From: Nanobdellota archaeon
Lineage (GTDB): Archaea > Nanobdellota > Nanobdellia > Pacearchaeales > GW2011-AR1
Assembly (NCBI GenBank): GCA_038045945.1
Contig: JBBSXC010000004.1
Location: 240,425 to 304,424 of the forward strand
Reading direction: 5' to 3'
Length of the DNA stretch: 64,000 bases
Part shown: positions 1-64,000 of the stretch, in pieces
Numbering within the stretch: position 1 is the stretch's first letter
Layout of the letters: each line of letters opens with the position of its first letter
Notes under the pieces: model-generated
Told to the model about the DNA's origin: nothing
The model's database searches: none
Seen by the model: the letters and a program-made list of their open reading frames with translations, nothing else
Made by a program: the position numbers and the translations under genes

Positions 1-234
1 AGAAACAAGATCGGCTTTATTCATAACAAAAACAAGCCTCTTACCAGAAGCAAAAATCTTTGCTTCAATCTCATCATTACGAGAAAGATCAGGCATACGA
101 GCATCTAAAACCTCTAAAATAACATCACACTGAGAAATAATCTTATCAATTACTTCCCAGTAACCAAGAACGTCCCTAGGGATAGAACTTCTTCCCTTAA
201 AACCTTCACGAGGCCTAGTAGTAGCACGATACAT
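1..234 (-). CDS. Circularly permuted GTPase, YlqF/RbgA family (5' part only, runs off the window)
   Basis: Manual translation: MYRATT...YWEVIDKIISQCDVILEVLDARMPDLSRN...LVFVMNKADLVS, with the DAR and NKxD motifs near the N-terminus. Confidence 0.85.
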   Translation of the reverse strand, partial: MYRATTRPREGFKGRSSIPRDVLGYWEVIDKIISQCDVILEVLDARMPDLSRNDEIEAKIFASGKRLVFVMNKADLVS

Positions 235-411
235 AAAAAAAGCAGTGAAAAATAGGTTATAAACATGACTATGTCGAGAATCAAACTTTTCGATCACTTC
301 AGAAATAAAATTTCTGACATCAATCAAGAATTAACATTCTTGATGTGTTAAAAAACAATATGTAGTTTTTGACATAACAATACTTAAAAGATATGGTGAG
401 TAATTAATGAA

Positions 412-807
412 ATGAATGAGCGTGTTGAAAATGGTTCTTATATCCATGTTACTGGATACGTAACAGAAGAGGGGCTGGTCAGAGTAGCCTATCATTTAGA
501 ACAAATAACCACCGGAGAAAATGAAGCAAGCGGCGGGGGTGCAAGAAGAAAGTTTGCAGATAAGAAAAGCCTTGCAGAATTAGGAGATTTATTAGCGACT
601 AACCCTGAATTTGGTGGGGGCAGTGACAAACTAAATTTTTTACATTTAAGGCCTGCTAGAAAAGAAACCCTTTTTTGTGTTGATGACACTGAATACGAAG
701 ATGGAAAATTTGGTTATAGGTTCGAAAGACCAGCAAGGGATGATGAGCTAGCAGAGATAATACAAACATACGCCAAAGCTATAAAACCATTTTGTGCAGC
801 GCCCTAA
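412..807 (+). CDS. Hypothetical protein
   Basis: 131-aa ORF with a TATA-like element upstream; no recognised motif. Confidence 0.6.
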   Translation: MNERVENGSYIHVTGYVTEEGLVRVAYHLEQITTGENEASGGGARRKFADKKSLAELGDLLATNPEFGGGSDKLNFLHLRPARKETLFCVDDTEYEDGKFGYRFERPARDDELAEIIQTYAKAIKPFCAAP

Positions 808-814
808 AAAATAA

Positions 815-1384
815 CTACTTTTTCTTTTTTGAAGACTTCTCAACCCTTCTATAACCTAACCAAATAACAAGTACTAATTCAACTCCAAGAAGAATAACTC
901 TCATAACCTTTGATAAATCACCAAAAACCCTAATAGTTCCATATATAAGAATCAAAATACCACCAAGAATGAAACCAGAACCAATAGACTCTAAAGATAA
1001 GAATAATCCGGCAGCAATCAAAGCAATACTAATAGGAGCTAAAATGAAGAAAAGATTCCTAGAATAATCCTGATTAGCTGATTCAAGCTCTACTTGACAA
1101 GTCTCACAATAATAAGAAGAGGGGCAACTGCTAGTATAATTAAAAGTTATGTAACCCTTACTATCATAACAACTCTTCTCATCCGTAGCAGAAACAGTGA
1201 TGTTCGGGCAGCCACTAACAAGTTCACGATTAACAGTTTTTTCATAAGCAATAGGATAATTATTATTAGTGCAAAAATCTTCATACTTAGGAGAAGAATA
1301 AATAGCATCAACTAAGAAACCAACAAATAAAGCAAGCAAGATGCCTACTGCAAGAGTTAAAGCAACCTTCTTAATATCAGCCAT
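815..1384 (-). CDS. Membrane protein with a Cys-containing extracellular loop
   Basis: One N-terminal TM segment, a loop with 6 Cys, and about 3 C-terminal TM segments. Confidence 0.7.
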   Translation of the reverse strand: MADIKKVALTLAVGILLALFVGFLVDAIYSSPKYEDFCTNNNYPIAYEKTVNRELVSGCPNITVSATDEKSCYDSKGYITFNYTSSCPSSYYCETCQVELESANQDYSRNLFFILAPISIALIAAGLFLSLESIGSGFILGGILILIYGTIRVFGDLSKVMRVILLGVELVLVIWLGYRRVEKSSKKKK

Positions 1385-1444
1385 AAAGAAATAATGATAA
1401 CGTCATTTAAAAGGGTTGTGATAAACCCTATCCTAAATAAACTA

Positions 1445-1547
1445 AGCCTCTAGAGGGATTTGAACCCCCGACCCCTAGTTAATTTGGCTTTTGCTTTTTA
1501 TTTCAAAAACTTACAAAACTAGTGCTCTGCCACTGAGCTATAGAGGC
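1445..1547 (-). tRNA. tRNA-Thr(TGT) with a 31-nt intron (1481-1511) at canonical position 37/38
   Basis: Acceptor GCCTCTA/TAGAGGC and anticodon stem CTAGT/ACTAG. The intron forms a bulge-helix-bulge: TTTG pairs with CAAA, GTTTTTG pairs with CAAAAGC, and there are two 3-nt bulges. Confidence 0.92.
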
Positions 1548-1628
1548 ACAAGAATGACAATTTAAGACGGTTTAAAAATACTTTCCTTCACAAAAAATAA
1601 ACAGAAATTTATAAGAAAATTAGAATTT

Positions 1629-2165
1629 TTATTCTTCCTTAACTTTTTCAACTTCTAAATGCCTAATCTCACAAAGAGCAAGAGGATAAACTTTCTTAAG
1701 ACGTGTAAGCATCAACTTCTGAATTTTAGACTGAATAACATCAGAAAAAACATCCTCAGTGGACTTGTCCTTACAATAATCCTTAAGAAATTCAATAGTA
1801 GCAACCCTTAAAGCATTACGAACAGCACGAGAAACTTCCTTCCTAGTAATAAGAAAAGGCTTAATTCTGAGTTTACCATCACTAACATCAACAACGAAAG
1901 AATCCTCAACATAACTACTACGCTTGCGAATCATCCTACGAATAAAATAAGGAAGCAAACGCATCATTTTAGGCTTAGCAACAGCCTTACCATCAACAAC
2001 ATTAATATCAAAACTAGCCTCAACACCCTTGCCTCTAAAAATTCTAGTAAGATCAAGCTTCAAATGACGACCCTGAAGGTTCTCAAGCTCCACAGCATAA
2101 ACACTAGAAGTCTCACCAAGCAAAGGGACCTCAACTTCAAAAAACTTTTTTTTAATATTAGCCAT
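1629..2165 (-). CDS. rps3ae: 30S ribosomal protein eS1 (S3Ae)
   Basis: KKKFFEV start, IRRMIRKRSSYVED and KKVYPLALCEIR motifs. Confidence 0.85.
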   Translation of the reverse strand: MANIKKKFFEVEVPLLGETSSVYAVELENLQGRHLKLDLTRIFRGKGVEASFDINVVDGKAVAKPKMMRLLPYFIRRMIRKRSSYVEDSFVVDVSDGKLRIKPFLITRKEVSRAVRNALRVATIEFLKDYCKDKSTEDVFSDVIQSKIQKLMLTRLKKVYPLALCEIRHLEVEKVKEE

Positions 2166-2196
2166 GGTTTAATTATTTTAATAACAGTTTATAACT

Positions 2197-2514
2197 TTAT
2201 TGCTCAAAAACTATTTTGCTAACTCTACGACTCCTAGCAGGTTTAGATTTTTTGCAAACAGCACAAGTATACATAACAACAAGCCTCTTAGTAGCCTTAG
2301 TCTTACGTTTCCATTTAGTAACAGCAGGTTTACTCCATCTTCCTTGATTACCGTAACCCCTAGCTCTACCCCTAAGTCTAGCACGAATCTTACTACCATA
2401 CTTTAAACTACCTCTCTTATGACCAGTACTAACCAGAACGATCTTCTGCTCAGTCTGCTTATGGCAATAAGGGCAAAGCCTATTTGTCTTCTTAGGAAGC
2501 TTCATAAAATACAC
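2197..2514 (-). CDS. rpl44e: 50S ribosomal protein eL42 (L44e)
   Basis: MKLPKK..RLCPYCHKQT, GYGNQG and CAVCKK zinc-ribbon motifs. Confidence 0.92.
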   Translation of the reverse strand: MYFMKLPKKTNRLCPYCHKQTEQKIVLVSTGHKRGSLKYGSKIRARLRGRARGYGNQGRWSKPAVTKWKRKTKATKRLVVMYTCAVCKKSKPARSRRVSKIVFEQ

Positions 2515-2593
2515 TCAAATTATTTGGTTTATAAATCTATGGTCATGATGGACCCATAGTCAAGCATATAAACCTCCGCCCATTATTAATGTC

Positions 2594-2971
2594 ATGGTTA
2601 GGGTAGTATTTGATAAGGGAAAGCAGAAGGAATTTTTTGATTTAATAAAAGAAAAGATAAAACTCTTATCACTAAGATCAATAAACCAGTACGGGATTGA
2701 AACAAACTACTCCACAATTAAGAACTATTATAATGAAAAAAGACTAATGCCTGAATCATTACTCAAAGAACTATGCTACTTAGCAAAAATAAACATTGAA
2801 GAGTTAAAAGTAAAATACGCTAATGATAACTGGGGTCAAATAAAAGGGGGAAAGAAAGGGATAATAACACTAAGAAAAAATTATGCTAATAAAGTAGCCT
2901 TTTGGAGAAGAAAAGGGGGAAAGGCCAAGGCAAAAAAACATGAAAGCAAGCTATCAACAATCTTTATATAA
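2594..2971 (+). CDS. Putative HTH DNA-binding protein with a WGQIKGGKKG tail
   Basis: XRE-like pattern (NYSTIKNYYNEKRLMP) and a basic KGG-repeat C-terminus. Confidence 0.55.
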   Translation: MVRVVFDKGKQKEFFDLIKEKIKLLSLRSINQYGIETNYSTIKNYYNEKRLMPESLLKELCYLAKINIEELKVKYANDNWGQIKGGKKGIITLRKNYANKVAFWRRKGGKAKAKKHESKLSTIFI

Positions 2972-2996
2972 GGATCTAGATTTTCCATTTAAACTC

Positions 2997-3070
2997 GGCC
3001 GTATAGTCTAGCTGGTTACGACGCCTCTTTGACGTAGAGGAGATCCCTGGTTCGAATCCAGGTACGACCA
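2997..3070 (+). tRNA. tRNA-Val(GAC) with a C3:A70 acceptor mismatch
   Basis: GGCCGTA...CCTCT-TTGACGT-AGAGG...CCTGG-TTCGAAT-CCAGG-TACGACC-A; TATA element about 25 nt upstream. Confidence 0.9.
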
Positions 3071-3117
3071 TGTCCTTGACGTGGACAATTCCGCAGTTCG
3101 ATCCTGCGGTAGGGCCA
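3071..3117 (+). other. Second tRNA-Val(GAC)-like 3' fragment (anticodon arm, T arm, acceptor 3' strand)
   Basis: TGTCC-TTGACGT-GGACA, then ATT, then CCGCAG-TTCGATC-CTGCGG, then TAGGGCC-A; both stems pair perfectly. Confidence 0.8.
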
Positions 3118-3217
3118 CCCAATTTAAAAAAAAACATTTTCTCTGATGAGGGGTCGGTTTTTTGGTTCTGCATGGGACCATAAATAATTAAAGCACTAAG
3201 ATAAATAATTATTCGTT

Positions 3218-3529
3218 ATGCTTAAAAGAACTACAGTTTACTACGATTCTAAAACGGCAGACCCGACAACTCCTGGAGTAAGCCATTTAATAATCGAAGA
3301 AGGAAAAATAGGTTACATTACAGCAACACTCTACATCACTAGAAGACTAGAGGTATCTCTTAAAGAAGGACAAAGACTAGTGCCCATTGGTGAAGCAAGA
3401 GAAAAGTATGATTTTAGGGAAATAATGCCCCCATATATTGATCAAAGAGCAATAAGAGAACTTGAAGAGGAGAGAGATCAAGAAATAAGAGAAGGAATAA
3501 GTAGAAGAATAGGAAGAAAAGTAGCTTAA
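3218..3529 (+). CDS. Hypothetical protein
   Basis: 103-aa ORF with plausible composition. Confidence 0.55.
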   Translation: MLKRTTVYYDSKTADPTTPGVSHLIIEEGKIGYITATLYITRRLEVSLKEGQRLVPIGEAREKYDFREIMPPYIDQRAIRELEEERDQEIREGISRRIGRKVA

Positions 3530-3573
3530 CAACGGTAAGCAATCTTTATATATCGTTAATTACTAATTCTTGA

Positions 3574-5472
3574 ATGCTTATTAAAGGGGTAAATAAGAGG
3601 GGACAAGTAACAATTTTTGTCATCATAGCACTAGTAATATTGGGAGCAATAGGAATATACTTAGCAACAAATTATTCTACAACGAATCAAGGAATACCAG
3701 AACAATTCCAAGAATTAGAAGAATACTACAATTCATGCATAAAAGAAATAGCCAGTGGGGGAATAAGTATAATAGAAAACAACGGAGGATTTATAGAAGA
3801 ACCAGAACTAATAAGAGGAAACCCACAAGAACCATTATCCTCAAAAATAAATTATTTAGGAGAAACAATACCCTACTGGTTATACCTAAATGACGGAAAA
3901 ATAGTAGAGCAAGCGCCAACAAAAAATTCTATGCAAGAACAAATAAGCAAATACATAAAAAACAGAATAAATGAATGCAACTTTGAAGATTACTCAAGCC
4001 AAGGATACATAATAGAAAGGGGAGAAAACCCTGTAGTGGAAGTAACAATCAATAACAAAGAAGTAACAACAAAGGTGACAGATCAATTAGTGTACGCAAA
4101 AGAAGAAACAAAGCAGCTGGTAAGCAACCACGAAATAAGAATAGACAGTAATCTGGGAGCACTATACAATAAAGCAATAGAACTATACAACAAAGAATTA
4201 CAAAACGAATACTTAGAAAATTATACTGTAGACATGATAAGACTATACGCACCAGTTGATGGAGTAGAAATATCATGCTCGCCAAAAGTATGGAAAGAAA
4301 AAGAAGTATTCGACGAATTAAGAGAAGCAATAGAAGCAAACACACAACAAATAATGCTGGACTCAGGAAAAAATGATGATTCAATGACAACAAAAGAAAA
4401 ATATTTCACAATACCAATAAGCAGCGACGGACTACAAACATACATGCGATACTCAAAAGACTGGCCAACAAGCATGAAAATACACCAAAGCGACGGAGGA
4501 ATACTAATAGCAAACCCGGTAGGAAACCAAGAAGGATTAGGAATACTAGGATTCTGCTACGTACCATACCACTTCGTATACGACCTAGACTACCCACTAA
4601 TGATACAAATATTCGATGAAAACAGTGAAGAGATGTTCCAATACCCAATACAAGTAATAATAAGATCAAACCACGCAAGACAAGGAATAAACCAAGTATA
4701 CCAGGGACTAGAAAACACAATCTGCAAATACAAAGTAAAAAGCATAGAAGTAAACACCTACGATGAAGAAACATTAATGCCAGTAGAAGCACAAATATCA
4801 TTCAAATGCCTAAACGAAGGATGCTACTTAGGGGAAACAAGAACAGACACAAACAATAACGCAAAAGCAACACTTAACGCACCACAATGCGTTAACGGAT
4901 TCTTAACAGCAACAGCAGAAGGATACAACAAAGGAGAATACCAAATATCAACAAATAACGAAACAATAGCAAACATACTGCTAAAAAAACAATACACACT
5001 AAACATAAACGTAAAATACGATGACGGACAAGAAGTAAAAAGCAACGCATTCATATACCTAAAACCTGCAAGAGGAAACGGAGAAGTAAAAACAGTGGTT
5101 TGGCCAGAACAAAAAACAATAACTATAACAGAAGGAGAATATAACATAACAGCATACGCATACGAATTGTCAAACATAACACTACCAGGAACAAAAGAAA
5201 AAAAGTGCTTCCAAGTACCTAGGCCAGGACTATCAGCAGTACTGGGACTAACAAAAGAACAATGCTACGACATAACAATACCAGGACAAAAAATAAGCAC
5301 GAGCATAAGTGGAGGAGGAAAAACAAACTATTACTTCACACAAAGCCAAATAAGAACACAAAAAAACGTACAAGTAACAATACCAAGAGGGCCAACACCA
5401 AGAACAATAGAAGCACTACAAACAGCATACGCAATAGCAGACAATAAACAAATAACAATAACAACACAATGA
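3574..5472 (+). CDS. Large protein with a class III (type IV pilin-like) signal peptide
   Basis: N-terminus NKRG|QVTIFVIIALVILGAIGIYL; several Cys pairs; beta-rich C-terminal region. Confidence 0.8.
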   Translation: MLIKGVNKRGQVTIFVIIALVILGAIGIYLATNYSTTNQGIPEQFQELEEYYNSCIKEIASGGISIIENNGGFIEEPELIRGNPQEPLSSKINYLGETIPYWLYLNDGKIVEQAPTKNSMQEQISKYIKNRINECNFEDYSSQGYIIERGENPVVEVTINNKEVTTKVTDQLVYAKEETKQLVSNHEIRIDSNLGALYNKAIELYNKELQNEYLENYTVDMIRLYAPVDGVEISCSPKVWKEKEVFDELREAIEANTQQIMLDSGKNDDSMTTKEKYFTIPISSDGLQTYMRYSKDWPTSMKIHQSDGGILIANPVGNQEGLGILGFCYVPYHFVYDLDYPLMIQIFDENSEEMFQYPIQVIIRSNHARQGINQVYQGLENTICKYKVKSIEVNTYDEETLMPVEAQISFKCLNEGCYLGETRTDTNNNAKATLNAPQCVNGFLTATAEGYNKGEYQISTNNETIANILLKKQYTLNINVKYDDGQEVKSNAFIYLKPARGNGEVKTVVWPEQKTITITEGEYNITAYAYELSNITLPGTKEKKCFQVPRPGLSAVLGLTKEQCYDITIPGQKISTSISGGGKTNYYFTQSQIRTQKNVQVTIPRGPTPRTIEALQTAYAIADNKQITITTQ

Positions 5473-5522
5473 AAACAGGTAAATTTTCAAGCATTAAATT
5501 ATGGAACAATTTAACACAATGA
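5467..5522 (+). promoter_or_regulatory. Intergenic promoter-like element, copy 1 (47/56 nt identical to 46976-47031)
   Basis: caatgaaaacaggtaaattttcaagcattaaa-N11-tttaacacaatga. Confidence 0.7.
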
Positions 5523-8500
5523 AAGTAAAAAAATACTATTTTTACATAACAATAATACTGTTATCAATAATAGCAATAACAAACGCAGAAGCAATAACAA
5601 ACTTCCAAACATTCAACCAAGAAAGAGGTCTAGTAACAAACAACTTCTGGGACATAAACCAAAAAAACGCTATATGTCAAACAGGACAAGACATGATACT
5701 AGAAATAATACCCGGAAGCTGCAGCCCAAGCGTAGTACGAAGCGACTTATTAGAAAGCCAAAACGTACCAGTATTTTGCCAAGTCACAGGAATAAAAATA
5801 AATCCATCAGTAGACCTAGGAAAAATAGCATCAGTAAGCTTCGCAGGAAGCGGAGGACTACCAGAAGGAGTGGCAGGGATATCATTCTACCCATACAGAG
5901 CAGCGGTAACACAAACAAACAACCTATTCACATCAGGAGGAGTAGCAAACATAGGAAACAGCTTAGGATACGTAGTAGTAGTGCTAAAACAAACACCAGT
6001 AGAAAAAGACATGCCAGGGGCAATAATGTTAAACCTAACAGCAAAAATAAGTTATGACGTAAAAAAAGTTTATGGGTCGGGAAAAGTAGAATACTTCCTA
6101 CAACAAAACACTGACGAAGAATGGAACGAAAACTACAAAGAATACGGAATATTCAAAGGACAACAATACCTAAGACTAGAAGAATTATCAATTGACGGAA
6201 CGCAAGCAAAAGTAAGCATATACAAAGACAAAGACACAATAATAAATTCAATAAACCTGAGATTAGGAGAACAATCAAGCCTGCTAAACATACCCGGATT
6301 CTACTGCGGAGCAGGAATAAGGATGAAACTAACAGGATCAGAAGCACCAAGAAAAAAAGTACAATTACAAGTGGACCAAGACACAATATGGCTACATGAA
6401 GGACAAAAATTCCTAAACGAACAATGCGTCGTACGAAGTATTGAAATAACAAACAGAACAAGAAATAACGGGCTAGAAAAAGGGATAGTAAGAATAAGCT
6501 GCCCTAAGGGAAGTTACGAACTAGAAATAAGCGAATTAGACCAAAGCCTAGGGACACAAAACATAGCCTGGGACAAAGTATTAGCAGGAATAAGCTCAGA
6601 CCCAACAAAAAAACAAATAATAGAAAGTTTTGAAAAAGCAAAAGAAGAAGCATACCTAGTAGCAGACCTATACACAAGCGAAAAAAGAAGCAATAACGAA
6701 AATTACAAACCAGGACAATTCTACGGCCTTTCAGACTTGCAAGAACTGGCAATAACAGCACAAAACCTAGGACAATATAAAACAGAACTAGAAATACAAG
6801 AAAAAATCATAAGCAAATATCCTGGAACAATTGAAGAATTAGAATCACAAAAAAGGATAGGGGAACTAAAAAACTTTTCATACATAAAAGCAAACGCAAT
6901 AACAACAGTAGACTTCTCAATACACACAATAACAATAAAAAATTATAAGAATCCAGCAGTAAGCGAAGCAAGCGTAGAATTTGACAGACCAGCAGAACCA
7001 AGGATAATAGGAGACTACATATACACAACAGACAAAAACCAAACTGCTGGAGAAGCAGCAGAAACATGGGTAAGGATAAGAGAAATAAAAAAAGACTCAA
7101 TAATACTACAAGCAAGAATAACAGAAACAATAAAAGACGCTAACGGAAAAGAAACAAAAAACGTTAGAAGCGCAGACTACACGATGACAGAAGGACAAAC
7201 ACTAGCAACAATAAACGGACTAAACCTGCCAGGACTAATCGGGGGAATTAACGGAAACAATGTACAACTAAAAAAGATTAATCTTAAAGTAGAAGCAAAA
7301 GTAGAAGTGGTACCAGAAATATTACAAACAGGAAGCAGCAGCAACTTCACATTCAAAGTAGCAATAGAAAAAAGAGGAATAAAAATATCAACAGAAAAAA
7401 CAGAGGAGATGATAAGAAACATTAATGAATCAATAGAAAAATTCACAAAAATAACAGAAAAATTAGGCCAGGCAGTAGAAACAGGAAAAGCAGCATGCCT
7501 AGCAGGAAGCTCAGCACTATTCATTAAAAACTTCATAGCAAATGCAGGAGGAGCAGCAGGCTCAAGAGCAGAAGTAATGAACGGACCAGACGGATGGTAC
7601 CAAAAATGTGATAGGTTAGTAAAAAGTAGCCCTAGCCAATACAACAACCTAAACGACTGCTTACTAAAAAACAACGCAAACATACAAGAAGACGTAACAA
7701 AATGGACAGAAGCAGAAAAAGCAGTTAATACACAATTCGACAATGTGTACAACAAAGAAAACATAACAGGATCACAACAAGAATTCATAAAAGTATTCGC
7801 AAACGACGTGTGCGGAGGAAAACTAAAAGACAAACAAATAACCATTGAAGAAAAAACAAAAATCATTTGCGGACAAGGAGGAGTATTCGAAAACAAAGAA
7901 GCAGTAATAGCGGCTTATAACCAAGGAGACTTCACAATAGCAGACGCAAAAAAAGTAATGACTGCATCACAAACATACGGAGGAGCAAACACGATAAGCC
8001 AAAATACTGACACATTAGGAGCGCAAAAAATAAACGGTTTCTTCTCAAACATGCAAAGAAGGCCAGGACTAACAACGGCAAACTATGCTGGTGCTTTAGG
8101 AACAGCATCTGGAAAAGTATTCTCAGCATACTCGCCAGACACAAGAATAGCAAACGTTGAAGTAATTGAAGTAAAAGCGGGAGACAAACTAGGGGGGACG
8201 GTTGATGTGAAAGAGGGAAGATACACACTAATATCTGTAGCACCAGGAACAAGATTCGCCGACCCTGCATCAACAACAAAACTAGCAGGAAAAGTATTAG
8301 TAGTGCCAGTAACAACAGACGCATCAGGAAACGTACAATTAAACGAAAGCGACCCAACAAAAAACATAATAATAGACTCGAATGGAAAAAATGTGGACAC
8401 ATTCACAAGAGACGAATACGGGCAGGTATTAGGACAAAACAAAATATCAAGCTTCAAATCAATAACAGAATCACAAGCATCATGCTCAAACTATTACCAA

Positions 8501-10915
8501 AACCCAACAGTAAAATACTTCACAAGCGGACAATACAGCGGACTACCAGCAGTAGTACCAATAGATACAGCAAAAGGGTGGTACGTAGCAACAAAAGACA
8601 GCGAACTAGCGCCATACACAGAAGCAGGACAACTAAGAACATTCTGGATTTGTAACGTAGGAAAAGATGGACTAGAACAATTCGATTACGACACAGACGA
8701 CAAACACACATGCTTCCAAGTAAACCTGGATAAAGGAACACCAGTAGACCAAAGCTACTGCTTTAACGAAGCAGAAACAAGGCAAATAATCAGCAGAGCA
8801 CAACAAGCAATCGGGCAAGCAGGAAAATACGACCAAGGAAGAACAAAAACAAACATCCTTGGAACAAACTACAACATAGAAAAAGTAGCATCAAGCGCAC
8901 CAGGAACACAATGCCAAGACTTCATGAGCCCAAGCGATTGTAACATAATGTTCAATCTGTGCGACCCGGTAATATGCCCAGCAAGCAGATGCGACCTAGG
9001 AGGAACATACAGAGTTGACGACGTAATACAATCAGGAATAGCAGGAAGCATAGCACTATGCTTACCAAACGCAAAAGAAGGAATATATGTGCCAATATGC
9101 TTATCAGGAATATACGCGGGCCTGGACGCATACACAAGCGTGCAAAAAGCACACAGAGACTGCCTACAAAATTCCCTCGCAACAGGACAATACACAGGAC
9201 TGTGTGACGAAATAAGATCAGTATACATGTGCGAATTCTTCTGGAGACAAGCAACACCAATAATAAAAGCAGGAATACCAAAACTAATAGAAGGATTAAC
9301 ATCAAGCAACACCGCAAGAGCTGGAGGAGAATACTCAAACTTCCAAAAAGCATACACAACAGCAGACCAATCAGTAAACTACTTCACACAAGTATACGGA
9401 CAACAAGCATTCTCAGCATTCAAAATAAGAAGCACGGCAGACATAGGAACACAAGTATGCCAACAATTCGCATCAGCAAACTACCCAGACAGCGCAAGCA
9501 TAATAGACTCACTAATAAAACCAGAAAGCCCAGTACAATTCTACGCACAATTCGACGAAATACCATACAGCGAAGCAACAGTACCGCCAACAAGCCAATA
9601 CAACGTATTCTACCACATATACGCAGGAAAAGAAAAAGGAACATACTTCACAGTATACCTAAAGAACCCCCCACAAAACGGGCTATACGCAGGACAAGAA
9701 ACAATACTAATAAACCAAGGGTTCATACCAGCAGGAGAATACGATTCACAAAAAATAGAAAAAACACTACCATCAGGATACAGAGAACTATGCGTAAACA
9801 TTAACGGAAAAGACGAATGCGGATTCCAAAAAGTAACAACAGACTACGGAATAAACACGCTAGGAGACAAATACGCACAAGAACAAGCAACAAACCAAGC
9901 AGTAACAAAAGAAGAAGAATGCATAAACGGAGACTCAAGCATATACTCACTAGCAAATTCGAATCTAGAAGCAGGTCTGGATAATGCTCTAAACCCTGCA
10001 ATATACCAACAAGGAATAATAAGAATGTGCTCTGCACAAAACCCAGGACAAAACGCAGGAGATAACACAGGCCTAGAAACAGTAAGGTGGAAAGACGTAG
10101 GATACTGCACAGACCAAAAAATAAGATGCTGGTTAGACACAACAAGCGTGAAAGAAGTAATAAAAAACAAACAAATACAAAACCAAACAATAGAACAGGT
10201 AAGCCAACAACTTGGAGAACCATCACAAGGACAAGCAGAACAAAGAATAAGCGCAGCACTAGGAATAATAAACGGGGTAACATTCGCAGCAATACAACCA
10301 GCACAACTGTATCCTAGCATAATTGACCCAATGACAGAAATAGAACAAGACGCATTCCCATCATTCACAAAAGTACGCGCAACAGACACAAAATTCCAAG
10401 CATTCATAAAAATAGTAAACGGGCTATACGCAGGACAAACAATAAACAACATAAATACAATAAGCACAAATGTAGCAAACGCAACAGCACAAATAAAAAG
10501 AGACTGCGAAATAACAGGGTACACAATACCCCCAGTAAACCCATTAACTACAGGAAAAACATTACCATTCCTAATAAACTTCGCAGGACAATGCAACGAT
10601 TGGAACACAACAACAGTAGAGCTAATAAAAATTGGAGATCCGAACTACGCAAACCAAGATTTTACTCAACAAACATACCAGCATCAAATTGATTTGCAAA
10701 AAGAAAAAGGAGTATTCTCACAAAACATAGCGCTAACAGAAAAGGGAAAATATTTCCTAAAAATAAGTTTAACATACAAAGACTCACAAGGAAGAACATT
10801 CACAGAAATAAGTTATAACGGAAAAGGAAAACAACAATTCGAAGTAATAGACGGAGGAGCAAGCGGAGCGACAAACCAAAGTCCAGGAGCTCCAGGAACT
10901 TTAGGAAACCCCTAA
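5519..10915 (+). CDS. Large secreted Cys-rich protein (about 1800 aa)
   Basis: Signal peptide MKVKKYYFYITIILLSIIAITNAEA; many Cys clusters such as CQDFMSPSDCNIMFNLCDPVICPASRCD. Start placed at 5519 by alignment with the duplicated promoter element. Confidence 0.8.
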   Translation: MKVKKYYFYITIILLSIIAITNAEAITNFQTFNQERGLVTNNFWDINQKNAICQTGQDMILEIIPGSCSPSVVRSDLLESQNVPVFCQVTGIKINPSVDLGKIASVSFAGSGGLPEGVAGISFYPYRAAVTQTNNLFTSGGVANIGNSLGYVVVVLKQTPVEKDMPGAIMLNLTAKISYDVKKVYGSGKVEYFLQQNTDEEWNENYKEYGIFKGQQYLRLEELSIDGTQAKVSIYKDKDTIINSINLRLGEQSSLLNIPGFYCGAGIRMKLTGSEAPRKKVQLQVDQDTIWLHEGQKFLNEQCVVRSIEITNRTRNNGLEKGIVRISCPKGSYELEISELDQSLGTQNIAWDKVLAGISSDPTKKQIIESFEKAKEEAYLVADLYTSEKRSNNENYKPGQFYGLSDLQELAITAQNLGQYKTELEIQEKIISKYPGTIEELESQKRIGELKNFSYIKANAITTVDFSIHTITIKNYKNPAVSEASVEFDRPAEPRIIGDYIYTTDKNQTAGEAAETWVRIREIKKDSIILQARITETIKDANGKETKNVRSADYTMTEGQTLATINGLNLPGLIGGINGNNVQLKKINLKVEAKVEVVPEILQTGSSSNFTFKVAIEKRGIKISTEKTEEMIRNINESIEKFTKITEKLGQAVETGKAACLAGSSALFIKNFIANAGGAAGSRAEVMNGPDGWYQKCDRLVKSSPSQYNNLNDCLLKNNANIQEDVTKWTEAEKAVNTQFDNVYNKENITGSQQEFIKVFANDVCGGKLKDKQITIEEKTKIICGQGGVFENKEAVIAAYNQGDFTIADAKKVMTASQTYGGANTISQNTDTLGAQKINGFFSNMQRRPGLTTANYAGALGTASGKVFSAYSPDTRIANVEVIEVKAGDKLGGTVDVKEGRYTLISVAPGTRFADPASTTKLAGKVLVVPVTTDASGNVQLNESDPTKNIIIDSNGKNVDTFTRDEYGQVLGQNKISSFKSITESQASCSNYYQNPTVKYFTSGQYSGLPAVVPIDTAKGWYVATKDSELAPYTEAGQLRTFWICNVGKDGLEQFDYDTDDKHTCFQVNLDKGTPVDQSYCFNEAETRQIISRAQQAIGQAGKYDQGRTKTNILGTNYNIEKVASSAPGTQCQDFMSPSDCNIMFNLCDPVICPASRCDLGGTYRVDDVIQSGIAGSIALCLPNAKEGIYVPICLSGIYAGLDAYTSVQKAHRDCLQNSLATGQYTGLCDEIRSVYMCEFFWRQATPIIKAGIPKLIEGLTSSNTARAGGEYSNFQKAYTTADQSVNYFTQVYGQQAFSAFKIRSTADIGTQVCQQFASANYPDSASIIDSLIKPESPVQFYAQFDEIPYSEATVPPTSQYNVFYHIYAGKEKGTYFTVYLKNPPQNGLYAGQETILINQGFIPAGEYDSQKIEKTLPSGYRELCVNINGKDECGFQKVTTDYGINTLGDKYAQEQATNQAVTKEEECINGDSSIYSLANSNLEAGLDNALNPAIYQQGIIRMCSAQNPGQNAGDNTGLETVRWKDVGYCTDQKIRCWLDTTSVKEVIKNKQIQNQTIEQVSQQLGEPSQGQAEQRISAALGIINGVTFAAIQPAQLYPSIIDPMTEIEQDAFPSFTKVRATDTKFQAFIKIVNGLYAGQTINNINTISTNVANATAQIKRDCEITGYTIPPVNPLTTGKTLPFLINFAGQCNDWNTTTVELIKIGDPNYANQDFTQQTYQHQIDLQKEKGVFSQNIALTEKGKYFLKISLTYKDSQGRTFTEISYNGKGKQQFEVIDGGASGATNQSPGAPGTLGNP

Positions 10916-10981
10916 GTTAGATTTAATAATAAAAGTAAAAACTTGATAAATAAAAATAAGTAATCTTCTAAGAAAAAACTT

Positions 10982-11875
10982 TTAAGGCCTTTGCTGTGGT
11001 GCACCAATAGCTCCAGGGTGACCAGGTCCGGGTACAGCAGGCTTTAATCCTCTATTAGCAACATAAGAAGCAACATCTCCCTTCTTAAAGACAACAACGT
11101 GACCATAAAGAGTAGGATTAGAAGCACTAGTGCCATTTCTTTCAAGTTGGAAACCTTCCTTACCATCAACTCTAACAAAGTAGAAAGGAAGAACATCAGT
11201 TTGTTTAAGAGTGTTATGGAATTCTTGATCCTTACTCATAGGGAAAACAACATAATTTTGACCAACGCCAAGAGTTTGAGTAACAAAAGGCATGTTAGCT
11301 TCAGTTATAGTTTCAAGAGCAAGATTTGAAGTTGAAGTAGCAGCATTCTTAATTTCAGGCATACTCATTGATGGAACAAGAAGTCTAGCTAAACCATCAC
11401 CAGCAGATAAGTCCCTAACTTTCAAAGCTGGCTTATTAGGATTAGTAAGATCAAATTCAGCAACATAAGGAACATAATTTTCTCCAGCAGGAGAATCAAT
11501 AACAACTTTACCGCCAGGAATTCCTACTTGAGTAACAGAGATTCTAGCTTTATCAGAAGGAATCAATGAAACAGCAGGAAGATAATCTCTATCAACAACT
11601 TCGCCCTTAGGCCCAGTTAAACCAACAGCATAAGCGTTAGCATCATACATTTTAACTCTTGGAACGCCAAAAACATCCTCACTAGCAGCATCAACATTAC
11701 CTAATTGGTAATCAGAGAAAGCGTTATGAGATAAAGGGGTTTTAACAGGTGCAGAAGGAACAACAGGGGTTGTTGGTGCACGAGGAGTTCTAAGAGGATT
11801 AGTCTTACAACCAGCTAAAGTTGATAATGCAAGAGCGCTAACAAGAGCGCTTGATTGAACTAATCTTTTATTCAT
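10982..11875 (-). CDS. Putative lipoprotein
   Basis: Signal peptide ending in an LAGC lipobox, followed by a Pro-rich linker. Confidence 0.65.
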   Translation of the reverse strand: MNKRLVQSSALVSALALSTLAGCKTNPLRTPRAPTTPVVPSAPVKTPLSHNAFSDYQLGNVDAASEDVFGVPRVKMYDANAYAVGLTGPKGEVVDRDYLPAVSLIPSDKARISVTQVGIPGGKVVIDSPAGENYVPYVAEFDLTNPNKPALKVRDLSAGDGLARLLVPSMSMPEIKNAATSTSNLALETITEANMPFVTQTLGVGQNYVVFPMSKDQEFHNTLKQTDVLPFYFVRVDGKEGFQLERNGTSASNPTLYGHVVVFKKGDVASYVANRGLKPAVPGPGHPGAIGAPQQRP

Positions 11876-11957
11876 AAAAATATATTAATAAAAGAGGTTT
11901 ATAAATCTTTCTTTTTGTTGTAATAATAAAGTAGTATCAAAATGATTAAATTTTTTA

Positions 11958-12041
11958 TGCGGGAGAGAGGGATCGAACCTCCGAAGGCACTAAGCCATAC
12001 GCTCCTAAGGCGTATCCGTTTGACCGCTCCGGCACTCCCGC
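11958..12041 (-). tRNA. tRNA-Leu(TAG)
   Basis: GCGGGAG/CTCCCGC acceptor, TACGC-CTTAGGA-GCGTA anticodon arm, long variable arm. Confidence 0.95.
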
Positions 12042-12112
12042 ATTATAATGTCGCGGGGAAACACGTTTAAAAAGTTATGGAATAAACAAAAAAATATTCT
12101 TTGATAGAATAA

Positions 12113-13054
12113 TTATCCTTTCTTCTTAATCTTGCTAGCTTTCTCTTCAGCTTCCTTAATCTTAAGCTTCTCAGTCAAGTCTAACCTATCAATAAGCTCC
12201 TTGTAACGATTACGAATAGTAACCTCAGTAATACCAGCTACATCCGCAACTTCTCTCTGAGTCTTTTTCTCATCATTAATAAGAGCAGCAACATACAAAG
12301 CAGCAGCAGCGATACCCGCAGGACCGCGACCAGAAGTTAACTCAGAAATATCAGCCTTCTTAAGAATCTTGAGAGCCTCATTCTGAGTTTTAGGAGAAAG
12401 ACTAAGAATACTAGCAAAACGAGAAATATAATCCTTAGGAGATGAAGGAGTAACCTTAATAGCTAATTTTCGAATAATAAAACGATAAGTCCTACCTATC
12501 TCTTTTCTCTCAACGTCTGATGCATTAGCTATCTCGTCCAGTGTCCTAGGAATATTATAAGAACGACAAGCAGCGTAAATACAAGCAGCAATGACAGACT
12601 CCATACTTCTACCTCTAACAAGTCCTCTTTGAAGAACAAAATTGTAAACTCTAGCAGCCTCATCACCAACAACTTTAGGCAAAGACAAAAACGAAGCAAC
12701 CCTTCTTAGTTCAGCCATAGCAAGACGAAGATTCCTCTCAATACTAGTAGAAACTCGCTCCTGCCACTTCTTAAGTCGTAAAAACTTTCTTGTTTGTTTC
12801 GATTCTAAACGATAAATATCAGATATTTCACCAACATTAGTAGTCAAACCCTTATCAAACTTTTGAATAGAAAGAGGAGCACCACCACGACCCTTCTTCT
12901 CGCCCTTATCAAACTGAGCATGAACCTCGTGTCCCGTATCAACCATCTTTTCCTCAACTAATAAACCACAATCATTACAAATAACCTCACCACGTTGAGG
13001 ATCATAAGTAAGATTAATACTATCACACTCAGGACACTTTTTTACATAAGACAT
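12113..13054 (-). CDS. tfb: Transcription initiation factor IIB
   Basis: CPEC..CNDCG zinc ribbon and two cyclin repeats (GLVRGRS, SGRGPAG, TQREVA, TEVTIRNRY); ATG at 13054 preferred as start. Confidence 0.97.
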   Translation of the reverse strand: MSYVKKCPECDSINLTYDPQRGEVICNDCGLLVEEKMVDTGHEVHAQFDKGEKKGRGGAPLSIQKFDKGLTTNVGEISDIYRLESKQTRKFLRLKKWQERVSTSIERNLRLAMAELRRVASFLSLPKVVGDEAARVYNFVLQRGLVRGRSMESVIAACIYAACRSYNIPRTLDEIANASDVERKEIGRTYRFIIRKLAIKVTPSSPKDYISRFASILSLSPKTQNEALKILKKADISELTSGRGPAGIAAAALYVAALINDEKKTQREVADVAGITEVTIRNRYKELIDRLDLTEKLKIKEAEEKASKIKKKG

Positions 13055-13133
13055 ATTTTTATTTTTTATTTCAAAAAGAGATTTAGTTAGATTTATAAGA
13101 TTAATCACTCAAGGTTTAAAAACCTTTCTGCAA

Positions 13134-13637
13134 CTATCGAGGAGAAGATATATCAACCCTCACAGAATTAAAATGCGTCAATTTTGTACCATCATACTTG
13201 ACCAACACTTGAAAAATACCTTCCATGCCAAATAATTCTGGAATTCTTCTATCTCCCTCATGCATGGGGTAACGAAAAACGTCTCTATCTGGAATCCAAA
13301 GTGGAGGAGACTTTCTACCCTCCTCTTCCTTTAATCTACCGGAAAACTTAGTAGCAGTATAAATCTCAACAAGCCAATCTTCGGGGCTAGTAACGCTGCC
13401 TAACAATCTATCCTGATTATAAAAAGTAGCAATAGCCTTTAAACGGGGATCATGAACTACTAAACCTGTTTCCTCTTCAAACTCTCTGATCAAGCAATCA
13501 ATTCCCCTTTCCCCTGACTCGGGTCTACCTCCGGGAGCGACATAAAAACCGCTATGGATATCATTTCCTTTTCTATTTCTATGTAAAAAGAGTGTTTCAC
13601 CACCACTTTTTAAATAGCACAAAGTGCCATTGATCAT
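13134..13637 (-). CDS. NUDIX hydrolase (MutT-like)
   Basis: Nudix box GGRPESGE..IDCLIREFEEETG. Confidence 0.9.
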   Translation of the reverse strand: MINGTLCYLKSGGETLFLHRNRKGNDIHSGFYVAPGGRPESGERGIDCLIREFEEETGLVVHDPRLKAIATFYNQDRLLGSVTSPEDWLVEIYTATKFSGRLKEEEGRKSPPLWIPDRDVFRYPMHEGDRRIPELFGMEGIFQVLVKYDGTKLTHFNSVRVDISSPR

Positions 13638-13699
13638 AATCTAATAAAAGAGAAACAAGTTATAAAGATTTATATAAAAAGAAAGAACTTTTCAAAAAA

Positions 13700-14074
13700 T
13701 TATTTTGATTCAGGTAAAAGCACTGCTTGAACATTACCCTCTTGTGAAGGCCTGTTAGTAATTCTAGCCTTACCCAACTCTGTTTCAATAACAGAGCTCT
13801 TTTGAAGAACATTCTGTCTAGCTAAGAAGCGGTTTGATGGAGTCTCAATAACATTAACAATCTTAGAAACTGTTGACTTCTTAGTTTTAGGGTTAAAAAC
13901 ATTAGCAACATCAGCCATCAAAAGAACAACTTTGGAATTACCGCCACGAGTTCTCATCTCTTTAGCCTTAACATTTCCAAGCTTAACAACACGAGACTGA
14001 CCAGTATTATCATAATGTTTTCTCTTACGAGAAGCATGATACAAACCGCCAGATATCTTTTTACCAATCTTCAT
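13700..14074 (-). CDS. rps8e: 30S ribosomal protein eS8
   Basis: RTRGGN, IETELGKARITNRPSQEGNVQAVL. Confidence 0.95.
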   Translation of the reverse strand: MKIGKKISGGLYHASRKRKHYDNTGQSRVVKLGNVKAKEMRTRGGNSKVVLLMADVANVFNPKTKKSTVSKIVNVIETPSNRFLARQNVLQKSSVIETELGKARITNRPSQEGNVQAVLLPESK

Positions 14075-14173
14075 AAAAACAACTATAAGTTTTTGGTTTT
14101 TAAAGCTTTGGTTAGGGTCAAGCCCCTTTGAAGCTTAAGAATAATATAAAAACAATGTTTACTTGCCTAATTT

Positions 14174-14662
14174 ATGAATCACAAAAAGATTTGGGGAAGA
14201 ACGGTAGTACTAACAATGATAACTTGGATAATTTTGTCTTTAGTTATGTGGTATAAGAGATTCTTCATAACTATTTGTATCGCTGAAGCAGGGGTTAAAT
14301 GCCCATCAGGTCTAGAATTATTCGCAAGTTTCTCAATAAGGATAATACCATTTTTTATAATACTCTTCGCGATAATTAGTTATATAATAGAGTATTATAA
14401 GTTAAAAGCGAAAGGCCTAAATATAGACCACTTGAGGGTCTGGTTAATAACAATAATAAGCTCCGCTGTCATATGGGTTATAATCTATTTAGCCGGTTTA
14501 AAAGCAGGATATTTCAGAGTTATGTGCTTTCAAGGGCCGTGCCCCTTACAGCTAGAAGTTTATTTACAGTACTCAAAACTACTGCTGCCAATAATAATTT
14601 TATTATTAGCCGGAATTAATTACTTAATAGAATACTTTCTTGAAAGAAAAAAGCAGCAGTAA
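14174..14662 (+). CDS. Membrane protein with an internal duplication (two TM-C..CP-TM units)
   Basis: Four TM segments; the ICIAEAGVKCPSGLE / VMCFQGPCPLQLE and YIIEY / YLIEY segments are repeated. Confidence 0.65.
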   Translation: MNHKKIWGRTVVLTMITWIILSLVMWYKRFFITICIAEAGVKCPSGLELFASFSIRIIPFFIILFAIISYIIEYYKLKAKGLNIDHLRVWLITIISSAVIWVIIYLAGLKAGYFRVMCFQGPCPLQLEVYLQYSKLLLPIIILLLAGINYLIEYFLERKKQQ

Positions 14663-14716
14663 TCTATAATAAAATTTTGTAGATATATTTAAAAACTAAA
14701 AAAGTTGAGTGACCTT

Positions 14717-14965
14717 ATGGCTAACGGAATTGAAAGACCACTTGACCTTTTGAATCACTCAAAGGGAAAAGAGATCTTAGTACAATTGAACGACGAAAAA
14801 CAGCTAGTAGGAACACTACTTGCATTTGACATCCACATCAACCTGGTGTTAGACAATGCAAAAGAGATGCACAACGGAGAAATGAAAAGAAGCATAGGCT
14901 TAACATTTTTACGAGGAGCTACGATATCATTCATAGCACCAGCATCAACTGCTAGCAAAAAATAA
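14717..14965 (+). CDS. Sm-like archaeal protein (SmAP/Lsm)
   Basis: RPLDLL, GTLLAFDIHINLVL, FLRGATI. Confidence 0.93.
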   Translation: MANGIERPLDLLNHSKGKEILVQLNDEKQLVGTLLAFDIHINLVLDNAKEMHNGEMKRSIGLTFLRGATISFIAPASTASKK

Positions 14966-15066
14966 TCAAGCATTAAATTATCTAGACCTTTGCTTGTCTA
15001 GAAAAAGATGATAAATGATTAATAAATAGTGCTAACTCTAAAAAAAAGAAGCTCATTATAAAAAAA

Positions 15067-15966
15067 CTAAAATTCGAATTTGTCTAAATCATTAGTTAAC
15101 TTAGTATTCTTAAAAACTTCACAAGCCTGATCCAAAAGAATAGACTCTTTATGCTCATATCTTTGAGAAAAATGAGTAAGAAGAAGAATTTTAGACTTAG
15201 ACTTCTTAGCAATAGAAGCAGCTTGACGAGAAGTCATATGCTTATACTCAAGAGCAGTCTCTTCCTCATTATCACCATAAGTAGACTCACAAATAAGAGC
15301 AGTAGAATTCTTAGCTAATCTAACAGCATTATCATTAGGAGAAGAATCAAAAATAATAGTCAACTTCTTACCAGGCTCAGCATAAGTCAAAGACTTAGAC
15401 TTAACCTTCTTACCATTAATAACAACATCCTTACCAGCCTTAATATCCCCAAGCAAAGGAGAATTAGGAATATTAAACTTCTTAAGCTTAGCACTATCAA
15501 TCCGAAGCTTATCCTTACCAACAATAGAAAAAGCCAAGCAAGGAACAGTATGAGTCATTAAAGAACACTCAACAAAGAAATCATCATTCTCAAAAATAAT
15601 ACCCTTAGAAACTTCATGAATAACAATCTTAACCTTTTGATGATGTGGAAAAACCTTGAGAAGCTCAGAAATATTATCCTTAGTACCTTTAGGACCATAA
15701 AACTCAACAGTACGATTATGACCTGCAAGAGAAAGAGTCTGAATAAAACCAGGAAGACCAAGAACATGGTCACCATGCCAATGACTAATAAAAACCTTAT
15801 CAACCTTAGTCAAACTAACACCTGCCTTCCTAAACTGGCGTTGAGTACCCTCGCCACAATCAAACAACAAACCATAATTAAAAGAATTAACAAAAATGCT
15901 AATATGGTTCCTACTAGCAGTAGGGACGGCCTGACCAGTACCAAGAAAAGTAACATCAAACTTCAT
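15067..15966 (-). CDS. rnz: Ribonuclease Z
   Basis: FLGTG..P..RN, DCGEGTQRQ, SHWHGDH, EST, THFSQRY. Confidence 0.96.
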   Translation of the reverse strand: MKFDVTFLGTGQAVPTASRNHISIFVNSFNYGLLFDCGEGTQRQFRKAGVSLTKVDKVFISHWHGDHVLGLPGFIQTLSLAGHNRTVEFYGPKGTKDNISELLKVFPHHQKVKIVIHEVSKGIIFENDDFFVECSLMTHTVPCLAFSIVGKDKLRIDSAKLKKFNIPNSPLLGDIKAGKDVVINGKKVKSKSLTYAEPGKKLTIIFDSSPNDNAVRLAKNSTALICESTYGDNEEETALEYKHMTSRQAASIAKKSKSKILLLTHFSQRYEHKESILLDQACEVFKNTKLTNDLDKFEF

Positions 15967-16024
15967 CCGTATACTATATCAGATACGTTTATAAATTGTT
16001 TTCAAGACTAAACACTATAGAGAT

Positions 16025-16099
<75 letters not shown>

Positions 16100-16164
16100 T
16101 AAGGAAAACATCAGTTGCATTCTGATAAATAAATACTTATAAAGCTACAAATACAAAAGTTATA

Positions 16165-16347
16165 ATGAATAAAGGGTTAACAATAACACTAGGACTAATA
16201 CTAGTAATAGCGCCAATAATCGTAGGATTATACTTTCCATCATGGGGAAGAGCAGCAATAGAATTAGTAAAAGGCGGAATAATGGTAGGGGTAATGCTAG
16301 CGGGACTATTATTATTACTATTAGGAATAAGCGAACTAAAAAATTAG
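16165..16347 (+). CDS. Small two-TM membrane protein
   Basis: 60 aa, two hydrophobic helices, TATA element upstream. Confidence 0.7.
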   Translation: MNKGLTITLGLILVIAPIIVGLYFPSWGRAAIELVKGGIMVGVMLAGLLLLLLGISELKN

Positions 16348-16390
16348 AATTCTAAAAGAACAAAAAAAATCATTATTTAGTAAAAGCTAG

Positions 16391-17593
16391 TTGAACAGGC
16401 AATTATTAATGGAAGACAATGATTTCAAAAAATTATCAATAAAGGCAAGAACTCTAGATTTGACAAAAAAAGATTTCACTGGATCTTCACCACCCGCAGT
16501 ATTCATAGGATCAAAACTAGAATACCCAGCAGTTAACGTGGGAGTACTAAGCGCACAATTCATAAACACAAACCCCTGGGTATACAACACTCCAAACTTC
16601 TGGACAAAAAAAGAATTATCAATAAACAAAATAATAGACTTGAGAAAAAATTTAATCAATTCTAGAATAAAAACACAAGTATCGGCAGCAAGACAAAAAG
16701 AACAAACAAAAATAATAAGGCAAATACAAGAAATAGGGATGGCAGTTAGCAGAGCAGACATAGAAATAAAACTAGAAAAAAAGCCATCTGGAAAAATGAT
16801 TTATGACAAAGAAAACATGCCATTAGGAATTGGAGCAAAAATGAACCAAATAAAAATATTATCAAACACGAAAATACTACCTGAAGTAGAAAGGGTAAAC
16901 TCAGAAAAAGAAATGAGGTCAACAGAAGCAATAAAATACCTATACAAAAAAGGTCTAGGAGAACAATCACTAACACAACTACTATCAATAGGGATAACGG
17001 GAATGAAAAACAAAAGAAAATTCGTACCAACAAAGAACTCAATAACAGCAATAGACGACACAATAGGAAAACAAATACTAGAAGAAATAAAAAACAAAGA
17101 AACAATAGACAAACCAGAATACTACTTCGGAGGACACTTGGGAAACTATTACATAATAATCATGATACCGGAAGTATTCTCCTACGAACTATTCGAAATG
17201 AGCATAAAAGAAGGAAAAATAACAGGCTGTAGCACAGACAACGAAAATTATAACGGGAGAAAAGAATACGCAAAAAACACTGCTGGAGGATACTACGCGA
17301 GCAGACTAGCAATACTAGAAAAACTAAAACTACTAAAAAAACAAGCAGGAATACTAGCACTAAGAATAATAACAGAAGAATACCACACACCACTAGGAGT
17401 ATGGGTATGCAGAAACAGCACGAGAATAGCACTAGAAAAAGAAGGAAAAGAATACGAAACAAAAGAAGAATTAATAGAATCAATAAAAAAGTTAGCAAAA
17501 GAAGAATTCAGAGTAGAAATAGAGCCAATAATTAACAAAAGCATAATACTAAAAGAGATGAATGAACAAAGTAAACTAAAAAAGTATTTCTAA
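16391..17593 (+). CDS. nreA: Nre-family DNA repair protein
   Basis: GSSPPAVFIG..YP.VNVG, VPT..SITAIDD, GGYYASRL, PLGVW, and a C-terminal PIP box QSKLKKYF. Confidence 0.9.
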   Translation: MNRQLLMEDNDFKKLSIKARTLDLTKKDFTGSSPPAVFIGSKLEYPAVNVGVLSAQFINTNPWVYNTPNFWTKKELSINKIIDLRKNLINSRIKTQVSAARQKEQTKIIRQIQEIGMAVSRADIEIKLEKKPSGKMIYDKENMPLGIGAKMNQIKILSNTKILPEVERVNSEKEMRSTEAIKYLYKKGLGEQSLTQLLSIGITGMKNKRKFVPTKNSITAIDDTIGKQILEEIKNKETIDKPEYYFGGHLGNYYIIIMIPEVFSYELFEMSIKEGKITGCSTDNENYNGRKEYAKNTAGGYYASRLAILEKLKLLKKQAGILALRIITEEYHTPLGVWVCRNSTRIALEKEGKEYETKEELIESIKKLAKEEFRVEIEPIINKSIILKEMNEQSKLKKYF

Positions 17594-18211
17594 CTACTTA
17601 GTAAGAATTATTAAACCAGCCTCTATCAAACCAGCAACAATTAACAAAGGAATAACAAAACGCAAAAAAACAAGAACTGACTGAATAAAAATGTGCTTAA
17701 AATTCTTCCTACCATCATGAGTAAAAAAAGAAAAACCAACCCTCACACCAAGGCTAGAAGAAATAAAGATTGCTGGAAGCTCAAAAATGCCATGAGGCAA
17801 GAGTCTCAAAAGGACTGAAGGGCCTGCTAAAGAAACAGTCTTACCAGCAACAAAACCAAGAACATAACCATTAGCGACAGAAACAAAAATAGGAAAAAAA
17901 CCAAATGCTAAACCAGCGAAGAAACTCCAAAAAGCACTAGAAACATTATTATTAATAATAAACAAGAATAATCTCCAAAAACCAAAATCTTTGACCTGAT
18001 CAAAAAGACTGGTAAGATAAACTTGAATTTGATCAGAAAAAAAGTGAGGGTAAACAACACCAATAAAAGAAGAAAAAAAGAAAAGAAACAAAATAAACAA
18101 AAAATAGTTCTTTGATTCAACCAAAAAAGACCAAGAGCGACCGTAAGACACAAAAAACCTCTTAACAAAAGAAGAACTCTTATTACTCCTTGATAAAATA
18201 TTTTTCTTCAT
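17594..18211 (-). CDS. Stage II sporulation protein M family membrane protein
   Basis: IINN, NGYVLG, LLPHGIFELPA, PLLIVAGLIEA. Confidence 0.88.
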   Translation of the reverse strand: MKKNILSRSNKSSSFVKRFFVSYGRSWSFLVESKNYFLFILFLFFFSSFIGVVYPHFFSDQIQVYLTSLFDQVKDFGFWRLFLFIINNNVSSAFWSFFAGLAFGFFPIFVSVANGYVLGFVAGKTVSLAGPSVLLRLLPHGIFELPAIFISSSLGVRVGFSFFTHDGRKNFKHIFIQSVLVFLRFVIPLLIVAGLIEAGLIILTK

Positions 18212-19050
18212 TTGAAATACATACCAATAGCTTTAACCTTGTTTTTATACCTATTCTTAAGATAAACACCATAAGCAGCACCAGCTAAATATCCGCCAAG
18301 GTGAGCCATATTACCAATAGGGAGGGGCAGGAAATAACCAATAATAAACAAAGGCACTATAGCAACGAGTGGAAGAATAGAAAAGTTCATATTAATAGGA
18401 ATAGATAATTTTCTCATAGCCTCACTTCTGGAAAACATGGAGAAAATACAAACAAAAATATACATTGTCACAGCCAAATCAATAATATTAACAACTGAAC
18501 TATTAACAGAAAACTGATTTATAATAGCCTGAATAACAATAGCCAAAATAGGGCCACCCATAAGACTAACCTTGCTCCTAGGAGTAATAACAGACAAAAC
18601 CCCCGCAATACCAAATATTGCTCCAGAAGCCCCCATAGCAAGAACATTAGGGCTAGCAAAAACCTTAACACCAAAAACACTACTACCAAAAATGTATGAG
18701 AATAAAGCAAAAAATATTCCAGCAAAAACGCCGCTGGCTATGTAAAGCCAAAAAAATCTTTTTCTACCAACAATCATCTCTAAAAATCTTCCAACAAAGA
18801 ATAAAGAAAACATGTTAACAAACAAATGAAAAATGTTAGCATGCATAAAAACACTAGTGATAAGAGTCCAAACAAAAAAATCATTAAAAAGAAGATTAGG
18901 GCTCAGACCAATATAGCTAATAGTGTTAGAGTCATAAGAAGTAACAATTTTAACAACAAGAAAAATCAAGATGTTAACAATGACTAATAAATTAGTAATA
19001 CTCATTGATTCCAAAAAAGAAAGACGCGTCTTAGTTCTTACCAAACTCAT
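18208..19050 (-). CDS. Rhomboid intramembrane serine protease
   Basis: FMHANIFHLFVNM, GASGA, AHLGG. Confidence 0.93.
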   Translation of the reverse strand: MSLVRTKTRLSFLESMSITNLLVIVNILIFLVVKIVTSYDSNTISYIGLSPNLLFNDFFVWTLITSVFMHANIFHLFVNMFSLFFVGRFLEMIVGRKRFFWLYIASGVFAGIFFALFSYIFGSSVFGVKVFASPNVLAMGASGAIFGIAGVLSVITPRSKVSLMGGPILAIVIQAIINQFSVNSSVVNIIDLAVTMYIFVCIFSMFSRSEAMRKLSIPINMNFSILPLVAIVPLFIIGYFLPLPIGNMAHLGGYLAGAAYGVYLKNRYKNKVKAIGMYFK

Positions 19051-19757
19051 TTTTTCTTCATAAGCTTCTTTTTACTAGGAACAACTTTTGTAAGTTTAGC
19101 CTTAGCTTTAGCACGTTCCCTTCTAAGAACCTTGCGCTTCTCCTTTTCCCTACGATTCTTAGAATCAATCTTCTTACCAACCTTCTTACGCTCGCCCTCA
19201 AGAAGAAGCCTAATACCATCAAGTTCAGAATTAAAAGAAACAACTTTAGCATCAAGATCGCTAATAAGTTCCTTACTCTCATTAAGATCATAAACAGTGC
19301 CACACTCAGTACAAGTAAAATTATTCATTAAAGCAGTCTCCTCAGAGACCTCTAAATTACAAATCTTACAAGAATAAAACCTCTTACTTTCCCTATTCTT
19401 TCTTTGACTAGTAAAATTCTTAATATTCTCCATAACTTTGCTCTCAGCAAATTCTAAAGCTCTGATAACATCAAGAGTCCAAAAATAAGTATACCACCCC
19501 TTCTTCTTATCCTTCTTACGATTAAAAGAAACAATACGATTGTCAGACAGCCTGTAAAGAATGTTACGAGTCTGATTAATAGTTAATTGTAACTTCTTAG
19601 CAATAAGAAACTCATTAATATTAGACTTAAGGATAAGCATTTCAAGAAGATCCTTACCAACTTTACCAGTTAAAGACTCAACAAGACTACCTAAAACAGA
19701 CCTATAATGAGCAGGATCATTATTCTCTTTGCCAGACTTCTTTTTGTTAGTTGCCAC
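19047..19757 (-). CDS. tfe: Transcription factor E (TFIIE-alpha)
   Basis: wHTH (NQTRNILYRL, GWYTYFW) plus CKIC...FTCTECG zinc ribbon. Confidence 0.9.
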   Translation of the reverse strand: MATNKKKSGKENNDPAHYRSVLGSLVESLTGKVGKDLLEMLILKSNINEFLIAKKLQLTINQTRNILYRLSDNRIVSFNRKKDKKKGWYTYFWTLDVIRALEFAESKVMENIKNFTSQRKNRESKRFYSCKICNLEVSEETALMNNFTCTECGTVYDLNESKELISDLDAKVVSFNSELDGIRLLLEGERKKVGKKIDSKNRREKEKRKVLRRERAKAKAKLTKVVPSKKKLMKKK

Positions 19758-19886
19758 TTTTATATAGTATGAGTCGAATTAACAGAATTTACAAGGTTAA
19801 TAAAGCTAATCCCAATAAATACTTTTCGCTTTTATTGTTACGATTATAAAGTTTATACAAAGCTATTTATATCCTCTAGAGTAAAA

Positions 19887-20444
19887 ATGATTATGGGTCT
19901 TTTTAGTAAAAAGGGTGATAAAAATTCTGAATTTGATAAACTTCCAGAGCTTCCACAATTGCCAAAATCAATAAGCAGTTATGGGCAAACAAATAATGGC
20001 CAAATAGGCGACCAGTCTGGAATGTCCTCATCAACAAACAAGTGGAATATTGCCGCAGTTAAAGAAGCGGTTAGGGGATCGGATGAAAGTAACAATTATG
20101 CTCAAGATTATAGCGATTTAGGTGAGGGATCTTCTGGTGATCGAGAGGTGATAATGGGTATTGGTGCGCCGCGAACCAGGCCTATGAACAACTTCCAACA
20201 AGCACCAGCTGCAATGTCGGCTAGAAGAGAACCACTATTCGTTAGAATCGACAAGTTCGAAAGCTCAATAAGAGACTTCGAAGACATAAGCATTAAGATA
20301 AAAAGAGTTGAAGAACTAATAACAGATATTAAAGAATTACGAGAAAGGGAAGATAGAGAATTTTCTGAGTGGGAAAAAGATTTACAAATAGTTAAATCAA
20401 GGCTGGACAGCATTGACAGAACACTTTTTAGCCAATTAGACTAA
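19887..20444 (+). CDS. Hypothetical protein with a C-terminal coiled coil
   Basis: LPELPQLP and EPLFVRIDKF segments followed by a charged helix. Confidence 0.7.
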   Translation: MIMGLFSKKGDKNSEFDKLPELPQLPKSISSYGQTNNGQIGDQSGMSSSTNKWNIAAVKEAVRGSDESNNYAQDYSDLGEGSSGDREVIMGIGAPRTRPMNNFQQAPAAMSARREPLFVRIDKFESSIRDFEDISIKIKRVEELITDIKELREREDREFSEWEKDLQIVKSRLDSIDRTLFSQLD

Positions 20445-20478
20445 AAAAATTCTTCTTTAAGAATAAAAAAATACTAAT

Positions 20479-20844
20479 ATGAATAACAAAAAACTTTCAG
20501 GGTCTGCAGAAGAGTCTAACGTTCACGTAAAAATTGATTTTCATCAAGCTGTTAACACAAAAAAACAATTGCTTATTGGAGAAATAGATGTCCTAAAACT
20601 AATAAAGGGAATAAATAGTTTTTCTCAAATGAGAAGAAAAGAATTAGAGCTAAGAGAAGACCTAAAAAAAGAAAGCGGTGAATTACACGAGCTTGTTAGG
20701 TTATTCTTAAGAAACATGCCAAAAATACAAGACGAAGACAGAACAAAAATAAAAGAAGACTTAGCATCAATAAACAGAAGAGAAGTAATAGAAAGCGACC
20801 TGGACTCCATACGCGAAAAACTTGGAAGACTAGGCGGAATATAA
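20479..20844 (+). CDS. Hypothetical coiled-coil protein
   Basis: VHVKIDF followed by charged helices; co-oriented with its neighbours. Confidence 0.7.
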   Translation: MNNKKLSGSAEESNVHVKIDFHQAVNTKKQLLIGEIDVLKLIKGINSFSQMRRKELELREDLKKESGELHELVRLFLRNMPKIQDEDRTKIKEDLASINRREVIESDLDSIREKLGRLGGI

Positions 20845-20883
20845 CAAACAAAACTTTTTATACGCAAACCCCGATCTAGCTCT

Positions 20884-22680
20884 ATGGTCAAACAAGAATG
20901 GACAAGAGAAAAGCTGATAAAAGCATACATTGAATTCTTTAAAAAAAATGGTCATAAACAAATAGAAAACGCTTCACTAATACCAAAAAACGACCCAACT
21001 GTACTATTCACCACTGCAGGAATGCACCCCCTAGTACCGTACCTATTAGGGCAACCACACACCCTGGGAAAAAGACTAGTGAACGTGCAGAAATGTATCA
21101 GAACGGGAGACATTGACTCTGTAGGGGACACCACCCACCACACATTTTTTGAAATGCTGGGAAACTGGTCTTTAGGAGACTACTGGAAAGAAGAAGCTAT
21201 AAGGCTAACATACAAATTTTATACTGAAGTACTTAAAATACCAAAAAGCCATCTAGCCGTAACAATATTTGGAGGAGATGATAGCAGGGGAGTTGGCACA
21301 GATAACGAATCTAGAAAAATATGGAACAGTTTAGGAGTAAGTGATGACAGGATAATGGAACTAAAAGATGACAACTGGTGGGGCCCAGCAGGGGCAACAG
21401 GTCCATGTGGTCCAAGCACAGAAATATTCTACTGGAAACAAAAAAACAAATCACCGCCAAAAAAATTAGATCACAAAGACTTCAATGATGGAAACTGGGT
21501 AGAAATAGGGAACGATGTACTAATGGAATTCTTAAAAGACAAAAACGGAAAAATTGTTCCAGCAAAACAAAAAAACATAGACTTTGGAGGAGGAGTAGAA
21601 AGAACAATAGCTGCATTAAACGGATTAGAAGATAATTATTTAGCTGATATGTGGAAACCAATAATAGAAGAAATAGAAAGCTTATCTGAAAAAAAGTATG
21701 ATTCTCATAAAAAAGAAATGAGAATTATCTCAGATCATCTAAAAGCTGTAGCATTCATAATAAACGACGGAATAACACCAAGCAATACAGAACAAGGGTA
21801 TGTAGTAAGAAGACTTATAAGAAGAGCAATATGGCAAGGAAAAAAGTTAGGAGTAGAAAGCTTCACGCAAAAAATAGCTAAAGTAATATTCAAAACTTAC
21901 CAAGATTACAAGTTTGACAAAGAAAAAATACTATTAGAGCTAGAAAAAGAAGAAGAAAAATTCAACAAGACACTTGATTCTGGAATAAGACTTATTGAAA
22001 ACTTATGCAAGAGCAAGGAAATATCTGGAAAGGATGCATTTCTGTTATACCAGTCTCATGGGATACCTGTAGAAATGATCAATGAGATCGCAAGCGAAAA
22101 ACTGAGTCATGTAAACATGGATGATTACAAAAAAGAGTACGCTAAACACCAAGAGTTATCAAGAACTGCTACAGAGGGGAAATTCAAATCAGGACTAGCT
22201 GATCACAGCGTAGAAACAACAAGGTTACACACAGCAACACACCTATTCTTAGCAGCAGTTAACAAACTATTAGAAAAACCTGCAGGAAAAAAAGAAATAT
22301 TACAAAGAGGAAGCAACATAACAGCAGAAAGAGCAAGATTCGACTTCACTTACGACAGAAAACTAACAGAAGAAGAAGTAAAGGAAATAGAAGAATTAAT
22401 CAATTCTTGGATAACAACAGGATCAAAAGTTGAAAGAAAAGAAATGAATCTAGAAGAAGCGAGAAAAATGGGAGCTATGGGAATATTCGAAGAAAAATAC
22501 AAAAAATCAGACGTTCTAAGTGTATACATTATAGGGGAAGGAAAAATAAGTAAAGAATTATGCACAGGGCCCCATGTAAACACACTAAAAGAAATGCAAG
22601 GATACAAACTAAAAATATTCTCACAAGAAAGCGTAGGTTCTGGAGTAAGAAGAGTAAAAATAAGGTTAGAAAAAGAATAA
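20884..22680 (+). CDS. alaS: Alanine--tRNA ligase, short form (aminoacylation and editing domains, no C-Ala domain)
   Basis: DPTVLFTTAGM, FFEMLGNWS, GPCGP, HTATH, ELCTGPH; ends soon after GSGVRR. Confidence 0.96.
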   Translation: MVKQEWTREKLIKAYIEFFKKNGHKQIENASLIPKNDPTVLFTTAGMHPLVPYLLGQPHTLGKRLVNVQKCIRTGDIDSVGDTTHHTFFEMLGNWSLGDYWKEEAIRLTYKFYTEVLKIPKSHLAVTIFGGDDSRGVGTDNESRKIWNSLGVSDDRIMELKDDNWWGPAGATGPCGPSTEIFYWKQKNKSPPKKLDHKDFNDGNWVEIGNDVLMEFLKDKNGKIVPAKQKNIDFGGGVERTIAALNGLEDNYLADMWKPIIEEIESLSEKKYDSHKKEMRIISDHLKAVAFIINDGITPSNTEQGYVVRRLIRRAIWQGKKLGVESFTQKIAKVIFKTYQDYKFDKEKILLELEKEEEKFNKTLDSGIRLIENLCKSKEISGKDAFLLYQSHGIPVEMINEIASEKLSHVNMDDYKKEYAKHQELSRTATEGKFKSGLADHSVETTRLHTATHLFLAAVNKLLEKPAGKKEILQRGSNITAERARFDFTYDRKLTEEEVKEIEELINSWITTGSKVERKEMNLEEARKMGAMGIFEEKYKKSDVLSVYIIGEGKISKELCTGPHVNTLKEMQGYKLKIFSQESVGSGVRRVKIRLEKE

Positions 22681-22702
22681 CCTAAAGATCACGAGTAAAA
22701 AA
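22677..22702 (+). repeat. Dispersed ~25-bp repeat, intergenic copy
   Basis: ataacctaaagatcacgagtaaaaaa matches consensus CCTAAAGGTCACAAGCGAAAA. Confidence 0.5.
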
Positions 22703-25438
22703 TCACTGGACATAAATGGCTGGCTTCCCAGGCTTAGCCTTAGAAGACTTGCCTTGAGGATCATACTTCTTAGAATCATTAACAGCAAAAACTTTTGTTT
22801 CCATACCCAACTTCTTAGTAAAGAATGATTCATCAAACAAATCCTTCTCTTTAGGAAGAACATAAACAAAAACTTTTGTCGCATCAATACCAGACTTCTC
22901 TTTAATTATTCTAGTTATATTATTAATGTCCTCAATAGTCTTATCAACAATTCCCTCTTGTAACTCCAATTTTTCATCAATCTTCTTACCATCAAATGAG
23001 GGCCAATCAGCTAAACTCACAAAATCCTTATTACCCAATTTTTCCCAAACTTCTTCAGCAATATGAGGACAAGTAGGAGCAATAAGTCTGACCCACTTAT
23101 CAATTATTAAATCATAAAAAGCAAAAAGCTCCTTAGATTCATCACCCATAACTGATTTAGCATCCTTAACAAGTCTTAACATATCAAAAACTGCTAAGGT
23201 GTTATACTCCCTAAGCTTCATATCAGAAATTTTTAGTGTAGCATCACGTAATATTTTATTAAACTTAGACTCAAACAAAGGCCTAACAACTCCCTTTTTC
23301 TTACTATTAGAAGCCTTCATCATCTCATAATACAATCTTTGGAAAGTATTCTTAGTAGTTTTAACTTCTTCATTTCTCCAATCAAGAGTTCCCTCAACAC
23401 TAGCTGATTGGGTAACGTAAAAACGAAAAACATCAGAACCATAATTCTCATTAATATCAAGTAAAGTTACAACATTTCCCTTACTCTTACTCATTTTAGT
23501 TCCCCCACTAATAATTACACCATGAAGACTAATGCTCTTAGGCCATGATTTCTCCGGGAATAATGACGCAAAAGCAAAAATCATAAACGAGAGGTGGTTA
23601 GAAAGATGAAGATAATAGGTATGTCTTTGATCAACAGGCATCCAATAATCAAAACTTTCCTTTATCTCTTTCAAAACAGATTCCTTAACACCAATTATTT
23701 TAGAAACGCTCTTAGAATTACCTTCCCCGAGATAAACAAAATCAAAAAACTCTTTTTTCAGATTATCTCTCTTTAAACCATGTTCCTTGATTAAGTGATT
23801 AATAGTGTAAAGAGTCATATAAATTGTAGAATCGGAAAGAGACTCAATAATCCATTTTTTATCAAAAGGAAAGACAGTTCCAAGACCTCTTCTTCTAGCA
23901 CAAGGCCTCTTATCTAACCAGTCAATAGTGTCAAAAAACTGTTTCTTAAAATTATCTGGGGTAACAGAAACTTTTTCTAAACACTTACGAGCTTTATCTT
24001 TCCAACCAAGAGAGTTAAAATCCAAAAACCATTGGTCATCCATTACCGCAACAATAATTTTACCGCCGCTTCGTGAAAAAGCCTTACGAGAAGTCTCAAA
24101 CATTGTTGTAGCAGTACCCTTTTTAATCATTTCATCTTTCATCTTCTCCTTTGCATCTTTAACACTCATATCTTTATACTTTCCACAGTTATCATTAAGA
24201 AAACCCTTATGGAATCCCTCTTTGTAAACATCCTGTGTAAGTTTTTCGAGTTTTTTATCATCACCAAATAACGCCTTAGATAATTCAACAACAGAAACTC
24301 CTGCTTTATCACCATACTTCTCAGTTCTAATAATTGGAATAATCTCTATATCTTCAATTTCCCTAATCAAATCAGAAGAAAAACCATATGCCTTATCCAG
24401 TTTCTTATTATCCTGAAGTTCCCTCAAAGCAACATAATCATAAGGGGCATCACTAGGAACAGAAGTAACTATTCCGGTACCATAGTCTCCATCAACAAAA
24501 CTTGATGGAAGAATAATAAGCTTCTTATTAATAGCTAAAGAAGTAGCATATTCGCCAATAAGTTTTTCTTTAGACCTACCTAATATTGTGATATCCTTTC
24601 TTTGATGCTTAAGTTTTTCAAGAGATTCTTTACTGATAATCCAAACCTCATCACCAACCTTTGCCTCATGATACTCCACACTAGGATTAACCCACAAATT
24701 TGTTTGACCGAAGATTGTCTCAGGACGTAAAGTCGCAGCTACTAAAATCTTTTTCTTAAAAGAAAACTTAAGAAGCGTAAACTCTACCTTTTCAACAGGA
24801 TCAGTATCGCCATCCTTAATATCATCTTCTCCCATTGCACTCTCGTCAGACGGAGAATAAAGGAGAGGATAATCCTTCTTAACTAAAAAACCGTTATCAT
24901 GATACTTATGAAATTGCCAATTAACCATTTCCTGATGCTCAAAATCACCAGAAGTAAAACTTCTCCTCCAATCAACACCAAGCCCTAACTGTTTATACTC
25001 AGAAATCATTTTAGGAATGAAAAAATCAACAATTTTTTGAGGCTGGACAAAAGACTTTACAACATCCTTAACTTTCTTTTTATCCTTAATATAAGCTGAA
25101 ACATACCTCTCATAAAGCTCGATCATCTCTTTATTACCATTCTTAATAGCAGCAGAAATACCCAAGACTGGGGTACCAGTAATATGAAAGGCTAAAGGGT
25201 ATAAAACATTAAAACCGTTCATCCTCTTAAAACGAGAATAAACATCAGTTTCAACAGTAGCCCTACCATGACCTATATGAAGAGAGCCAGAGATATAAGG
25301 GTAAGGAGTAGTAATAAAAAACTTTTTTCTTTTATCAGGCTCAACCTCAAAAGCCTTCTTATCTTCCCACTTCTTCTGCCACTTAGACTCAACCTTTCTA
25401 AAATCATAATCTGAATCAACCATAAAAGAAACTAACAA
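22703..25438 (-). CDS. leuS: Leucine--tRNA ligase (archaeal type)
   Basis: PYPYISGSLHIGH, ATLRPET, GTGIVTSVPSDAP, KMSKS. Confidence 0.96.
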   Translation of the reverse strand: MLVSFMVDSDYDFRKVESKWQKKWEDKKAFEVEPDKRKKFFITTPYPYISGSLHIGHGRATVETDVYSRFKRMNGFNVLYPLAFHITGTPVLGISAAIKNGNKEMIELYERYVSAYIKDKKKVKDVVKSFVQPQKIVDFFIPKMISEYKQLGLGVDWRRSFTSGDFEHQEMVNWQFHKYHDNGFLVKKDYPLLYSPSDESAMGEDDIKDGDTDPVEKVEFTLLKFSFKKKILVAATLRPETIFGQTNLWVNPSVEYHEAKVGDEVWIISKESLEKLKHQRKDITILGRSKEKLIGEYATSLAINKKLIILPSSFVDGDYGTGIVTSVPSDAPYDYVALRELQDNKKLDKAYGFSSDLIREIEDIEIIPIIRTEKYGDKAGVSVVELSKALFGDDKKLEKLTQDVYKEGFHKGFLNDNCGKYKDMSVKDAKEKMKDEMIKKGTATTMFETSRKAFSRSGGKIIVAVMDDQWFLDFNSLGWKDKARKCLEKVSVTPDNFKKQFFDTIDWLDKRPCARRRGLGTVFPFDKKWIIESLSDSTIYMTLYTINHLIKEHGLKRDNLKKEFFDFVYLGEGNSKSVSKIIGVKESVLKEIKESFDYWMPVDQRHTYYLHLSNHLSFMIFAFASLFPEKSWPKSISLHGVIISGGTKMSKSKGNVVTLLDINENYGSDVFRFYVTQSASVEGTLDWRNEEVKTTKNTFQRLYYEMMKASNSKKKGVVRPLFESKFNKILRDATLKISDMKLREYNTLAVFDMLRLVKDAKSVMGDESKELFAFYDLIIDKWVRLIAPTCPHIAEEVWEKLGNKDFVSLADWPSFDGKKIDEKLELQEGIVDKTIEDINNITRIIKEKSGIDATKVFVYVLPKEKDLFDESFFTKKLGMETKVFAVNDSKKYDPQGKSSKAKPGKPAIYVQ

Positions 25439-25494
25439 AGCATGTTTAAAAGATTAACGTGTAAGAACAATTACAAAGAAAAACTTGTTATTAT

Positions 25495-26235
25495 TTAGCC
25501 ACAAGCAATTATTTGAGTACTCTGGGAAGCCTTATTCTTTATACCCCACTGAGTTTTTGATCCTTCTATACCCGTTATGTCATCATAAAGCCATGAGTCC
25601 TGAGCACCATTATCTTGAAGATCGAGTATTTTTTGCTCTGTTCCATCACCATTATTACCCCAATCACGATTATCAGCAACAATATTACCATTAGAAAACT
25701 TGAAAGAATCAATAAACCAAAAATTTCTTTCAGCTTGCGTTGCTTGAGGAAAACTATAATATATACCTGAAGTTCCAGCTATTTCATAATAATCAGCAAC
25801 TTTAACCACTCTACCAGCATTAATATCATTAACAATAAGTTTACAAGCTCTTTGAAGACAAACAGAAGGAACATTAATCTTTAAAATATCATTTTGACTA
25901 TACTGAGTTAAATTATTACCATCAAAAACCCTCTGACAAGTAACATTATTAGCCCTAGTCTCATACTCAACAGCGTTCATACCACCAAACCTGGTAGAAT
26001 CAAGAGAATTCTTAGAAACTTCAGAAGTATCAACTAAACCATTCTGATTAGAATCAACAGAAGTAAGATTAGTTGAAGTAGTAGAAACAAACTGCAAAGC
26101 ATGATAAGCAGAACTAGAAGGAATAACAAAAGGATTACCTGACTGACCAATAACAAAACCAATAACAGAACCAATAACTAAGAGCAACAAAGCCCTTGTT
26201 AAAACACCCTTTTTTATATCAAAACTAAAACGCAT
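25495..26235 (-). CDS. Secreted or membrane-anchored hypothetical protein
   Basis: N-terminal hydrophobic segment followed by an Asn/Asp-rich beta region. Confidence 0.65.
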   Translation of the reverse strand: MRFSFDIKKGVLTRALLLLVIGSVIGFVIGQSGNPFVIPSSSAYHALQFVSTTSTNLTSVDSNQNGLVDTSEVSKNSLDSTRFGGMNAVEYETRANNVTCQRVFDGNNLTQYSQNDILKINVPSVCLQRACKLIVNDINAGRVVKVADYYEIAGTSGIYYSFPQATQAERNFWFIDSFKFSNGNIVADNRDWGNNGDGTEQKILDLQDNGAQDSWLYDDITGIEGSKTQWGIKNKASQSTQIIACG

Positions 26236-26370
26236 ACCATATTAAGGTAAATAAGACTATAAAAACCTTATTTTTTCCAAAAATAAAAGGTTTGAAAATT
26301 TGTTTAAGGCAAATTTTGAGACCTTTCATTAACACTCAAGGTTTAAATAAAAGAAGAAGCTAAAAAACAG

Positions 26371-26880
26371 ATGGCTAAAGAAATAAACATACTAATCGCT
26401 GGAGAATTAATATATAGCAACTCAGAAGAAGCAATAAACATACAAGCAACAAAAAGAATAGGAGAATACAAAGAAGGAAAAGTACACTACAGCCCAGAAG
26501 AAGCATTATACCTAATAGAAAAAAACTCAGCAAAAATAAAGAAGAATAACAAAGAAAAAAGCTTTGACGAAATACTAAGCGAACTATCAAGAAAAGACAA
26601 AAGCTTATTCGCAAAGTACTGCGCATTCAAAGACCTAGTAAACAAAGGATACATAGTAAAAACAGGACTAAAATTCGGAGGAGAATACAGAGTTTACGAA
26701 AAAAAAGAAGAACACGCAAAATGGGTACTATACGTACTAAAAGAAAAAGACTCAATAAAAATACAAGAATTGGCATCAAAAAACAGAGTAGCACACTCAA
26801 CAAACAAAAAACTATTAATAGCAGTAGTAGACAACCAAGGAGAAACAACATACTACGAACTAGAATGGAAAAAGCTATAA
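26371..26880 (+). CDS. endA: tRNA-intron endonuclease (single-unit size)
   Basis: PEEALYL, GYIVKTGLKFGGEYRVY, H, RVAHSTNKKLLIA; the catalytic Y/H/K positions appear present. Confidence 0.92.
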   Translation: MAKEINILIAGELIYSNSEEAINIQATKRIGEYKEGKVHYSPEEALYLIEKNSAKIKKNNKEKSFDEILSELSRKDKSLFAKYCAFKDLVNKGYIVKTGLKFGGEYRVYEKKEEHAKWVLYVLKEKDSIKIQELASKNRVAHSTNKKLLIAVVDNQGETTYYELEWKKL

Positions 26881-26927
26881 TTCTGTAAGCCAACAAAATT
26901 TATAATCGGCAAAAAACAACGAATAAG

Positions 26928-27881
26928 ATGGAAGAGCAATCAGCGAATAACAAAACACAAAAACATTCAGAAACAGTAAACAAAATAATAATTCTCCTGC
27001 AAGAAAGAGGACCAACACTACCAATACACATATCAAGCCAAACAGGACTATCAATGATCTTCGCAAGCGCATTCCTATCAGAACTAATAGGAAAAAAACT
27101 AGTAAAAACAAGCAATATGAGAATAGGTAGTTCACCACTATACTACTTACCAGGACAAGAATTACAACTACTAAACTTTGTAGAACACATAAAGGGGCGA
27201 GAAAGAGACGCACTAGAACTAATAAAAAAAGAAGAAATAATAAGAGACGAATATTTAGAGCCAGCAATAAGAGTAGCAATGAGAAGCATAAAAGACTTCG
27301 CAAACCCAATACAAGCAAATTTGGAAGGAAAATCAACAATATTCTGGAGATTCTTCAAAATACCAGACATGGAAGCAAAAGAAAGAATAAAAGAAATGTT
27401 AGAACCAAAAAAGAAAGATGACCTAAAGGTCACAAGCGAAACAAAAAAAGAAAAAGTAATAGAAGAAATAACAGAAAACAAAAAACCAGCAAAAAAAGAT
27501 AGCCTAAAAGTCATGGGCGAAAAAACCCTCCTAGAAGAAAAAGCAGAAAAGAAAGAAACAAACGACTCAGAAATACTAGAAATAATAAAAAAACAGCTAA
27601 TAAATGATGGACTAGAAATAAAAGAAGAAATAGAAGTTAAAAAAAGAGAAGGGATGATAAAAGCATCAGCAGAAACAAAAATGGGGAAGATGGAAATACT
27701 AGTGGTATTCAAAGACAAAAAGAAAATAAGCGAAATAGACCTAGCAATGGCATTACAAAGAGCACAAAACGAAAAAATCGCATGCTTATTCTTAAGCGAA
27801 GGAACACTAAACAAGAAAGGAATAGAGTACTTAGACACGTGGAAAAACCTACTATTTTTCAAAAGGATAAGCTTTAAATAA
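26928..27881 (+). CDS. Hypothetical protein with an N-terminal wHTH
   Basis: GPTLPIHIS...FASAFLSEL...GSSPLYY. Confidence 0.7.
   Translation: MEEQSANNKTQKHSETVNKIIILLQERGPTLPIHISSQTGLSMIFASAFLSELIGKKLVKTSNMRIGSSPLYYLPGQELQLLNFVEHIKGRERDALELIKKEEIIRDEYLEPAIRVAMRSIKDFANPIQANLEGKSTIFWRFFKIPDMEAKERIKEMLEPKKKDDLKVTSETKKEKVIEEITENKKPAKKDSLKVMGEKTLLEEKAEKKETNDSEILEIIKKQLINDGLEIKEEIEVKKREGMIKASAETKMGKMEILVVFKDKKKISEIDLAMALQRAQNEKIACLFLSEGTLNKKGIEYLDTWKNLLFFKRISFK
27417..27524 (+). repeat. Two in-frame copies of the dispersed ~25-bp repeat inside a CDS
   Basis: gatgacctaaaggtcacaagcgaaa (27417-27441) and gatagcctaaaagtcatgggcgaaaaa (27498-27524). Confidence 0.6.
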
Positions 27882-27907
27882 GGCCATTTTATCCTTAGAA
27901 GGTAATC

Positions 27908-28192
27908 ATGGGAAGAATAAAATCAACACTGATAAAAAGAACAGCAAGAATACTAGAAAAAGAAGAAGGATTCGGAGAAGGATTCGAAAGAAACAAGAAA
28001 ATCTTAGGGTCAACCATGCCAAGCAAATCAGTAAGAAACAAAATAGCTGGATACATAGCAAGAATAAAGCTAAACAGAAAAAACGAAAGACCAGCAGCAG
28101 TAAAACCAAAAGAAAGAGACAGAGAAAACAGGGATGGTAGAGAAGGTGGCGGAAGATACAGAGAAAGAAGAGAATTCAACTACAACAACTAA
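27908..28192 (+). CDS. rps17e: 30S ribosomal protein eS17
   Basis: MGRIK..LIKRTA, FERNK, SKSVRNKIAGYI. Confidence 0.95.
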   Translation: MGRIKSTLIKRTARILEKEEGFGEGFERNKKILGSTMPSKSVRNKIAGYIARIKLNRKNERPAAVKPKERDRENRDGREGGGRYRERREFNYNN

Positions 28193-28202
28193 GAAAAAAC
28201 AA

Positions 28203-28228
28203 GACCTAAAGGTCACAAGAGACAAAAA
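28203..28228 (+). repeat. Dispersed ~25-bp repeat, intergenic copy
   Basis: gacctaaaggtcacaagagacaaaaa. Confidence 0.6.
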
Positions 28229-28540
28229 ATGACAGAAGAAAAAACAAACAAAAACGACAGTAACGACAACGTAATATTCATCGGAGATAAACCATTCATG
28301 AACTACGTCACAGGAGTGGTAATGCAGATGAACAACAAAGAAAACAAAGAAGTAATAATCAAAGCAAGAGGAAAATTCATATCTCGAGCAGTGGACGTAG
28401 CAGAAGTATCAAGAAAAAAATTCTTAGTAGAAACAAAAACAAAAGTATCAAAAATCGATATAGACAGTGAAGAATTCGAAAACAAAGAAGGAAAAAAAGT
28501 TAACGTTTCAACAATAGAAATAACGCTAAAAAAAGAATAA
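28229..28540 (+). CDS. albA: DNA/RNA-binding protein Alba
   Basis: IFIGDKPFMNYV, IKARGKFISRAVDVAE, VSTIEI. Confidence 0.96.
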   Translation: MTEEKTNKNDSNDNVIFIGDKPFMNYVTGVVMQMNNKENKEVIIKARGKFISRAVDVAEVSRKKFLVETKTKVSKIDIDSEEFENKEGKKVNVSTIEITLKKE

Positions 28541-28646
28541 TTCTAACCTTTCCATAACTTTTTAAACGTAAAAAATTTCCAATTTTTTGGCTTAAAAATA
28601 CAAATCACAAGCATTTTTAAATCAAAAATCTCTGCCTAATTAATAA

Positions 28647-28718
28647 GGCTGTGTAGCTCAGTGGTAGAGCATCTGTTTCATACGCAGAGGGTCGGAGGTT
28701 CAATTCCTCTCACAGCCA
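28647..28718 (+). tRNA. tRNA with CAT anticodon (elongator Met or Ile2; not initiator)
   Basis: GGCTGTG/CACAGCC acceptor and TCTGT-TTCATAC-GCAGA anticodon arm; G1:C72 and no triple G-C in the anticodon stem. Confidence 0.9.
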
Positions 28719-29081
28719 TTAATTAATTTTATCTCCAGACTTTCTAGGAATTAAGTGGAAGTGTAAATGGTCGACAACTTGCCCTGCAGACTTACCGTTA
28801 TTGGTGGAAAAATTGAAGCCATCATTGCCTTCGCCAAAGCGTTTATGAGCTATCTTTTTAGCAAGAAGAAAAAGTTCAGAAGCTAAAACATTAGGCAACT
28901 CCATAAAATTCTCAAAATGTTTTTTAGAAATAATTAAAGTGTGGCCTGGACTTTTAGGATGAATATCAAGAACAGCTAAAAAATTATCCGACTCATCAAC
29001 AAAATCAGAACTAAACTCTTTCTCAACTATTTTACAAAAAACACAATTCCCATTTCCCATTTTTTCACTATCTTTCTTCAT
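28719..29081 (-). CDS. HIT family protein
   Basis: CVFCKI, PGHTLII, AGQVVDHLHFHLIPR. Confidence 0.95.
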   Translation of the reverse strand: MKKDSEKMGNGNCVFCKIVEKEFSSDFVDESDNFLAVLDIHPKSPGHTLIISKKHFENFMELPNVLASELFLLAKKIAHKRFGEGNDGFNFSTNNGKSAGQVVDHLHFHLIPRKSGDKIN

Positions 29082-29087
29082 TTTTTA

Positions 29088-29159
29088 TGGACCTGTCGGG
29101 AATCGAACCCGAATTCAACGACTGCCAGCCGTTTGTAATAACCGTTATACGACAGGCCC
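29088..29159 (-). tRNA. tRNA-Ala(GGC)
   Basis: GGGCCTG/CAGGTCC acceptor with G3:U70; AACGG-CTGGCAG-TCGTT anticodon arm. Confidence 0.93.
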
Positions 29160-29166
29160 GAAAAAA

Positions 29167-30909
29167 CTAGTTAACTAGTTTACCAGCCTTATCAAAAACA
29201 ATTTTACCCTTAATTAATTTATCTAAAATTTCATTAACCTCAGAAATTTTAACTCTAATCTGCTTAGTAGTATTTCTATCGCGAATAGTGACATCTTGGT
29301 CTTTGATTGAATCAGAATCCACAGTAATGCAAAAAGGAGTACCAATCTCATCGTTACGAGCATATCTTTTCCCAACAGTTCCAGAATCATCATACTCACA
29401 AGTTATGTTATCTGATCTTAATCTTTCACAAATATCCTTAGAAATTTTAACCGCTTCTTCATCTTTTTTAACAATTGGAAAAACGGCAACCTTAATCGGT
29501 GCGAGTTTGGGATTTAATTTTAAAACAACGTTTTGTCGACTATCATCATAATTATAGGCTTCAAGCATCAAAAGCATGAAAGCTCTTTCAACTCCTATTG
29601 CAGGTTCACAAACAACTTCTGGGAGAACTTTGCCAAATTTCGGATCCATCATTTCTAGATTTTTACCGGAAAACTTTTGGTGTTGTGTTAAATCATAATT
29701 TCCACGATCAGCAAAACCCTGAAGCTCTTTCCAACCCATTGGGAATTTATATTCTAAATCCCAAGTGTCTGAAGAATAATGGCTCTTTTCATTAGGTAAA
29801 TGCTGCCTAATGCGAAAATTATTTTTATTAACTCCGAAAGACAAAAAGAAAGAGATTTCTTCAGCAATCCAATATGCATGCCAATCTCTTTTAATAATTC
29901 CTGACGACAGTGCTTTACTAATATGCATTATTTTAGGATCATGATTTTGCAATTGCATATCTGAAGAAAAAATAAGGATTTCCTCATCTTTAATTTTGTA
30001 GGGGCACGCTTGGTTAGGAGCAATAAAATATTCCATTTCCATTTGTTCTAATTCTCTATCCCTAAAAATAAATTCTCTGGGGGAAATTTCATTACGAAAA
30101 GATTTACCGATCTGAGCGATACCAAATGGGAGGCTCATTCTAGCATTTTCTTGAACTAATTTAAAATTAGTAAAGATGACCTGTGCTGTTTCTCCTCGAA
30201 GATAGGCCGTAGTAGGATTAAGTGCGCCCATTTGAACCGGGAACAACTGGTTAAACTTTCCTAAAACTTCAAACTCTCCGCCGCATTTTTCACACTTTGC
30301 TTTATCGACCTCTGAAGCATCAACTTTAGTAGCATTTTTACACTTCTTACATTTTACTGCGATGTCATAGAAACTACTCAAATGGCCTGAAGCTTCCCAA
30401 ACTTTTGACGGAGTAATAATAGCACCATCTATACCAGCAACGTCATCCCTGCGATGAACATGAAAATTCCACCACTCTTTCTTAATATTGTTTTTAAGTT
30501 CTACGCCAGCAGGTCCGTAATCCCAAACTCCTGCTAAACCCCCATAGATCTCAGAAGAGGGATAAACAAAACCTCTACGTTTACAAAAAGTAGCAAGTTC
30601 CTCAACGCTAATAGGTTTCTTATCAACAACAATGTTTTCTTCAATCTTATCACTCATTTTATTAATTAAAATTTTATCCTTAAAACCCTTTGCATTGAGA
30701 ACTGTAGGATTTTGGTTTTCAACTGATAGAAGTTTATCATCAGAAAATTTCTTCGCGTTCTTTTTAAATTCTTCAGCTTTAATGATTGCCTCAATTTTAG
30801 TTTTGCCTAAATAAGCAAGAGTAACGGCTTTAATTTTACCGTTCAACCTTTTAGATTCACGCAAATAAAAGTATTCTTTACCATTAATTTTCTTTTTAGT
30901 AACAAACAT
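29167..30909 (-). CDS. glyS: Glycine--tRNA ligase (alpha2 type) with an 84-aa N-terminal extension
   Basis: KRRGF..SSEIYGG, YLRGETAQ, IAQIGKSFRNEISPR, EPAIGVER and the anticodon-binding domain; the core starts near M85 (30657). Confidence 0.95.
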   Translation of the reverse strand: MFVTKKKINGKEYFYLRESKRLNGKIKAVTLAYLGKTKIEAIIKAEEFKKNAKKFSDDKLLSVENQNPTVLNAKGFKDKILINKMSDKIEENIVVDKKPISVEELATFCKRRGFVYPSSEIYGGLAGVWDYGPAGVELKNNIKKEWWNFHVHRRDDVAGIDGAIITPSKVWEASGHLSSFYDIAVKCKKCKNATKVDASEVDKAKCEKCGGEFEVLGKFNQLFPVQMGALNPTTAYLRGETAQVIFTNFKLVQENARMSLPFGIAQIGKSFRNEISPREFIFRDRELEQMEMEYFIAPNQACPYKIKDEEILIFSSDMQLQNHDPKIMHISKALSSGIIKRDWHAYWIAEEISFFLSFGVNKNNFRIRQHLPNEKSHYSSDTWDLEYKFPMGWKELQGFADRGNYDLTQHQKFSGKNLEMMDPKFGKVLPEVVCEPAIGVERAFMLLMLEAYNYDDSRQNVVLKLNPKLAPIKVAVFPIVKKDEEAVKISKDICERLRSDNITCEYDDSGTVGKRYARNDEIGTPFCITVDSDSIKDQDVTIRDRNTTKQIRVKISEVNEILDKLIKGKIVFDKAGKLVN

Positions 30910-30913
30910 AGAA

Positions 30914-31005
30914 TTAGGTACTACAATGATGTATAAAAATGCTTAGGTAGTGTTTTTAAAACCTCTACTTAGGTACTACCTAAGATTAAGGTTTGTAGTG
31001 CCTAA
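30914..31005. promoter_or_regulatory. Cluster of TTAGGTA(C/G)T-type direct and inverted repeats in a divergent promoter region
   Basis: ttaggtactac at 30914, cttaggtagtg at 30942, palindrome cttaggtactacctaag at 30968-30984, gtagtgcctaa at 30995. Confidence 0.65.
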
Positions 31006-31131
31006 AATGCCCTTTTGGGTCAAATTTCACTTAAGAGAAAATTAACAAAAACTCTTTACATAAATAATAGGTAATTAATGCATAAATAAGAAGCTTTATA
31101 AACATAAATTACACACATATAATGGGTATTT

Positions 31132-34100
31132 ATGGGGAAGACTGACTTAGTTAGAAGTGCGACCGCAGATTTGGAAAACCATAAAGAGATTTCTAAGAAT
31201 AATTTAGCACAAGTCAGACAAAAAATTAGCGATCTAAAAAACAAAGTTTTGAATCGTGAAATGAGTTACGCCCAGTATGAATGGGAACTAGCTGTAAAGC
31301 ATGGTGAACGAAACTTATCAGAATGGCACGACTTCTACTCTGAATACTTAGGGAAAGCCATAAGAATTGAAGAACAAAAAAGAAAGAAAGAAAAAATAAA
31401 AAGAACACTAGCAATGATTCTAGCATTATTCTTAGGATCTCTAATAATAATTGCAGCATTAAACTTTGCTCCAAGAATCATCGGGCTGGTAACTTTAGGT
31501 GATAACGAAAGCACAACACAAGCATTCGTAGAAAACATCGATATGCAATTCAATAATAGTAAAGAAATAACTTGGACTCCGCAAAACAAAGGACAACTAA
31601 CAGGAATAAAATTCTACGGAAATTACAATGGAAAATCATCATTCAAAATATTCTTAGACGAAAAAATAATAGTTGATAGCAAAAAACTACTTGAAACAAA
31701 AACAAACAACAAGAACGCACCAATCACAGCATTCGCTGTGGGAATTGATAATCCACAAGAAGGAACGGATTCACAATCAGCTGAAGCTGGTACTAACAGT
31801 CCACAAGAAGGAACGGAGAGTTCTACCCAAATACCTGAAGACTTAGTCAGTCTTCCCCAACAGAACTCTCCGACCTTCGGGATACCTGAAAACACCCCAT
31901 CACAAAACGCCTCAAACGGCACATCATTCTCAAACGGAGAGGGCTCTGTAACCCAAATACCTGAAGACTTAGTCGGTCTTCCCCAACAGAGCCCCTCCTT
32001 TGAAATCAGGTTTTCAGAAGAATGCACGGACAATTGTAACCTAACTGCAGAAAACTTAAAAAAAGAATCTTACAAAATAAGAGTAGAATTCGAAAACGAA
32101 ATAGAAAACAATTTGTTACTTGAACAAGCATTCTACACAATAATTCAAAGCGATGAACAAACAACAACTTCCTCTCAAACAACAAATAATCAATCAAGAG
32201 GAAGAAGCTTCAGCCTACAAGCAAGCGGATCAAACTACACCGTTTTCAGTCCTATAAACCAAACTTATTCTGGAACAAACAGGACCGTCTTCAATGTGTC
32301 TAGTGACGGGACCTTATTATCATGCGACTTATATCTTGATGCAGAAATAGGTAATAACGTTACTGGACCATACTTAGGATACACTAGGAACCTGAGAGTA
32401 CTTTACCACTTTAACAACAAATCATTATTCGGAGAAAACGAAACTTACTATTATGATTACAGTGAAAACAACAATAATGCAACAACAACAGGCTCTCCTA
32501 ACGCCTCGGTAATTGATTCTGGAAAAATTATGGGCGGATACGACTCTAATGGTGCAGCAGCCCCAGCTTACTCTTACGCTAATTCAACTAGAGGACTAAA
32601 TATTTCTAATACTAGCGGCTTCACAATAATGTTTTGGTTAAAAGCAAGAGACACAGTAAACCCTTCAAGCTCGCAAGGAATACTAGTTAGTGATGGATTC
32701 TCACCCTCCAGGCCTACTGATGGTTTCTACATTGAAGAACAAGACGCTGGAGGAAACACATACCAATTAAGATACAAACTAGGAGGGATATCTAATGAAG
32801 AAACATACACTACGGCAATTAATTCTAACTGGCATCACATAACAATAAGATATTCTGACCCGATAACAAACGGGACTAACAGTTTATTCGTTGACGGACT
32901 AAACGTTTACAACGGGACTGCAGGATATCCTAACATATCAATAAATAACAACTTAATTATTGGAACAGACCATTTATTCTCAAACACGTTAAACGGTACT
33001 ATTGACGAAGTAGCAATATGGAATGAGAGCCTAAGCGATAGCGACATCTTTACCATTAAAAGAGTTCAGTCAACACCAACAGCCTTAATATCACAAAATT
33101 CTAGCTTACAATCATTCACAAACTCTAGCATGACTATCAGAGCTCACTACGCTTGGTTTTTGTGCAGAGATAATGGCGGGGGGCCACCAGTTGAAGACTA
33201 TAACATTGCACCAGTATACTTCACCCTAGTACCTAAAGACATGCAAGTAAGAATTAACGAACCTGCCAATGGAGCTGCTTATAACAACTCATTTGTTAAT
33301 TTCAACGTTACAACAGGTGAAGACGGATGGGTATATTTCTCTCTTGATGGGGGGATAAATAATGTTTCAATGCAAAAAAATCCTAATGTTATCGGAACAG
33401 ACTTCAACTACACTAACGGATCAATAGCTGACGGACAATACCTAATGAACGTTTACTCTAACGACACTAACGGCACAAGCGACGACAGAAATAACCTAAC
33501 ATTCATAATTGACACAATTTACCCAAACATTAACTTCACTAATCCAACACCTATAAATGATACTTTACAAATAGCAAACAATTTTATTATTAATCTAAGC
33601 TCTAATGATTCTAACAACCACTCAATAATCCTTGACATTAATAACTCATTATACTTATGGTTAAGGTTTAACAATTCAGGTGACACTAACGATTATTCTT
33701 CATTTGGGCCAAGATCTCCAAGCATTAACGGAACAACATTTAGCAAAGAAAGAATTAGGGGAGGAGCCTTTGACTTTAACGGTGGTAACGACCTAATAAG
33801 AATATCCTCCTTCGAACCAATTGATCAATCAAGAACAATAAGCTTTTGGATTAAAGGAAGAACGCCAACAAAAAACGTTACCATAATAGAAAAATATAAC
33901 AGTTCTATTCCTGGGTTATACCCTTTCTCATTCAAAGGATACGCCGGACTTAACTATACTAACTTCTCAATAACTGGAACAGTTGCAGGTAACATCTCAA
34001 TAATAAGCTCTAACATTTTCGACAACCAATGGCACCAAGTAGTTGGGGTAGTAAACACTGGAGTTGTCCCAACGTCTATGGAATTATACGTTGACAGCTT

Positions 34101-37100
34101 AATCAGAGGTAACATAAGCGGAATTATTGGTTCATCTGAAAACAGCCAAGACTTATTCATAGGTAACGATGCTGTTCTTAACCAAAGCATTAACGCTAGC
34201 CTTGACGAAATAACAATATTTGCTAGAGCTCTTGGTAGCGCAGAAATTAATGCTTCTTACAACGCAAAAAACAACCAATACATAAAAAACTTCTCTTTTG
34301 AAGACGGAACATTCTACTACAAAGCTTACGCGCAAGACGCAGCAGGAAACATAAACACGAGCGAAACAAGAAAAATAACAATTGATAGTACGGCACCAAT
34401 AATTACTGTTAATCTCCCGCTCAACCAAACTTATATCACATCAACAATTCCTTTTAATTTCACAACTAACGAAAACGCTGTCTGCATTCTAAGTGTTGAT
34501 TCTGGACTAACTAATTATTCTATGCAAGCAAACGGTCAACGAGACTTTAACAGAACACTAACAAGCGTTGCTGACGGTTCTTACAACGTTTTTGCATACT
34601 GTAATGACTCTTTAGGTAATTTAAGACTTAACAGCAGCAGATGGTTCAGCGTTGACAGTAACGTTGCTCCAGCAGTAACTATCAATTTACCATTAAACAA
34701 AACTTATAACCAATCAATAGTAAACTTCAACGTCACAACTGACGAAGTAGCATCATGCTTTTACACTCTTAACAGCGGATTAACAAATTATTCTATGCAA
34801 AGAAACGGCAACACAGACTTTAACCACACTAACAGTTCTATCGCTGATGGTGCTTATTACGCAAGATTTTATTGTAACGACACTAGTAACAAAATAAATG
34901 ATTCCGCAACCCTTAACGTTTCATTCTCAATTGACTGGACAACACCTAGTATTAATTTCACTAATCCTACTCCATCGAATAATTCTTTCTTAAGACAAAA
35001 CAACATTTTTGTTAATGTATCTCACTCTGACACTCCTGGTGATTACCAAGTTGTTCTTGACTTTAACCGTTCACTTGTTGCATGGTTCAGATTTGGTAAC
35101 GAAACTGGTGAAAATCACACTCACATTCGTGATTGGAGCTCCTGGCAAAACAACGCTACTGCTAACACAACTACTCTATATAATGAATCTGGTAAGTTTG
35201 GCGGAGCTAGACAAATTAATGCTACTGAAGGTTTCATTAAAATACCTTATAATGAATCTATAAAACCATCAAACCAGTACTCTCTTAGTTTATGGCTTTA
35301 CCCTACTAGTGATCCTGGATTCTTCGCTGTTTACTCTTCTGTTTATGCTTTAAGTGTTGTTGATAACAAAATAAGAGTTGGTTGGGGTTCTGGTAGTGGA
35401 GATCAAGCAATTCTTACTGGTGCTGGAAACTTAACTATGGGTCAATGGACTCATGTTACTCTTGTTAGGTCTAACCAATCAACTATTTCTTTATTTAGAA
35501 ACGGTGTTTTAGTCGCTACTAACACAACTCTAACATCTATCACTATACCTAACTCTAACATAACATTTGGTTCTGACGGGTCTCTAGGTAACGCTTACCG
35601 TGGTCTTATTGATGAAGCTATGATTTTCCAAAGAGCTATTAACGAAACAGAAATTAAAAACTTGTACGACTCTAGAACGCAAAACTTTTCTGTTAACTTC
35701 ACAAGCCTAACAGACGGCAACTACTCAATTCAAGCTTACACTCAAGACGTAGTTGGACACATAAACAACACAGAAAAAAGAATAATAGTGCTGGACACAA
35801 CAGCACCAACAATAACGATTAACAGTCCTTTAAACCAGACGTATGGTACAAATAAAATTAATTTTAATATTACTACTAATGAGAATTCGAGTTGTTCCTA
35901 CAGCCTTAACGGTGGCGTAACAAATTACTCTATGGTTAAGAATGGTATCACTGATTTTAACAGAACCCACAGTGGATTATCTAACGGTGCTTATAATTTT
36001 TCAGCATATTGTAATGATAGTTTAATAAATTCTAGAATTGGTTCAGTATCTTTTTCTGTAGACTTCTCGCAAGTTTCTTCTTGTGGTAATCTTAATGTAC
36101 CAGGGAGAACCTATGATGTTATTAATGATATTAGTTCTGATGGCGTCTGCATAGAAATTTCCGCGAGTAATATAACTCTTAATGGCTTAGGTTATCAGAT
36201 ATTTCACTCTGAAAATCCTTCTGCTGAGCTAAAGGACTGTATAGGTATTAACATTACGGGGGCTTATAATAATATTCTTATTAAAAATACCCTCATTACT
36301 GGCGATTCAGCAATTGAGGGGACTTGTTCTAATGGGCTCGGTATCGCCGTTTCTAGCTCGCTTTCATCAAACATATCTATTATAAACAATACTATTGCTG
36401 AAGTTACAGAGTTTTCAACAGGGATTAGTATCCCTGCACATGACTATTTTATCCAGAATAACACTATCCAATTGACTCAGGGCGGAGTTGCGATTTTAGC
36501 ATATGCCGGTAATTCTTCTATATCTGGAAATATTATTGGGCCTTCAATTGGCGCTCCATTGGCGAGCTATCCTGGATTAACTGGGATAAATATTCGAGGA
36601 AATAACCATTTAATAAAAAATAATACTATCAACTTGAGAGATGACGAGGCAGTCTTGTTTAGATCTACTGGAATTAAAGTAACCAGTGGTAGCTATATAA
36701 ACATAACAAATAATACCGTGTCAAATCTCTACTATGATTATAATCCCCATCGTGCAATTGAGATAACTAATATTATTAATTCAAACATATCTGGGAATAA
36801 ACTTAGGGGGATAGTTGAGGTAGTTAACTCCTCTGATAATTTAATTGTCCATAATATCATTAATACTAGCTGGCAAAACTTTATAGTAACATTTGGAACA
36901 AATGCAAACAATTCAAATACTGAGATAAGAAGTAATATACTCCTTAGAGAGGATTCTAATAAGTCTTTTGAGATTACTAACGCTGGAAATGGGACAAAAT
37001 TTATTGATCAAAAAATTTATAATTACAGCTTTAATAAATCCGTGGGGAATTTAATTTATCTTGAAAATACCTCCTCTGGGAGTATAATGTTTTTAAGGGA

Positions 37101-38751
37101 AGTTAATGGTTCTGGTAAAAATCTCTCTTTAGAAATTCAAATTCTTAACAACACTGCCCTGATTAATTCAACAATTAATCCCGGTCTAAATAGAAGCGCA
37201 AATATAACTTTTTACAATATGCAAGGATGGGGCTTTGTTAGCCCTGTAATTATGAGGAATGGGGTAGACTGTCAAACTAGTGGATATTGCATAAACTTAA
37301 CCTCCCTCACAGCAAACATAGTAATATTCAATGTAAGTGGAGAGGGCTTATACAATCTGAGTGACACAAATGTCGGTCCATCAATATCCTTTGTATCAAA
37401 CATCTCACCGCAAACGATAACAGAAGCAGGAGTAACTAAGGCAACATTCAACTTCACAGTAAACGATGTAAATGGGTACGCAGACGTAATCATAGTAAAG
37501 GCAAATTTTACAAACGGAACAATATTAAGAAGCAACGAAACATGTGAAGCATCAGGGATAATCAACAGCACCGCAAGAAATTACAATTGCACAATAGGAA
37601 TATGGTACTTCGACTCAGCAGGAACCTGGAATGTAACTGTATACGCACGTGATTCTGTAAGTAACATAGCACAAAACACTACAACAAGCTTCTCATTAGC
37701 ACAAACAGCAGCATTCATCATATATCCAAACGGCACTACTGGAGGAACATCATTCACATTCTCTGGAATAAACCCAGGAGAAACAAACAAAACACCAACA
37801 AATAACCCACTAACACTAAACAACACGGGAAACCAACCAATAAATTCAGGAATAAGCATAAACGCAACAAACCTAGTAGGAGAAACAAATAACTTGTACT
37901 CACTATACGCAGGAAACTTCACAGTAGGAATAAACACAGGGGGCTCACCACTACTAGAATGCGGAGGAACAGGAAGTTCAAGAATGACAAGATCAGTATA
38001 CACAGAAATAATAGGAGCAACACTACCAGTAGGAAATCTAAGTGCAGGCGGAGGAGCAGCACAAGAACAACTATACATATGCCTAACAAAAGCAGGAAAC
38101 GAAATATCGGAGCAGGCATACTCCACAACAGGGCCAAGCTCAACAGGAGCATGGACAATAAAAATACTAGTAGCATTACTAACAATACCAAGAAAAAGAA
38201 AACTAAAGAAAGACAGAATGGTAAGAGCATTATCACTAATATACGAAGAATTAAGAGAAGAATACGACCAAGAAACATCAGAATTAGCAAACAAAGTACT
38301 AAAACAAGTAAAAGAAAGAACAAGACTAAACAACAAACAAATATACGAAATAACAGGAGCAAGAACAAGAATAGAAATACCAATAAACATATTCACAAAA
38401 GAAATAGGGGGACTAGAAGCAATAAGCAAATACCTAAAAGAAAACCTAAAAATGAGCTACGCAGAAATAGGAATAGCAATAAACAGAAACGAAAAGACAA
38501 TATGGAACGCATACGCAAAAGCAAGAGAAAAGAAAGCAGAACCATACATAACAGAAGAATCAAAAATAAAGATACCAATAGAAGAACTAAAGACAGAAAA
38601 ACTAACAATACTAGAAGCAATAATAACAAACCTAAAGAAACAAGGACTAAAATACGCAGAAATAAGCAGATTACTAGAAAGAGACCAAAGAAACATAAGA
38701 ACAATAGAGAAAAACGCAGAGAAGAAGATGAACGATTTTAATAAGAATTAA
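31132..38751 (+). CDS. 2539-aa surface protein: cytoplasmic N-domain, TM, 3 LamG/ConA-like domains with Ig-like repeats, beta-helix, shared ~260-aa domain, C-terminal tandem HTH
   Basis: LYHF/LWLRF/AWFRF, WHHI, G.IDEV.I(W/F) LamG motifs; INNTI/ISGN beta-helix repeats; MSYAEIG..INRNEKTIW and LKYAEISRLLERDQRNI HTHs. Confidence 0.85.
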   Translation: MGKTDLVRSATADLENHKEISKNNLAQVRQKISDLKNKVLNREMSYAQYEWELAVKHGERNLSEWHDFYSEYLGKAIRIEEQKRKKEKIKRTLAMILALFLGSLIIIAALNFAPRIIGLVTLGDNESTTQAFVENIDMQFNNSKEITWTPQNKGQLTGIKFYGNYNGKSSFKIFLDEKIIVDSKKLLETKTNNKNAPITAFAVGIDNPQEGTDSQSAEAGTNSPQEGTESSTQIPEDLVSLPQQNSPTFGIPENTPSQNASNGTSFSNGEGSVTQIPEDLVGLPQQSPSFEIRFSEECTDNCNLTAENLKKESYKIRVEFENEIENNLLLEQAFYTIIQSDEQTTTSSQTTNNQSRGRSFSLQASGSNYTVFSPINQTYSGTNRTVFNVSSDGTLLSCDLYLDAEIGNNVTGPYLGYTRNLRVLYHFNNKSLFGENETYYYDYSENNNNATTTGSPNASVIDSGKIMGGYDSNGAAAPAYSYANSTRGLNISNTSGFTIMFWLKARDTVNPSSSQGILVSDGFSPSRPTDGFYIEEQDAGGNTYQLRYKLGGISNEETYTTAINSNWHHITIRYSDPITNGTNSLFVDGLNVYNGTAGYPNISINNNLIIGTDHLFSNTLNGTIDEVAIWNESLSDSDIFTIKRVQSTPTALISQNSSLQSFTNSSMTIRAHYAWFLCRDNGGGPPVEDYNIAPVYFTLVPKDMQVRINEPANGAAYNNSFVNFNVTTGEDGWVYFSLDGGINNVSMQKNPNVIGTDFNYTNGSIADGQYLMNVYSNDTNGTSDDRNNLTFIIDTIYPNINFTNPTPINDTLQIANNFIINLSSNDSNNHSIILDINNSLYLWLRFNNSGDTNDYSSFGPRSPSINGTTFSKERIRGGAFDFNGGNDLIRISSFEPIDQSRTISFWIKGRTPTKNVTIIEKYNSSIPGLYPFSFKGYAGLNYTNFSITGTVAGNISIISSNIFDNQWHQVVGVVNTGVVPTSMELYVDSLIRGNISGIIGSSENSQDLFIGNDAVLNQSINASLDEITIFARALGSAEINASYNAKNNQYIKNFSFEDGTFYYKAYAQDAAGNINTSETRKITIDSTAPIITVNLPLNQTYITSTIPFNFTTNENAVCILSVDSGLTNYSMQANGQRDFNRTLTSVADGSYNVFAYCNDSLGNLRLNSSRWFSVDSNVAPAVTINLPLNKTYNQSIVNFNVTTDEVASCFYTLNSGLTNYSMQRNGNTDFNHTNSSIADGAYYARFYCNDTSNKINDSATLNVSFSIDWTTPSINFTNPTPSNNSFLRQNNIFVNVSHSDTPGDYQVVLDFNRSLVAWFRFGNETGENHTHIRDWSSWQNNATANTTTLYNESGKFGGARQINATEGFIKIPYNESIKPSNQYSLSLWLYPTSDPGFFAVYSSVYALSVVDNKIRVGWGSGSGDQAILTGAGNLTMGQWTHVTLVRSNQSTISLFRNGVLVATNTTLTSITIPNSNITFGSDGSLGNAYRGLIDEAMIFQRAINETEIKNLYDSRTQNFSVNFTSLTDGNYSIQAYTQDVVGHINNTEKRIIVLDTTAPTITINSPLNQTYGTNKINFNITTNENSSCSYSLNGGVTNYSMVKNGITDFNRTHSGLSNGAYNFSAYCNDSLINSRIGSVSFSVDFSQVSSCGNLNVPGRTYDVINDISSDGVCIEISASNITLNGLGYQIFHSENPSAELKDCIGINITGAYNNILIKNTLITGDSAIEGTCSNGLGIAVSSSLSSNISIINNTIAEVTEFSTGISIPAHDYFIQNNTIQLTQGGVAILAYAGNSSISGNIIGPSIGAPLASYPGLTGINIRGNNHLIKNNTINLRDDEAVLFRSTGIKVTSGSYINITNNTVSNLYYDYNPHRAIEITNIINSNISGNKLRGIVEVVNSSDNLIVHNIINTSWQNFIVTFGTNANNSNTEIRSNILLREDSNKSFEITNAGNGTKFIDQKIYNYSFNKSVGNLIYLENTSSGSIMFLREVNGSGKNLSLEIQILNNTALINSTINPGLNRSANITFYNMQGWGFVSPVIMRNGVDCQTSGYCINLTSLTANIVIFNVSGEGLYNLSDTNVGPSISFVSNISPQTITEAGVTKATFNFTVNDVNGYADVIIVKANFTNGTILRSNETCEASGIINSTARNYNCTIGIWYFDSAGTWNVTVYARDSVSNIAQNTTTSFSLAQTAAFIIYPNGTTGGTSFTFSGINPGETNKTPTNNPLTLNNTGNQPINSGISINATNLVGETNNLYSLYAGNFTVGINTGGSPLLECGGTGSSRMTRSVYTEIIGATLPVGNLSAGGGAAQEQLYICLTKAGNEISEQAYSTTGPSSTGAWTIKILVALLTIPRKRKLKKDRMVRALSLIYEELREEYDQETSELANKVLKQVKERTRLNNKQIYEITGARTRIEIPINIFTKEIGGLEAISKYLKENLKMSYAEIGIAINRNEKTIWNAYAKAREKKAEPYITEESKIKIPIEELKTEKLTILEAIITNLKKQGLKYAEISRLLERDQRNIRTIEKNAEKKMNDFNKN
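31825..31990 (+). repeat. 40-bp direct repeat (31825-31864 and 31951-31990, one mismatch) in a low-complexity linker
   Basis: acccaaatacctgaagacttagtc(a/g)gtcttccccaacaga. Confidence 0.9.
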
Positions 38752-39368
38752 GACTTATTTTCTAAATCTCTGAAAAGCCTGTAGTTTAGAGCTCTTCTAA
38801 AATTAATATAAGACTCATCCAGATAAATATTTTGAACAATTTTATATCTTTCTGATTCTGGACCGTTTGCTAATTCTTCAAGTCTTAAATATCCTTCAAG
38901 ATTCTGATTATAAAAATCATTAAACCCGGAAGATCCGCCAAAGACTTTCATGAATCCCTGATCAATGTCTCTTTTTCCTAAGTTTTCTGGGAATATTTCG
39001 TTAGCCCTCTTTCTGACTCCTGAAACAAATCTATGTATCTTTCCGAAAGCCAATGAATACGGTCTCAAAAATTCAATCTCCTCTCTTGAAAGAACTTTAG
39101 AACTAAAAACAAGACCCATCTGATTAAAAGACCCTGAAAAATATAATTCTGCAGCTTTTATCTCTGCTTCTTTACTAACGATCTCTAAATTTGAGAGGAC
39201 TTTAACTCTAAAATCTGCTGGAAATTTCTCGCTCTTTACAAGATTCTTTAAAATTTTTTTGGCATCCTCAAAATCAGAATCGTTATAATTATCTCTCATT
39301 CTATTAGTGTACCATCTATCAAGCTCTTCTAAAACGTATTCTCTAGACTTTATTGGGCTGGTTAACAT
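38748..39368 (-). CDS. Hypothetical protein
   Basis: 206-aa ORF that lacks the host strand bias. Confidence 0.6.
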   Translation of the reverse strand: MLTSPIKSREYVLEELDRWYTNRMRDNYNDSDFEDAKKILKNLVKSEKFPADFRVKVLSNLEIVSKEAEIKAAELYFSGSFNQMGLVFSSKVLSREEIEFLRPYSLAFGKIHRFVSGVRKRANEIFPENLGKRDIDQGFMKVFGGSSGFNDFYNQNLEGYLRLEELANGPESERYKIVQNIYLDESYINFRRALNYRLFRDLENKS

Positions 39369-39467
39369 AAAATAACGAGGATATTAATGTTTTTAAACGT
39401 TAGTATTGTAACCCCTGTTTAGTGATTATAACATAAGATTTAAAAGGTTGTAGATGTTATCTATTTT

Positions 39468-41951
39468 ATGCAAAAAAGAACATATGTGCTTACCGTAGTA
39501 ACAGTTTACATCGTTGTTATTGCCTTCTTAAACACCGCATCTGATTCTAGCAATAATGTTAATAACTATCTAAATAGGGTTGGTCCTAAAATTTCAAATT
39601 ACCCTTACTTAAGTGTTACTCAGCTAGAATCTGGCTGGACACTAAAGAAGGGCGATAACTATGTTGAACTGCCTGAAATACTGGTCCGGAAGAAGATACC
39701 TTTGACAAACTTGATAAAGGGAGAAGTAAAGAAAAATATGGTCTCTATTGACCCTGCTTATCCTTCTAGCTCTTTAAAGATGGTCAAACTTAATGATGCT
39801 TATTATTCCTCAAAGACTAAAAATAATAAGTATCTTGTTTATCCTATAGTTAATATTAGAATGAAAAAAGATACAACCTTGAAATATTCCACAAGATTTG
39901 ACAAAAAGGATAAGGATTATTATAGATTAAAATTGCTAAAAGGGATAAATCATGTGAGCCTTGGAAGCAAAGAATTTTTAGGAACTCCATACCTTTCATT
40001 TTTGGGAAAGTCAGCGAAAGATATAGTAGCAGTATATGACGGAGACAGGGTGTGGAGGCTGCCGCCAGATTGGAAGTATCAGTTAATAAAGAAACAATTT
40101 CCTAAAGAAGACATAATAAAAAATCAACAGATTTGGATTGAAACAAAAGGTAACTCTCTAATAGAAATAAAGTGGCCATCAACTAATAGTCAGATAGAAA
40201 CAGTGCCTGTACCAATAAATAATTTAGAGGATCTAAAATCTCTGGCTCAAGGATTAAAAGTGGAAAATGCAAGTATAAAAATTGAAGGATTCAAAGATAA
40301 TTTCAATTTTGGTCAGAAAATAACGGATTTTTATAAAAAAATCACAAAAAATGATGTGAACTTTTTGGGAAATAAAATAGTAATCGACGGTAAGAATTTC
40401 ACATATAAAGAAGAAATAAGCCTGGAAAAATTAGGGGAGTCTGGAAGATGGGTCTATTCAACTGATGATTACACAGATGAAGCTGGAAACTACCTCTTAT
40501 TCAAGAAAGAAGACCACTTATTTGATTACAGGTTAGAATTTGAAAAACCTCTAGTCATTTCAATAGAAGAAAAAAATGGTAGACTATCTGATCTAAACAG
40601 GAAAATAATAACTCTGGCAGGAAAAGAATATCTGATCTATGATGCCTTAAAAAATAAAGATGGCCAAATTGAGATTACGCTTGTAGGAAGTAACTATGGT
40701 AAACCTTTCAAAATGAAGATGGTTGATAATCCGCAAGATGAGAATTATAGCTCGGAAGTTCTAGTTGACGGTGTAAACCTTAATTTAGGGAACATAAAGA
40801 TAACCGGAAGTTTTAACCAAGGCTCGAAATTTACTCTAGAATCAATTGATTATTATGCAACAATAAACCAAAAGAAAGACTTGTTTATTAGACCTGGGGA
40901 GCTACCATCAAACCCTCTACAAGGCGAGAATAACTATGGGGGTGGTTACCTCACCTATGAATTAGAAGATAAGAATAATCTCCCTGAATCTGCAGCTATA
41001 GCCTATTATCTGGGGATAGATTATTCCTTTGATCTTAAGTCAGCAAAGGAATTGTACTCTCTAGGTGCTGAAACTTATGTTTCTTATGATCTATCAGAGT
41101 ATTCTGATAATTCCGAACCATCTGAGTCGGTATATTTTGGGTTTGTTGGGGAAGTATTTGATCCATTGATCTATGGGTCTTCAGATGGGAAGTTTTTAAA
41201 AGAAGGTAACAAAAAACTCGTAATCTCTGAAGGATCTTTTGATTCTCAGGATCCTTCAAGGGGTAATTATAACATAGAAAAAAATGATCAGATCCTGCTA
41301 AATTTTCCCTATGAAGCAAAGTCAAAGAACCTGAGTTTAGTTCTGACTTACATAGGGAATAAATCTCTCCCTATACCTAACAGTGCGAGTTTAATAAAAA
41401 CTGTAGAATTTGAGAGTTGGAAGGGTGGGAGGAAATTTTATTTTGCTATTTACTCGCCTGTTGATGGATCATTCGATTTAGATATAAACGGAAGGAAACT
41501 TCATGGGTATATAGACCTTAATGATGGGTCAATTATGGCAGATATTAACTTTGACGGAATTATTGGTGGAGAACACAAAAATGCTATCTTCATAAACAAT
41601 AAAACGAGAATTGGTCTGTCTGGTTTTGAAGAGATTAATGATAAAGAAATGAGTTTAACTGCAAAAATTTCTAAAGATCAAATTGAATCTCAAAAAGAAG
41701 AAGAAATAGGCATTTACACAAGAATAGCTGATGGAAAGCTAAAAATCGGGTTTAATGAAGAATTTTTAGGATTAATAAAGGATAATATTGATGGTGGATG
41801 GAGGGCTTCTGGTATGAATGAATACGGTTGTTACATAGAATTTACTGAAGTCGCTGAAAAGGATCCATACGAACTTGATACTACACAATTTGCGTCATTC
41901 TATTGCCCAAGAAGTCAGGCATACGCAGATGTTTATCTTACATTTAACTAA
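39468..41951 (+). CDS. Secreted protein, possibly S-layer-related
   Basis: N-terminal TM or signal; the central LFDYRLEF...LNRKIITLAGKEYLIYDA...ITL segment recalls archaeal S-layer proteins; atypical codon usage. Confidence 0.5.
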   Translation: MQKRTYVLTVVTVYIVVIAFLNTASDSSNNVNNYLNRVGPKISNYPYLSVTQLESGWTLKKGDNYVELPEILVRKKIPLTNLIKGEVKKNMVSIDPAYPSSSLKMVKLNDAYYSSKTKNNKYLVYPIVNIRMKKDTTLKYSTRFDKKDKDYYRLKLLKGINHVSLGSKEFLGTPYLSFLGKSAKDIVAVYDGDRVWRLPPDWKYQLIKKQFPKEDIIKNQQIWIETKGNSLIEIKWPSTNSQIETVPVPINNLEDLKSLAQGLKVENASIKIEGFKDNFNFGQKITDFYKKITKNDVNFLGNKIVIDGKNFTYKEEISLEKLGESGRWVYSTDDYTDEAGNYLLFKKEDHLFDYRLEFEKPLVISIEEKNGRLSDLNRKIITLAGKEYLIYDALKNKDGQIEITLVGSNYGKPFKMKMVDNPQDENYSSEVLVDGVNLNLGNIKITGSFNQGSKFTLESIDYYATINQKKDLFIRPGELPSNPLQGENNYGGGYLTYELEDKNNLPESAAIAYYLGIDYSFDLKSAKELYSLGAETYVSYDLSEYSDNSEPSESVYFGFVGEVFDPLIYGSSDGKFLKEGNKKLVISEGSFDSQDPSRGNYNIEKNDQILLNFPYEAKSKNLSLVLTYIGNKSLPIPNSASLIKTVEFESWKGGRKFYFAIYSPVDGSFDLDINGRKLHGYIDLNDGSIMADINFDGIIGGEHKNAIFINNKTRIGLSGFEEINDKEMSLTAKISKDQIESQKEEEIGIYTRIADGKLKIGFNEEFLGLIKDNIDGGWRASGMNEYGCYIEFTEVAEKDPYELDTTQFASFYCPRSQAYADVYLTFN

Positions 41952-42090
41952 AGCGAATAATATTTCCCCATTAATCTTTTATGTTCTTTTTGTTGGGATA
42001 ATCAACGGTTCGGTGAGGTAGGGGTAAAAACATAGAATAATTCTGAAGAAAACTTTAAGTATCAAACTCTGCTTCTACAATTGATAAAAA

Positions 42091-43101
42091 ATGAGGAAAG
42101 AAATATTACTGGCAATAACTTTAGCAACAATACTAATAATGATCTTAGTAACGCAAAAAATAAATTTGGTAAGCGCACAAAATAGTAACTCAGTAATAAC
42201 TGGAAAAGCAGTAACCATCACTGGAAAAGCGATAAGTGGGTTTTCATCATTTGTGGACTTCGTAAAAAGTAAAATCAGCGGAAGAGCAAGCAGTCAAAGC
42301 TTTAACATAAACATAAGCGTGCCAAACACGCAACCAAGAGTAAACTTTGTAGCAACAATAAGCGACCAAAGCGTAACGGAAGCAGGACAAAAGACAGTGG
42401 CGATAAGTTTCATAGTATACGACCAAGATGGATATGAAACAATAAACGGGGCAAACGCGACAATAACAAACAGCACAGGAAGCATAAGGTACAACCAAAC
42501 ATGCCAAAAAACAAACACAATAGGAACAAAAGAACAAAACTTCACGTGCGGGATAGGAATATGGTATTTTGATAATGCAGGAGTATGGACAATAACAATA
42601 ACTGCAACAGATCAAGGAAACTTAGAAGGAACAAACAGTACAACAAACTTCACAATACTACAAACATTAGGAATAACAACGAGCCCAGAAACAATAACTT
42701 GGGCAACACTAACAGCAGGAGACAAAAACAAAACAGCAATACAACACATACAAATAAACAATACAGCAAACACGGCAGTATCAGCAGGAAACGTAAGCAT
42801 AAACGCAACAAACCTAGTAGGAGACACATACTCAAGCTACTCAATATACGCAGGAAACTTTAGCGTAGCAATACATAACACAACAAACACGAGCTCATGC
42901 GCACAAGCAACAAGCACAAGGCTAGTGCACTACAACTACACAACAATAAGCGGAGCAAACCTAAGCGTAGGAAACGTAAGCATAAACGACGGAAGAGGGC
43001 AAACAAAAATGTACGTATGCATAAGAGAATTAGGAATAGAAATATTAGAACAAAACTACACAACAAGCGGAGAAGGACCATGGATAATAAAGGTTCAATA
43101 A
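42091..43101 (+). CDS. Secreted subunit paralogue 1 (shared domain ending Y..W-x-I-K)
   Basis: Signal peptide, ITGKA repeats, CGIGIWYFDNAGVWTI, SINATNLVG, YAGNF, WIIKVQ. Confidence 0.85.
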   Translation: MRKEILLAITLATILIMILVTQKINLVSAQNSNSVITGKAVTITGKAISGFSSFVDFVKSKISGRASSQSFNINISVPNTQPRVNFVATISDQSVTEAGQKTVAISFIVYDQDGYETINGANATITNSTGSIRYNQTCQKTNTIGTKEQNFTCGIGIWYFDNAGVWTITITATDQGNLEGTNSTTNFTILQTLGITTSPETITWATLTAGDKNKTAIQHIQINNTANTAVSAGNVSINATNLVGDTYSSYSIYAGNFSVAIHNTTNTSSCAQATSTRLVHYNYTTISGANLSVGNVSINDGRGQTKMYVCIRELGIEILEQNYTTSGEGPWIIKVQ

Positions 43102-43154
43102 AACCTTTAAATTCGAGAATTCAAAGAGCAGAATTCTCTCATAATAAAAGTACA

Positions 43155-43769
43155 ATGAAAAAAAATAATTTTAGTACAATAAAAAAAATAACGGGAATAT
43201 GCTTCGCAGCAATAATCATAATCATAATCATGACGAGTCAAACAAAAGCATTCGGAATAACAAGATCAAACACAGAAAAAAATCCCCTAATGATAATGCT
43301 AGGAGAAGAAGGGCAAGCATACTTAGAATACCAAAACATGATAGGAGAAGAAGACTATAACATAAAAACAAGAATAATAAAAGGAAAAGAAATAGTAACA
43401 AACCAAAAAGAAGTAGAAAAAGAAATACAAATAAAAGCAGGAGAAGAAGGAAGGAGAATAGTTATACAAGTTGAAGCACCAAAAGAAGCAAAAATAGGAG
43501 AAGAATACGAAATAACACTAACAACAACACTAATAAAAACAAAAGAAAGCACAGGCCTAACAATGAGTACAGAAATAGAACAAACAATAAAAATAATAGT
43601 CGGAACAAAACCAGAACAACAAAAAAACGTACCGGAAATAAATAATTCGCAAGAAATAGAACAACCAAAAAAAATTAATAATTACGAAAGATTCCTAATA
43701 TTATTCATAAGCCTAATAGGAATACTAACACTAGTAAAAATACTAATAATGATAAACAGGAAAAAATGA
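43155..43769 (+). CDS. Membrane-anchored Ig-like partner 1
   Basis: Signal ending in AFG, QNMIGEEDY, P..AKIGE.YEI, C-terminal TM plus basic tail; start moved from 42897 to the ATG at 43155. Confidence 0.8.
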   Translation: MKKNNFSTIKKITGICFAAIIIIIIMTSQTKAFGITRSNTEKNPLMIMLGEEGQAYLEYQNMIGEEDYNIKTRIIKGKEIVTNQKEVEKEIQIKAGEEGRRIVIQVEAPKEAKIGEEYEITLTTTLIKTKESTGLTMSTEIEQTIKIIVGTKPEQQKNVPEINNSQEIEQPKKINNYERFLILFISLIGILTLVKILIMINRKK

Positions 43770-44317
43770 TTAAAACAAAAAAGATACAGATGATAATGTC
43801 ATCATCAATAATTCTACTATCGCTAATAACAATAGTAACATCATTTGGAGTATCAAACTTTTACTACGCAAACAACCCACTAAAAATGCAAGGGGGAGAA
43901 ACAAAAGAAGTAACACTCTTGCTACAAAACATGGTAGGAAAAGAAGACTTCCAAGCAAGAGCAACAATAGTCTCGGGCTCAGAAATAGCAAAAATAACTG
44001 ATACGGGAATATATCAAGTGCCAGCAGAAACAAAAGACGTACCAATAAAAGTAGTAATAAACACACCAAAAAAAGCAAAAGTCGGAGAAAAATACGAAAT
44101 AAAAATAGAAGTAGTAGCAACACCAAAAAATAGTGAAGGAACAATAACACTAAGTCAGGGAATAGCAACAATAATACCGATAGAAATAATAAAAAAAGAA
44201 ACATCAAGTAAAATAATAATCATAATAATAACAATAATAGCAATAATACTAGCTTGCGCAATACTATACATACTACACAGAAAAAGCTTAAAAAGAGGAG
44301 GATTCTATGAATATTAG
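43766..44317 (+). CDS. Membrane-anchored Ig-like partner 2
   Basis: SFGV, QNMVGKEDF, PKKAKVGEKYEI, C-terminal TM; ATGA-type overlap with the upstream gene. Confidence 0.8.
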   Translation: MIKTKKIQMIMSSSIILLSLITIVTSFGVSNFYYANNPLKMQGGETKEVTLLLQNMVGKEDFQARATIVSGSEIAKITDTGIYQVPAETKDVPIKVVINTPKKAKVGEKYEIKIEVVATPKNSEGTITLSQGIATIIPIEIIKKETSSKIIIIIITIIAIILACAILYILHRKSLKRGGFYEY

Positions 44318-45326
44318 AATGATGAAAAAAGGTGAAACAGAAAAAGTCATAGTACTAATAGTAATCGCAGGAATATTATTCATAGGACTAACAGGCCTGG
44401 CAACATCAGAAGAAGGATTCTTCAAATCCTTACGATCATTCCTAACAGGAAAAGCAACAAGCGGAACATTCAACCTAAACATATCAGTAGGAAACTCACC
44501 GCCAAACATAACAAACGTAGGAATAGTAAGCACACCATTTGACCCAACAGAATACAGTATAGGGGGAGGACTAACAGCAGTAACATTTAATTTCACAGTA
44601 AACGACACTGACGGATACCAAAACATAGACACAACAAGCGCAAAAGCAAACGCAACGTTCGTAAACGGATCAACAGTGTGGGTAGCAAAAAACGATAGTT
44701 GCGTTTACTCATCGGGCTCTGGTCAAACAGCAATATTCAACTGCACTCTAAAAATGTGGTATTTTAATCCAGCCGGCTTGTGGAACATAACAATATACGC
44801 ACAAGACAATAGTGGGGCAAGCGCACAAAACAGAACACAAAACTTCACATACAGCTCCCTAAAAGCATTCACACTAGCACCAGCAACATTAGCATTTAAC
44901 TCGCTAAGCGGAGGATCAACAAATACCACATCAACAAACGATCCTGTAATACTAAACAATACAGGAAACTACCATTTTGACCCGACAACAGGGAATATAA
45001 GCGTAAATGCAACAAGCCTAGTGGGAGAAACAAATAGTGCATACTCATTATACGGGGGAAACTTCACAGTAGGAACATACGGAGCTGACTCGACAGTTAA
45101 TTGCGGAAACAGCACATGGAGCCACTTCATGAGCAGATCAGTATTCGTAAATTTAACAACAACAAACTCAAGCCTACCATACGGAAACTTAAGCGCAGGC
45201 GGAGGAGCAGGGCAAGGAAACTTATTCGTATGCTTAACACTGGCTGGAGGAGAAATATCATCACAAGCGTACTCAACAAACGGACCAAACAGTCAAGGAT
45301 CATGGCAGGTAAAGGTGCAAACATGA
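44307..45326 (+). CDS. Secreted subunit paralogue 2
   Basis: LTGKATSGTFNLNISVGNSPP, CTLKMWYFNPAGLWNIT, WQVKVQT. Confidence 0.85.
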   Translation: MNIRMMKKGETEKVIVLIVIAGILFIGLTGLATSEEGFFKSLRSFLTGKATSGTFNLNISVGNSPPNITNVGIVSTPFDPTEYSIGGGLTAVTFNFTVNDTDGYQNIDTTSAKANATFVNGSTVWVAKNDSCVYSSGSGQTAIFNCTLKMWYFNPAGLWNITIYAQDNSGASAQNRTQNFTYSSLKAFTLAPATLAFNSLSGGSTNTTSTNDPVILNNTGNYHFDPTTGNISVNATSLVGETNSAYSLYGGNFTVGTYGADSTVNCGNSTWSHFMSRSVFVNLTTTNSSLPYGNLSAGGGAGQGNLFVCLTLAGGEISSQAYSTNGPNSQGSWQVKVQT

Positions 45327-45916
45327 TAAAAAACAAGAATAATAAATTACTAAGTGCATTAGTAATAATTGCAGTATTAACAATAAGCTTGGTTAGCGCC
45401 TTCGGAGTAGCAGGATACGACACGCCAGTAAAAGTAAAACCAGGAGAAAGCATAGATTTAGCATTCAGAGTGCAAAACTTAGCAGGAACAGAGGACTATT
45501 CATTAAAAGCAGAAATAAGAGGGGGAGAAGGAATAAGCGTAACAACATTAGACCCATCAACAACTTATTCATTAAGGCATGGAGAAATAGTAAGAGTAAA
45601 CTTTAGAGTAATTATGCCGGCAGAAGCGCAAGCGGGAGAAAAGTATGAAGTAAGAGCAGACTTCACAACAGGACCGCTAAACAGTGAAGGTGGAGCACCA
45701 TTAGGGATACAATCAATAATAAGCGACAAAGTAATAATACAGGTAGCAGGAGAAACAGACAATTCACAAAAGATAACACCACAACCAGAAGAAAAAACAG
45801 AATTAGCAAAAAACAATAGTAACATAGCAAAAATAGTAGTATTAGCAACACTTCTAGCAGCAGCAATACTAGCAGGATACTACGTAAGAAGAAAAAATAA
45901 AGAAAAAACAAAATAA
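45323..45916 (+). CDS. Membrane-anchored Ig-like partner 3
   Basis: AFGV, VKPGESIDLAFRVQNLAG, C-terminal TM plus RRK; start moved from 45101 to the ATG at 45323, which overlaps the upstream stop. Confidence 0.8.
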   Translation: MIKNKNNKLLSALVIIAVLTISLVSAFGVAGYDTPVKVKPGESIDLAFRVQNLAGTEDYSLKAEIRGGEGISVTTLDPSTTYSLRHGEIVRVNFRVIMPAEAQAGEKYEVRADFTTGPLNSEGGAPLGIQSIISDKVIIQVAGETDNSQKITPQPEEKTELAKNNSNIAKIVVLATLLAAAILAGYYVRRKNKEKTK

Positions 45917-45973
45917 TCAACAGTTACGTTGATTTACGAGAAGATTTAAATACATAATTATTTTAAGAAACAC

Positions 45974-46981
45974 ATGATTTTGAGTTTGAAAAAGGGTGGG
46001 GTAACAAAAATAATCCCAATGATATTAGTATCATCAATAATTCTACTATCACTACTAACAATAGTATCATCACAAACAAGTTTTTGGGAATCAATAAAAG
46101 CAGGAATAACAGGAAGAGCAACAAGCGGAACATTCAACCTAAACATATCAGTAGGAAACTCACCACCAAACATAACATATGTATCAACAATAAGCGCACA
46201 AGACATAACAGAAGCAGGACAAACAAGAGTAACATTCTATTTCACAGCAAACGACAGTGACGGATATCAAAACATCGATACTACAAGCGCAAAAGCAAAT
46301 TTCACATTCATAAACGCAACAGGACTAATAGCAACAGGAAAAAACGATAGTTGTGTGTCCCTTGGAAATATTGACTCAAAAACAATAAACTTCACATGCA
46401 CAATAAGCCTATGGTATTTTAACCCATCAGGAACAAACGCCTGGAACATAACAGCATACGTACAAGACAGCAGCTCAGCATCAGGACAAAACACCACAAC
46501 AAAATTTACTCTTAATCCAACACCAGCATTCGTAATATACCCAGCAGCATTCACATTCGGATCACTAAGCGGAGGATCAACGAACACAACATCTAACAAC
46601 GACCCATTAACAATGAACAACACAGGAAATTACGCGTTTGGACAACTAACACAAAACATAAGCGTTAATGCAACAAATCTGGTAGGAGAAACAAACAGCG
46701 CATACGCACTATACGGAGGAAACTTCACAGTAGGTGTATCAACAGGAGGGAGCCCACCAGTAGAATGCGGAGATAGTTCAGCAAGCGGATTCTTAGTAAC
46801 ACAAAGATTCGTTAATCAAACACTAGCAAGCCTACCATACGGAAACCTAAGCATAGGGTCAGGAACAGCACAAGAACAACTGTATGTGTGTTTAGCAAGA
46901 GCAGGAAACGAAATATCATCACAAGCATACTCAACAAACGGACCAAACAGTAACGGAGCATGGCAAATAAAAACGCAATGA
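45974..46981 (+). CDS. Secreted subunit paralogue 3
   Basis: ITGRATSGTFNLNISVGNSPP, CTISLWYFNP, AQEQLYVCL, WQIKTQ. Confidence 0.85.
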   Translation: MILSLKKGGVTKIIPMILVSSIILLSLLTIVSSQTSFWESIKAGITGRATSGTFNLNISVGNSPPNITYVSTISAQDITEAGQTRVTFYFTANDSDGYQNIDTTSAKANFTFINATGLIATGKNDSCVSLGNIDSKTINFTCTISLWYFNPSGTNAWNITAYVQDSSSASGQNTTTKFTLNPTPAFVIYPAAFTFGSLSGGSTNTTSNNDPLTMNNTGNYAFGQLTQNISVNATNLVGETNSAYALYGGNFTVGVSTGGSPPVECGDSSASGFLVTQRFVNQTLASLPYGNLSIGSGTAQEQLYVCLARAGNEISSQAYSTNGPNSNGAWQIKTQ

Positions 46982-47031
46982 AAATAAGTAAATTTTCAAG
47001 CATTAAACTGAGGGTAAGTTTAACACAATGA
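46976..47031 (+). promoter_or_regulatory. Intergenic promoter-like element, copy 2
   Basis: Same length as 5467-5522 and 47/56 nt identical. Confidence 0.7.
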
Positions 47032-47600
47032 TGAAAAAGAATAAACAATTATTAACAGTAACAATGATCTTAATGTTATTCATGAGCTTAATAGTAAGTG
47101 CCTTTGGAGTAGGAATATACAACGACCCAATAAAGATAAAACCAGGAGAAAGCATAGACTTAGCATTCAGACCACAAAACATGGTAGGAAACACAGACTA
47201 CACAGTAGAACCAAAATTTACATGGAGTGAAGGAATAAACGTAGAATTATTAGACAACAAAACAATATATGACTTACCATCAGGAGAATTAATAAGAGTA
47301 AACTTTAGAGTAACAGCTGATAAAAACGCAAAAATAGGGGAAATGAAAGAAGTAAGAGCAGACTTCACACCAAAAGCACAATCAGAGGGCGGAGAACCAT
47401 TAGGAATAGAAACAGGAATGGTAGCAAGCGTAAAAATATTAATATCAGAAACAACAGGAGACGACGGACAAACACCAATAGAAAAGAAAGAAGAAACAAA
47501 AGTTGTAAACTACACAAGCAAAATACTGGCACTATTAGCTCTAATAATAGTGGTAGCAGTAACAATAATCTACATAAGAAGAAAGAAAAAGAATAAATAA
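47028..47600 (+). CDS. Membrane-anchored Ig-like partner 4
   Basis: AFGV, IKPGESIDLAFRPQNMVG, C-terminal TM plus RRKKK. Confidence 0.8.
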   Translation: MMKKNKQLLTVTMILMLFMSLIVSAFGVGIYNDPIKIKPGESIDLAFRPQNMVGNTDYTVEPKFTWSEGINVELLDNKTIYDLPSGELIRVNFRVTADKNAKIGEMKEVRADFTPKAQSEGGEPLGIETGMVASVKILISETTGDDGQTPIEKKEETKVVNYTSKILALLALIIVVAVTIIYIRRKKKNK

Positions 47601-47624
47601 TTCTAAAAAGAGAAAGATATATAA

Positions 47625-47640
47625 GTAAGAAAATTCTTAC
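47625..47640. promoter_or_regulatory. Palindromic operator upstream of the TA operon
   Basis: gtaagaa-aa-ttcttac between the TATA element and the ATG. Confidence 0.6.
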
Positions 47641-47646
47641 ATTGAT

Positions 47647-47886
47647 ATGGAAACAAGTATAATCAAAGTAACAGACAAGGGACAAATATCAATACCTCGA
47701 AGTATGAGACAATCTCTCAAAATAGAAATGGGTGATAATTTACTAATCACCAACAGCGAAGGTAAAATAATAATAAAAAAAATAGTTGATGATGATTTCA
47801 AAGATATACTAAAAATTAGCGAAGAATCACTTAAAGAGGTTTGGGATAATAAAGAAGATGAAATTTGGAATGAATATCTAAAATGA
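47647..47886 (+). CDS. AbrB/MazE/SpoVT-family antitoxin
   Basis: KVTDKGQISIPRSMRQSLKIEMGD plus an acidic tail (WDNKEDEIW). Confidence 0.9.
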   Translation: METSIIKVTDKGQISIPRSMRQSLKIEMGDNLLITNSEGKIIIKKIVDDDFKDILKISEESLKEVWDNKEDEIWNEYLK

Positions 47887-48218
47887 TTGTTAAACAAAGA
47901 GATTTAGTCCTTGTTTCATACCCTTTTTCTGATGTAGAATTATCAAAAGTTAGGCCTGCAATAGTAATATCAAACGACGACTTTAACAGAGATTGTCCAG
48001 ATTGCTTGTTAGTTCCACTTACATCGGTTTTAAAAAATGCTTATTGTACACTAGAAATTCACCAAGAAGATCTTGAATCCGGAAAATTATTAAAGCCTAG
48101 CAAAGTTAGAGCAGGAAAATTCTTTACTATGAATCAGCAATCAATAATGATGAATATTGGAAAAGTAAAACAAGAATTTTTTACAAAACTTAAAAAAGAA
48201 GTTATCAAAGTATTTTAG
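47883..48218 (+). CDS. PemK/MazF-family toxin
   Basis: QRDLVLVSYPFSD....KVRPAIVISND...VPLTS; overlaps the antitoxin stop codon. Confidence 0.9.
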   Translation: MIVKQRDLVLVSYPFSDVELSKVRPAIVISNDDFNRDCPDCLLVPLTSVLKNAYCTLEIHQEDLESGKLLKPSKVRAGKFFTMNQQSIMMNIGKVKQEFFTKLKKEVIKVF

Positions 48219-48260
48219 ATAAGAAGGATTTAAATACTATTGTAATATAATTATTACAGT

Positions 48261-48905
48261 ATGCTCAAAGTAGACAACCAAACACTAGTACTAAACGAAT
48301 TCTTCAAAACAAAAAAAGGCGAAAAAGGATTACAACTAAGAGAACTAGGGAGAAAAATAGGATTAGCACCAACATCAGTAAAAAAATACTTAGAAGAACT
48401 AGAAAAAGAAGGAATAATAATCAGAGAAAAAAAAGAAAAATACCCATTATACTACCCAAACACAAAAAACCAACAATACCTAAGACTAAAAAATTTACAC
48501 ATAATAAGAACGATACACGAATGTGGAATGATAGAACACATAGAAAAAACAACAAAACCAACAATAATAGTACTAGCGGGAATAAACTTTGAAGAAGAAT
48601 CAAAAGAGATAAAACTATACATAAGAGGAAAAGCAGAAAACCTCAAACTAGAAGAATATGAAAAAGGAATAAACACAAAAATAATACCGGTAATAAGCAA
48701 AGACTTCAAAGAATTAAGCCCTAGCGAAGAAAAAGAACTAATAAACGGAATAGTAATAAAAGGAATAATAGAAATAAACAGTAGAGAAGAACAAAAAGAT
48801 AGCCTAAAGGTAACAAGCGAAAAAGCAAAAGGGCCATTAGATGAAGAAGATGAAGGATACTACACAAGAACACTAATAAAAAGTCCAGAAAACCATATCA
48901 ACTGA
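48261..48905 (+). CDS. wHTH plus degenerate minimal-nucleotidyltransferase-like protein
   Basis: LRELGRKIGLAPTSVKKYLEELEKEGII wHTH; IIVLAGINFEEESKEIKL lies where FGS..DxD is expected; palindrome tgtaata..tattaca at 48241-48258. Confidence 0.6.
   Translation: MLKVDNQTLVLNEFFKTKKGEKGLQLRELGRKIGLAPTSVKKYLEELEKEGIIIREKKEKYPLYYPNTKNQQYLRLKNLHIIRTIHECGMIEHIEKTTKPTIIVLAGINFEEESKEIKLYIRGKAENLKLEEYEKGINTKIIPVISKDFKELSPSEEKELINGIVIKGIIEINSREEQKDSLKVTSEKAKGPLDEEDEGYYTRTLIKSPENHIN
48798..48824 (+). repeat. Dispersed ~25-bp repeat, in-frame copy
   Basis: gatagcctaaaggtaacaagcgaaaaa. Confidence 0.6.
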
Positions 48906-49089
48906 TAAGATAAAAAGCTTGTTTTGCGACATAATGTCTAATTCGTAACATAAAGTAAAGATACTAAATTTACATTCTTAAGAGCTCATTCTTTAAGATC
49001 TAAACTTATCAACTGATACTATCCTATACAAAATTTGTGTGTAAACAAAAAATTACATCGATTTTTGTTTAAGAAAAGCTTAAATAGCT

Positions 49090-49103
49090 GTATCAATTGA
49101 TAC
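49090..49103. promoter_or_regulatory. Perfect 14-bp palindrome gtatcaattgatac (near-copy at 49007-49022)
   Basis: Lies between the TATA element and the ATG of the downstream small gene. Confidence 0.6.
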
Positions 49104-49107
49104 TATA

Positions 49108-49392
49108 ATGTTTGATAATATAAAAAAAATTGTTGGAATAAAACAAAAAAAAGGTGTTAGGTCACCCACACTTGATACTGTCATAATGGTTGATGAATTC
49201 ATAAAAGAAAAATCAGGCAAGTACAAAAAGACTGAAATATTCAAAAACCTGCCGCGTAAGGTTATGTGGCAAACATTCCAAGTAATAATCAATTATTTAG
49301 AAGAAAACAAGAAAATAAGAACAAATAGCGAAGGATTAGTAGAACACATATGGATAAGTGAGAAGAACAATACAAACACAGAAAACATTTAA
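49108..49392 (+). CDS. Small putative wHTH DNA-binding protein
   Basis: RSPTLDTVIMV..FIKE, KTEIFKNLPRKVMWQTFQVIINYLE; operator-like palindrome upstream. Confidence 0.6.
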   Translation: MFDNIKKIVGIKQKKGVRSPTLDTVIMVDEFIKEKSGKYKKTEIFKNLPRKVMWQTFQVIINYLEENKKIRTNSEGLVEHIWISEKNNTNTENI

Positions 49393-49418
49393 AAGCAAAG
49401 CTATTCTATTCTGAATGC

Positions 49419-49491
49419 GCAGGTATGGCACAGCGGCTACTGCAAACGGCTGCAACCCGTTTTTTCCCGGGTTCGAGTCCCGGTACCTGCT
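49419..49491 (+). tRNA. tRNA-Cys(GCA)
   Basis: GCAGGTA/TACCTGC acceptor, U73, AACGG-CTGCAAC-CCGTT anticodon arm. Confidence 0.95.
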
Positions 49492-49500
49492 TAAAAATCA

Positions 49501-49519
49501 AAGAAACCTTCGGTTTCTT
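49501..49519. other. Hairpin downstream of tRNA-Cys
   Basis: aagaaacc-ttc-ggtttctt. Confidence 0.5.
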
Positions 49520-49683
49520 GTTAATGAACCAAAAAGTTGGCATTTTCAAAGAAATCGGGGGTTTTAATGATAAAAATGCAGTTGTTCTACAAAAATTATT
49601 ATACAAGAAAAGTGATAAAAACACGAAAATTAGCATAAGGTATTTAAAGCGGATTTCATAAATTTATTAAGAGATTTTTAAAG

Positions 49684-52600
49684 ATGGTGTACAAGAAATA
49701 CATAAAGAGGAACGGCAAGACTTTCGGACCATATTATTACGAGAGTTTCAGAGTTGGAGACAAAGTAAAAAAGAGGTATATTGGAACAATAAACCCTGAA
49801 AGCAAAAGGGTCGGGGGGATAATAAATAACGTCGGTAAGAGTTACCCCACAAGCCAAATAAACAAAAAGTATCATTTGTTAACAATAGTAGGAGTATTAT
49901 TCATAGCAGCACTAATGACTCTGCTACTAATAAACGGCTTTGGAGGGCTAAGTGGAAACGCTATAGCTGAAATGGGCAGTGATTCTTTTATAATAAAACT
50001 TTCACCTGGGGAACTTTTGCCAACAAATACCATAATAGAAATAACACAAGAAAACAAAACAACCACTATCCCAATAAACACGCTAATATCGCAAGAAAAA
50101 AACCTCCCTATTCAAGGACAATACTTCATTGATGGAACAAACATACAAGGAACAGGAGAAGCTTACGGTAAACCAATAATAATCAACAATTACCCAATAG
50201 TATATTTTGAAATAAGAATAATAAAAGACCAAGAACCAGAAACAAATAATGAGCAACCATCAAACCCTCAAAATAATGAACCTTCTGAGACAACAAGTCC
50301 TGAACCAGAAAAACTACCAGAACTATTAGAAACAGGTCCTGCAACTGAAGAACAAGGAGAAACCGCGCCAGTAGAAGAGGAAAGTGGAAGAGGACTAATA
50401 ACAGGACTAGCAATACTAAACAGCCCTGAAAAAATAGTTGGGGGAGCAGTTAGAAGCGGAGAAGAATACGTATACCACTTAGAAAGCGGAGAAAGAGCAG
50501 AACTAGTACAAAACAGCGTAAGAACAGTTAACAAACAACTAAATGACGAACAAGCACACTTCTCACAAGTTGGAAGAGACATAGTATTCGTAACGGACTA
50601 CTACGAAAAAGAAGAAGTATTAGGAAAAGAATATTATGAATCAGTAAAAAACGGAAGCATAATAGAAGAAGAACAAGAAGACTACGAAATAATAATACCC
50701 TACGAAAAATTAGCATTAGAAGAAGGAAGAATAAAAATAAAAGTCTCGTATAATGGAGAAATAATAACAGAAATGGAAGGAAACTATAACGAACCAACAA
50801 TAATAATCGCGCCAATAACTGCACCTGAAACAAAAAAAGAAAAAAATGACGAATCAAAAGAAGAGAAAGGAAACGTTGAGTCAATAAATCAAAGCGGAAT
50901 ATCAATAAAAACAGAACAAGAAAGAGTAAGGGTAGGAATGCCTGTTAGGTGGACTAAAACAATAGTTGCGGAGAATCCTACAAACATAACAATAACACTA
51001 CCCAGCGAAACAATAAGCGCTAGCATAAAAAAAGTTCATGATGGAGAAGAAACAGGGCAGTTTGATATAGTAAAAAAAGGACAACTAAACCCTGAAATAA
51101 ACGAAGAACTAAAACCCTCACAACCCTCAAAAAACGCCAATAGTCCACCACCTTCACCTTCCCAGACAACAAACAATAATCCTAATAACAATCAAGAAAG
51201 TGACAGTGAAGAACCAGCAGTTCCAGAAACAACAACCCCAAAATCACCAGAGCAAGAACAAAAAAATAATGAAGGACAAATACCTGCAATAATAGAAGAA
51301 GACCGTCCTGCACCAATAAGCGGATTCAGCATTAATGATGGAAACTTCAAAAGCAACAATTGGTTATTCAAATTATTAAAAAAATTCTTATCAATACTAA
51401 GCTTAGGTAATGGTGGGATTACGGGTAACGCAGCATTAGAAATTGATGCATCAGGAACTTATTCTACATTATCATCACAAGAAAACATCACTATAGAAAT
51501 AACTAATACTTCACAAGAATACCATTTAGAATACTACACTACACCAGCAATAGCAGAAGAAACAACAACAAATAATCCTAACGGAATAATAAAAAGAGTT
51601 GATATTTCCGCACCAGAACCTAATGGTGAACACTACAAAAACCTCATAGCATTCACTAATATTCCTAAAGAATCATTAAAGAATAACAAGAGCGAAATTA
51701 AAGTATTATGGTTAGAAGAATCACAAAAAATACCTGTTAAAGAGTTAGACAACGACAATGACCTAATAACTGACAGTATTGAATGGGTTATTCCGCACTT
51801 ATCTAAACAATCATTTATTATAACAACTCAAGCAGATTTTGGAAACGGAACTCACTTCAACACAACAGCGAACGCTAGCGGAACACTAATACTCTGGCAC
51901 GGTAATAGATCACAAATAGCTAATACAGGATTTGGATCGTTCATAAACATTACTGGACTAGTTGCTTCATACCACTTTGATAATGATTCATCTTATGGTG
52001 AAAACTCGACAAGAATTTATGATTTTAGCGGATTACAAAACAACGGAACAGCATACAACGGAGTAGTAATGAACGCAAGCGGAAAAATAAAAGGAGCAGC
52101 AAGCTTTGACGGGGTAAATGACTACGCAGTTGCTAGTGGAACGATACTAGACACATTACCAAATAACCAGTTAACAGTTTCTGCATGGTTCAAACACACA
52201 ACAACTTCTGTAGGCGGAGTTGATGACTACATAATAAACAAAGGAAGAATTGGGGGAGGGGGTTACGGTCTCTATATTGACACAACAGCAAACAAAGTAG
52301 GATTCTTGACTAATGACGGCAGCTGGGACATTGTTCTTTCTGACAACGGTGGATATAATGATAATTTGTGGCATCAAGCAACAGGAGTGTGGAATGGAAC
52401 AACAAACGTCTTATACGTTGATGGAGTATTACAATCTGCAAGTACATCTGCTAGTTCGCCAACCATGGATAGTACTGGACTAGCTATAGGTGTTTATTAT
52501 GACCCCTCTCCCTTTGCAGGATCATACTTTAACGGATCAATAGACGAAGTCGCTATTTTTAATCGAACACTGTCCGCGACAGAAGTTTTAACTGTTTATA

Positions 52601-55600
52601 ATACACAAAAAGATACTTATCCTTCTAGTGGTGAATACTTAAGTGTTATTAACGATACTGGAGGTTCTTCATCTTACAAAAACTTTAGTTGGAGTAGCAT
52701 TTGGAACCAAACAAACGGATACGCAACAGACGGAAGTTACGCACCAACAACACAAACAGGACAAACAAATTATTCTGGGTTAGTAGCATGGTACCGTTTT
52801 AATAACGAACTAGGAGAAAATTCTACAAATATTATTGATTGGTCTGGACAAGCAAACAACGCAACAGCATTAAACGGGGCGATAATAAACAAAACTGGAA
52901 TGCTTGAAGGAGGAGCACAATTCGAAGGAACAAACGACCTTTTTAACATGTCAAGCTTACCAATTTCAGGCACTGGTTCATTCTCAATTTTTTCATGGGT
53001 AAGAACACTAAACATAAGCAATAGAAAATCCATTGTTAGCCTAGGAGCTAATTCTGCGAATAATGACGGAGTTTACTTATTCATAAACTCTAATAATCAA
53101 GTGCAAACAGATCTAACAAACATAGCCGGTCCTTCATCATCAGCAACAGTAACTGACGGCTTATGGCACTTTGTTGGAGTAGTAAACAATGGTGGAACAA
53201 TACAAATATATGTTGATGGAGCTGCTTCAGGAAGCTCACAGGCAATGTCACCAAATATTGCTTCTGGAGGAGATAATAATAAGTTTGTAGGAGTTGCTAG
53301 AAGTAGCGGATCAATCGTACTGCCTTATAACGGCTCTATTGATGAAGTACAAATATATAATCGAGCTCTGTCAACTTCAGAAATTTCTAACCTTTACAAT
53401 ATTGGCATAGTTGGAAAACAACCAGCTATTGGTGTAAGAAGTTGTAGTACAGCAACATGCGCAAACACTAACTGGACTGGAAAAATAAAAAACTTGTTAG
53501 AGACGGGACAGGCAGAAATACCCTCAATAATAGACAACAGCACAGGACTAGTATTGCTCTACCACTTTAATAATGACTCAACATACGGAGAAAACTCGAG
53601 CAGAATATATGACTTTAGCGGATTACAAAACAACGGAACAGCAATAAACGGAGTAGTAATGAACGCGAGCGGAAAAATAAGAGGGGCAGGAACATTCGAC
53701 GGAATAAATGACCTGATTAATGTTTCAGATTCTAACATTTTAGATTTAGGGACAGGTGACTTTAGTTTATCAACTTGGATAATGACAGAAAGTAACGCTA
53801 GTAATAATTTAGCTTTTGTGACTAAGAGAAACTCTGGAGGTCAAGAGGGATTTTACTGGGGTTCGCAAGAGGAAAATAGAATACTGTTTTACTGTGCGCC
53901 TGAAACTGGTTGTGATACAACTACCTCTCTATCTAGCAACATAACCTTTAGGGACGGAAAATGGCATAATTTGGCTATTACTAGAACAAGTAATTCAACA
54001 ACTTTCTACTTTGACGGAATAGTCGCAGGAACAAGTAGCGGTGTAGACGGAGACTTTACAAATACTAATAATTTATACGTCGGTAAAGATAACCAAATAA
54101 GCGACGCAATGAACGGTTCTATTGACGAATTAGCAATTTGGAACAGATCATTATCGGCTAGCGAAATTTATAATTTGTACTTAAACGGTCAATCAAGATT
54201 TTTCACAACAAGTCCTGTGCAACTAACAAATGTTTCAAGCAACAGATACTTCCAACACAAAGTAATGTTCGAAACAACAAACAGAACATACACACCATGG
54301 GTTGATGAAATAAAAACAAATTATGAAACAGTATCATTTGATGTTGACACACAAGGAGAATTCAACAACGGAACATACTTCAACACAACAGCTAATAGTA
54401 GTGGAACACTAGTGTTACAACATGGTAATAGGTCGCAAATAGCTAATAATGGTTTTGGAAACTTTATTAATACTACAGGACTAATAGCCTCTTATCATTT
54501 TGATAACGAATCAGTTTATAGTGAAAACGCAACAAATGTTTATGATTTTTCTGGGTTACAAAACAATGCTACTAACATTGGAGGTGTCATTACAAACTCT
54601 ACGGGAAAAATTAAAGGAAGCTTTAGTTATGATGGTGTTAATGACTGGACTAATGCTAGCTCATTCTCAGACAATGTTAACATAACTGCTGGAACTTATG
54701 CTACTTGGGTTTATAAGGCATCTAGTGCTACTGCAGTAAAAGCTATTTTTGAAGCTCGTACATCCGCAGATATGCTAGACGGTGACGGGCAGTTCGGTTT
54801 TGGTTTTAGGGCTGGGGTTGGAAGCGGTTCCTTTAACAGTCCATCATTACCAATAAACAAATGGACTCACGTTGCCCTTACTTATGATAAGGCGATAGAC
54901 ACAATGGTAGTTTATGTTAATGGTGCTTCTATTGGTAGTAACACAAGCTTAGGTGCTGTACCTCTTCCTACCGGTGTAAGAATAGGTAATGACGTTTTTG
55001 ATAGTTTATGGAATGGTTCTATTGACGAATTTTCTGTTTGGAATCGTTCATTATCAGCGGGAGAAATATCAAATCTTTACGAAACACAAAAAGATAATTA
55101 TCCTGTTAATGGTGAATACTTGTCGCAAATAAACAATACTGGAACAATATCGAACTGGAGCCAACTAATATGGAGCAGTCCATGGAACCAGACAAACGGG
55201 TACGCAATAGATGGAAGTTATGCGCCAACAACGCAAACAGGACAAACAAATTATTCTGGACTTGTCGCATGGTACCGTTTTAATAACGAACTAGGAGAAA
55301 ACCAAACAAAAATAATAGATTGGTCTGGACAAGCAAACAACGCAACAGCAATAAACGGCTCGTTACACAACTCAAGCGGAAAACTAGAGGGGGCAAGAAC
55401 ATTTGACGGAGTGAACGATTACTTAAACACAGGATACACAGCGGCAATTGGGACTGGAGAATTCACAGAAAGCGTTTGGTTCAAAACAGGCATATCTCAG
55501 CTAGGGTCACTGATAACAAAAAGAAGCGGAGCACCAGATTATACTCAACTAGAGTTGATGATGGCTAACGATGTTGACATAAGTGTTGCTGGGGGAAAAA

Positions 55601-58600
55601 TAGTATTTTATGAAAACCATTACTCTGGAGGATACCAAACAAGAGTCGCTATTACAGCAGGAAGTTATAATGATGGACAATGGCACCAAGCGGTAGGTGT
55701 CCGTAATTCTACAAGTACAAAGATATACGTTGACGGACAATTACAGATGACAAATGAAACAACAGTAACGCCTTACAACCTAAATAATACTCAACCAATA
55801 TTCATAGGTGCGCTTGGAGATTTAGGTGTTCCGCTAACAGGATACTACTTCAACGGTTCTATTGATGACGTACAAATATATAATCGGTCATTATCAGCTA
55901 GCGAAATATCGAATCTTTACGAAATAGGAATTGTTGGAAAACAACCAACTATTGGTGTAAGAAGTTGTAGCACAGCAAATTGTAGTAACACCAATTGGAC
56001 TGGAAAAATAAAAAACTTGTTAGAAACAGGACAGGTAGAAATACCATCGGTACTAGACAGCACAACAGGGTTAGTAGCGCTATACCATTTCAACAACGAA
56101 TCAGCTTATGGGGAAAGTAACACTGCAGCTCATGATTTTTCTGGATTAGGAAATGACTTAACAATATATAACCAAACTAGGATAAACAACACTGGTAAAA
56201 TAAGAGGAGGAGTAACACTTGATGGAATTAACGACTATATACGTAGACCTTACCCAACAGCAACAAGTGTCCCTGCTTACGGTTCAAAAACTCTCTCGGC
56301 TTGGGTTTATAAGGGCGAAGGTGGAGGGGGTAGACTTGCTGAAAGTTGGTGTGATGGAGCATTAGGGTGTTCATTCCTTTTTACAGAATTAGGCGGTTAT
56401 GCAAGGGATACTAATGGTGACGTGTACGCTGTTTCTTGCACTAGCGCTGAGAATAAAATAAATGAATGGTATCACATAACTTTAACACTTGATGGAACAG
56501 TAGAAAAATGTTATGTTAATGGAGTAGAAAACGGGACTGGAGCATTTTCATTTAACAATATTAACGCAGCTACAGAAATAGTTATTGGGTCATTTAATGG
56601 TAGTATTGACGAACTTGCTATATGGAATCGTTCATTATCAGCAACAGAAATTTATAATTTGTACTTAAACGGACAATCAAGATTCTTCACTACTTCACCA
56701 GTAGCACTAACAAATTTGACAAGCAACAGGTACTTACAGTACAAAGTGATGTTTGAAACAACAAACAGAACATACACACCATGGGTTGATAACGTGGACA
56801 TAACACACTTAACAAGCGGAGAAATAGGGTGCTTAACATGGAACGGAAGCGTAAGCACAAATTGGAGTAATGAAAACAACTGGCAAGAAGGAAACGTACC
56901 AGACACAAACAGTTGCGTAATAATAAACGGAGCATACACAAACCCGCCAAAACTAAGCATAGGGACAACAATATACAACTTAAGCATAGGAAAAAGTGCT
57001 ACGTCATTATTAACATTAGAAATGCCATGGGGGAATAGCCTGAACATAACACAAAACTTAATCATTGGAGCAAACGGAAAAATAAATCACACAGCAAACA
57101 CAAACGCAAAAACATACAACCTAAACATAACAGTAGGAGGAAACTTAACAATAGAAGGAGGAGGAACAATAAACGTTGACGGAGCAGGATACTCAAAAAA
57201 TAATGGTCCAGGAGCATCAGGAGGAGAATCAGGAAGTTGTTACGGAGGAAGAGGAGAATTATACGTGGACACAGGATTATGTAACACTTATGGAAGTATT
57301 ACTTCACCATTAGACTTTGGAAGCGGAAGTGTTGATTCTTTTGGTGGTGGACTAATAATAATAAACGTAACTAACATTTTTAATGTTTCTGGAGCAATAT
57401 CGTCATCGGGTGTTAACACTAATCGCGCCGGAGGAGCAGGAGGAGGAATACTTATATCGGCTGGTAGTATGCTTGGAAACGGAACAATAGACACTGACGG
57501 TGTAAATGGAATTTCTGGAAGAGGAGACGGGGGAGGAGGAAGAATAGCAATATACCTAAATCAAATAAACAATACAGGAAGCGTAAACATTAGCTCAAGA
57601 GGAGGAATAACGACAAGCGAAGGAGCAGCAGGAACAATATACATAAAAAAATCCGGACAAACATACGGAGAACTTCACATATCAAATGGGGCAGAGGCAC
57701 TACAAGACGCAGTAACAACAAACCTAGACTCAAACATGACATACAATTTTGACATAATAAACATTACAAGAAATGCAAGCATAGAGTTAAGCACAGGAGC
57801 AATACTAAACTTAACAAATACAACACTAATTGGAGATTCACAACCAGGATCAAGAATAATAATAAACGGAACAAAAAACAGCGGAAACTTAACAATACCT
57901 AACCACTTCAACATAACAGGGATAAGCATTGTTCAAAGAGGAAGTCAAGCAATAGAAATAACAACTAATAACCTAAACTTAAGAAATGGTGCTATAATAT
58001 CACACCTTGATAATTCAGCAGGTATTACACACAGAGTAAACTTGACAATAATAGGAAACTTAACAATTGATTCGGGAGCAACAATAAACGTTGACGGATT
58101 AGGATACGACTCCGGAAGCGGTCCAGGAGTAGCAGCAGGAGAAGACGGAGCATCACACGGAGGAATGGGAGGAGAATATGACGGGACAGGACCACTAAAA
58201 GCAACATACGGAAGCATAACTAACCCAACAGATTTTGGAAGTGGAGCAGGAGGAGGAAACGGTGGAGGAGCAATACTAATAAACGTAACTAAAACCTTAA
58301 ATGTTACAGGAACAATATCAGCAAGTGACGGAGGATTAGTCGGACTTGGAAGAGGACAAGGAAGCGCAGGTTCAGTACTAATATACTCTGAAAACTTGAT
58401 AGGCAATGGAACAATAGACGCAAATGGAAGAAGCGACGGCACAGGAAGAGGATCGGGAGGAGGAGGAAGAATAGCAATATACGCACTGGTTGGAACAACA
58501 ACAGACAACATAAAAACACAAGCTTATGGAGGATCAGCATCATCAACAGCCTCACCAGGAACAATATACATAAAAACCGCAAACAAAAATTATGGAACAA

Positions 58601-61600
58601 TAACAATAAACAATAATGGATTCACACCATCAACAGGATCAACAACACTAATAAACCAAACAACAAATTACAATTTTGACGTCATAAACATAACAGGGGC
58701 AGGATACTTAGAAATAGGAAGCAATATTACAAGCATAATAATAAATGAAAACTTGTGGTTAAGCGCAGGAACAATAGCAGACTCATCAAGCGGGAATAAT
58801 ATTTACTTACGAGGAAACATGAGCACTGATTCAGGATCAAGCGTAATATTCACAAGTTCAACAACATCAATAAACGGGACATCAATGCAACAAGTAGGAC
58901 TAAGTGTAAGCCCAAACAGATTCTACAAATTAAACATTAACAACACAAAAGCAATAAACTTTACAAGTTACATAAGAGCATACGATTTTGATGCAAGAAA
59001 AGCAGGAACAAATTTAACATTTGCAGCAGGAAAAACAAATAATCTAACAGTAACAAACAGCATAACAATAAAAGGAAACTCCAGCAGTAACATAATAATA
59101 AACAGTACAAACGAAACAAACTGGTTTATAAACGCACCAGTAACACAATCAATAAATTATTTGACAGTAAGACACAGCAACGCAAGCATAGGATCAACAA
59201 TAATAGCAACAAGATCAACTGATGCTGGACAAAACACAAATTGGAACTTCACAGAATTCGTACTACCACTAATAGAATTCACAGCGCAAACACCAGCAAA
59301 CGCAAGTAACATTAATTACACTAACTCCATATTTGTTGGGACAACAAGCAGTGATAACCTAGTACATCACAGCGTAACAGCAGACTTTAACAGAAGCCTA
59401 ATAGGTTGGTGGAGGTTTAATGACGAAGACGGAGAAAACAGCACATACATAATAGACAAAAGCACATACAGTAATAACGCAACAACAGCTAACGGATCAT
59501 TCATAAACACTACTGGAAAACTTGGAGGGGGAGCACAACTAGACGGAATAAACGATAATATAAATGTTGGTAACGGCTCAAACTTAAATATTACCAATGC
59601 CATAACTGTAAGTGCTTGGGTTTACCCTAAAACTAACGGTACTCAAACAATAGCTGGAAGATATAAACATTATAATGCTCCATTTTCATTAGACTGGATA
59701 CTAAGGCTAGATAATCAACAAGGGGCTTTTTGGATTGGAAATAACACTGGTTATTCTAATTCGCAAGATTACACTATTACACCATTAAACCAATGGGTAT
59801 ATTTAACAGGGACATGGAACGGGAGTAACACAATAATTTATGTTAATGGAGTGCAAAAAAATAGTACTTATCAAGCTAATATGGGCTCAACAAATGTTAA
59901 TACTTACATCGGGGCTAGTCAGTACGCAATTGATAGTGCCACAGAATTTTTCAACGGTTCCATTGATGATCTGCAAATATACTCAAGAGCACTAAGTGCA
60001 ACAGAAATAGCAGCACTGTACAATGCGTCAACAACGCAATACAGTAATAATTTTACTAACTTACAAAATGGGAATTATACTTTCACAGCATACGCACAAG
60101 ACTTAGCAGGAAATATTAACGTAACAGAAAATAGAACCGTACAAATAGTAAACTATGTTGATGAAGTAAAACCTCAAATAAACTTCACTAACCCAACACC
60201 AACAAGTGGTAGCACACAAGCAGCAAACACTTTCATAATAAACGTAAGCTCAAGCGATAACACAAACAATCACTCAGTAACAGTAGACTTCAACAGAACA
60301 CTAGTAGGATGGTGGAGATTCAACAATGAAAGCGGAGACAACAGCACATATATCATAGACAGAAGCACATACGCAAATAACGGAACAACTTATAACGGAG
60401 CATTCACAAACAGCAGTGGAAGATTAGGGGGAGGAGCACAATTCGACGGAATAGATGACCATCTGAAGACGCCAGCAAATGATATTTATAAAACACAAAA
60501 TTTCACTTTGTCAATGTGGGTTTATCCTAAAAAACAACAAAACACGATAACAACACTGATGGACTTAAATCACAGCTCTGGACCATCTGGTAACTGGGTT
60601 GTACAAACAGAAGATTCTAATGGGTCAATATACTACCTAGCAATTTGGAACGGAACAACATTTGACTATTCTGTAACACAAGGATTAAACTTAACACAAA
60701 ACTCCTGGCAACTAATAAATTATGTCAAATCAGGAACTTCGCTAATAGGGTACAAAGACGGAGCACAAATATACTCAAGAACACTAGCAATAGGAAACGT
60801 GGCTTATGATAACAACCCAACATTATTATTCGGAAAATTCGTTAGCGGAGAAGACAGATACTTTAACGGTTCTATTGATGACGTCCAAGTATATTCTCGA
60901 GCATTAAGCGCAACAGAAATAGCCGCATTGTACAACGCAAGCACAACACAATACACTAATAATTTCACAAATTTACAAGATGGAACTTACAACTTCACAG
61001 CATACGCACAAGACTGGAGCGGAAACATAAACGTAACAGAAAACAGAACAGTAACGATAATAACGTCATTAAACAATTGGGTATGCACAAGCACAACATA
61101 CAAGTTCAATAATGCATCATGCTGGAGTTTAGGAAGAGTACCAATAGCAGGAGACGACGTAGTATTCAACGCTAGCGGAAACGCACCAGTAAACATAACA
61201 AATAATACTATGCCACAAAACCTTAACTCATTCACAGTAAGCACAGACTATTCAGGATCACTAAACTTTTGGCCATTATTCGCGCAAGGAAACTGGACTG
61301 GAAGAAACGATGGAACACAATTATGGAACGTTACACAAAACATAACAATAATGAATGGAACATCAAGCATATGGGGAGACTACTTACACTCATACACAAC
61401 AGGATTCTACGGAAACATCAGCAATGATGGACATGGACAAGAATGGAGAAGCATAAACGGAAACATAACAATAGGTTCAGCAGCAACACTAGACGGAAGC
61501 GGATTAGGATTCTCAGGAGAAAATGTAGGTCCAGGAGGGGGAGCAGGAACAGCAAATAGCGAAGGAGCAAATTATGGAGGATGGGGAACTAAAAACTACG

Positions 61601-64000
61601 ATATACCCTACGGAAATGCGAGCGCACCAACAAGTTTAGGAAGCGCAAGCAACAGTGCTGGAGGAGCAGGAATAAAACTACACGCACTAAGCACAAGCAG
61701 AATAGAAGGAACAATACTAATGAGAGCAGCTGACAGCGGAGTAGGGTCGGGAAGCGGAGGAAGCATATGGATAAAAGCAAACAAAATAGAAGGAAGCGGA
61801 ATGATAGACGCATCAAGCCTAGGAACATACATAACAGGAAGCGGAGGAAGAGTAAGACTAGAATACGCAAATAATCTAAGTTATAACGGAACACTAACAC
61901 TATGGAGATACACAGGAACAGGATTCTTCGGAGGAGGAGAAGCAGGAACACTAACATTCACAAATAATACATGGCCAGGAAACTGGGACTTAACAGGAAA
62001 CATAGGATTATTAGGAGGAGACTACGGAGAAGGAAACACAACAAACGTGCTCGGAAACTTCAACACTCGCGGATACAACATAAGCATATTCGGAGATTGT
62101 TATTATACCATGACTGTTGGACCAACATGTTATAACAAAACAAGCGAAGGAAGAGGAGTATGGATAAACGCGAGCGGAAACATAACAATAGAAAAAAATA
62201 GTATTTTGTACGGAACAAGTCACGGATTCACAGTAGGACCAGGATACCCAGGAGCAAATGGTGGAGCAAGCCATGGAGGAAGAGGAAGAGGAAACAGTCC
62301 GGGAACATACGGAAACGAAATAGCACCAACAGCATTAGGAAGTGGAAGCAACGACGGAGGAACAGGAATAGGGGGAGGAGCAATAATACTGCAAAGTGAT
62401 ACTAACACAGTAACAATAAACGGATCAGTACTAATGACAACATGGGGATACGGAGCAAGCGGAGGAAGCATATACGTAAAATCAGCAATAATAAAAGGAA
62501 ACGGATTCTTAGATGCAACAGGAGCAGGAGGAAACTGCCAAGCAGGAGGAGGGGGAAGAATAGCAATGCAGTCAACAAAAGGAACAAACTTTAGCGGAAC
62601 AATATGGAACAAAGGAGGAAACGGAGCAGCATGCCCTGGATTTTTAGGAGATGGAGGAACAGTATTTATTAATTCGACAATAGGGATAATAGGATTTATT
62701 AACATAAGCACGGTAGGAGGAGCAGGTTACGGACAAGCAACAATAAACCTAACAGCACCATATCTAAACTTAACAAGCGGAAACTTCAACGCATACAATT
62801 ACGGAAACATAACAATAAATTATACTAATTGCCAATCAAGATTCACATACTCATTATTCAATCCTGAACCTCCAATCTGGCAAACATCATGCACAACAGA
62901 CTTCATGAGCCCAAACATAAGCTTTGTTTCACCAACACCAGCGAACGGGAGTACATTCACACAATCAAGATCAGTATACGTAAACGTAAGCTCAAGAGAT
63001 AATTACAGAAACCATTCAGTAACAGTAGACTTCAATAGGTCACTAGTAGGGTGGTGGAGATTCAACAATGAAAGCGGAGACAACAGCACATACATATTAG
63101 ACAGAAGTACATACGCAAATAACGCAACAACAATAAACGGATCATTCACAAACGCTACGGGAAGACTAGGCGGAGGAGCACAATTAGACGGAACAGACGA
63201 CTATTTAAGTATAGGAACAAATAATTTACCCTACGGCACAAGCTCAAAGACAATGTGTGGTTGGGCAGCAACAAAATCGACGGCGGCAAGTGTCTTCGGG
63301 TGGATTGCTGCTTATGGGACTCCAGATACATCTCAATCATTCTTCATAGGAAGATACGGGGCTGATCTGTACGCTGGAGGATACGGGGATGACCTAATAC
63401 TGGCAAACTATTGGTCTGTGGGAGTTTGGAATCATTTATGCCTAACTTATAATGGTACAACAGCAGTATTATACTCAAACGGGGCAAGCATAAATTCAAC
63501 AGCCAAATCCTGGAACACTATTGAAAGTGTCGCAAGAATTGGAAGGCAAACAAATACTGCGGCAGAATACTGGAATGGTTCTATCGACGATGTGCAAATA
63601 TATTCTCGTGCTTTAACGGCAACAGAGGTAGCATCATTGTATAATGCGAGCACAACACAATACAGTAACAACTTTACTAACTTACAAGACGGAAATTACA
63701 ACTTCACAGCATACTCACAAGACTTAGCAGGAAATATTAACGTAACAGAAAATAGGACAGTAACAATATTATTAGCTGATTCAGAATCACCAACAATAAA
63801 TTTCACGAATCCAACACCAGCAAGCGGGACAACATATACTAATATGGTAGCGAAAGCAGTATACGTAAATGTTAGCTCAAGTGATAACAAAAACAACCAC
63901 TCAGTAACAGTAGACTTCAACAGAACGCTAGTAGGCTGGTGGAGATTCAATAATGAAAGCGGAGATAATTCAACATACATATTAGACAGAAGTACTTACG
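49684..64000 (+). CDS. Giant surface protein (at least 4772 aa, no stop in window): basic N-terminal domain, TM, at least 9 complete LamG domains plus a partial tenth, Ig-like and Gly-rich repeats
   Basis: Manual translation from ATG 49684: MVYKKYIKRNGKTFGPYYYESFRVGDKVKKRYIG...HLLTIVGVLFIAALMTLLLI. Recurrent LV.(Y/W).F, FDG.ND, W...., NGSID(E/D)..I motifs. Spot-checked lines are open, and its absence from the ORF track is consistent with the frame staying open to the window edge. Confidence 0.9.
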   Translation, partial: MVYKKYIKRNGKTFGPYYYESFRVGDKVKKRYIGTINPESKRVGGIINNVGKSYPTSQINKKYHLLTIVGVLFIAALMTLLLINGFGGLSGNAIAEMGSDSFIIKLSPGELLPTNTIIEITQENKTTTIPINTLISQEKNLPIQGQYFIDGTNIQGTGEAYGKPIIINNYPIVYFEIRIIKDQEPETNNEQPSNPQNNEPSETTSPEPEKLPELLETGPATEEQGETAPVEEESGRGLITGLAILNSPEKIVGGAVRSGEEYVYHLESGERAELVQNSVRTVNKQLNDEQAHFSQVGRDIVFVTDYYEKEEVLGKEYYESVKNGSIIEEEQEDYEIIIPYEKLALEEGRIKIKVSYNGEIITEMEGNYNEPTIIIAPITAPETKKEKNDESKEEKGNVESINQSGISIKTEQERVRVGMPVRWTKTIVAENPTNITITLPSETISASIKKVHDGEETGQFDIVKKGQLNPEINEELKPSQPSKNANSPPPSPSQTTNNNPNNNQESDSEEPAVPETTTPKSPEQEQKNNEGQIPAIIEEDRPAPISGFSINDGNFKSNNWLFKLLKKFLSILSLGNGGITGNAALEIDASGTYSTLSSQENITIEITNTSQEYHLEYYTTPAIAEETTTNNPNGIIKRVDISAPEPNGEHYKNLIAFTNIPKESLKNNKSEIKVLWLEESQKIPVKELDNDNDLITDSIEWVIPHLSKQSFIITTQADFGNGTHFNTTANASGTLILWHGNRSQIANTGFGSFINITGLVASYHFDNDSSYGENSTRIYDFSGLQNNGTAYNGVVMNASGKIKGAASFDGVNDYAVASGTILDTLPNNQLTVSAWFKHTTTSVGGVDDYIINKGRIGGGGYGLYIDTTANKVGFLTNDGSWDIVLSDNGGYNDNLWHQATGVWNGTTNVLYVDGVLQSASTSASSPTMDSTGLAIGVYYDPSPFAGSYFNGSIDEVAIFNRTLSATEVLTVYNTQKDTYPSSGEYLSVINDTGGSSSYKNFSWSSIWNQTNGYATDGSYAPTTQTGQTNYSGLVAWYRFNNELGENSTNIIDWSGQANNATALNGAIINKTGMLEGGAQFEGTNDLFNMSSLPISGTGSFSIFSWVRTLNISNRKSIVSLGANSANNDGVYLFINSNNQVQTDLTNIAGPSSSATVTDGLWHFVGVVNNGGTIQIYVDGAASGSSQAMSPNIASGGDNNKFVGVARSSGSIVLPYNGSIDEVQIYNRALSTSEISNLYNIGIVGKQPAIGVRSCSTATCANTNWTGKIKNLLETGQAEIPSIIDNSTGLVLLYHFNNDSTYGENSSRIYDFSGLQNNGTAINGVVMNASGKIRGAGTFDGINDLINVSDSNILDLGTGDFSLSTWIMTESNASNNLAFVTKRNSGGQEGFYWGSQEENRILFYCAPETGCDTTTSLSSNITFRDGKWHNLAITRTSNSTTFYFDGIVAGTSSGVDGDFTNTNNLYVGKDNQISDAMNGSIDELAIWNRSLSASEIYNLYLNGQSRFFTTSPVQLTNVSSNRYFQHKVMFETTNRTYTPWVDEIKTNYETVSFDVDTQGEFNNGTYFNTTANSSGTLVLQHGNRSQIANNGFGNFINTTGLIASYHFDNESVYSENATNVYDFSGLQNNATNIGGVITNSTGKIKGSFSYDGVNDWTNASSFSDNVNITAGTYATWVYKASSATAVKAIFEARTSADMLDGDGQFGFGFRAGVGSGSFNSPSLPINKWTHVALTYDKAIDTMVVYVNGASIGSNTSLGAVPLPTGVRIGNDVFDSLWNGSIDEFSVWNRSLSAGEISNLYETQKDNYPVNGEYLSQINNTGTISNWSQLIWSSPWNQTNGYAIDGSYAPTTQTGQTNYSGLVAWYRFNNELGENQTKIIDWSGQANNATAINGSLHNSSGKLEGARTFDGVNDYLNTGYTAAIGTGEFTESVWFKTGISQLGSLITKRSGAPDYTQLELMMANDVDISVAGGKIVFYENHYSGGYQTRVAITAGSYNDGQWHQAVGVRNSTSTKIYVDGQLQMTNETTVTPYNLNNTQPIFIGALGDLGVPLTGYYFNGSIDDVQIYNRSLSASEISNLYEIGIVGKQPTIGVRSCSTANCSNTNWTGKIKNLLETGQVEIPSVLDSTTGLVALYHFNNESAYGESNTAAHDFSGLGNDLTIYNQTRINNTGKIRGGVTLDGINDYIRRPYPTATSVPAYGSKTLSAWVYKGEGGGGRLAESWCDGALGCSFLFTELGGYARDTNGDVYAVSCTSAENKINEWYHITLTLDGTVEKCYVNGVENGTGAFSFNNINAATEIVIGSFNGSIDELAIWNRSLSATEIYNLYLNGQSRFFTTSPVALTNLTSNRYLQYKVMFETTNRTYTPWVDNVDITHLTSGEIGCLTWNGSVSTNWSNENNWQEGNVPDTNSCVIINGAYTNPPKLSIGTTIYNLSIGKSATSLLTLEMPWGNSLNITQNLIIGANGKINHTANTNAKTYNLNITVGGNLTIEGGGTINVDGAGYSKNNGPGASGGESGSCYGGRGELYVDTGLCNTYGSITSPLDFGSGSVDSFGGGLIIINVTNIFNVSGAISSSGVNTNRAGGAGGGILISAGSMLGNGTIDTDGVNGISGRGDGGGGRIAIYLNQINNTGSVNISSRGGITTSEGAAGTIYIKKSGQTYGELHISNGAEALQDAVTTNLDSNMTYNFDIINITRNASIELSTGAILNLTNTTLIGDSQPGSRIIINGTKNSGNLTIPNHFNITGISIVQRGSQAIEITTNNLNLRNGAIISHLDNSAGITHRVNLTIIGNLTIDSGATINVDGLGYDSGSGPGVAAGEDGASHGGMGGEYDGTGPLKATYGSITNPTDFGSGAGGGNGGGAILINVTKTLNVTGTISASDGGLVGLGRGQGSAGSVLIYSENLIGNGTIDANGRSDGTGRGSGGGGRIAIYALVGTTTDNIKTQAYGGSASSTASPGTIYIKTANKNYGTITINNNGFTPSTGSTTLINQTTNYNFDVINITGAGYLEIGSNITSIIINENLWLSAGTIADSSSGNNIYLRGNMSTDSGSSVIFTSSTTSINGTSMQQVGLSVSPNRFYKLNINNTKAINFTSYIRAYDFDARKAGTNLTFAAGKTNNLTVTNSITIKGNSSSNIIINSTNETNWFINAPVTQSINYLTVRHSNASIGSTIIATRSTDAGQNTNWNFTEFVLPLIEFTAQTPANASNINYTNSIFVGTTSSDNLVHHSVTADFNRSLIGWWRFNDEDGENSTYIIDKSTYSNNATTANGSFINTTGKLGGGAQLDGINDNINVGNGSNLNITNAITVSAWVYPKTNGTQTIAGRYKHYNAPFSLDWILRLDNQQGAFWIGNNTGYSNSQDYTITPLNQWVYLTGTWNGSNTIIYVNGVQKNSTYQANMGSTNVNTYIGASQYAIDSATEFFNGSIDDLQIYSRALSATEIAALYNASTTQYSNNFTNLQNGNYTFTAYAQDLAGNINVTENRTVQIVNYVDEVKPQINFTNPTPTSGSTQAANTFIINVSSSDNTNNHSVTVDFNRTLVGWWRFNNESGDNSTYIIDRSTYANNGTTYNGAFTNSSGRLGGGAQFDGIDDHLKTPANDIYKTQNFTLSMWVYPKKQQNTITTLMDLNHSSGPSGNWVVQTEDSNGSIYYLAIWNGTTFDYSVTQGLNLTQNSWQLINYVKSGTSLIGYKDGAQIYSRTLAIGNVAYDNNPTLLFGKFVSGEDRYFNGSIDDVQVYSRALSATEIAALYNASTTQYTNNFTNLQDGTYNFTAYAQDWSGNINVTENRTVTIITSLNNWVCTSTTYKFNNASCWSLGRVPIAGDDVVFNASGNAPVNITNNTMPQNLNSFTVSTDYSGSLNFWPLFAQGNWTGRNDGTQLWNVTQNITIMNGTSSIWGDYLHSYTTGFYGNISNDGHGQEWRSINGNITIGSAATLDGSGLGFSGENVGPGGGAGTANSEGANYGGWGTKNYDIPYGNASAPTSLGSASNSAGGAGIKLHALSTSRIEGTILMRAADSGVGSGSGGSIWIKANKIEGSGMIDASSLGTYITGSGGRVRLEYANNLSYNGTLTLWRYTGTGFFGGGEAGTLTFTNNTWPGNWDLTGNIGLLGGDYGEGNTTNVLGNFNTRGYNISIFGDCYYTMTVGPTCYNKTSEGRGVWINASGNITIEKNSILYGTSHGFTVGPGYPGANGGASHGGRGRGNSPGTYGNEIAPTALGSGSNDGGTGIGGGAIILQSDTNTVTINGSVLMTTWGYGASGGSIYVKSAIIKGNGFLDATGAGGNCQAGGGGRIAMQSTKGTNFSGTIWNKGGNGAACPGFLGDGGTVFINSTIGIIGFINISTVGGAGYGQATINLTAPYLNLTSGNFNAYNYGNITINYTNCQSRFTYSLFNPEPPIWQTSCTTDFMSPNISFVSPTPANGSTFTQSRSVYVNVSSRDNYRNHSVTVDFNRSLVGWWRFNNESGDNSTYILDRSTYANNATTINGSFTNATGRLGGGAQLDGTDDYLSIGTNNLPYGTSSKTMCGWAATKSTAASVFGWIAAYGTPDTSQSFFIGRYGADLYAGGYGDDLILANYWSVGVWNHLCLTYNGTTAVLYSNGASINSTAKSWNTIESVARIGRQTNTAAEYWNGSIDDVQIYSRALTATEVASLYNASTTQYSNNFTNLQDGNYNFTAYSQDLAGNINVTENRTVTILLADSESPTINFTNPTPASGTTYTNMVAKAVYVNVSSSDNKNNHSVTVDFNRTLVGWWRFNNESGDNSTYILDRSTY
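51820..56810 (+). repeat. Tandem ~2.5-kb duplication (about 51820-54330 and 54345-56810), each unit carrying three LamG domains
   Basis: Matching linkers, for example 52702-52820 vs 55183-55300, 53410-53520 vs 55933-56043 and 54167-54306 vs 56650-56790. Confidence 0.85.
59270..64000 (+). repeat. Four copies (last one partial) of an Ig-like scaffold module with an inserted LamG domain
   Basis: Near-identical DNA for HSVT(V/A)DFNR(S/T)L(V/I)GWWRF at about 59367, 60271, 63013 and 63898, and for FTAY(A/S)QD..GNINVTENRTV at about 60082, 60994 and 63703. Confidence 0.85.

Follow-up and report, generated by a model that had tools for sequence, protein, structure and literature searches.

A tRNA-Val(GAC) gene joined directly to part of a different tRNA-Val(GAC) gene, a probable relic of gene replacement in an archaeal genome

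Partial tRNA genes are known as footprints of integration, and in the part of the report by van der Gulik et al. 2023 (PMC9897764) that is used here such footprints appear as 44-bp repeats that extend from the anticodon arm to the 3′ end of the tRNA gene; at the tRNA-Gln gene of Pyrococcus yayanosii, 44-bp repeats of this kind flank the 21.4-kb island PYG1. For Caldiarchaeum subterraneum, the relevant sections of Sugahara et al. 2012 (PMC3293823) describe a 5′ fragment of tRNA-Thr that an insertion encoding a recombinase separates from the gene, at a distance of 1.8 kb, a layout that is interpreted there as the outcome of mobile-element recombination and that varies within the population. Split and tri-split tRNA genes have been described from Nanoarchaeum equitans, Caldivirga maquilingensis and members of the Desulfurococcales, and tRNA loci are regarded as rearrangement hot spots, according to the portions of Chan et al. 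2011 (PMC3218864) drawn upon here.

The locus analyzed in the present work lies in a stretch of 64,000 nucleotides (the window, G000:C4:240425-304424) of a metagenome-assembled genome of 847 kb in 7 contigs, which is 93% complete. A complete tRNA-Val(GAC) gene is present on the plus strand at 2997-3070, where it was found both by ARAGORN, which called it Val(GAC), and by the Rfam model RF00005 for canonical tRNAs, with a score of 58.3 bits against a gathering threshold of 29 and with model positions 1-71 fully covered. The gene has a 5-nt variable loop, AGATC, and the T loop TTCGAAT, and its acceptor stem contains a C3:A70 mismatch in the ARAGORN drawing. It is the sole copy of the GAC isoacceptor among the 41 tRNA genes found in the assembly, and several tRNA genes of this genome contain introns. 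A TATA-box-like element, TTTATATA, can be read at 2963-2970 on the plus strand, about 30 nt upstream of the tRNA and overlapping the stop of an ORF at 2594-2971, and is the putative promoter of tRNA-Val(GAC).

The last nucleotide of the gene, A3070, is followed with a gap of 0 nt by a 47-nt piece at 3071-3117 on the same strand (remnant 1), which sequence reading, BLAST and alignments assign to positions 27-73 of a family-type tRNA-Val(GAC). The piece comprises an anticodon arm (TGTCC at 3071-3075, the loop TTGACGT at 3076-3082 and GGACA at 3083-3087), a variable loop, ATTC, a T arm (CGCAG at 3092-3096, TTCGATC, and CTGCG at 3104-3108), an extra G at 3109, the acceptor strand TAGGGCC at 3110-3116 and the discriminator A3117. 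This is in agreement with the original prediction, which had read from the letters of the DNA a second anticodon arm, T arm and 3′ acceptor strand directly after the discriminator, with paired stems and the same anticodon loop as in the gene, and had observed that the stems of the two copies differ in sequence yet pair fully; TACGAC likewise precedes both anticodon arms, the first at a distance of 1 nt (3017-3022) and the second at a distance of 2 nt (3063-3068). The architecture of a tRNA 3′ portion thus stands as predicted, however, the spacing from T stem to discriminator is not the 7 nt of the prediction but 8 nt, with the extra G3109, and the whole piece measures 47 nt versus 46 nt in the aligned family genes of the same architecture. 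G3109 is opposed by a gap in every other row of a 16-sequence MAFFT alignment, and we count this 1-nt insertion as a probable sign of decay that favors a relic. When 2900-3250 was searched with RF00005 at E ≤ 10, the gene at 2997-3070 was the sole match, and 3071-3117 taken by itself received no tRNA score.

The reading that we prefer, with a probability of roughly 0.8, is that 3071-3117 is a non-functional relic of the replacement of tRNA-Val(GAC) at a recombination-prone tRNA locus. Remnant 1 would then be the back two-thirds (positions 27-73) of the former tRNA-Val(GAC) of this lineage, still attached to part of the old downstream flank, and the complete gene at 2997-3070 would be of a divergent type, otherwise seen in sister families, that has taken the place of the old gene and serves as the functional copy today. 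A displaced older gene half was among the explanations first put forward for the piece, and it is supported in substance by the lineage-typical sequence of 3071-3117 with its native flank, by the sister-family type of the gene, and by scars in relatives.

The two parts differ in their origin. In a comparison with 40 relatives, genomes of the same family match the second piece, and other families of the order match the complete gene. BLAST in 400 family genomes placed ~118 of 143 non-self rows (our count) on remnant 1, and with the best of these at 89-93% identity and E values down to 1.6e-13 against the tRNA-Val(GAC) of relatives, the match is not due to chance. Global alignment of remnant 1 with the loci L003, L033 and L046 gives 42/47 identical positions (89.4%), and its identity to own-family tRNA-Val(GAC) genes is 87-89%. 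The complete gene, at E ≤ 1e-8, was matched in 0 of 355 own-family genomes versus 11 of 45 genomes from other families (6/24 in f4, 4/4 in f8 and 1/5 in f9), and its best match, in G440, is 86% identical. Both its variable loop, AGATC, and its T arm, CCTGG-TTCGAAT-CCAGG, are of the type of those other families, and its 3′ part reaches at most 73% identity to any family sequence fetched; the tRNA-Val(TAC) of the source genome itself is of family type.

Between the gene and remnant 1, the two 3′ parts are identical at 32 of 49 aligned positions (65%). A recent tandem duplication of positions 27-73 by slippage between the TACGAC copies was considered and rejected, given that the two units are 65% alike and the second is 87-89% like relatives. 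A donor of the complete gene was not found; viral contigs gave 0 matches to its 3′ end and 0 matches to a degenerate pattern of the family-type remnant, and there is no further copy of either part elsewhere in the source genome. The same-genus genome G001 is without this region and has only weak paralogues of the neighboring 632-aa protein.

The single 5′ strand of the gene, GGCCGTA, pairs with either 3′ strand with one mismatch, as had been predicted, i.e., C3:A70 in the gene itself and G5:G68 in a molecule joined in silico from the 5′ part and the second 3′ part (ARAGORN drawings). Two explanations are possible for the C3:A70 mismatch and for this double fit, namely a strand in transition or a mutation in a co-inherited stem. 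The strand could be composed of native GGCC and foreign GTA, or could be a native strand midway through compensatory change. The first tRNAs of two family genomes of one genus, G294 and G327, have the acceptor stem GGGCGTA/TACGCCC, similar to that of the window, which argues for a co-inherited stem.

The double fit is also the starting point for a nested tRNA, in which the 5′ part (2997-3022/3023) would be joined to 3071-3117 in RNA and yield a second tRNA-Val(GAC) isoform. ARAGORN accepts the molecule joined in silico as tRNA-Val, and in the minimum-energy fold the partner of the 5′ strand is the distal 3′ strand, however, no bulge-helix-bulge is found across the required splice sites. The same script recovers the intron of our positive control, tRNA-Thr(TGT) at 1445-1547 on the minus strand, which has a 31-nt intron at the canonical position and in our scan a bulge-helix-bulge with outer, central and inner helices of 5, 4 and 7 bp. 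At the Val locus, this simple, home-made script, which relaxed motifs could escape, returned just two weak candidates with nonsensical products. The joined molecule would furthermore need an 8-bp acceptor stem that swallows U8, which pairs with the extra G, and both products would have the same anticodon, so that nothing would be gained. In G294 and G327, the distal 3′ strand of the equivalent piece (CAGGGCC or CGGGGCC) cannot pair with the upstream 5′ strand GGGCGTA. Alternative processing into a nested tRNA, one of the possibilities originally raised, is by our estimate highly improbable.

Another of these possibilities is a split tRNA, in which 3071-3117 would be a 3′ half that is trans-spliced, in the manner of Nanoarchaeum and Caldivirga, to a 5′ half encoded elsewhere. 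Such an assignment fits a small-genome archaeon with intron-containing tRNAs, and the arms of the piece are intact. Against it, no sequence with ≤7 mismatches to any family 5′ part (26 nt) occurs outside the known tRNA genes, and a D-arm follows 0 of the 23 GGCCCTA sites and 0 of the 31 GCCCTAC sites in the genome, i.e., the two sequences with which the orphan 5′ half had been predicted to start. No orphan 5′ half was found in the 847-kb assembly, whose 93% completeness leaves the absence unproven. With the preceding gene directly adjacent, the piece also lacks a promoter of its own, it carries the 1-nt insertion before the acceptor strand, and a complete tRNA-Val(GAC) is already present. We judge a split-tRNA piece to be very unlikely, and for annotation 3071-3117 should be marked as a tRNA gene fragment, not as a split or second tRNA.

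The junction between gene and remnant 1 is present in read-derived contigs and in a related strain, and is no assembly chimera. A Logan contig of 420 nt from run X3, the sample of which may be the assembly's own source, covers 2916-3335 with 0 differences, and a second one of 151 nt from run X5, which belongs to another study, covers 2997-3085 with 0 differences; the 57-nt upstream flank of the X5 contig is similar but not identical to the window, and the contig extends just 15 nt beyond the junction. The original prediction had named a chimeric junction as the finding that would undo it, and these two contigs carry the junction intact. One may suspect that tRNA-Val loci of two strains were misjoined, in view of a 7-contig metagenome assembly and of several related tRNA-Val(GAC) variants in the samples. 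Besides the contigs of X3 and X5, this is opposed by the at most ~10 nt that both parts have in common at the junction, which is insufficient for a k-mer mis-join, and by similar layouts in four other assemblies, and the probability that we leave to an artefact is close to negligible. Runs X1 and X2, although listed as containing the whole stretch, yielded other organisms' tRNA-Val pieces only, from which no conclusion is drawn, and the 13 runs listed include none on record as RNA. The exact junction 27-mer had 0 matches in genome contigs. Ten matches of a junction 19-mer in metagenome contigs were set aside as chance, all of them lying in unrelated, apparently coding sequence without tRNA context.

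Downstream of remnant 1, the flank at 3121-3146 on the plus strand, ATTTAAAAAAAAACATTTTCTCTGAT, resembles the conserved region TTTAAAAA...ATTTTCTCT in the MAFFT alignment of 16 sequences, which in relatives is the intergenic promoter region between tRNA-Val and the gene for ribosomal protein L44e. Several BLAST alignments extend past the end of remnant 1 into this flank (e.g., G402, query 110-181), and ATTTAAAAAAAAACATTTTCTCTGAT, although a short stretch, is probably homologous to the Val-L44e intergenic region. Further downstream, 47 nt beyond remnant 1, lies remnant 2 (GGTTCTGCATGGGACCAT, 3164-3181 on the plus strand), which copies the final 15-16 nt of the tRNA-Val(GAC) type that is commonest in the family and contains the T-stem 3′ strand, the acceptor 3′ strand TGGGACC and the discriminator. 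It differs from both the complete gene and remnant 1, and matches nine family sequences at 14/15 and 15/16 positions, with E values of 0.002-0.009 in 1.2 kb. Places with ≤2 mismatches to any family 3′ end number 5 in the 847-kb genome; 3 of these, remnant 2 among them, are in this locus, and one of the other two is inside a transporter ORF. The locus is layered: behind the working gene there is a long remnant, and then a short, older one. Two candidates were rejected in the course of these searches: a 17-mer at C3:122758 with resemblance to the gene's 3′ end is part of an ABC-transporter-like ORF and is attributed to chance, and TGATGA at 3143-3148, read as a C/D-box, has no D box and no Rfam match.

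The usual gene order in relatives is the 632-aa homologue (divergent), tRNA-Val, L44e, S3Ae and tRNA-Thr; in some of them a homologue of the 125-aa ORF is interposed. In the window, and in G300 and G068, tRNA-Val is oriented away from L44e and is thus inverted versus most relatives, and the upstream flank ...CCATTTAAA... is common to these tRNA-Val loci. Since the locus is also inverted, its history comprises more than one event. Neither Pfam nor PHROGs gives a match for the large ORFs at 3574-5472 and 5501-10915 on the plus strand (632 and 1804 aa); the 632-aa protein is a conserved neighbor, with homologues that adjoin tRNA-Val(GAC) in many family genomes (34-47% identity). The spacer that separates L44e from the divergently oriented 125-aa ORF contains, at 2537-2559, an inverted repeat, CTATGGGTC-CATCAT-GACCATAG in minus-strand reading, which immediately precedes the TATA-like TTTATAAA of L44e.

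A complete gene followed by a piece that starts from position 27 was also found in four other family genomes, of three other genera; counts of this kind are lower bounds, as the pattern scan of 401 genomes that yielded G294 and G327 missed G299 by one base of spacing, and the relatives are metagenome-assembled genomes with junctions known from the assemblies alone. In ~300 nt at the end of a contig of G299 (L045, C36), TATTC-TGACTT-GGATG...TGGGACCA comes after the discriminator of a complete non-family-type tRNA-Val(GAC), and is a remnant with a 6-nt loop that is 93.5% identical to positions 27-73 of the intact gene of G013; after a 125-nt spacer there is a 21-nt 3′-end copy, and then the native L44e flank. 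In G294 (L087, C29) and G327 (L088, C9), a piece that starts at position 27 and has a 41-42-nt insert at 37/38 adjoins the complete gene GGGCGTA...TACGCCCA downstream, with no nucleotide in between. Between these two genomes, the gene is identical at 71/71 positions and the upstream 150 nt are 90% identical, and the remnants are 83% identical over the first 58 nt and then 61%, with strong divergence beyond position 42 and unrelated DNA downstream. The G294 remnant has uncompensated changes in the anticodon stem and the T stem, and the remnants of this genus behave as unconstrained DNA does. A bulge-helix-bulge motif (5, 4 and 4 bp) in G294 and G327 could formally join gene position 37 to remnant position 38, with the acceptor strands unpaired.

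Shorter scars are present at other tRNA-Val(GAC) loci. G147 (L055, C1) has two 3′-end copies of 14-20 nt, 50 and 120 nt downstream of tRNA-Val(GAC), and G248 (L097, C127) has one copy of 16 nt, 38 nt downstream. In G345 (L046, C3), a 36-nt direct repeat is made up of flanking sequence from upstream and the tRNA's first 14 nt, with the repeats 27 nt apart. Near the other 40 tRNA genes of the source genome, 3′-end or 5′-end copies amounted to two weak candidates, no more than in controls and both outside the window, one at C3 ~50,730, 319 nt downstream of tRNA-Asp(GTC) (14/16), and the other at C4 ~233,790, 31 nt downstream of tRNA-Gln(TTG) (13/16). The tRNA pattern also caught by chance a 39-nt sequence with an internal inverted repeat, GTTCAAACCACTCGTTACAAACGAGTGGAATTCTGACAT, on several contigs of G072 (four contigs) and G282, which resembles a dispersed or CRISPR-like repeat.

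Homology-facilitated illegitimate recombination and microhomology-mediated deletion are known from naturally transformable bacteria. For the replacement of tRNA-Val(GAC), we propose that a second copy of the gene arrived, either with a tRNA-targeting element that integrated or through recombination with foreign DNA, and that the stretch separating the end of the new gene from position 27 of the old one was subsequently lost, probably via a similarity of 9-10 nt between the 3′ end of the new gene, GGTACGACCA, and the D-arm of the old gene, GGTAGACCA. An older event would have left the shorter 3′-end copy at 3164-3181, and only outcomes that keep one intact gene would survive. The relic, which today has no promoter, would at most be transcribed in the 3′ trailer and be removed by the RNase Z cut after A3070.

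The candidate junction microhomology GGTACGACCA occupies 3061-3070 on the plus strand, includes the second TACGAC (3063-3068), and aligns with the family D-loop/D-stem sequence GGTAGACCA or GGTAGAACA; it is for this reason that ~21 family BLAST alignments (our count) begin at query position 102, i.e., at window position 3061, 10 nt before the junction. At the junctions of relatives the resemblance is weaker in G294 and G327 (TGGTACGCCCA versus TGGTAGAACA) and weak in G299 (TGGC...CA). There is no element or integrase between gene and remnant, the flanking ORFs match neither Pfam nor PHROGs, and the only tyrosine recombinase gene (PF00589) is at C4:176880-177368, ~64 kb upstream of the window. 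With no element and a gap of 0 nt, the classical attL-element-attR layout is absent, and loss of the intervening DNA has to be assumed. A crossover in the anticodon loop, as in classical integration, was rejected because both anticodon stems are internally complementary yet mutually different. A retro-copy of a tRNA was also considered, and no CCA is encoded after position 73.

Some observations count against a relic. Both stems of remnant 1 are still perfect, and the X5 contig is identical over the first 15 nt of the remnant despite its diverged upstream flank, which could hint at constraint or at a very recent event, 15 nt being too few to decide. Remnant 1 is followed by native-like flank, but simple serial integration predicts native flank after the last remnant; together with the inversion relative to L44e, this makes the history more complex than two steps. 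Chance deletion does not fully account for the 73|27 register seen in three lineages, and the microhomology is strong (9-10 nt) in the window only.

It is this register, with a divergent gene fused at its discriminator to resident position 27 in the window, in G299 and in G294/G327, that together with the element-free 3′-end stacks raises the idea of a dedicated process as opposed to random decay. Such a process might take the form of tRNA-gene-sized replacement cassettes, or of integrase-made products that overwrite the resident gene from its 5′ side in a fixed register. We consider a dedicated process unlikely; if true, it would mean that the tRNA gene is mobile or self-propagating, or that tRNA genes turn over by a new route, and a junction register fixed by mechanism would amount to a new route of tRNA gene replacement.

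The intact hairpins could also point to a role in cis without a tRNA being made, in which the remnant would act as a spare attachment site (decoy or landing pad) or as a structured 3′ trailer that affects RNase Z processing or termination. In the decoy variant, integrases would target the core of tRNA-Val from anticodon arm to 3′ end there and spare the essential gene. The piece does span this core, which archaeal tRNA-targeting integrases use to judge from the 44-bp repeats in the cited part of PMC9897764, and recombination has repeatedly affected this locus in relatives. Read-through from the tRNA promoter is likely, as 3070-3117 contains no T-run, and in the minimum-energy fold the remnant's 3′ strand is taken up by the gene's 5′ strand. 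However, the fold of 2997-3120 is no better than that of shuffled sequence (z = -1.49), no integrase or element is near the site in the source genome, and the equivalent pieces in relatives are decayed, not conserved, so that a cis role seems decidedly unlikely.

As a relic of gene replacement, the locus provides a clean example of an essential single-copy tRNA gene that would have been exchanged for a divergent version, with the back part of the old gene and older fragments layered behind it, in a reduced archaeal genome and with no visible mobile element at the site. With the scars in the family, tRNA-Val(GAC) is marked as a recombination hot spot, and these loci are material for asking how tRNA genes turn over and become disrupted in these archaea.

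In homology-facilitated illegitimate recombination, a join of foreign and resident DNA at few shared bases leaves a partial duplicate of the resident sequence, and the window resembles this with GGTA(C)GACCA at 3061-3070 as the shared bases; unlike in the bacterial process, the mechanism in the window is deduced from the junction sequence alone and the host is an archaeon. With the split tRNAs, as the cited portions of PMC3218864 present them, the locus shares a stand-alone tRNA 3′ portion in an archaeon of a kind whose tRNA genes are often disrupted, but it has no partner 5′ half, own promoter, complementary leader or bulge-helix-bulge, and the gene with the same anticodon is complete. The layout in Caldiarchaeum subterraneum, to the extent that it is set out in the sections of PMC3293823 used here, is similar in that a tRNA gene fragment lies beside a differently structured full copy of the same isoacceptor, and differs in that the fragment there is a 5′ piece with a 1.8-kb insertion present, whereas the window has a 3′ piece and no insertion.

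The attL/attR partial genes in the cited part of PMC9897764 are likewise same-strand, downstream partial copies of the same isoacceptor, of 44 bp there and 47 nt here. As in such systems, the incoming 3′ part would here belong to the complete gene and the resident one to the displaced piece, and stacked fragments such as remnant 2 are expected from repeated events. The window departs from them in that gene and fragment are contiguous (0 nt), with neither an element nor an integrase, in that its copies are 65% identical and not near-identical repeats, and in that the whole complete gene, not the 3′ part alone, is of non-family type. As a tRNA gene fragment, the piece at 3071-3117 belongs to a known kind of feature, and its form is unusual, with neither gap nor element, with divergent copies, with layered remnants and with a register that recurs in relatives.

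Follow-up and report, generated by a model that had tools for sequence, protein, structure and literature searches.

A conserved tandem helix-turn-helix tail on a giant adhesin-like protein of a Pacearchaeota-type DPANN archaeon: a candidate membrane-tethered transcription regulator

Introduction

Regulators of the classic ToxR, TcpP and CadC type carry an N-terminal winged-helix domain and cross the membrane in one span. The RseA-sigmaE and RsiW-sigmaW systems depend on release through intramembrane proteolysis, and in Notch, SREBP and ATF6 a large receptor part on the extracellular or luminal side is combined with a TM, basic residues next to the membrane and a transcription module in the cytoplasm. 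Transmembrane transcription regulators, the class to which ToxR, TcpP and CadC belong, have been reported in archaea too (PMC10269533); as presented there, they have in common a DNA-binding domain and at least one TM in a single polypeptide, by which a domain outside the cell is coupled to DNA binding in the cytoplasm. The main text of that paper makes no mention of DPANN, Pacearchaeota, Nanoarchaeota or Sigma70.

Here, we describe a giant gene in a window of 64,000 nucleotides (the whole stretch of archaeal DNA that was analysed) whose product, as proposed below, would show the same coupling of an outside domain to cytoplasmic DNA binding. In contrast to ToxR, TcpP and CadC, the presumed DNA-binding part of this protein is C-terminal and consists of a tandem r4-type HTH, and the protein has two spans (the second putative), a second conserved cytoplasmic domain and an adhesin-like ectodomain of more than 2000 aa. 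The tail resembles ECF sigma factors in its region-4 HTH (Z 8.2-8.6 to region 4 of SigE, SigW, SigL and SigH), and the N-terminal cytoplasmic helical domain followed by a TM and an outside domain resembles an anti-sigma factor. However, ECF sigma and anti-sigma factors are two bacterial proteins, whereas the giant protein is one archaeal polypeptide in which no region 2 was found, and archaea are not known to have sigma factors. The likeness to Notch, SREBP and ATF6 is an analogy of layout and not homology. Archaeal factors of the Tfx type (PDB 8hno/8hnp) give the best structural match of the second HTH unit, but Tfx is soluble with one HTH while the tail is a membrane-linked tandem that stays below the cut-off of TIGR00721. 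Standalone tandem-HTH proteins of ~180 aa in the class share homology with the tail along its full length (profile positions 3-152) and differ from it in being soluble, with neither anchor nor adhesin.

Results

The gene is an open reading frame that runs uninterrupted over 2539 aa and comprises the following parts.

31132..38751, + strand: whole gene, 2539 aa (P0001); open reading frame whose architecture recurs in relatives
31132..31404, + strand: N-terminal helical, charged, presumably cytoplasmic domain of ~90 aa (Alignment A4)
31405..31461, + strand: TM1, signal-anchor, aa 92-110; Kyte-Doolittle value of 2.67 in a 19-residue window, the protein's maximum
31462..37308, + strand: variable, sequon-rich ectodomain with 3x Laminin_G_3, 3x Big_13 and a beta-helix-like stretch (Pfam)
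37309..38163, + strand: two membrane-proximal beta-sandwich 'stalk' domains, ending G-A-W-T-I-K (Alignment A2, AF2)
38164..38190, + strand: short hydrophobic stretch ILVALLTIP (aa 2345-2353), putative second span or stop-transfer (hydropathy)
38191..38211, + strand: polybasic cluster RKRKLKK, directly behind the hydrophobic stretch (sequence)
38212..38373, + strand: helical linker with homology to the N-terminal portion of the ~180-aa standalone proteins (A1 profile, AF2)
38374..38532, + strand: HTH unit 1, a short strand and three helices (AF2 pLDDT 87-96, Pfam Sigma70_r4_2)
38569..38745, + strand: HTH unit 2 (AF2, VIA-align)

The ectodomain belongs to both Pfam families listed, with 173 bits for Laminin_G_3 (three stretches; gathering cut-off 27.6) and 62.7 bits for Big_13 (three stretches; gathering cut-off 27). 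It contains 136 N-x-S/T sequons (aa 116-2340; shuffle mean 58), most of them within 31462..37308. The third-position composition of the variable ectodomain differs from that of the remaining + strand genes, and the giant gene as a whole is a compositional mosaic. The stalk domains (AF2 pLDDT 75-93) recur in three small paralogues that are 39-50% identical to the last ~280 ectodomain residues (A2) and that stop at W-x-(I/V)-K-x-Q, as a sequence-only reading of this DNA had noticed.

42091..43101, + strand: small paralogue 1 of the stalk domains, 336 aa, with neither anchor nor tail; ends GPWIIKVQ*
44307..45326, + strand: small paralogue 2 of the stalk domains, 339 aa; ends GSWQVKVQT*
45974..46981, + strand: small paralogue 3 of the stalk domains, 335 aa; ends GAWQIKTQ*

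After its stalk the giant protein runs on as WTIK-ILVALLTIP-RKRKLKK, the W codon lying at 38152-38154. An adhesin gene could have become joined to a separate HTH gene at this point through loss of a stop, a frameshift or a chimeric assembly, and the composition of the DNA gives this reading some footing: the gene is mosaic, and in T-poor DNA several frames can escape stops by chance. Over 38182-38631 the share of T at third codon positions is 0.00, and a second + frame is likewise open across the junction and tail (37959..38741) because the stretch is very T-poor. The openness of the tail frame is thus by itself weak proof, and the evidence for a coding tail is its conservation in relatives. 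At 13 of 16 relatives' loci the stalk, hydrophobic stretch, polybasic cluster and tail are in one frame, while two others keep a polybasic remnant at a contig edge and one is uninformative. The stalk adjoining the junction is conserved at these loci, no stop follows W-x-I-K in the relatives, and no conserved Met marks the tail start at the 16 loci. The in-frame junction is spread over many genera and families, which argues against an artefact.

The sequence-only reading had also asked for a check of 38150-38230 for an assembly artefact or lost stop, and assembled contigs were used for this purpose. Logan contigs from two sequencing runs (4970 nt) and from a third run (515 nt) cross this interval with 0 differences, and a fourth, of 151 nt and from another study, spans it ungapped with 10 substitutions, of which the five that were itemised give no stop codon. 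Independent contigs thus bridge the junction free of indels, and an artefact is scarcely credible. The fusion of an adhesin ectodomain to an HTH tail, as first read from this gene, is confirmed at the sequence level as genuine and conserved.

The same fusion, which was to be sought in homologues, belongs to a large family. The tail is present in 15 of the 61 genomes of the order (source genome included), and its profile retrieves 2226 protein clusters at E<=1e-3 and 919 at <=1e-30, with the module mostly at the C-terminus and in proteins of up to 5919 aa. Of the best 150 representatives of the family, 88 show both the junction and the polybasic cluster, and their C-terminus lies a median of 187 aa beyond the junction. 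Current database labels for the family are 'DUF2341 domain-containing protein', 'sigma24 family protein' and 'hypothetical protein', and the architecture was not found described in full-text literature searches of journals outside subscription.

The tail had been read as two sigma70-r4/LuxR-like HTH repeats, to be abandoned if the repeat did not fold as an HTH. The two repeats align over 48 aa with 38% identity (E 0.001). Against Pfam Sigma70_r4_2 (PF08281; cut-off 25.7) the tail by itself reaches 28.4 bits in two stretches, while the whole protein, at 19.7 bits, is below that cut-off. In the AF2 model both units fold as HTHs with a pLDDT of 87-96, and the linker forms helices at low pLDDT (57-68). 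HTH unit 2 was superposed by VIA-align on 8hno_A, an archaeal Tfx-like factor (Z 10.1, rmsd 1.0 A, 52 aa, 31% identity), on sigma-28 region 4 (1rp3, Z 9.9), on DesR (4ldz, Z 9.3) and on 1je8, which was solved on DNA (Z 7.6). Superpositions of rmsd 1.0-2.3 A over 49-52 aa place it among the r4/LuxR/GerE-type three-helix HTHs; the VIA-align match list is filled by unit 2 only, and the fold of unit 1 comes from AF2 and Pfam. The nearest folds are DNA-binding domains, several of them solved on DNA. Foldseek of the tail model against the PDB gave no match at E<=0.001, and a PDB sequence search with the tail gave a best E of only 0.05. As predicted by these models, the tail is of HTH fold.

Two narrower assignments were rejected. 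As a sigma-70 family sigma factor the tail scores 17.5 and 18.6 bits against a cut-off of 42.9 (TIGR02937), with only the region-4 part matched and no region 2 found in the tail by this profile, and as a member of the Tfx family (TIGR00721) it scores 15.2 bits against 60.25.

Standalone proteins of ~180 aa match the A1 profile with E down to 1e-52, and outside the order 144 of the 150 matches listed cover its positions 3-152 in open frames of <=363 aa. At all 14 standalone loci inspected there is no anchor or adhesin upstream and the neighbours are unrelated, and against Sigma70_r4_2 the standalone relatives are borderline like the tail (26.5-26.8 bits). Judged by this match, a soluble tandem-HTH protein of ~180 aa has been captured whole as the tail, a relation recognised here for the first time. 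This protein was found standalone in most of the class and only fused in this order, and no soluble copy was found in the source genome, only the fused one. On a weakly resolved FastTree tree with rule-based labels for fused and standalone forms (6 rows unlabelled), the label has to switch 11 times, 8 or more of these switches being forced, whereas shuffled labels require 49.5. The tree therefore does not show that the capture happened once and cleanly.

The N-terminal TM behind a domain of ~90 aa, also noted from the sequence, corresponds to TM1. For 42 of the 51 long family members that start with M, the first strongly hydrophobic window begins at aa 86-107, and the domain before it has the family consensus MGRTR...ISYxxYxExL.KK..GRT..EWI.YYD.YI..C. 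Its profile (A4) matches 12 of the 61 genomes of the order, of which 10 also have the tail, and the two are in one open frame in 6/6 complete ORFs. This presumably cytoplasmic domain and the tail thus accompany each other in one ORF, an association newly recognised here. No Pfam family was found for it (24 N-domains scanned; scattered coiled-coil noise only), and the N-terminal 120 aa gave no lead against the Protein Atlas (top score 0.83).

The 1:1 association in complete ORFs suits a different use of the tail, as a structural or interaction module that ties the adhesin to the nucleoid, to its own N-domain or to another partner. Sigma region 4 binds anti-sigma domains, and a cytoplasmic N-domain, a TM and an outside domain resemble the layout of an anti-sigma factor. 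Such a module seems improbable to us, as soluble homologues with the same HTHs occur in the absence of a membrane partner domain, the N-domain has no detectable family and the nearest folds of the tail are DNA-binding.

Both ends of the protein look cytoplasmic, in agreement with the sequence-only reading. There is one sequon in the N-domain and none in the tail, against the 136 outside; in 50 other long family members the median per 100 aa is 4.5 in the ectodomain and 0.5 in the tail. The N-domain and tail are K/R/D/E-rich, and the polybasic cluster fits the same orientation. Such compositional signs point to an in/out topology, and the second membrane span is putative. The earlier caution over the short second hydrophobic stretch was justified: its Kyte-Doolittle value reaches just 1.15 over 19 residues (2.33 over 11), the run beyond the K is no longer than 9 residues, and the AF2 model has no helix at the junction (pLDDT <50). 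Judged by eye, ordinary C-terminal anchors encoded in the window run to 18-21 hydrophobic residues. The segment is unusually short throughout the family, frequently with Pro as its last residue; in 76 of 86 members measured, 11-16 aa separate the conserved W from the polybasic cluster (mode 12).

Motif, hydrophobic stretch and basic cluster give the junction a tripartite look, and a pacearchaeosortase is encoded in the source genome (NF033505, 153 bits, cut-off 80; TIGR04178 also) as in 57/61 genomes of the order. The junction could then be a sortase-type signal and the tail a leftover that is degraded or reports processing. Known sorting signals lie at the extreme C-terminus, however, whereas 179 residues, aa 2361-2539, follow the basic cluster here, and NCBIfam CTERM models had no match to the junction at E<=10; an archaeosortase/exosortase C-terminal sorting signal was rejected on these grounds, and we hold the sortase reading to be very improbable. 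There is no specific co-occurrence of sortase and tail because the former is near-universal and the latter is in 15/61 genomes. Exosortase_EpsH (PF09721) had no match in the genome, and the control matched in only 1/14 genomes.

Two further features of the window concern possible targets and processing of the tail.

30914..31005, no strand assigned: five TTAGG(T/C)A(C/G)T copies in both orientations, a candidate operator only, 127-218 nt upstream of the ATG
18208..19050, - strand: rhomboid protease gene, the genome's only one, candidate processing enzyme (PF01694, 77.6 bits)

The TTAGGTA array is one of 29 loci with >=5 copies of a 9-mer in 100 nt, and exact 7-mer clusters of >=4 copies are not rare either (~29 loci). 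The genome count of the array motif (5 of 16) is a circular figure because the motif was defined from this region, and the upstream regions of 9 relatives' genes share no motif.

Regulated proteolysis after the manner of Notch, SREBP or anti-sigma factors, in which a cut in or near the short hydrophobic segment frees the tail, is a variant of the tethered-regulator explanation that was judged separately. Engagement or shedding of the ectodomain would precede the cut, and the freed tail would regulate genes as its soluble homologues do. This is consistent with a tail that equals a complete soluble protein of the class, with the lack of a soluble copy in the genome, with the conserved shortness and frequent Pro end of the hydrophobic segment, and with one rhomboid gene (inside the window) and one S2P metalloprotease gene (contig C4, 63205-64146) in the genome. 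Genes for both proteases are also found in 14/14 control genomes, so that their presence says little about tail release, and no cleavage motif was identified. We consider release possible but doubtful.

Discussion

The two-pass anatomy and the captured HTH tail together lead us to regard the giant protein as a probable membrane-tethered transcription regulator, in which the adhesin ectodomain controls a cytoplasmic DNA-binding tail. By the definition given in PMC10269533, a predicted DNA-binding domain and at least one predicted TM region in one protein, it belongs to the transmembrane transcription regulators through its HTH and TM1. That the second segment spans the membrane, that the tail binds DNA and that this binding is coupled to the ectodomain is inferred. 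In this Pacearchaeota-type DPANN archaeon the protein would cross the membrane twice, with a ~90-aa cytoplasmic N-domain, a signal-anchor and a ~2230-aa, presumably glycosylated, adhesin-like ectodomain whose last part is formed by two stalk domains. From there a short hydrophobic stop-transfer segment and the polybasic cluster would lead to a cytoplasmic tail of ~180 aa, a tandem sigma70-r4/LuxR/Tfx-type HTH protein of a kind widespread in the class. The tail would be kept at the membrane, and how far it can reach DNA would depend on what happens to the ectodomain, whether binding, shedding or degradation. In a very small cell the tail may feasibly work from its tether; otherwise it may do so once proteolysis has released it. 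The overall interpretation of the sequence-only reading, a one-component contact sensor or an autoregulator released by proteolysis, is thus partly supported.

DPANN archaea live attached to host cells, and a Notch-like contact switch in an episymbiotic archaeon may be imagined, although as a whole this is speculative and improbable. The adhesin would bind the host, and force or shedding would expose the short membrane segment to an intramembrane protease. The tail, masked in cis by the co-inherited anti-sigma-like N-domain until freed, would then reprogram transcription for the attached state as the cell's only copy of a class-wide factor.

With its C-terminal tandem r4 HTH, two presumed cytoplasmic ends and giant ectodomain, the probable regulator described here is an unusual addition to the membrane-tethered regulators. 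The family, which amounts to hundreds to thousands of metagenome clusters, ties the most variable host-facing proteins to a DNA-binding module, and in this lineage the fused module appears to have replaced the free-standing factor. The arrangement could let the cell convert contact on the outside into gene regulation, and it offers a testable candidate for contact-dependent gene regulation in organisms with few recognisable signalling systems.

Continuity of the fused gene

The window is archaeal, as shown by the Alba and tRNA-intron endonuclease genes that adjoin the locus, and it belongs to a genome of 847 kb (completeness 93%). The adhesin-like giant protein carries Laminin_G_3 (three stretches, 173 bits) and Big_13 (three stretches, 62.7 bits) in Pfam searches, and its ectodomain closes with a stalk of two membrane-proximal beta-sandwich domains ending in W-T-I-K. 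A hydrophobic run and a polybasic cluster follow, then a helical linker and two repeats with a mutual identity of 38%, which together form the tail.

31132..38751, + strand: giant gene, 2539 aa
38164-38190, + strand: hydrophobic run ILVALLTIP, directly after W-T-I-K
38191-38211, + strand: polybasic cluster RKRKLKK, after ILVALLTIP
42091-43101, + strand: small stalk paralogue 1, downstream of the giant gene
44307-45326, + strand: small stalk paralogue 2, downstream of the giant gene
45974-46981, + strand: small stalk paralogue 3, downstream of the giant gene

The three small paralogues are signal-peptide proteins of 335-339 aa that align at 39-50% identity with the giant protein over the final ~280 residues of its ectodomain. 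They end in W-x-(I/V)-K-x-Q while the giant protein continues, exactly as the sequence-only reading had noted. The open frame at the tail carries little weight in itself, because T is absent from every third codon position in the last 600 nt of the gene and a second plus-strand frame is also open across its end. Tail matches were found in 15 of the 61 genomes of the order (this genome counted), mostly within open frames of 600-4533 aa. When 16 tail-positive loci of relatives within the order were inspected, 13 held the conserved stalk end (...AQE.LY.C...Q.YST...G.W.I[KR]), 8-13 hydrophobic residues, a K/R run and the tail in one frame; in two others the contig begins within the polybasic run, and the last was uninformative. 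No conserved Met marks the tail start in the relatives' loci examined. Clustered at 50% identity, the proteins matched by a tail profile formed 2226 clusters with E<=1e-3, of which 919 reached <=1e-30; among the best 150 the junction was present in 88, 66 of these being >=500 aa, and the median distance from junction to C-terminus was 187 aa. An assembly artefact or lost stop at 38150-38230, which had been raised as a concern, was checked with Logan contigs: those of sequencing runs X1, X2 and X3 span the junction with 0 differences (X1 and X2 being possibly the source runs of the assembly), and a 151-nt contig of X5, from a different study, spans it ungapped with 10 substitutions. Its five itemised substitutions include K>T, a silent L, T>S and one further change, with no stop. 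Given the same in-frame junction in relatives and these gap-free bridging contigs, it is exceedingly improbable that the fusion is an artefact.

The tail as a helix-turn-helix module

The tail alone matched Pfam Sigma70_r4_2 in two stretches at 28.4 bits (cut-off 25.7), and the whole giant protein scored 19.7 bits, below that cut-off. An AF2 model built from an alignment of 19 tails reached pLDDT 87-96 for tail residues 61-180, with a short strand and then three helices in each repeat. In VIA-align comparisons HTH unit 2 came closest to 8hno, a Tfx-like factor from archaea (52 aa superposed at rmsd 1.0 A, Z 10.1), followed by sigma-28 region 4 (Z 9.9) and DesR (Z 9.3). Region 4 of many ECF sigma factors scored Z 8-8.6, and the DNA-bound form of NarL Z 7.6. 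Foldseek gave no match for the tail at E<=0.001, and the best E in a PDB sequence search was only 0.05. With this fold evidence, the comparative loci and the bridging contigs, neither of the outcomes that the sequence-only reading had named against itself was seen, namely a stop after WTIKI with a separate HTH gene, or a repeat that does not fold as an HTH.

Identity as a sigma factor was rejected: TIGR02937 gave 17.5-18.6 bits against 42.9, and the tail is not a sigma factor because region 2 was not found. At three loci of relatives (L004, L018, L019) the C-terminus carries the entire linker and double-HTH module twice in tandem, and so has four HTH units.

Membrane topology and the two ends

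On the proposed cytoplasmic tail held by a second anchor, the observations point both ways. The polybasic cluster directly adjoins the hydrophobic run, which favours a cytoplasmic tail, and the tail is cytoplasm-like in composition (K+R 21% and D+E 16%; the ectodomain has 5% and 8%). N-x-S/T sequons number 136 in the ectodomain (6.1 per 100 aa, where shuffling gives a mean of 58), one in the N-domain, the ~90 aa before the first TM, and none in the tail; across 50 other long members the medians per 100 aa are 4.5 for ectodomain and 0.5 for tail. Against a span, the run has only 9 residues (KD-19 1.15, KD-11 2.33), which bears out the earlier caution on its shortness, and the junction is unstructured in AF2 (pLDDT <50). 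Ordinary C-terminal anchors within the window have 18-21 hydrophobic residues, judged by eye. In 76 of the 86 family members measured, 11-16 aa (mode 12) separate W from the polybasic cluster, and one may speculate that this conserved shortness serves a function, such as making the run a protease substrate.

At the other end, the first strongly hydrophobic window lies at aa 86-107 in 42 of the 51 family members that are >=1000 aa and begin with M. Ahead of it lies the N-domain, which is helical, charged and conserved. Its profile matched 12 of the 61 genomes of the order, ten of which also have the tail, and both lie in one frame in all six complete ORFs (this genome, three in G021, and the relatives G036 and G030); two matches are on fragments. 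Four genomes from two other families have the tail but gave no N-domain match at E<=1e-3, and the N-domain has neither a Pfam family nor an Atlas lead. Its layout is like that of anti-sigma factors, in which a cytoplasmic helical domain is followed by one TM and then an outside domain.

Origin of the tail

In the phylum sample, whose 301 genomes all belong to the same class, the tail module occurred in 157; G303 and G304, both flagged unpublished, enter this tally and no other claim. Among the 150 matches listed (the sample holds 202 further ones), 144 lie in open frames <=363 aa and six in frames >1000 aa, five of them in the window's family and one in G244. All 14 short loci examined are free-standing frames of ~170-200 aa, matched end to end by the profile, with no anchor or upstream adhesin and with unrelated neighbours. 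No free-standing copy was seen within the order in the tail search of 61 genomes and the 16 loci inspected, and this genome has the fused copy only. Since short standalone frames occur elsewhere in the class and only fused ones were seen in the order, we take the tail to be a complete copy of a soluble tandem-HTH protein, captured behind a putative membrane anchor. In a FastTree phylogeny of poor resolution, fused and standalone labels needed 11 changes against 49.5 when shuffled, indicating strong clustering. Fused forms are not one clade (at least 8 changes forced, on the same poorly resolved tree with rule-based labels), and we do not claim a single capture because the labels are rule-based.

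Regulation, release or sorting

Two genes are candidates for processing at the junction.

18208-19050, inside the window: rhomboid gene, one in the genome
47341-47895 of contig C4, outside the window, - strand: pacearchaeosortase gene (NF033505, 153 bits, cut-off 80)

Proteolytic release of the tail, a sub-variant of a tethered regulator, is a doubtful prospect: the genome has the rhomboid gene and one S2P gene, but both occur in all control genomes and so do not discriminate. That the junction is a sortase signal agrees with the encoded pacearchaeosortase, yet this enzyme is in 57 of the 61 genomes of the order, too widespread to discriminate, and CTERM sorting-signal models had no match at the junction, leaving a sortase signal highly unlikely. 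A structural or interaction role for the tail is somewhat less unlikely than that. As protease and sortase presence does not discriminate and no CTERM match was found, we prefer the reading that the giant protein is probably a membrane-tethered putative transcription regulator coupled to its ectodomain.

Neighbouring genes and base composition

Stalk-domain paralogues alternate at 42091-47600 with small proteins having a signal peptide, a C-terminal TM and a polybasic anchor.

43766-44317: small anchored protein
47028-47600: small anchored protein
ends of frames 42897-43769 and 45116-45916: small anchored proteins

No gene of this cluster has a Pfam family, and together they may form an operon for a surface structure related to the stalk of the giant protein. 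Several small window proteins end in an 18-21-aa TM and RRKK, with sub-threshold matches to Loki-, Heimdall- and LPXTG-type CTERM models. Further on lie genes for a MazF/PemK-like toxin (47883-48218, 53 bits) and a winged-helix regulator (48261-48905), and a second giant ORF (49684-64000, >4772 aa) that extends past the window end and has a different N-terminus; a search of the genome found no tail or N-domain match in it.

Upstream of the ATG of the giant gene, between it and a divergent class-II tRNA synthetase gene, five TTAGG(T/C)A(C/G)T copies lie in both orientations within 92 bp (30914-31005). They make up five of 16 genome-wide matches to an 11-nt degenerate word, a circular count as the word was defined here, and clusters of >=5 copies of a 9-mer in 100 nt occur at 29 loci, this array among them; no counterpart was found upstream in nine relatives.

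Strand asymmetry is very strong throughout the window and in each of the genome's 7 contigs, where one strand is A-rich and T-poor over the full length (AT skew magnitude 0.17-0.39 per contig), and the sign does not switch within C3 (252 kb) or C4 (304 kb). Third codon positions track the DNA strand rather than the gene: on C4, plus genes have A3 0.54 and T3 0.18 and minus genes A3 0.23 and T3 0.51, other contigs being alike. A literature search found no report of such asymmetry in DPANN. The giant gene itself is a compositional mosaic, with T3 ~0.5 at 34.9-37.2 kb, resembling a minus-strand gene, and A3 0.5-0.84 and T3 0-0.18 in its final 1450 nt (stalk and tail). This mosaic, and the switch near 37280 where the conserved stalk domains begin, suggest that the ectodomain part was recently recombined or inverted.

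Relation to known regulators

Transmembrane transcription regulators form a recognised class with archaeal cases reported, which PMC10269533 defines by a DNA-binding domain and a TM region. In full-text literature searches and passages of PMC11537232 we found no description of a C-terminal tandem r4 HTH tail, two cytoplasmic ends in such a protein, a giant adhesin ectodomain on such a regulator, capture of a class-wide soluble factor as origin, or restriction to a Pacearchaeota-type order, and in these features the protein would be new relative to known regulators. Public databases already contain proteins of this architecture under uninformative names. Under the definition given in PMC10269533, the giant protein, with its predicted DNA-binding domain, is a transmembrane transcription regulator.
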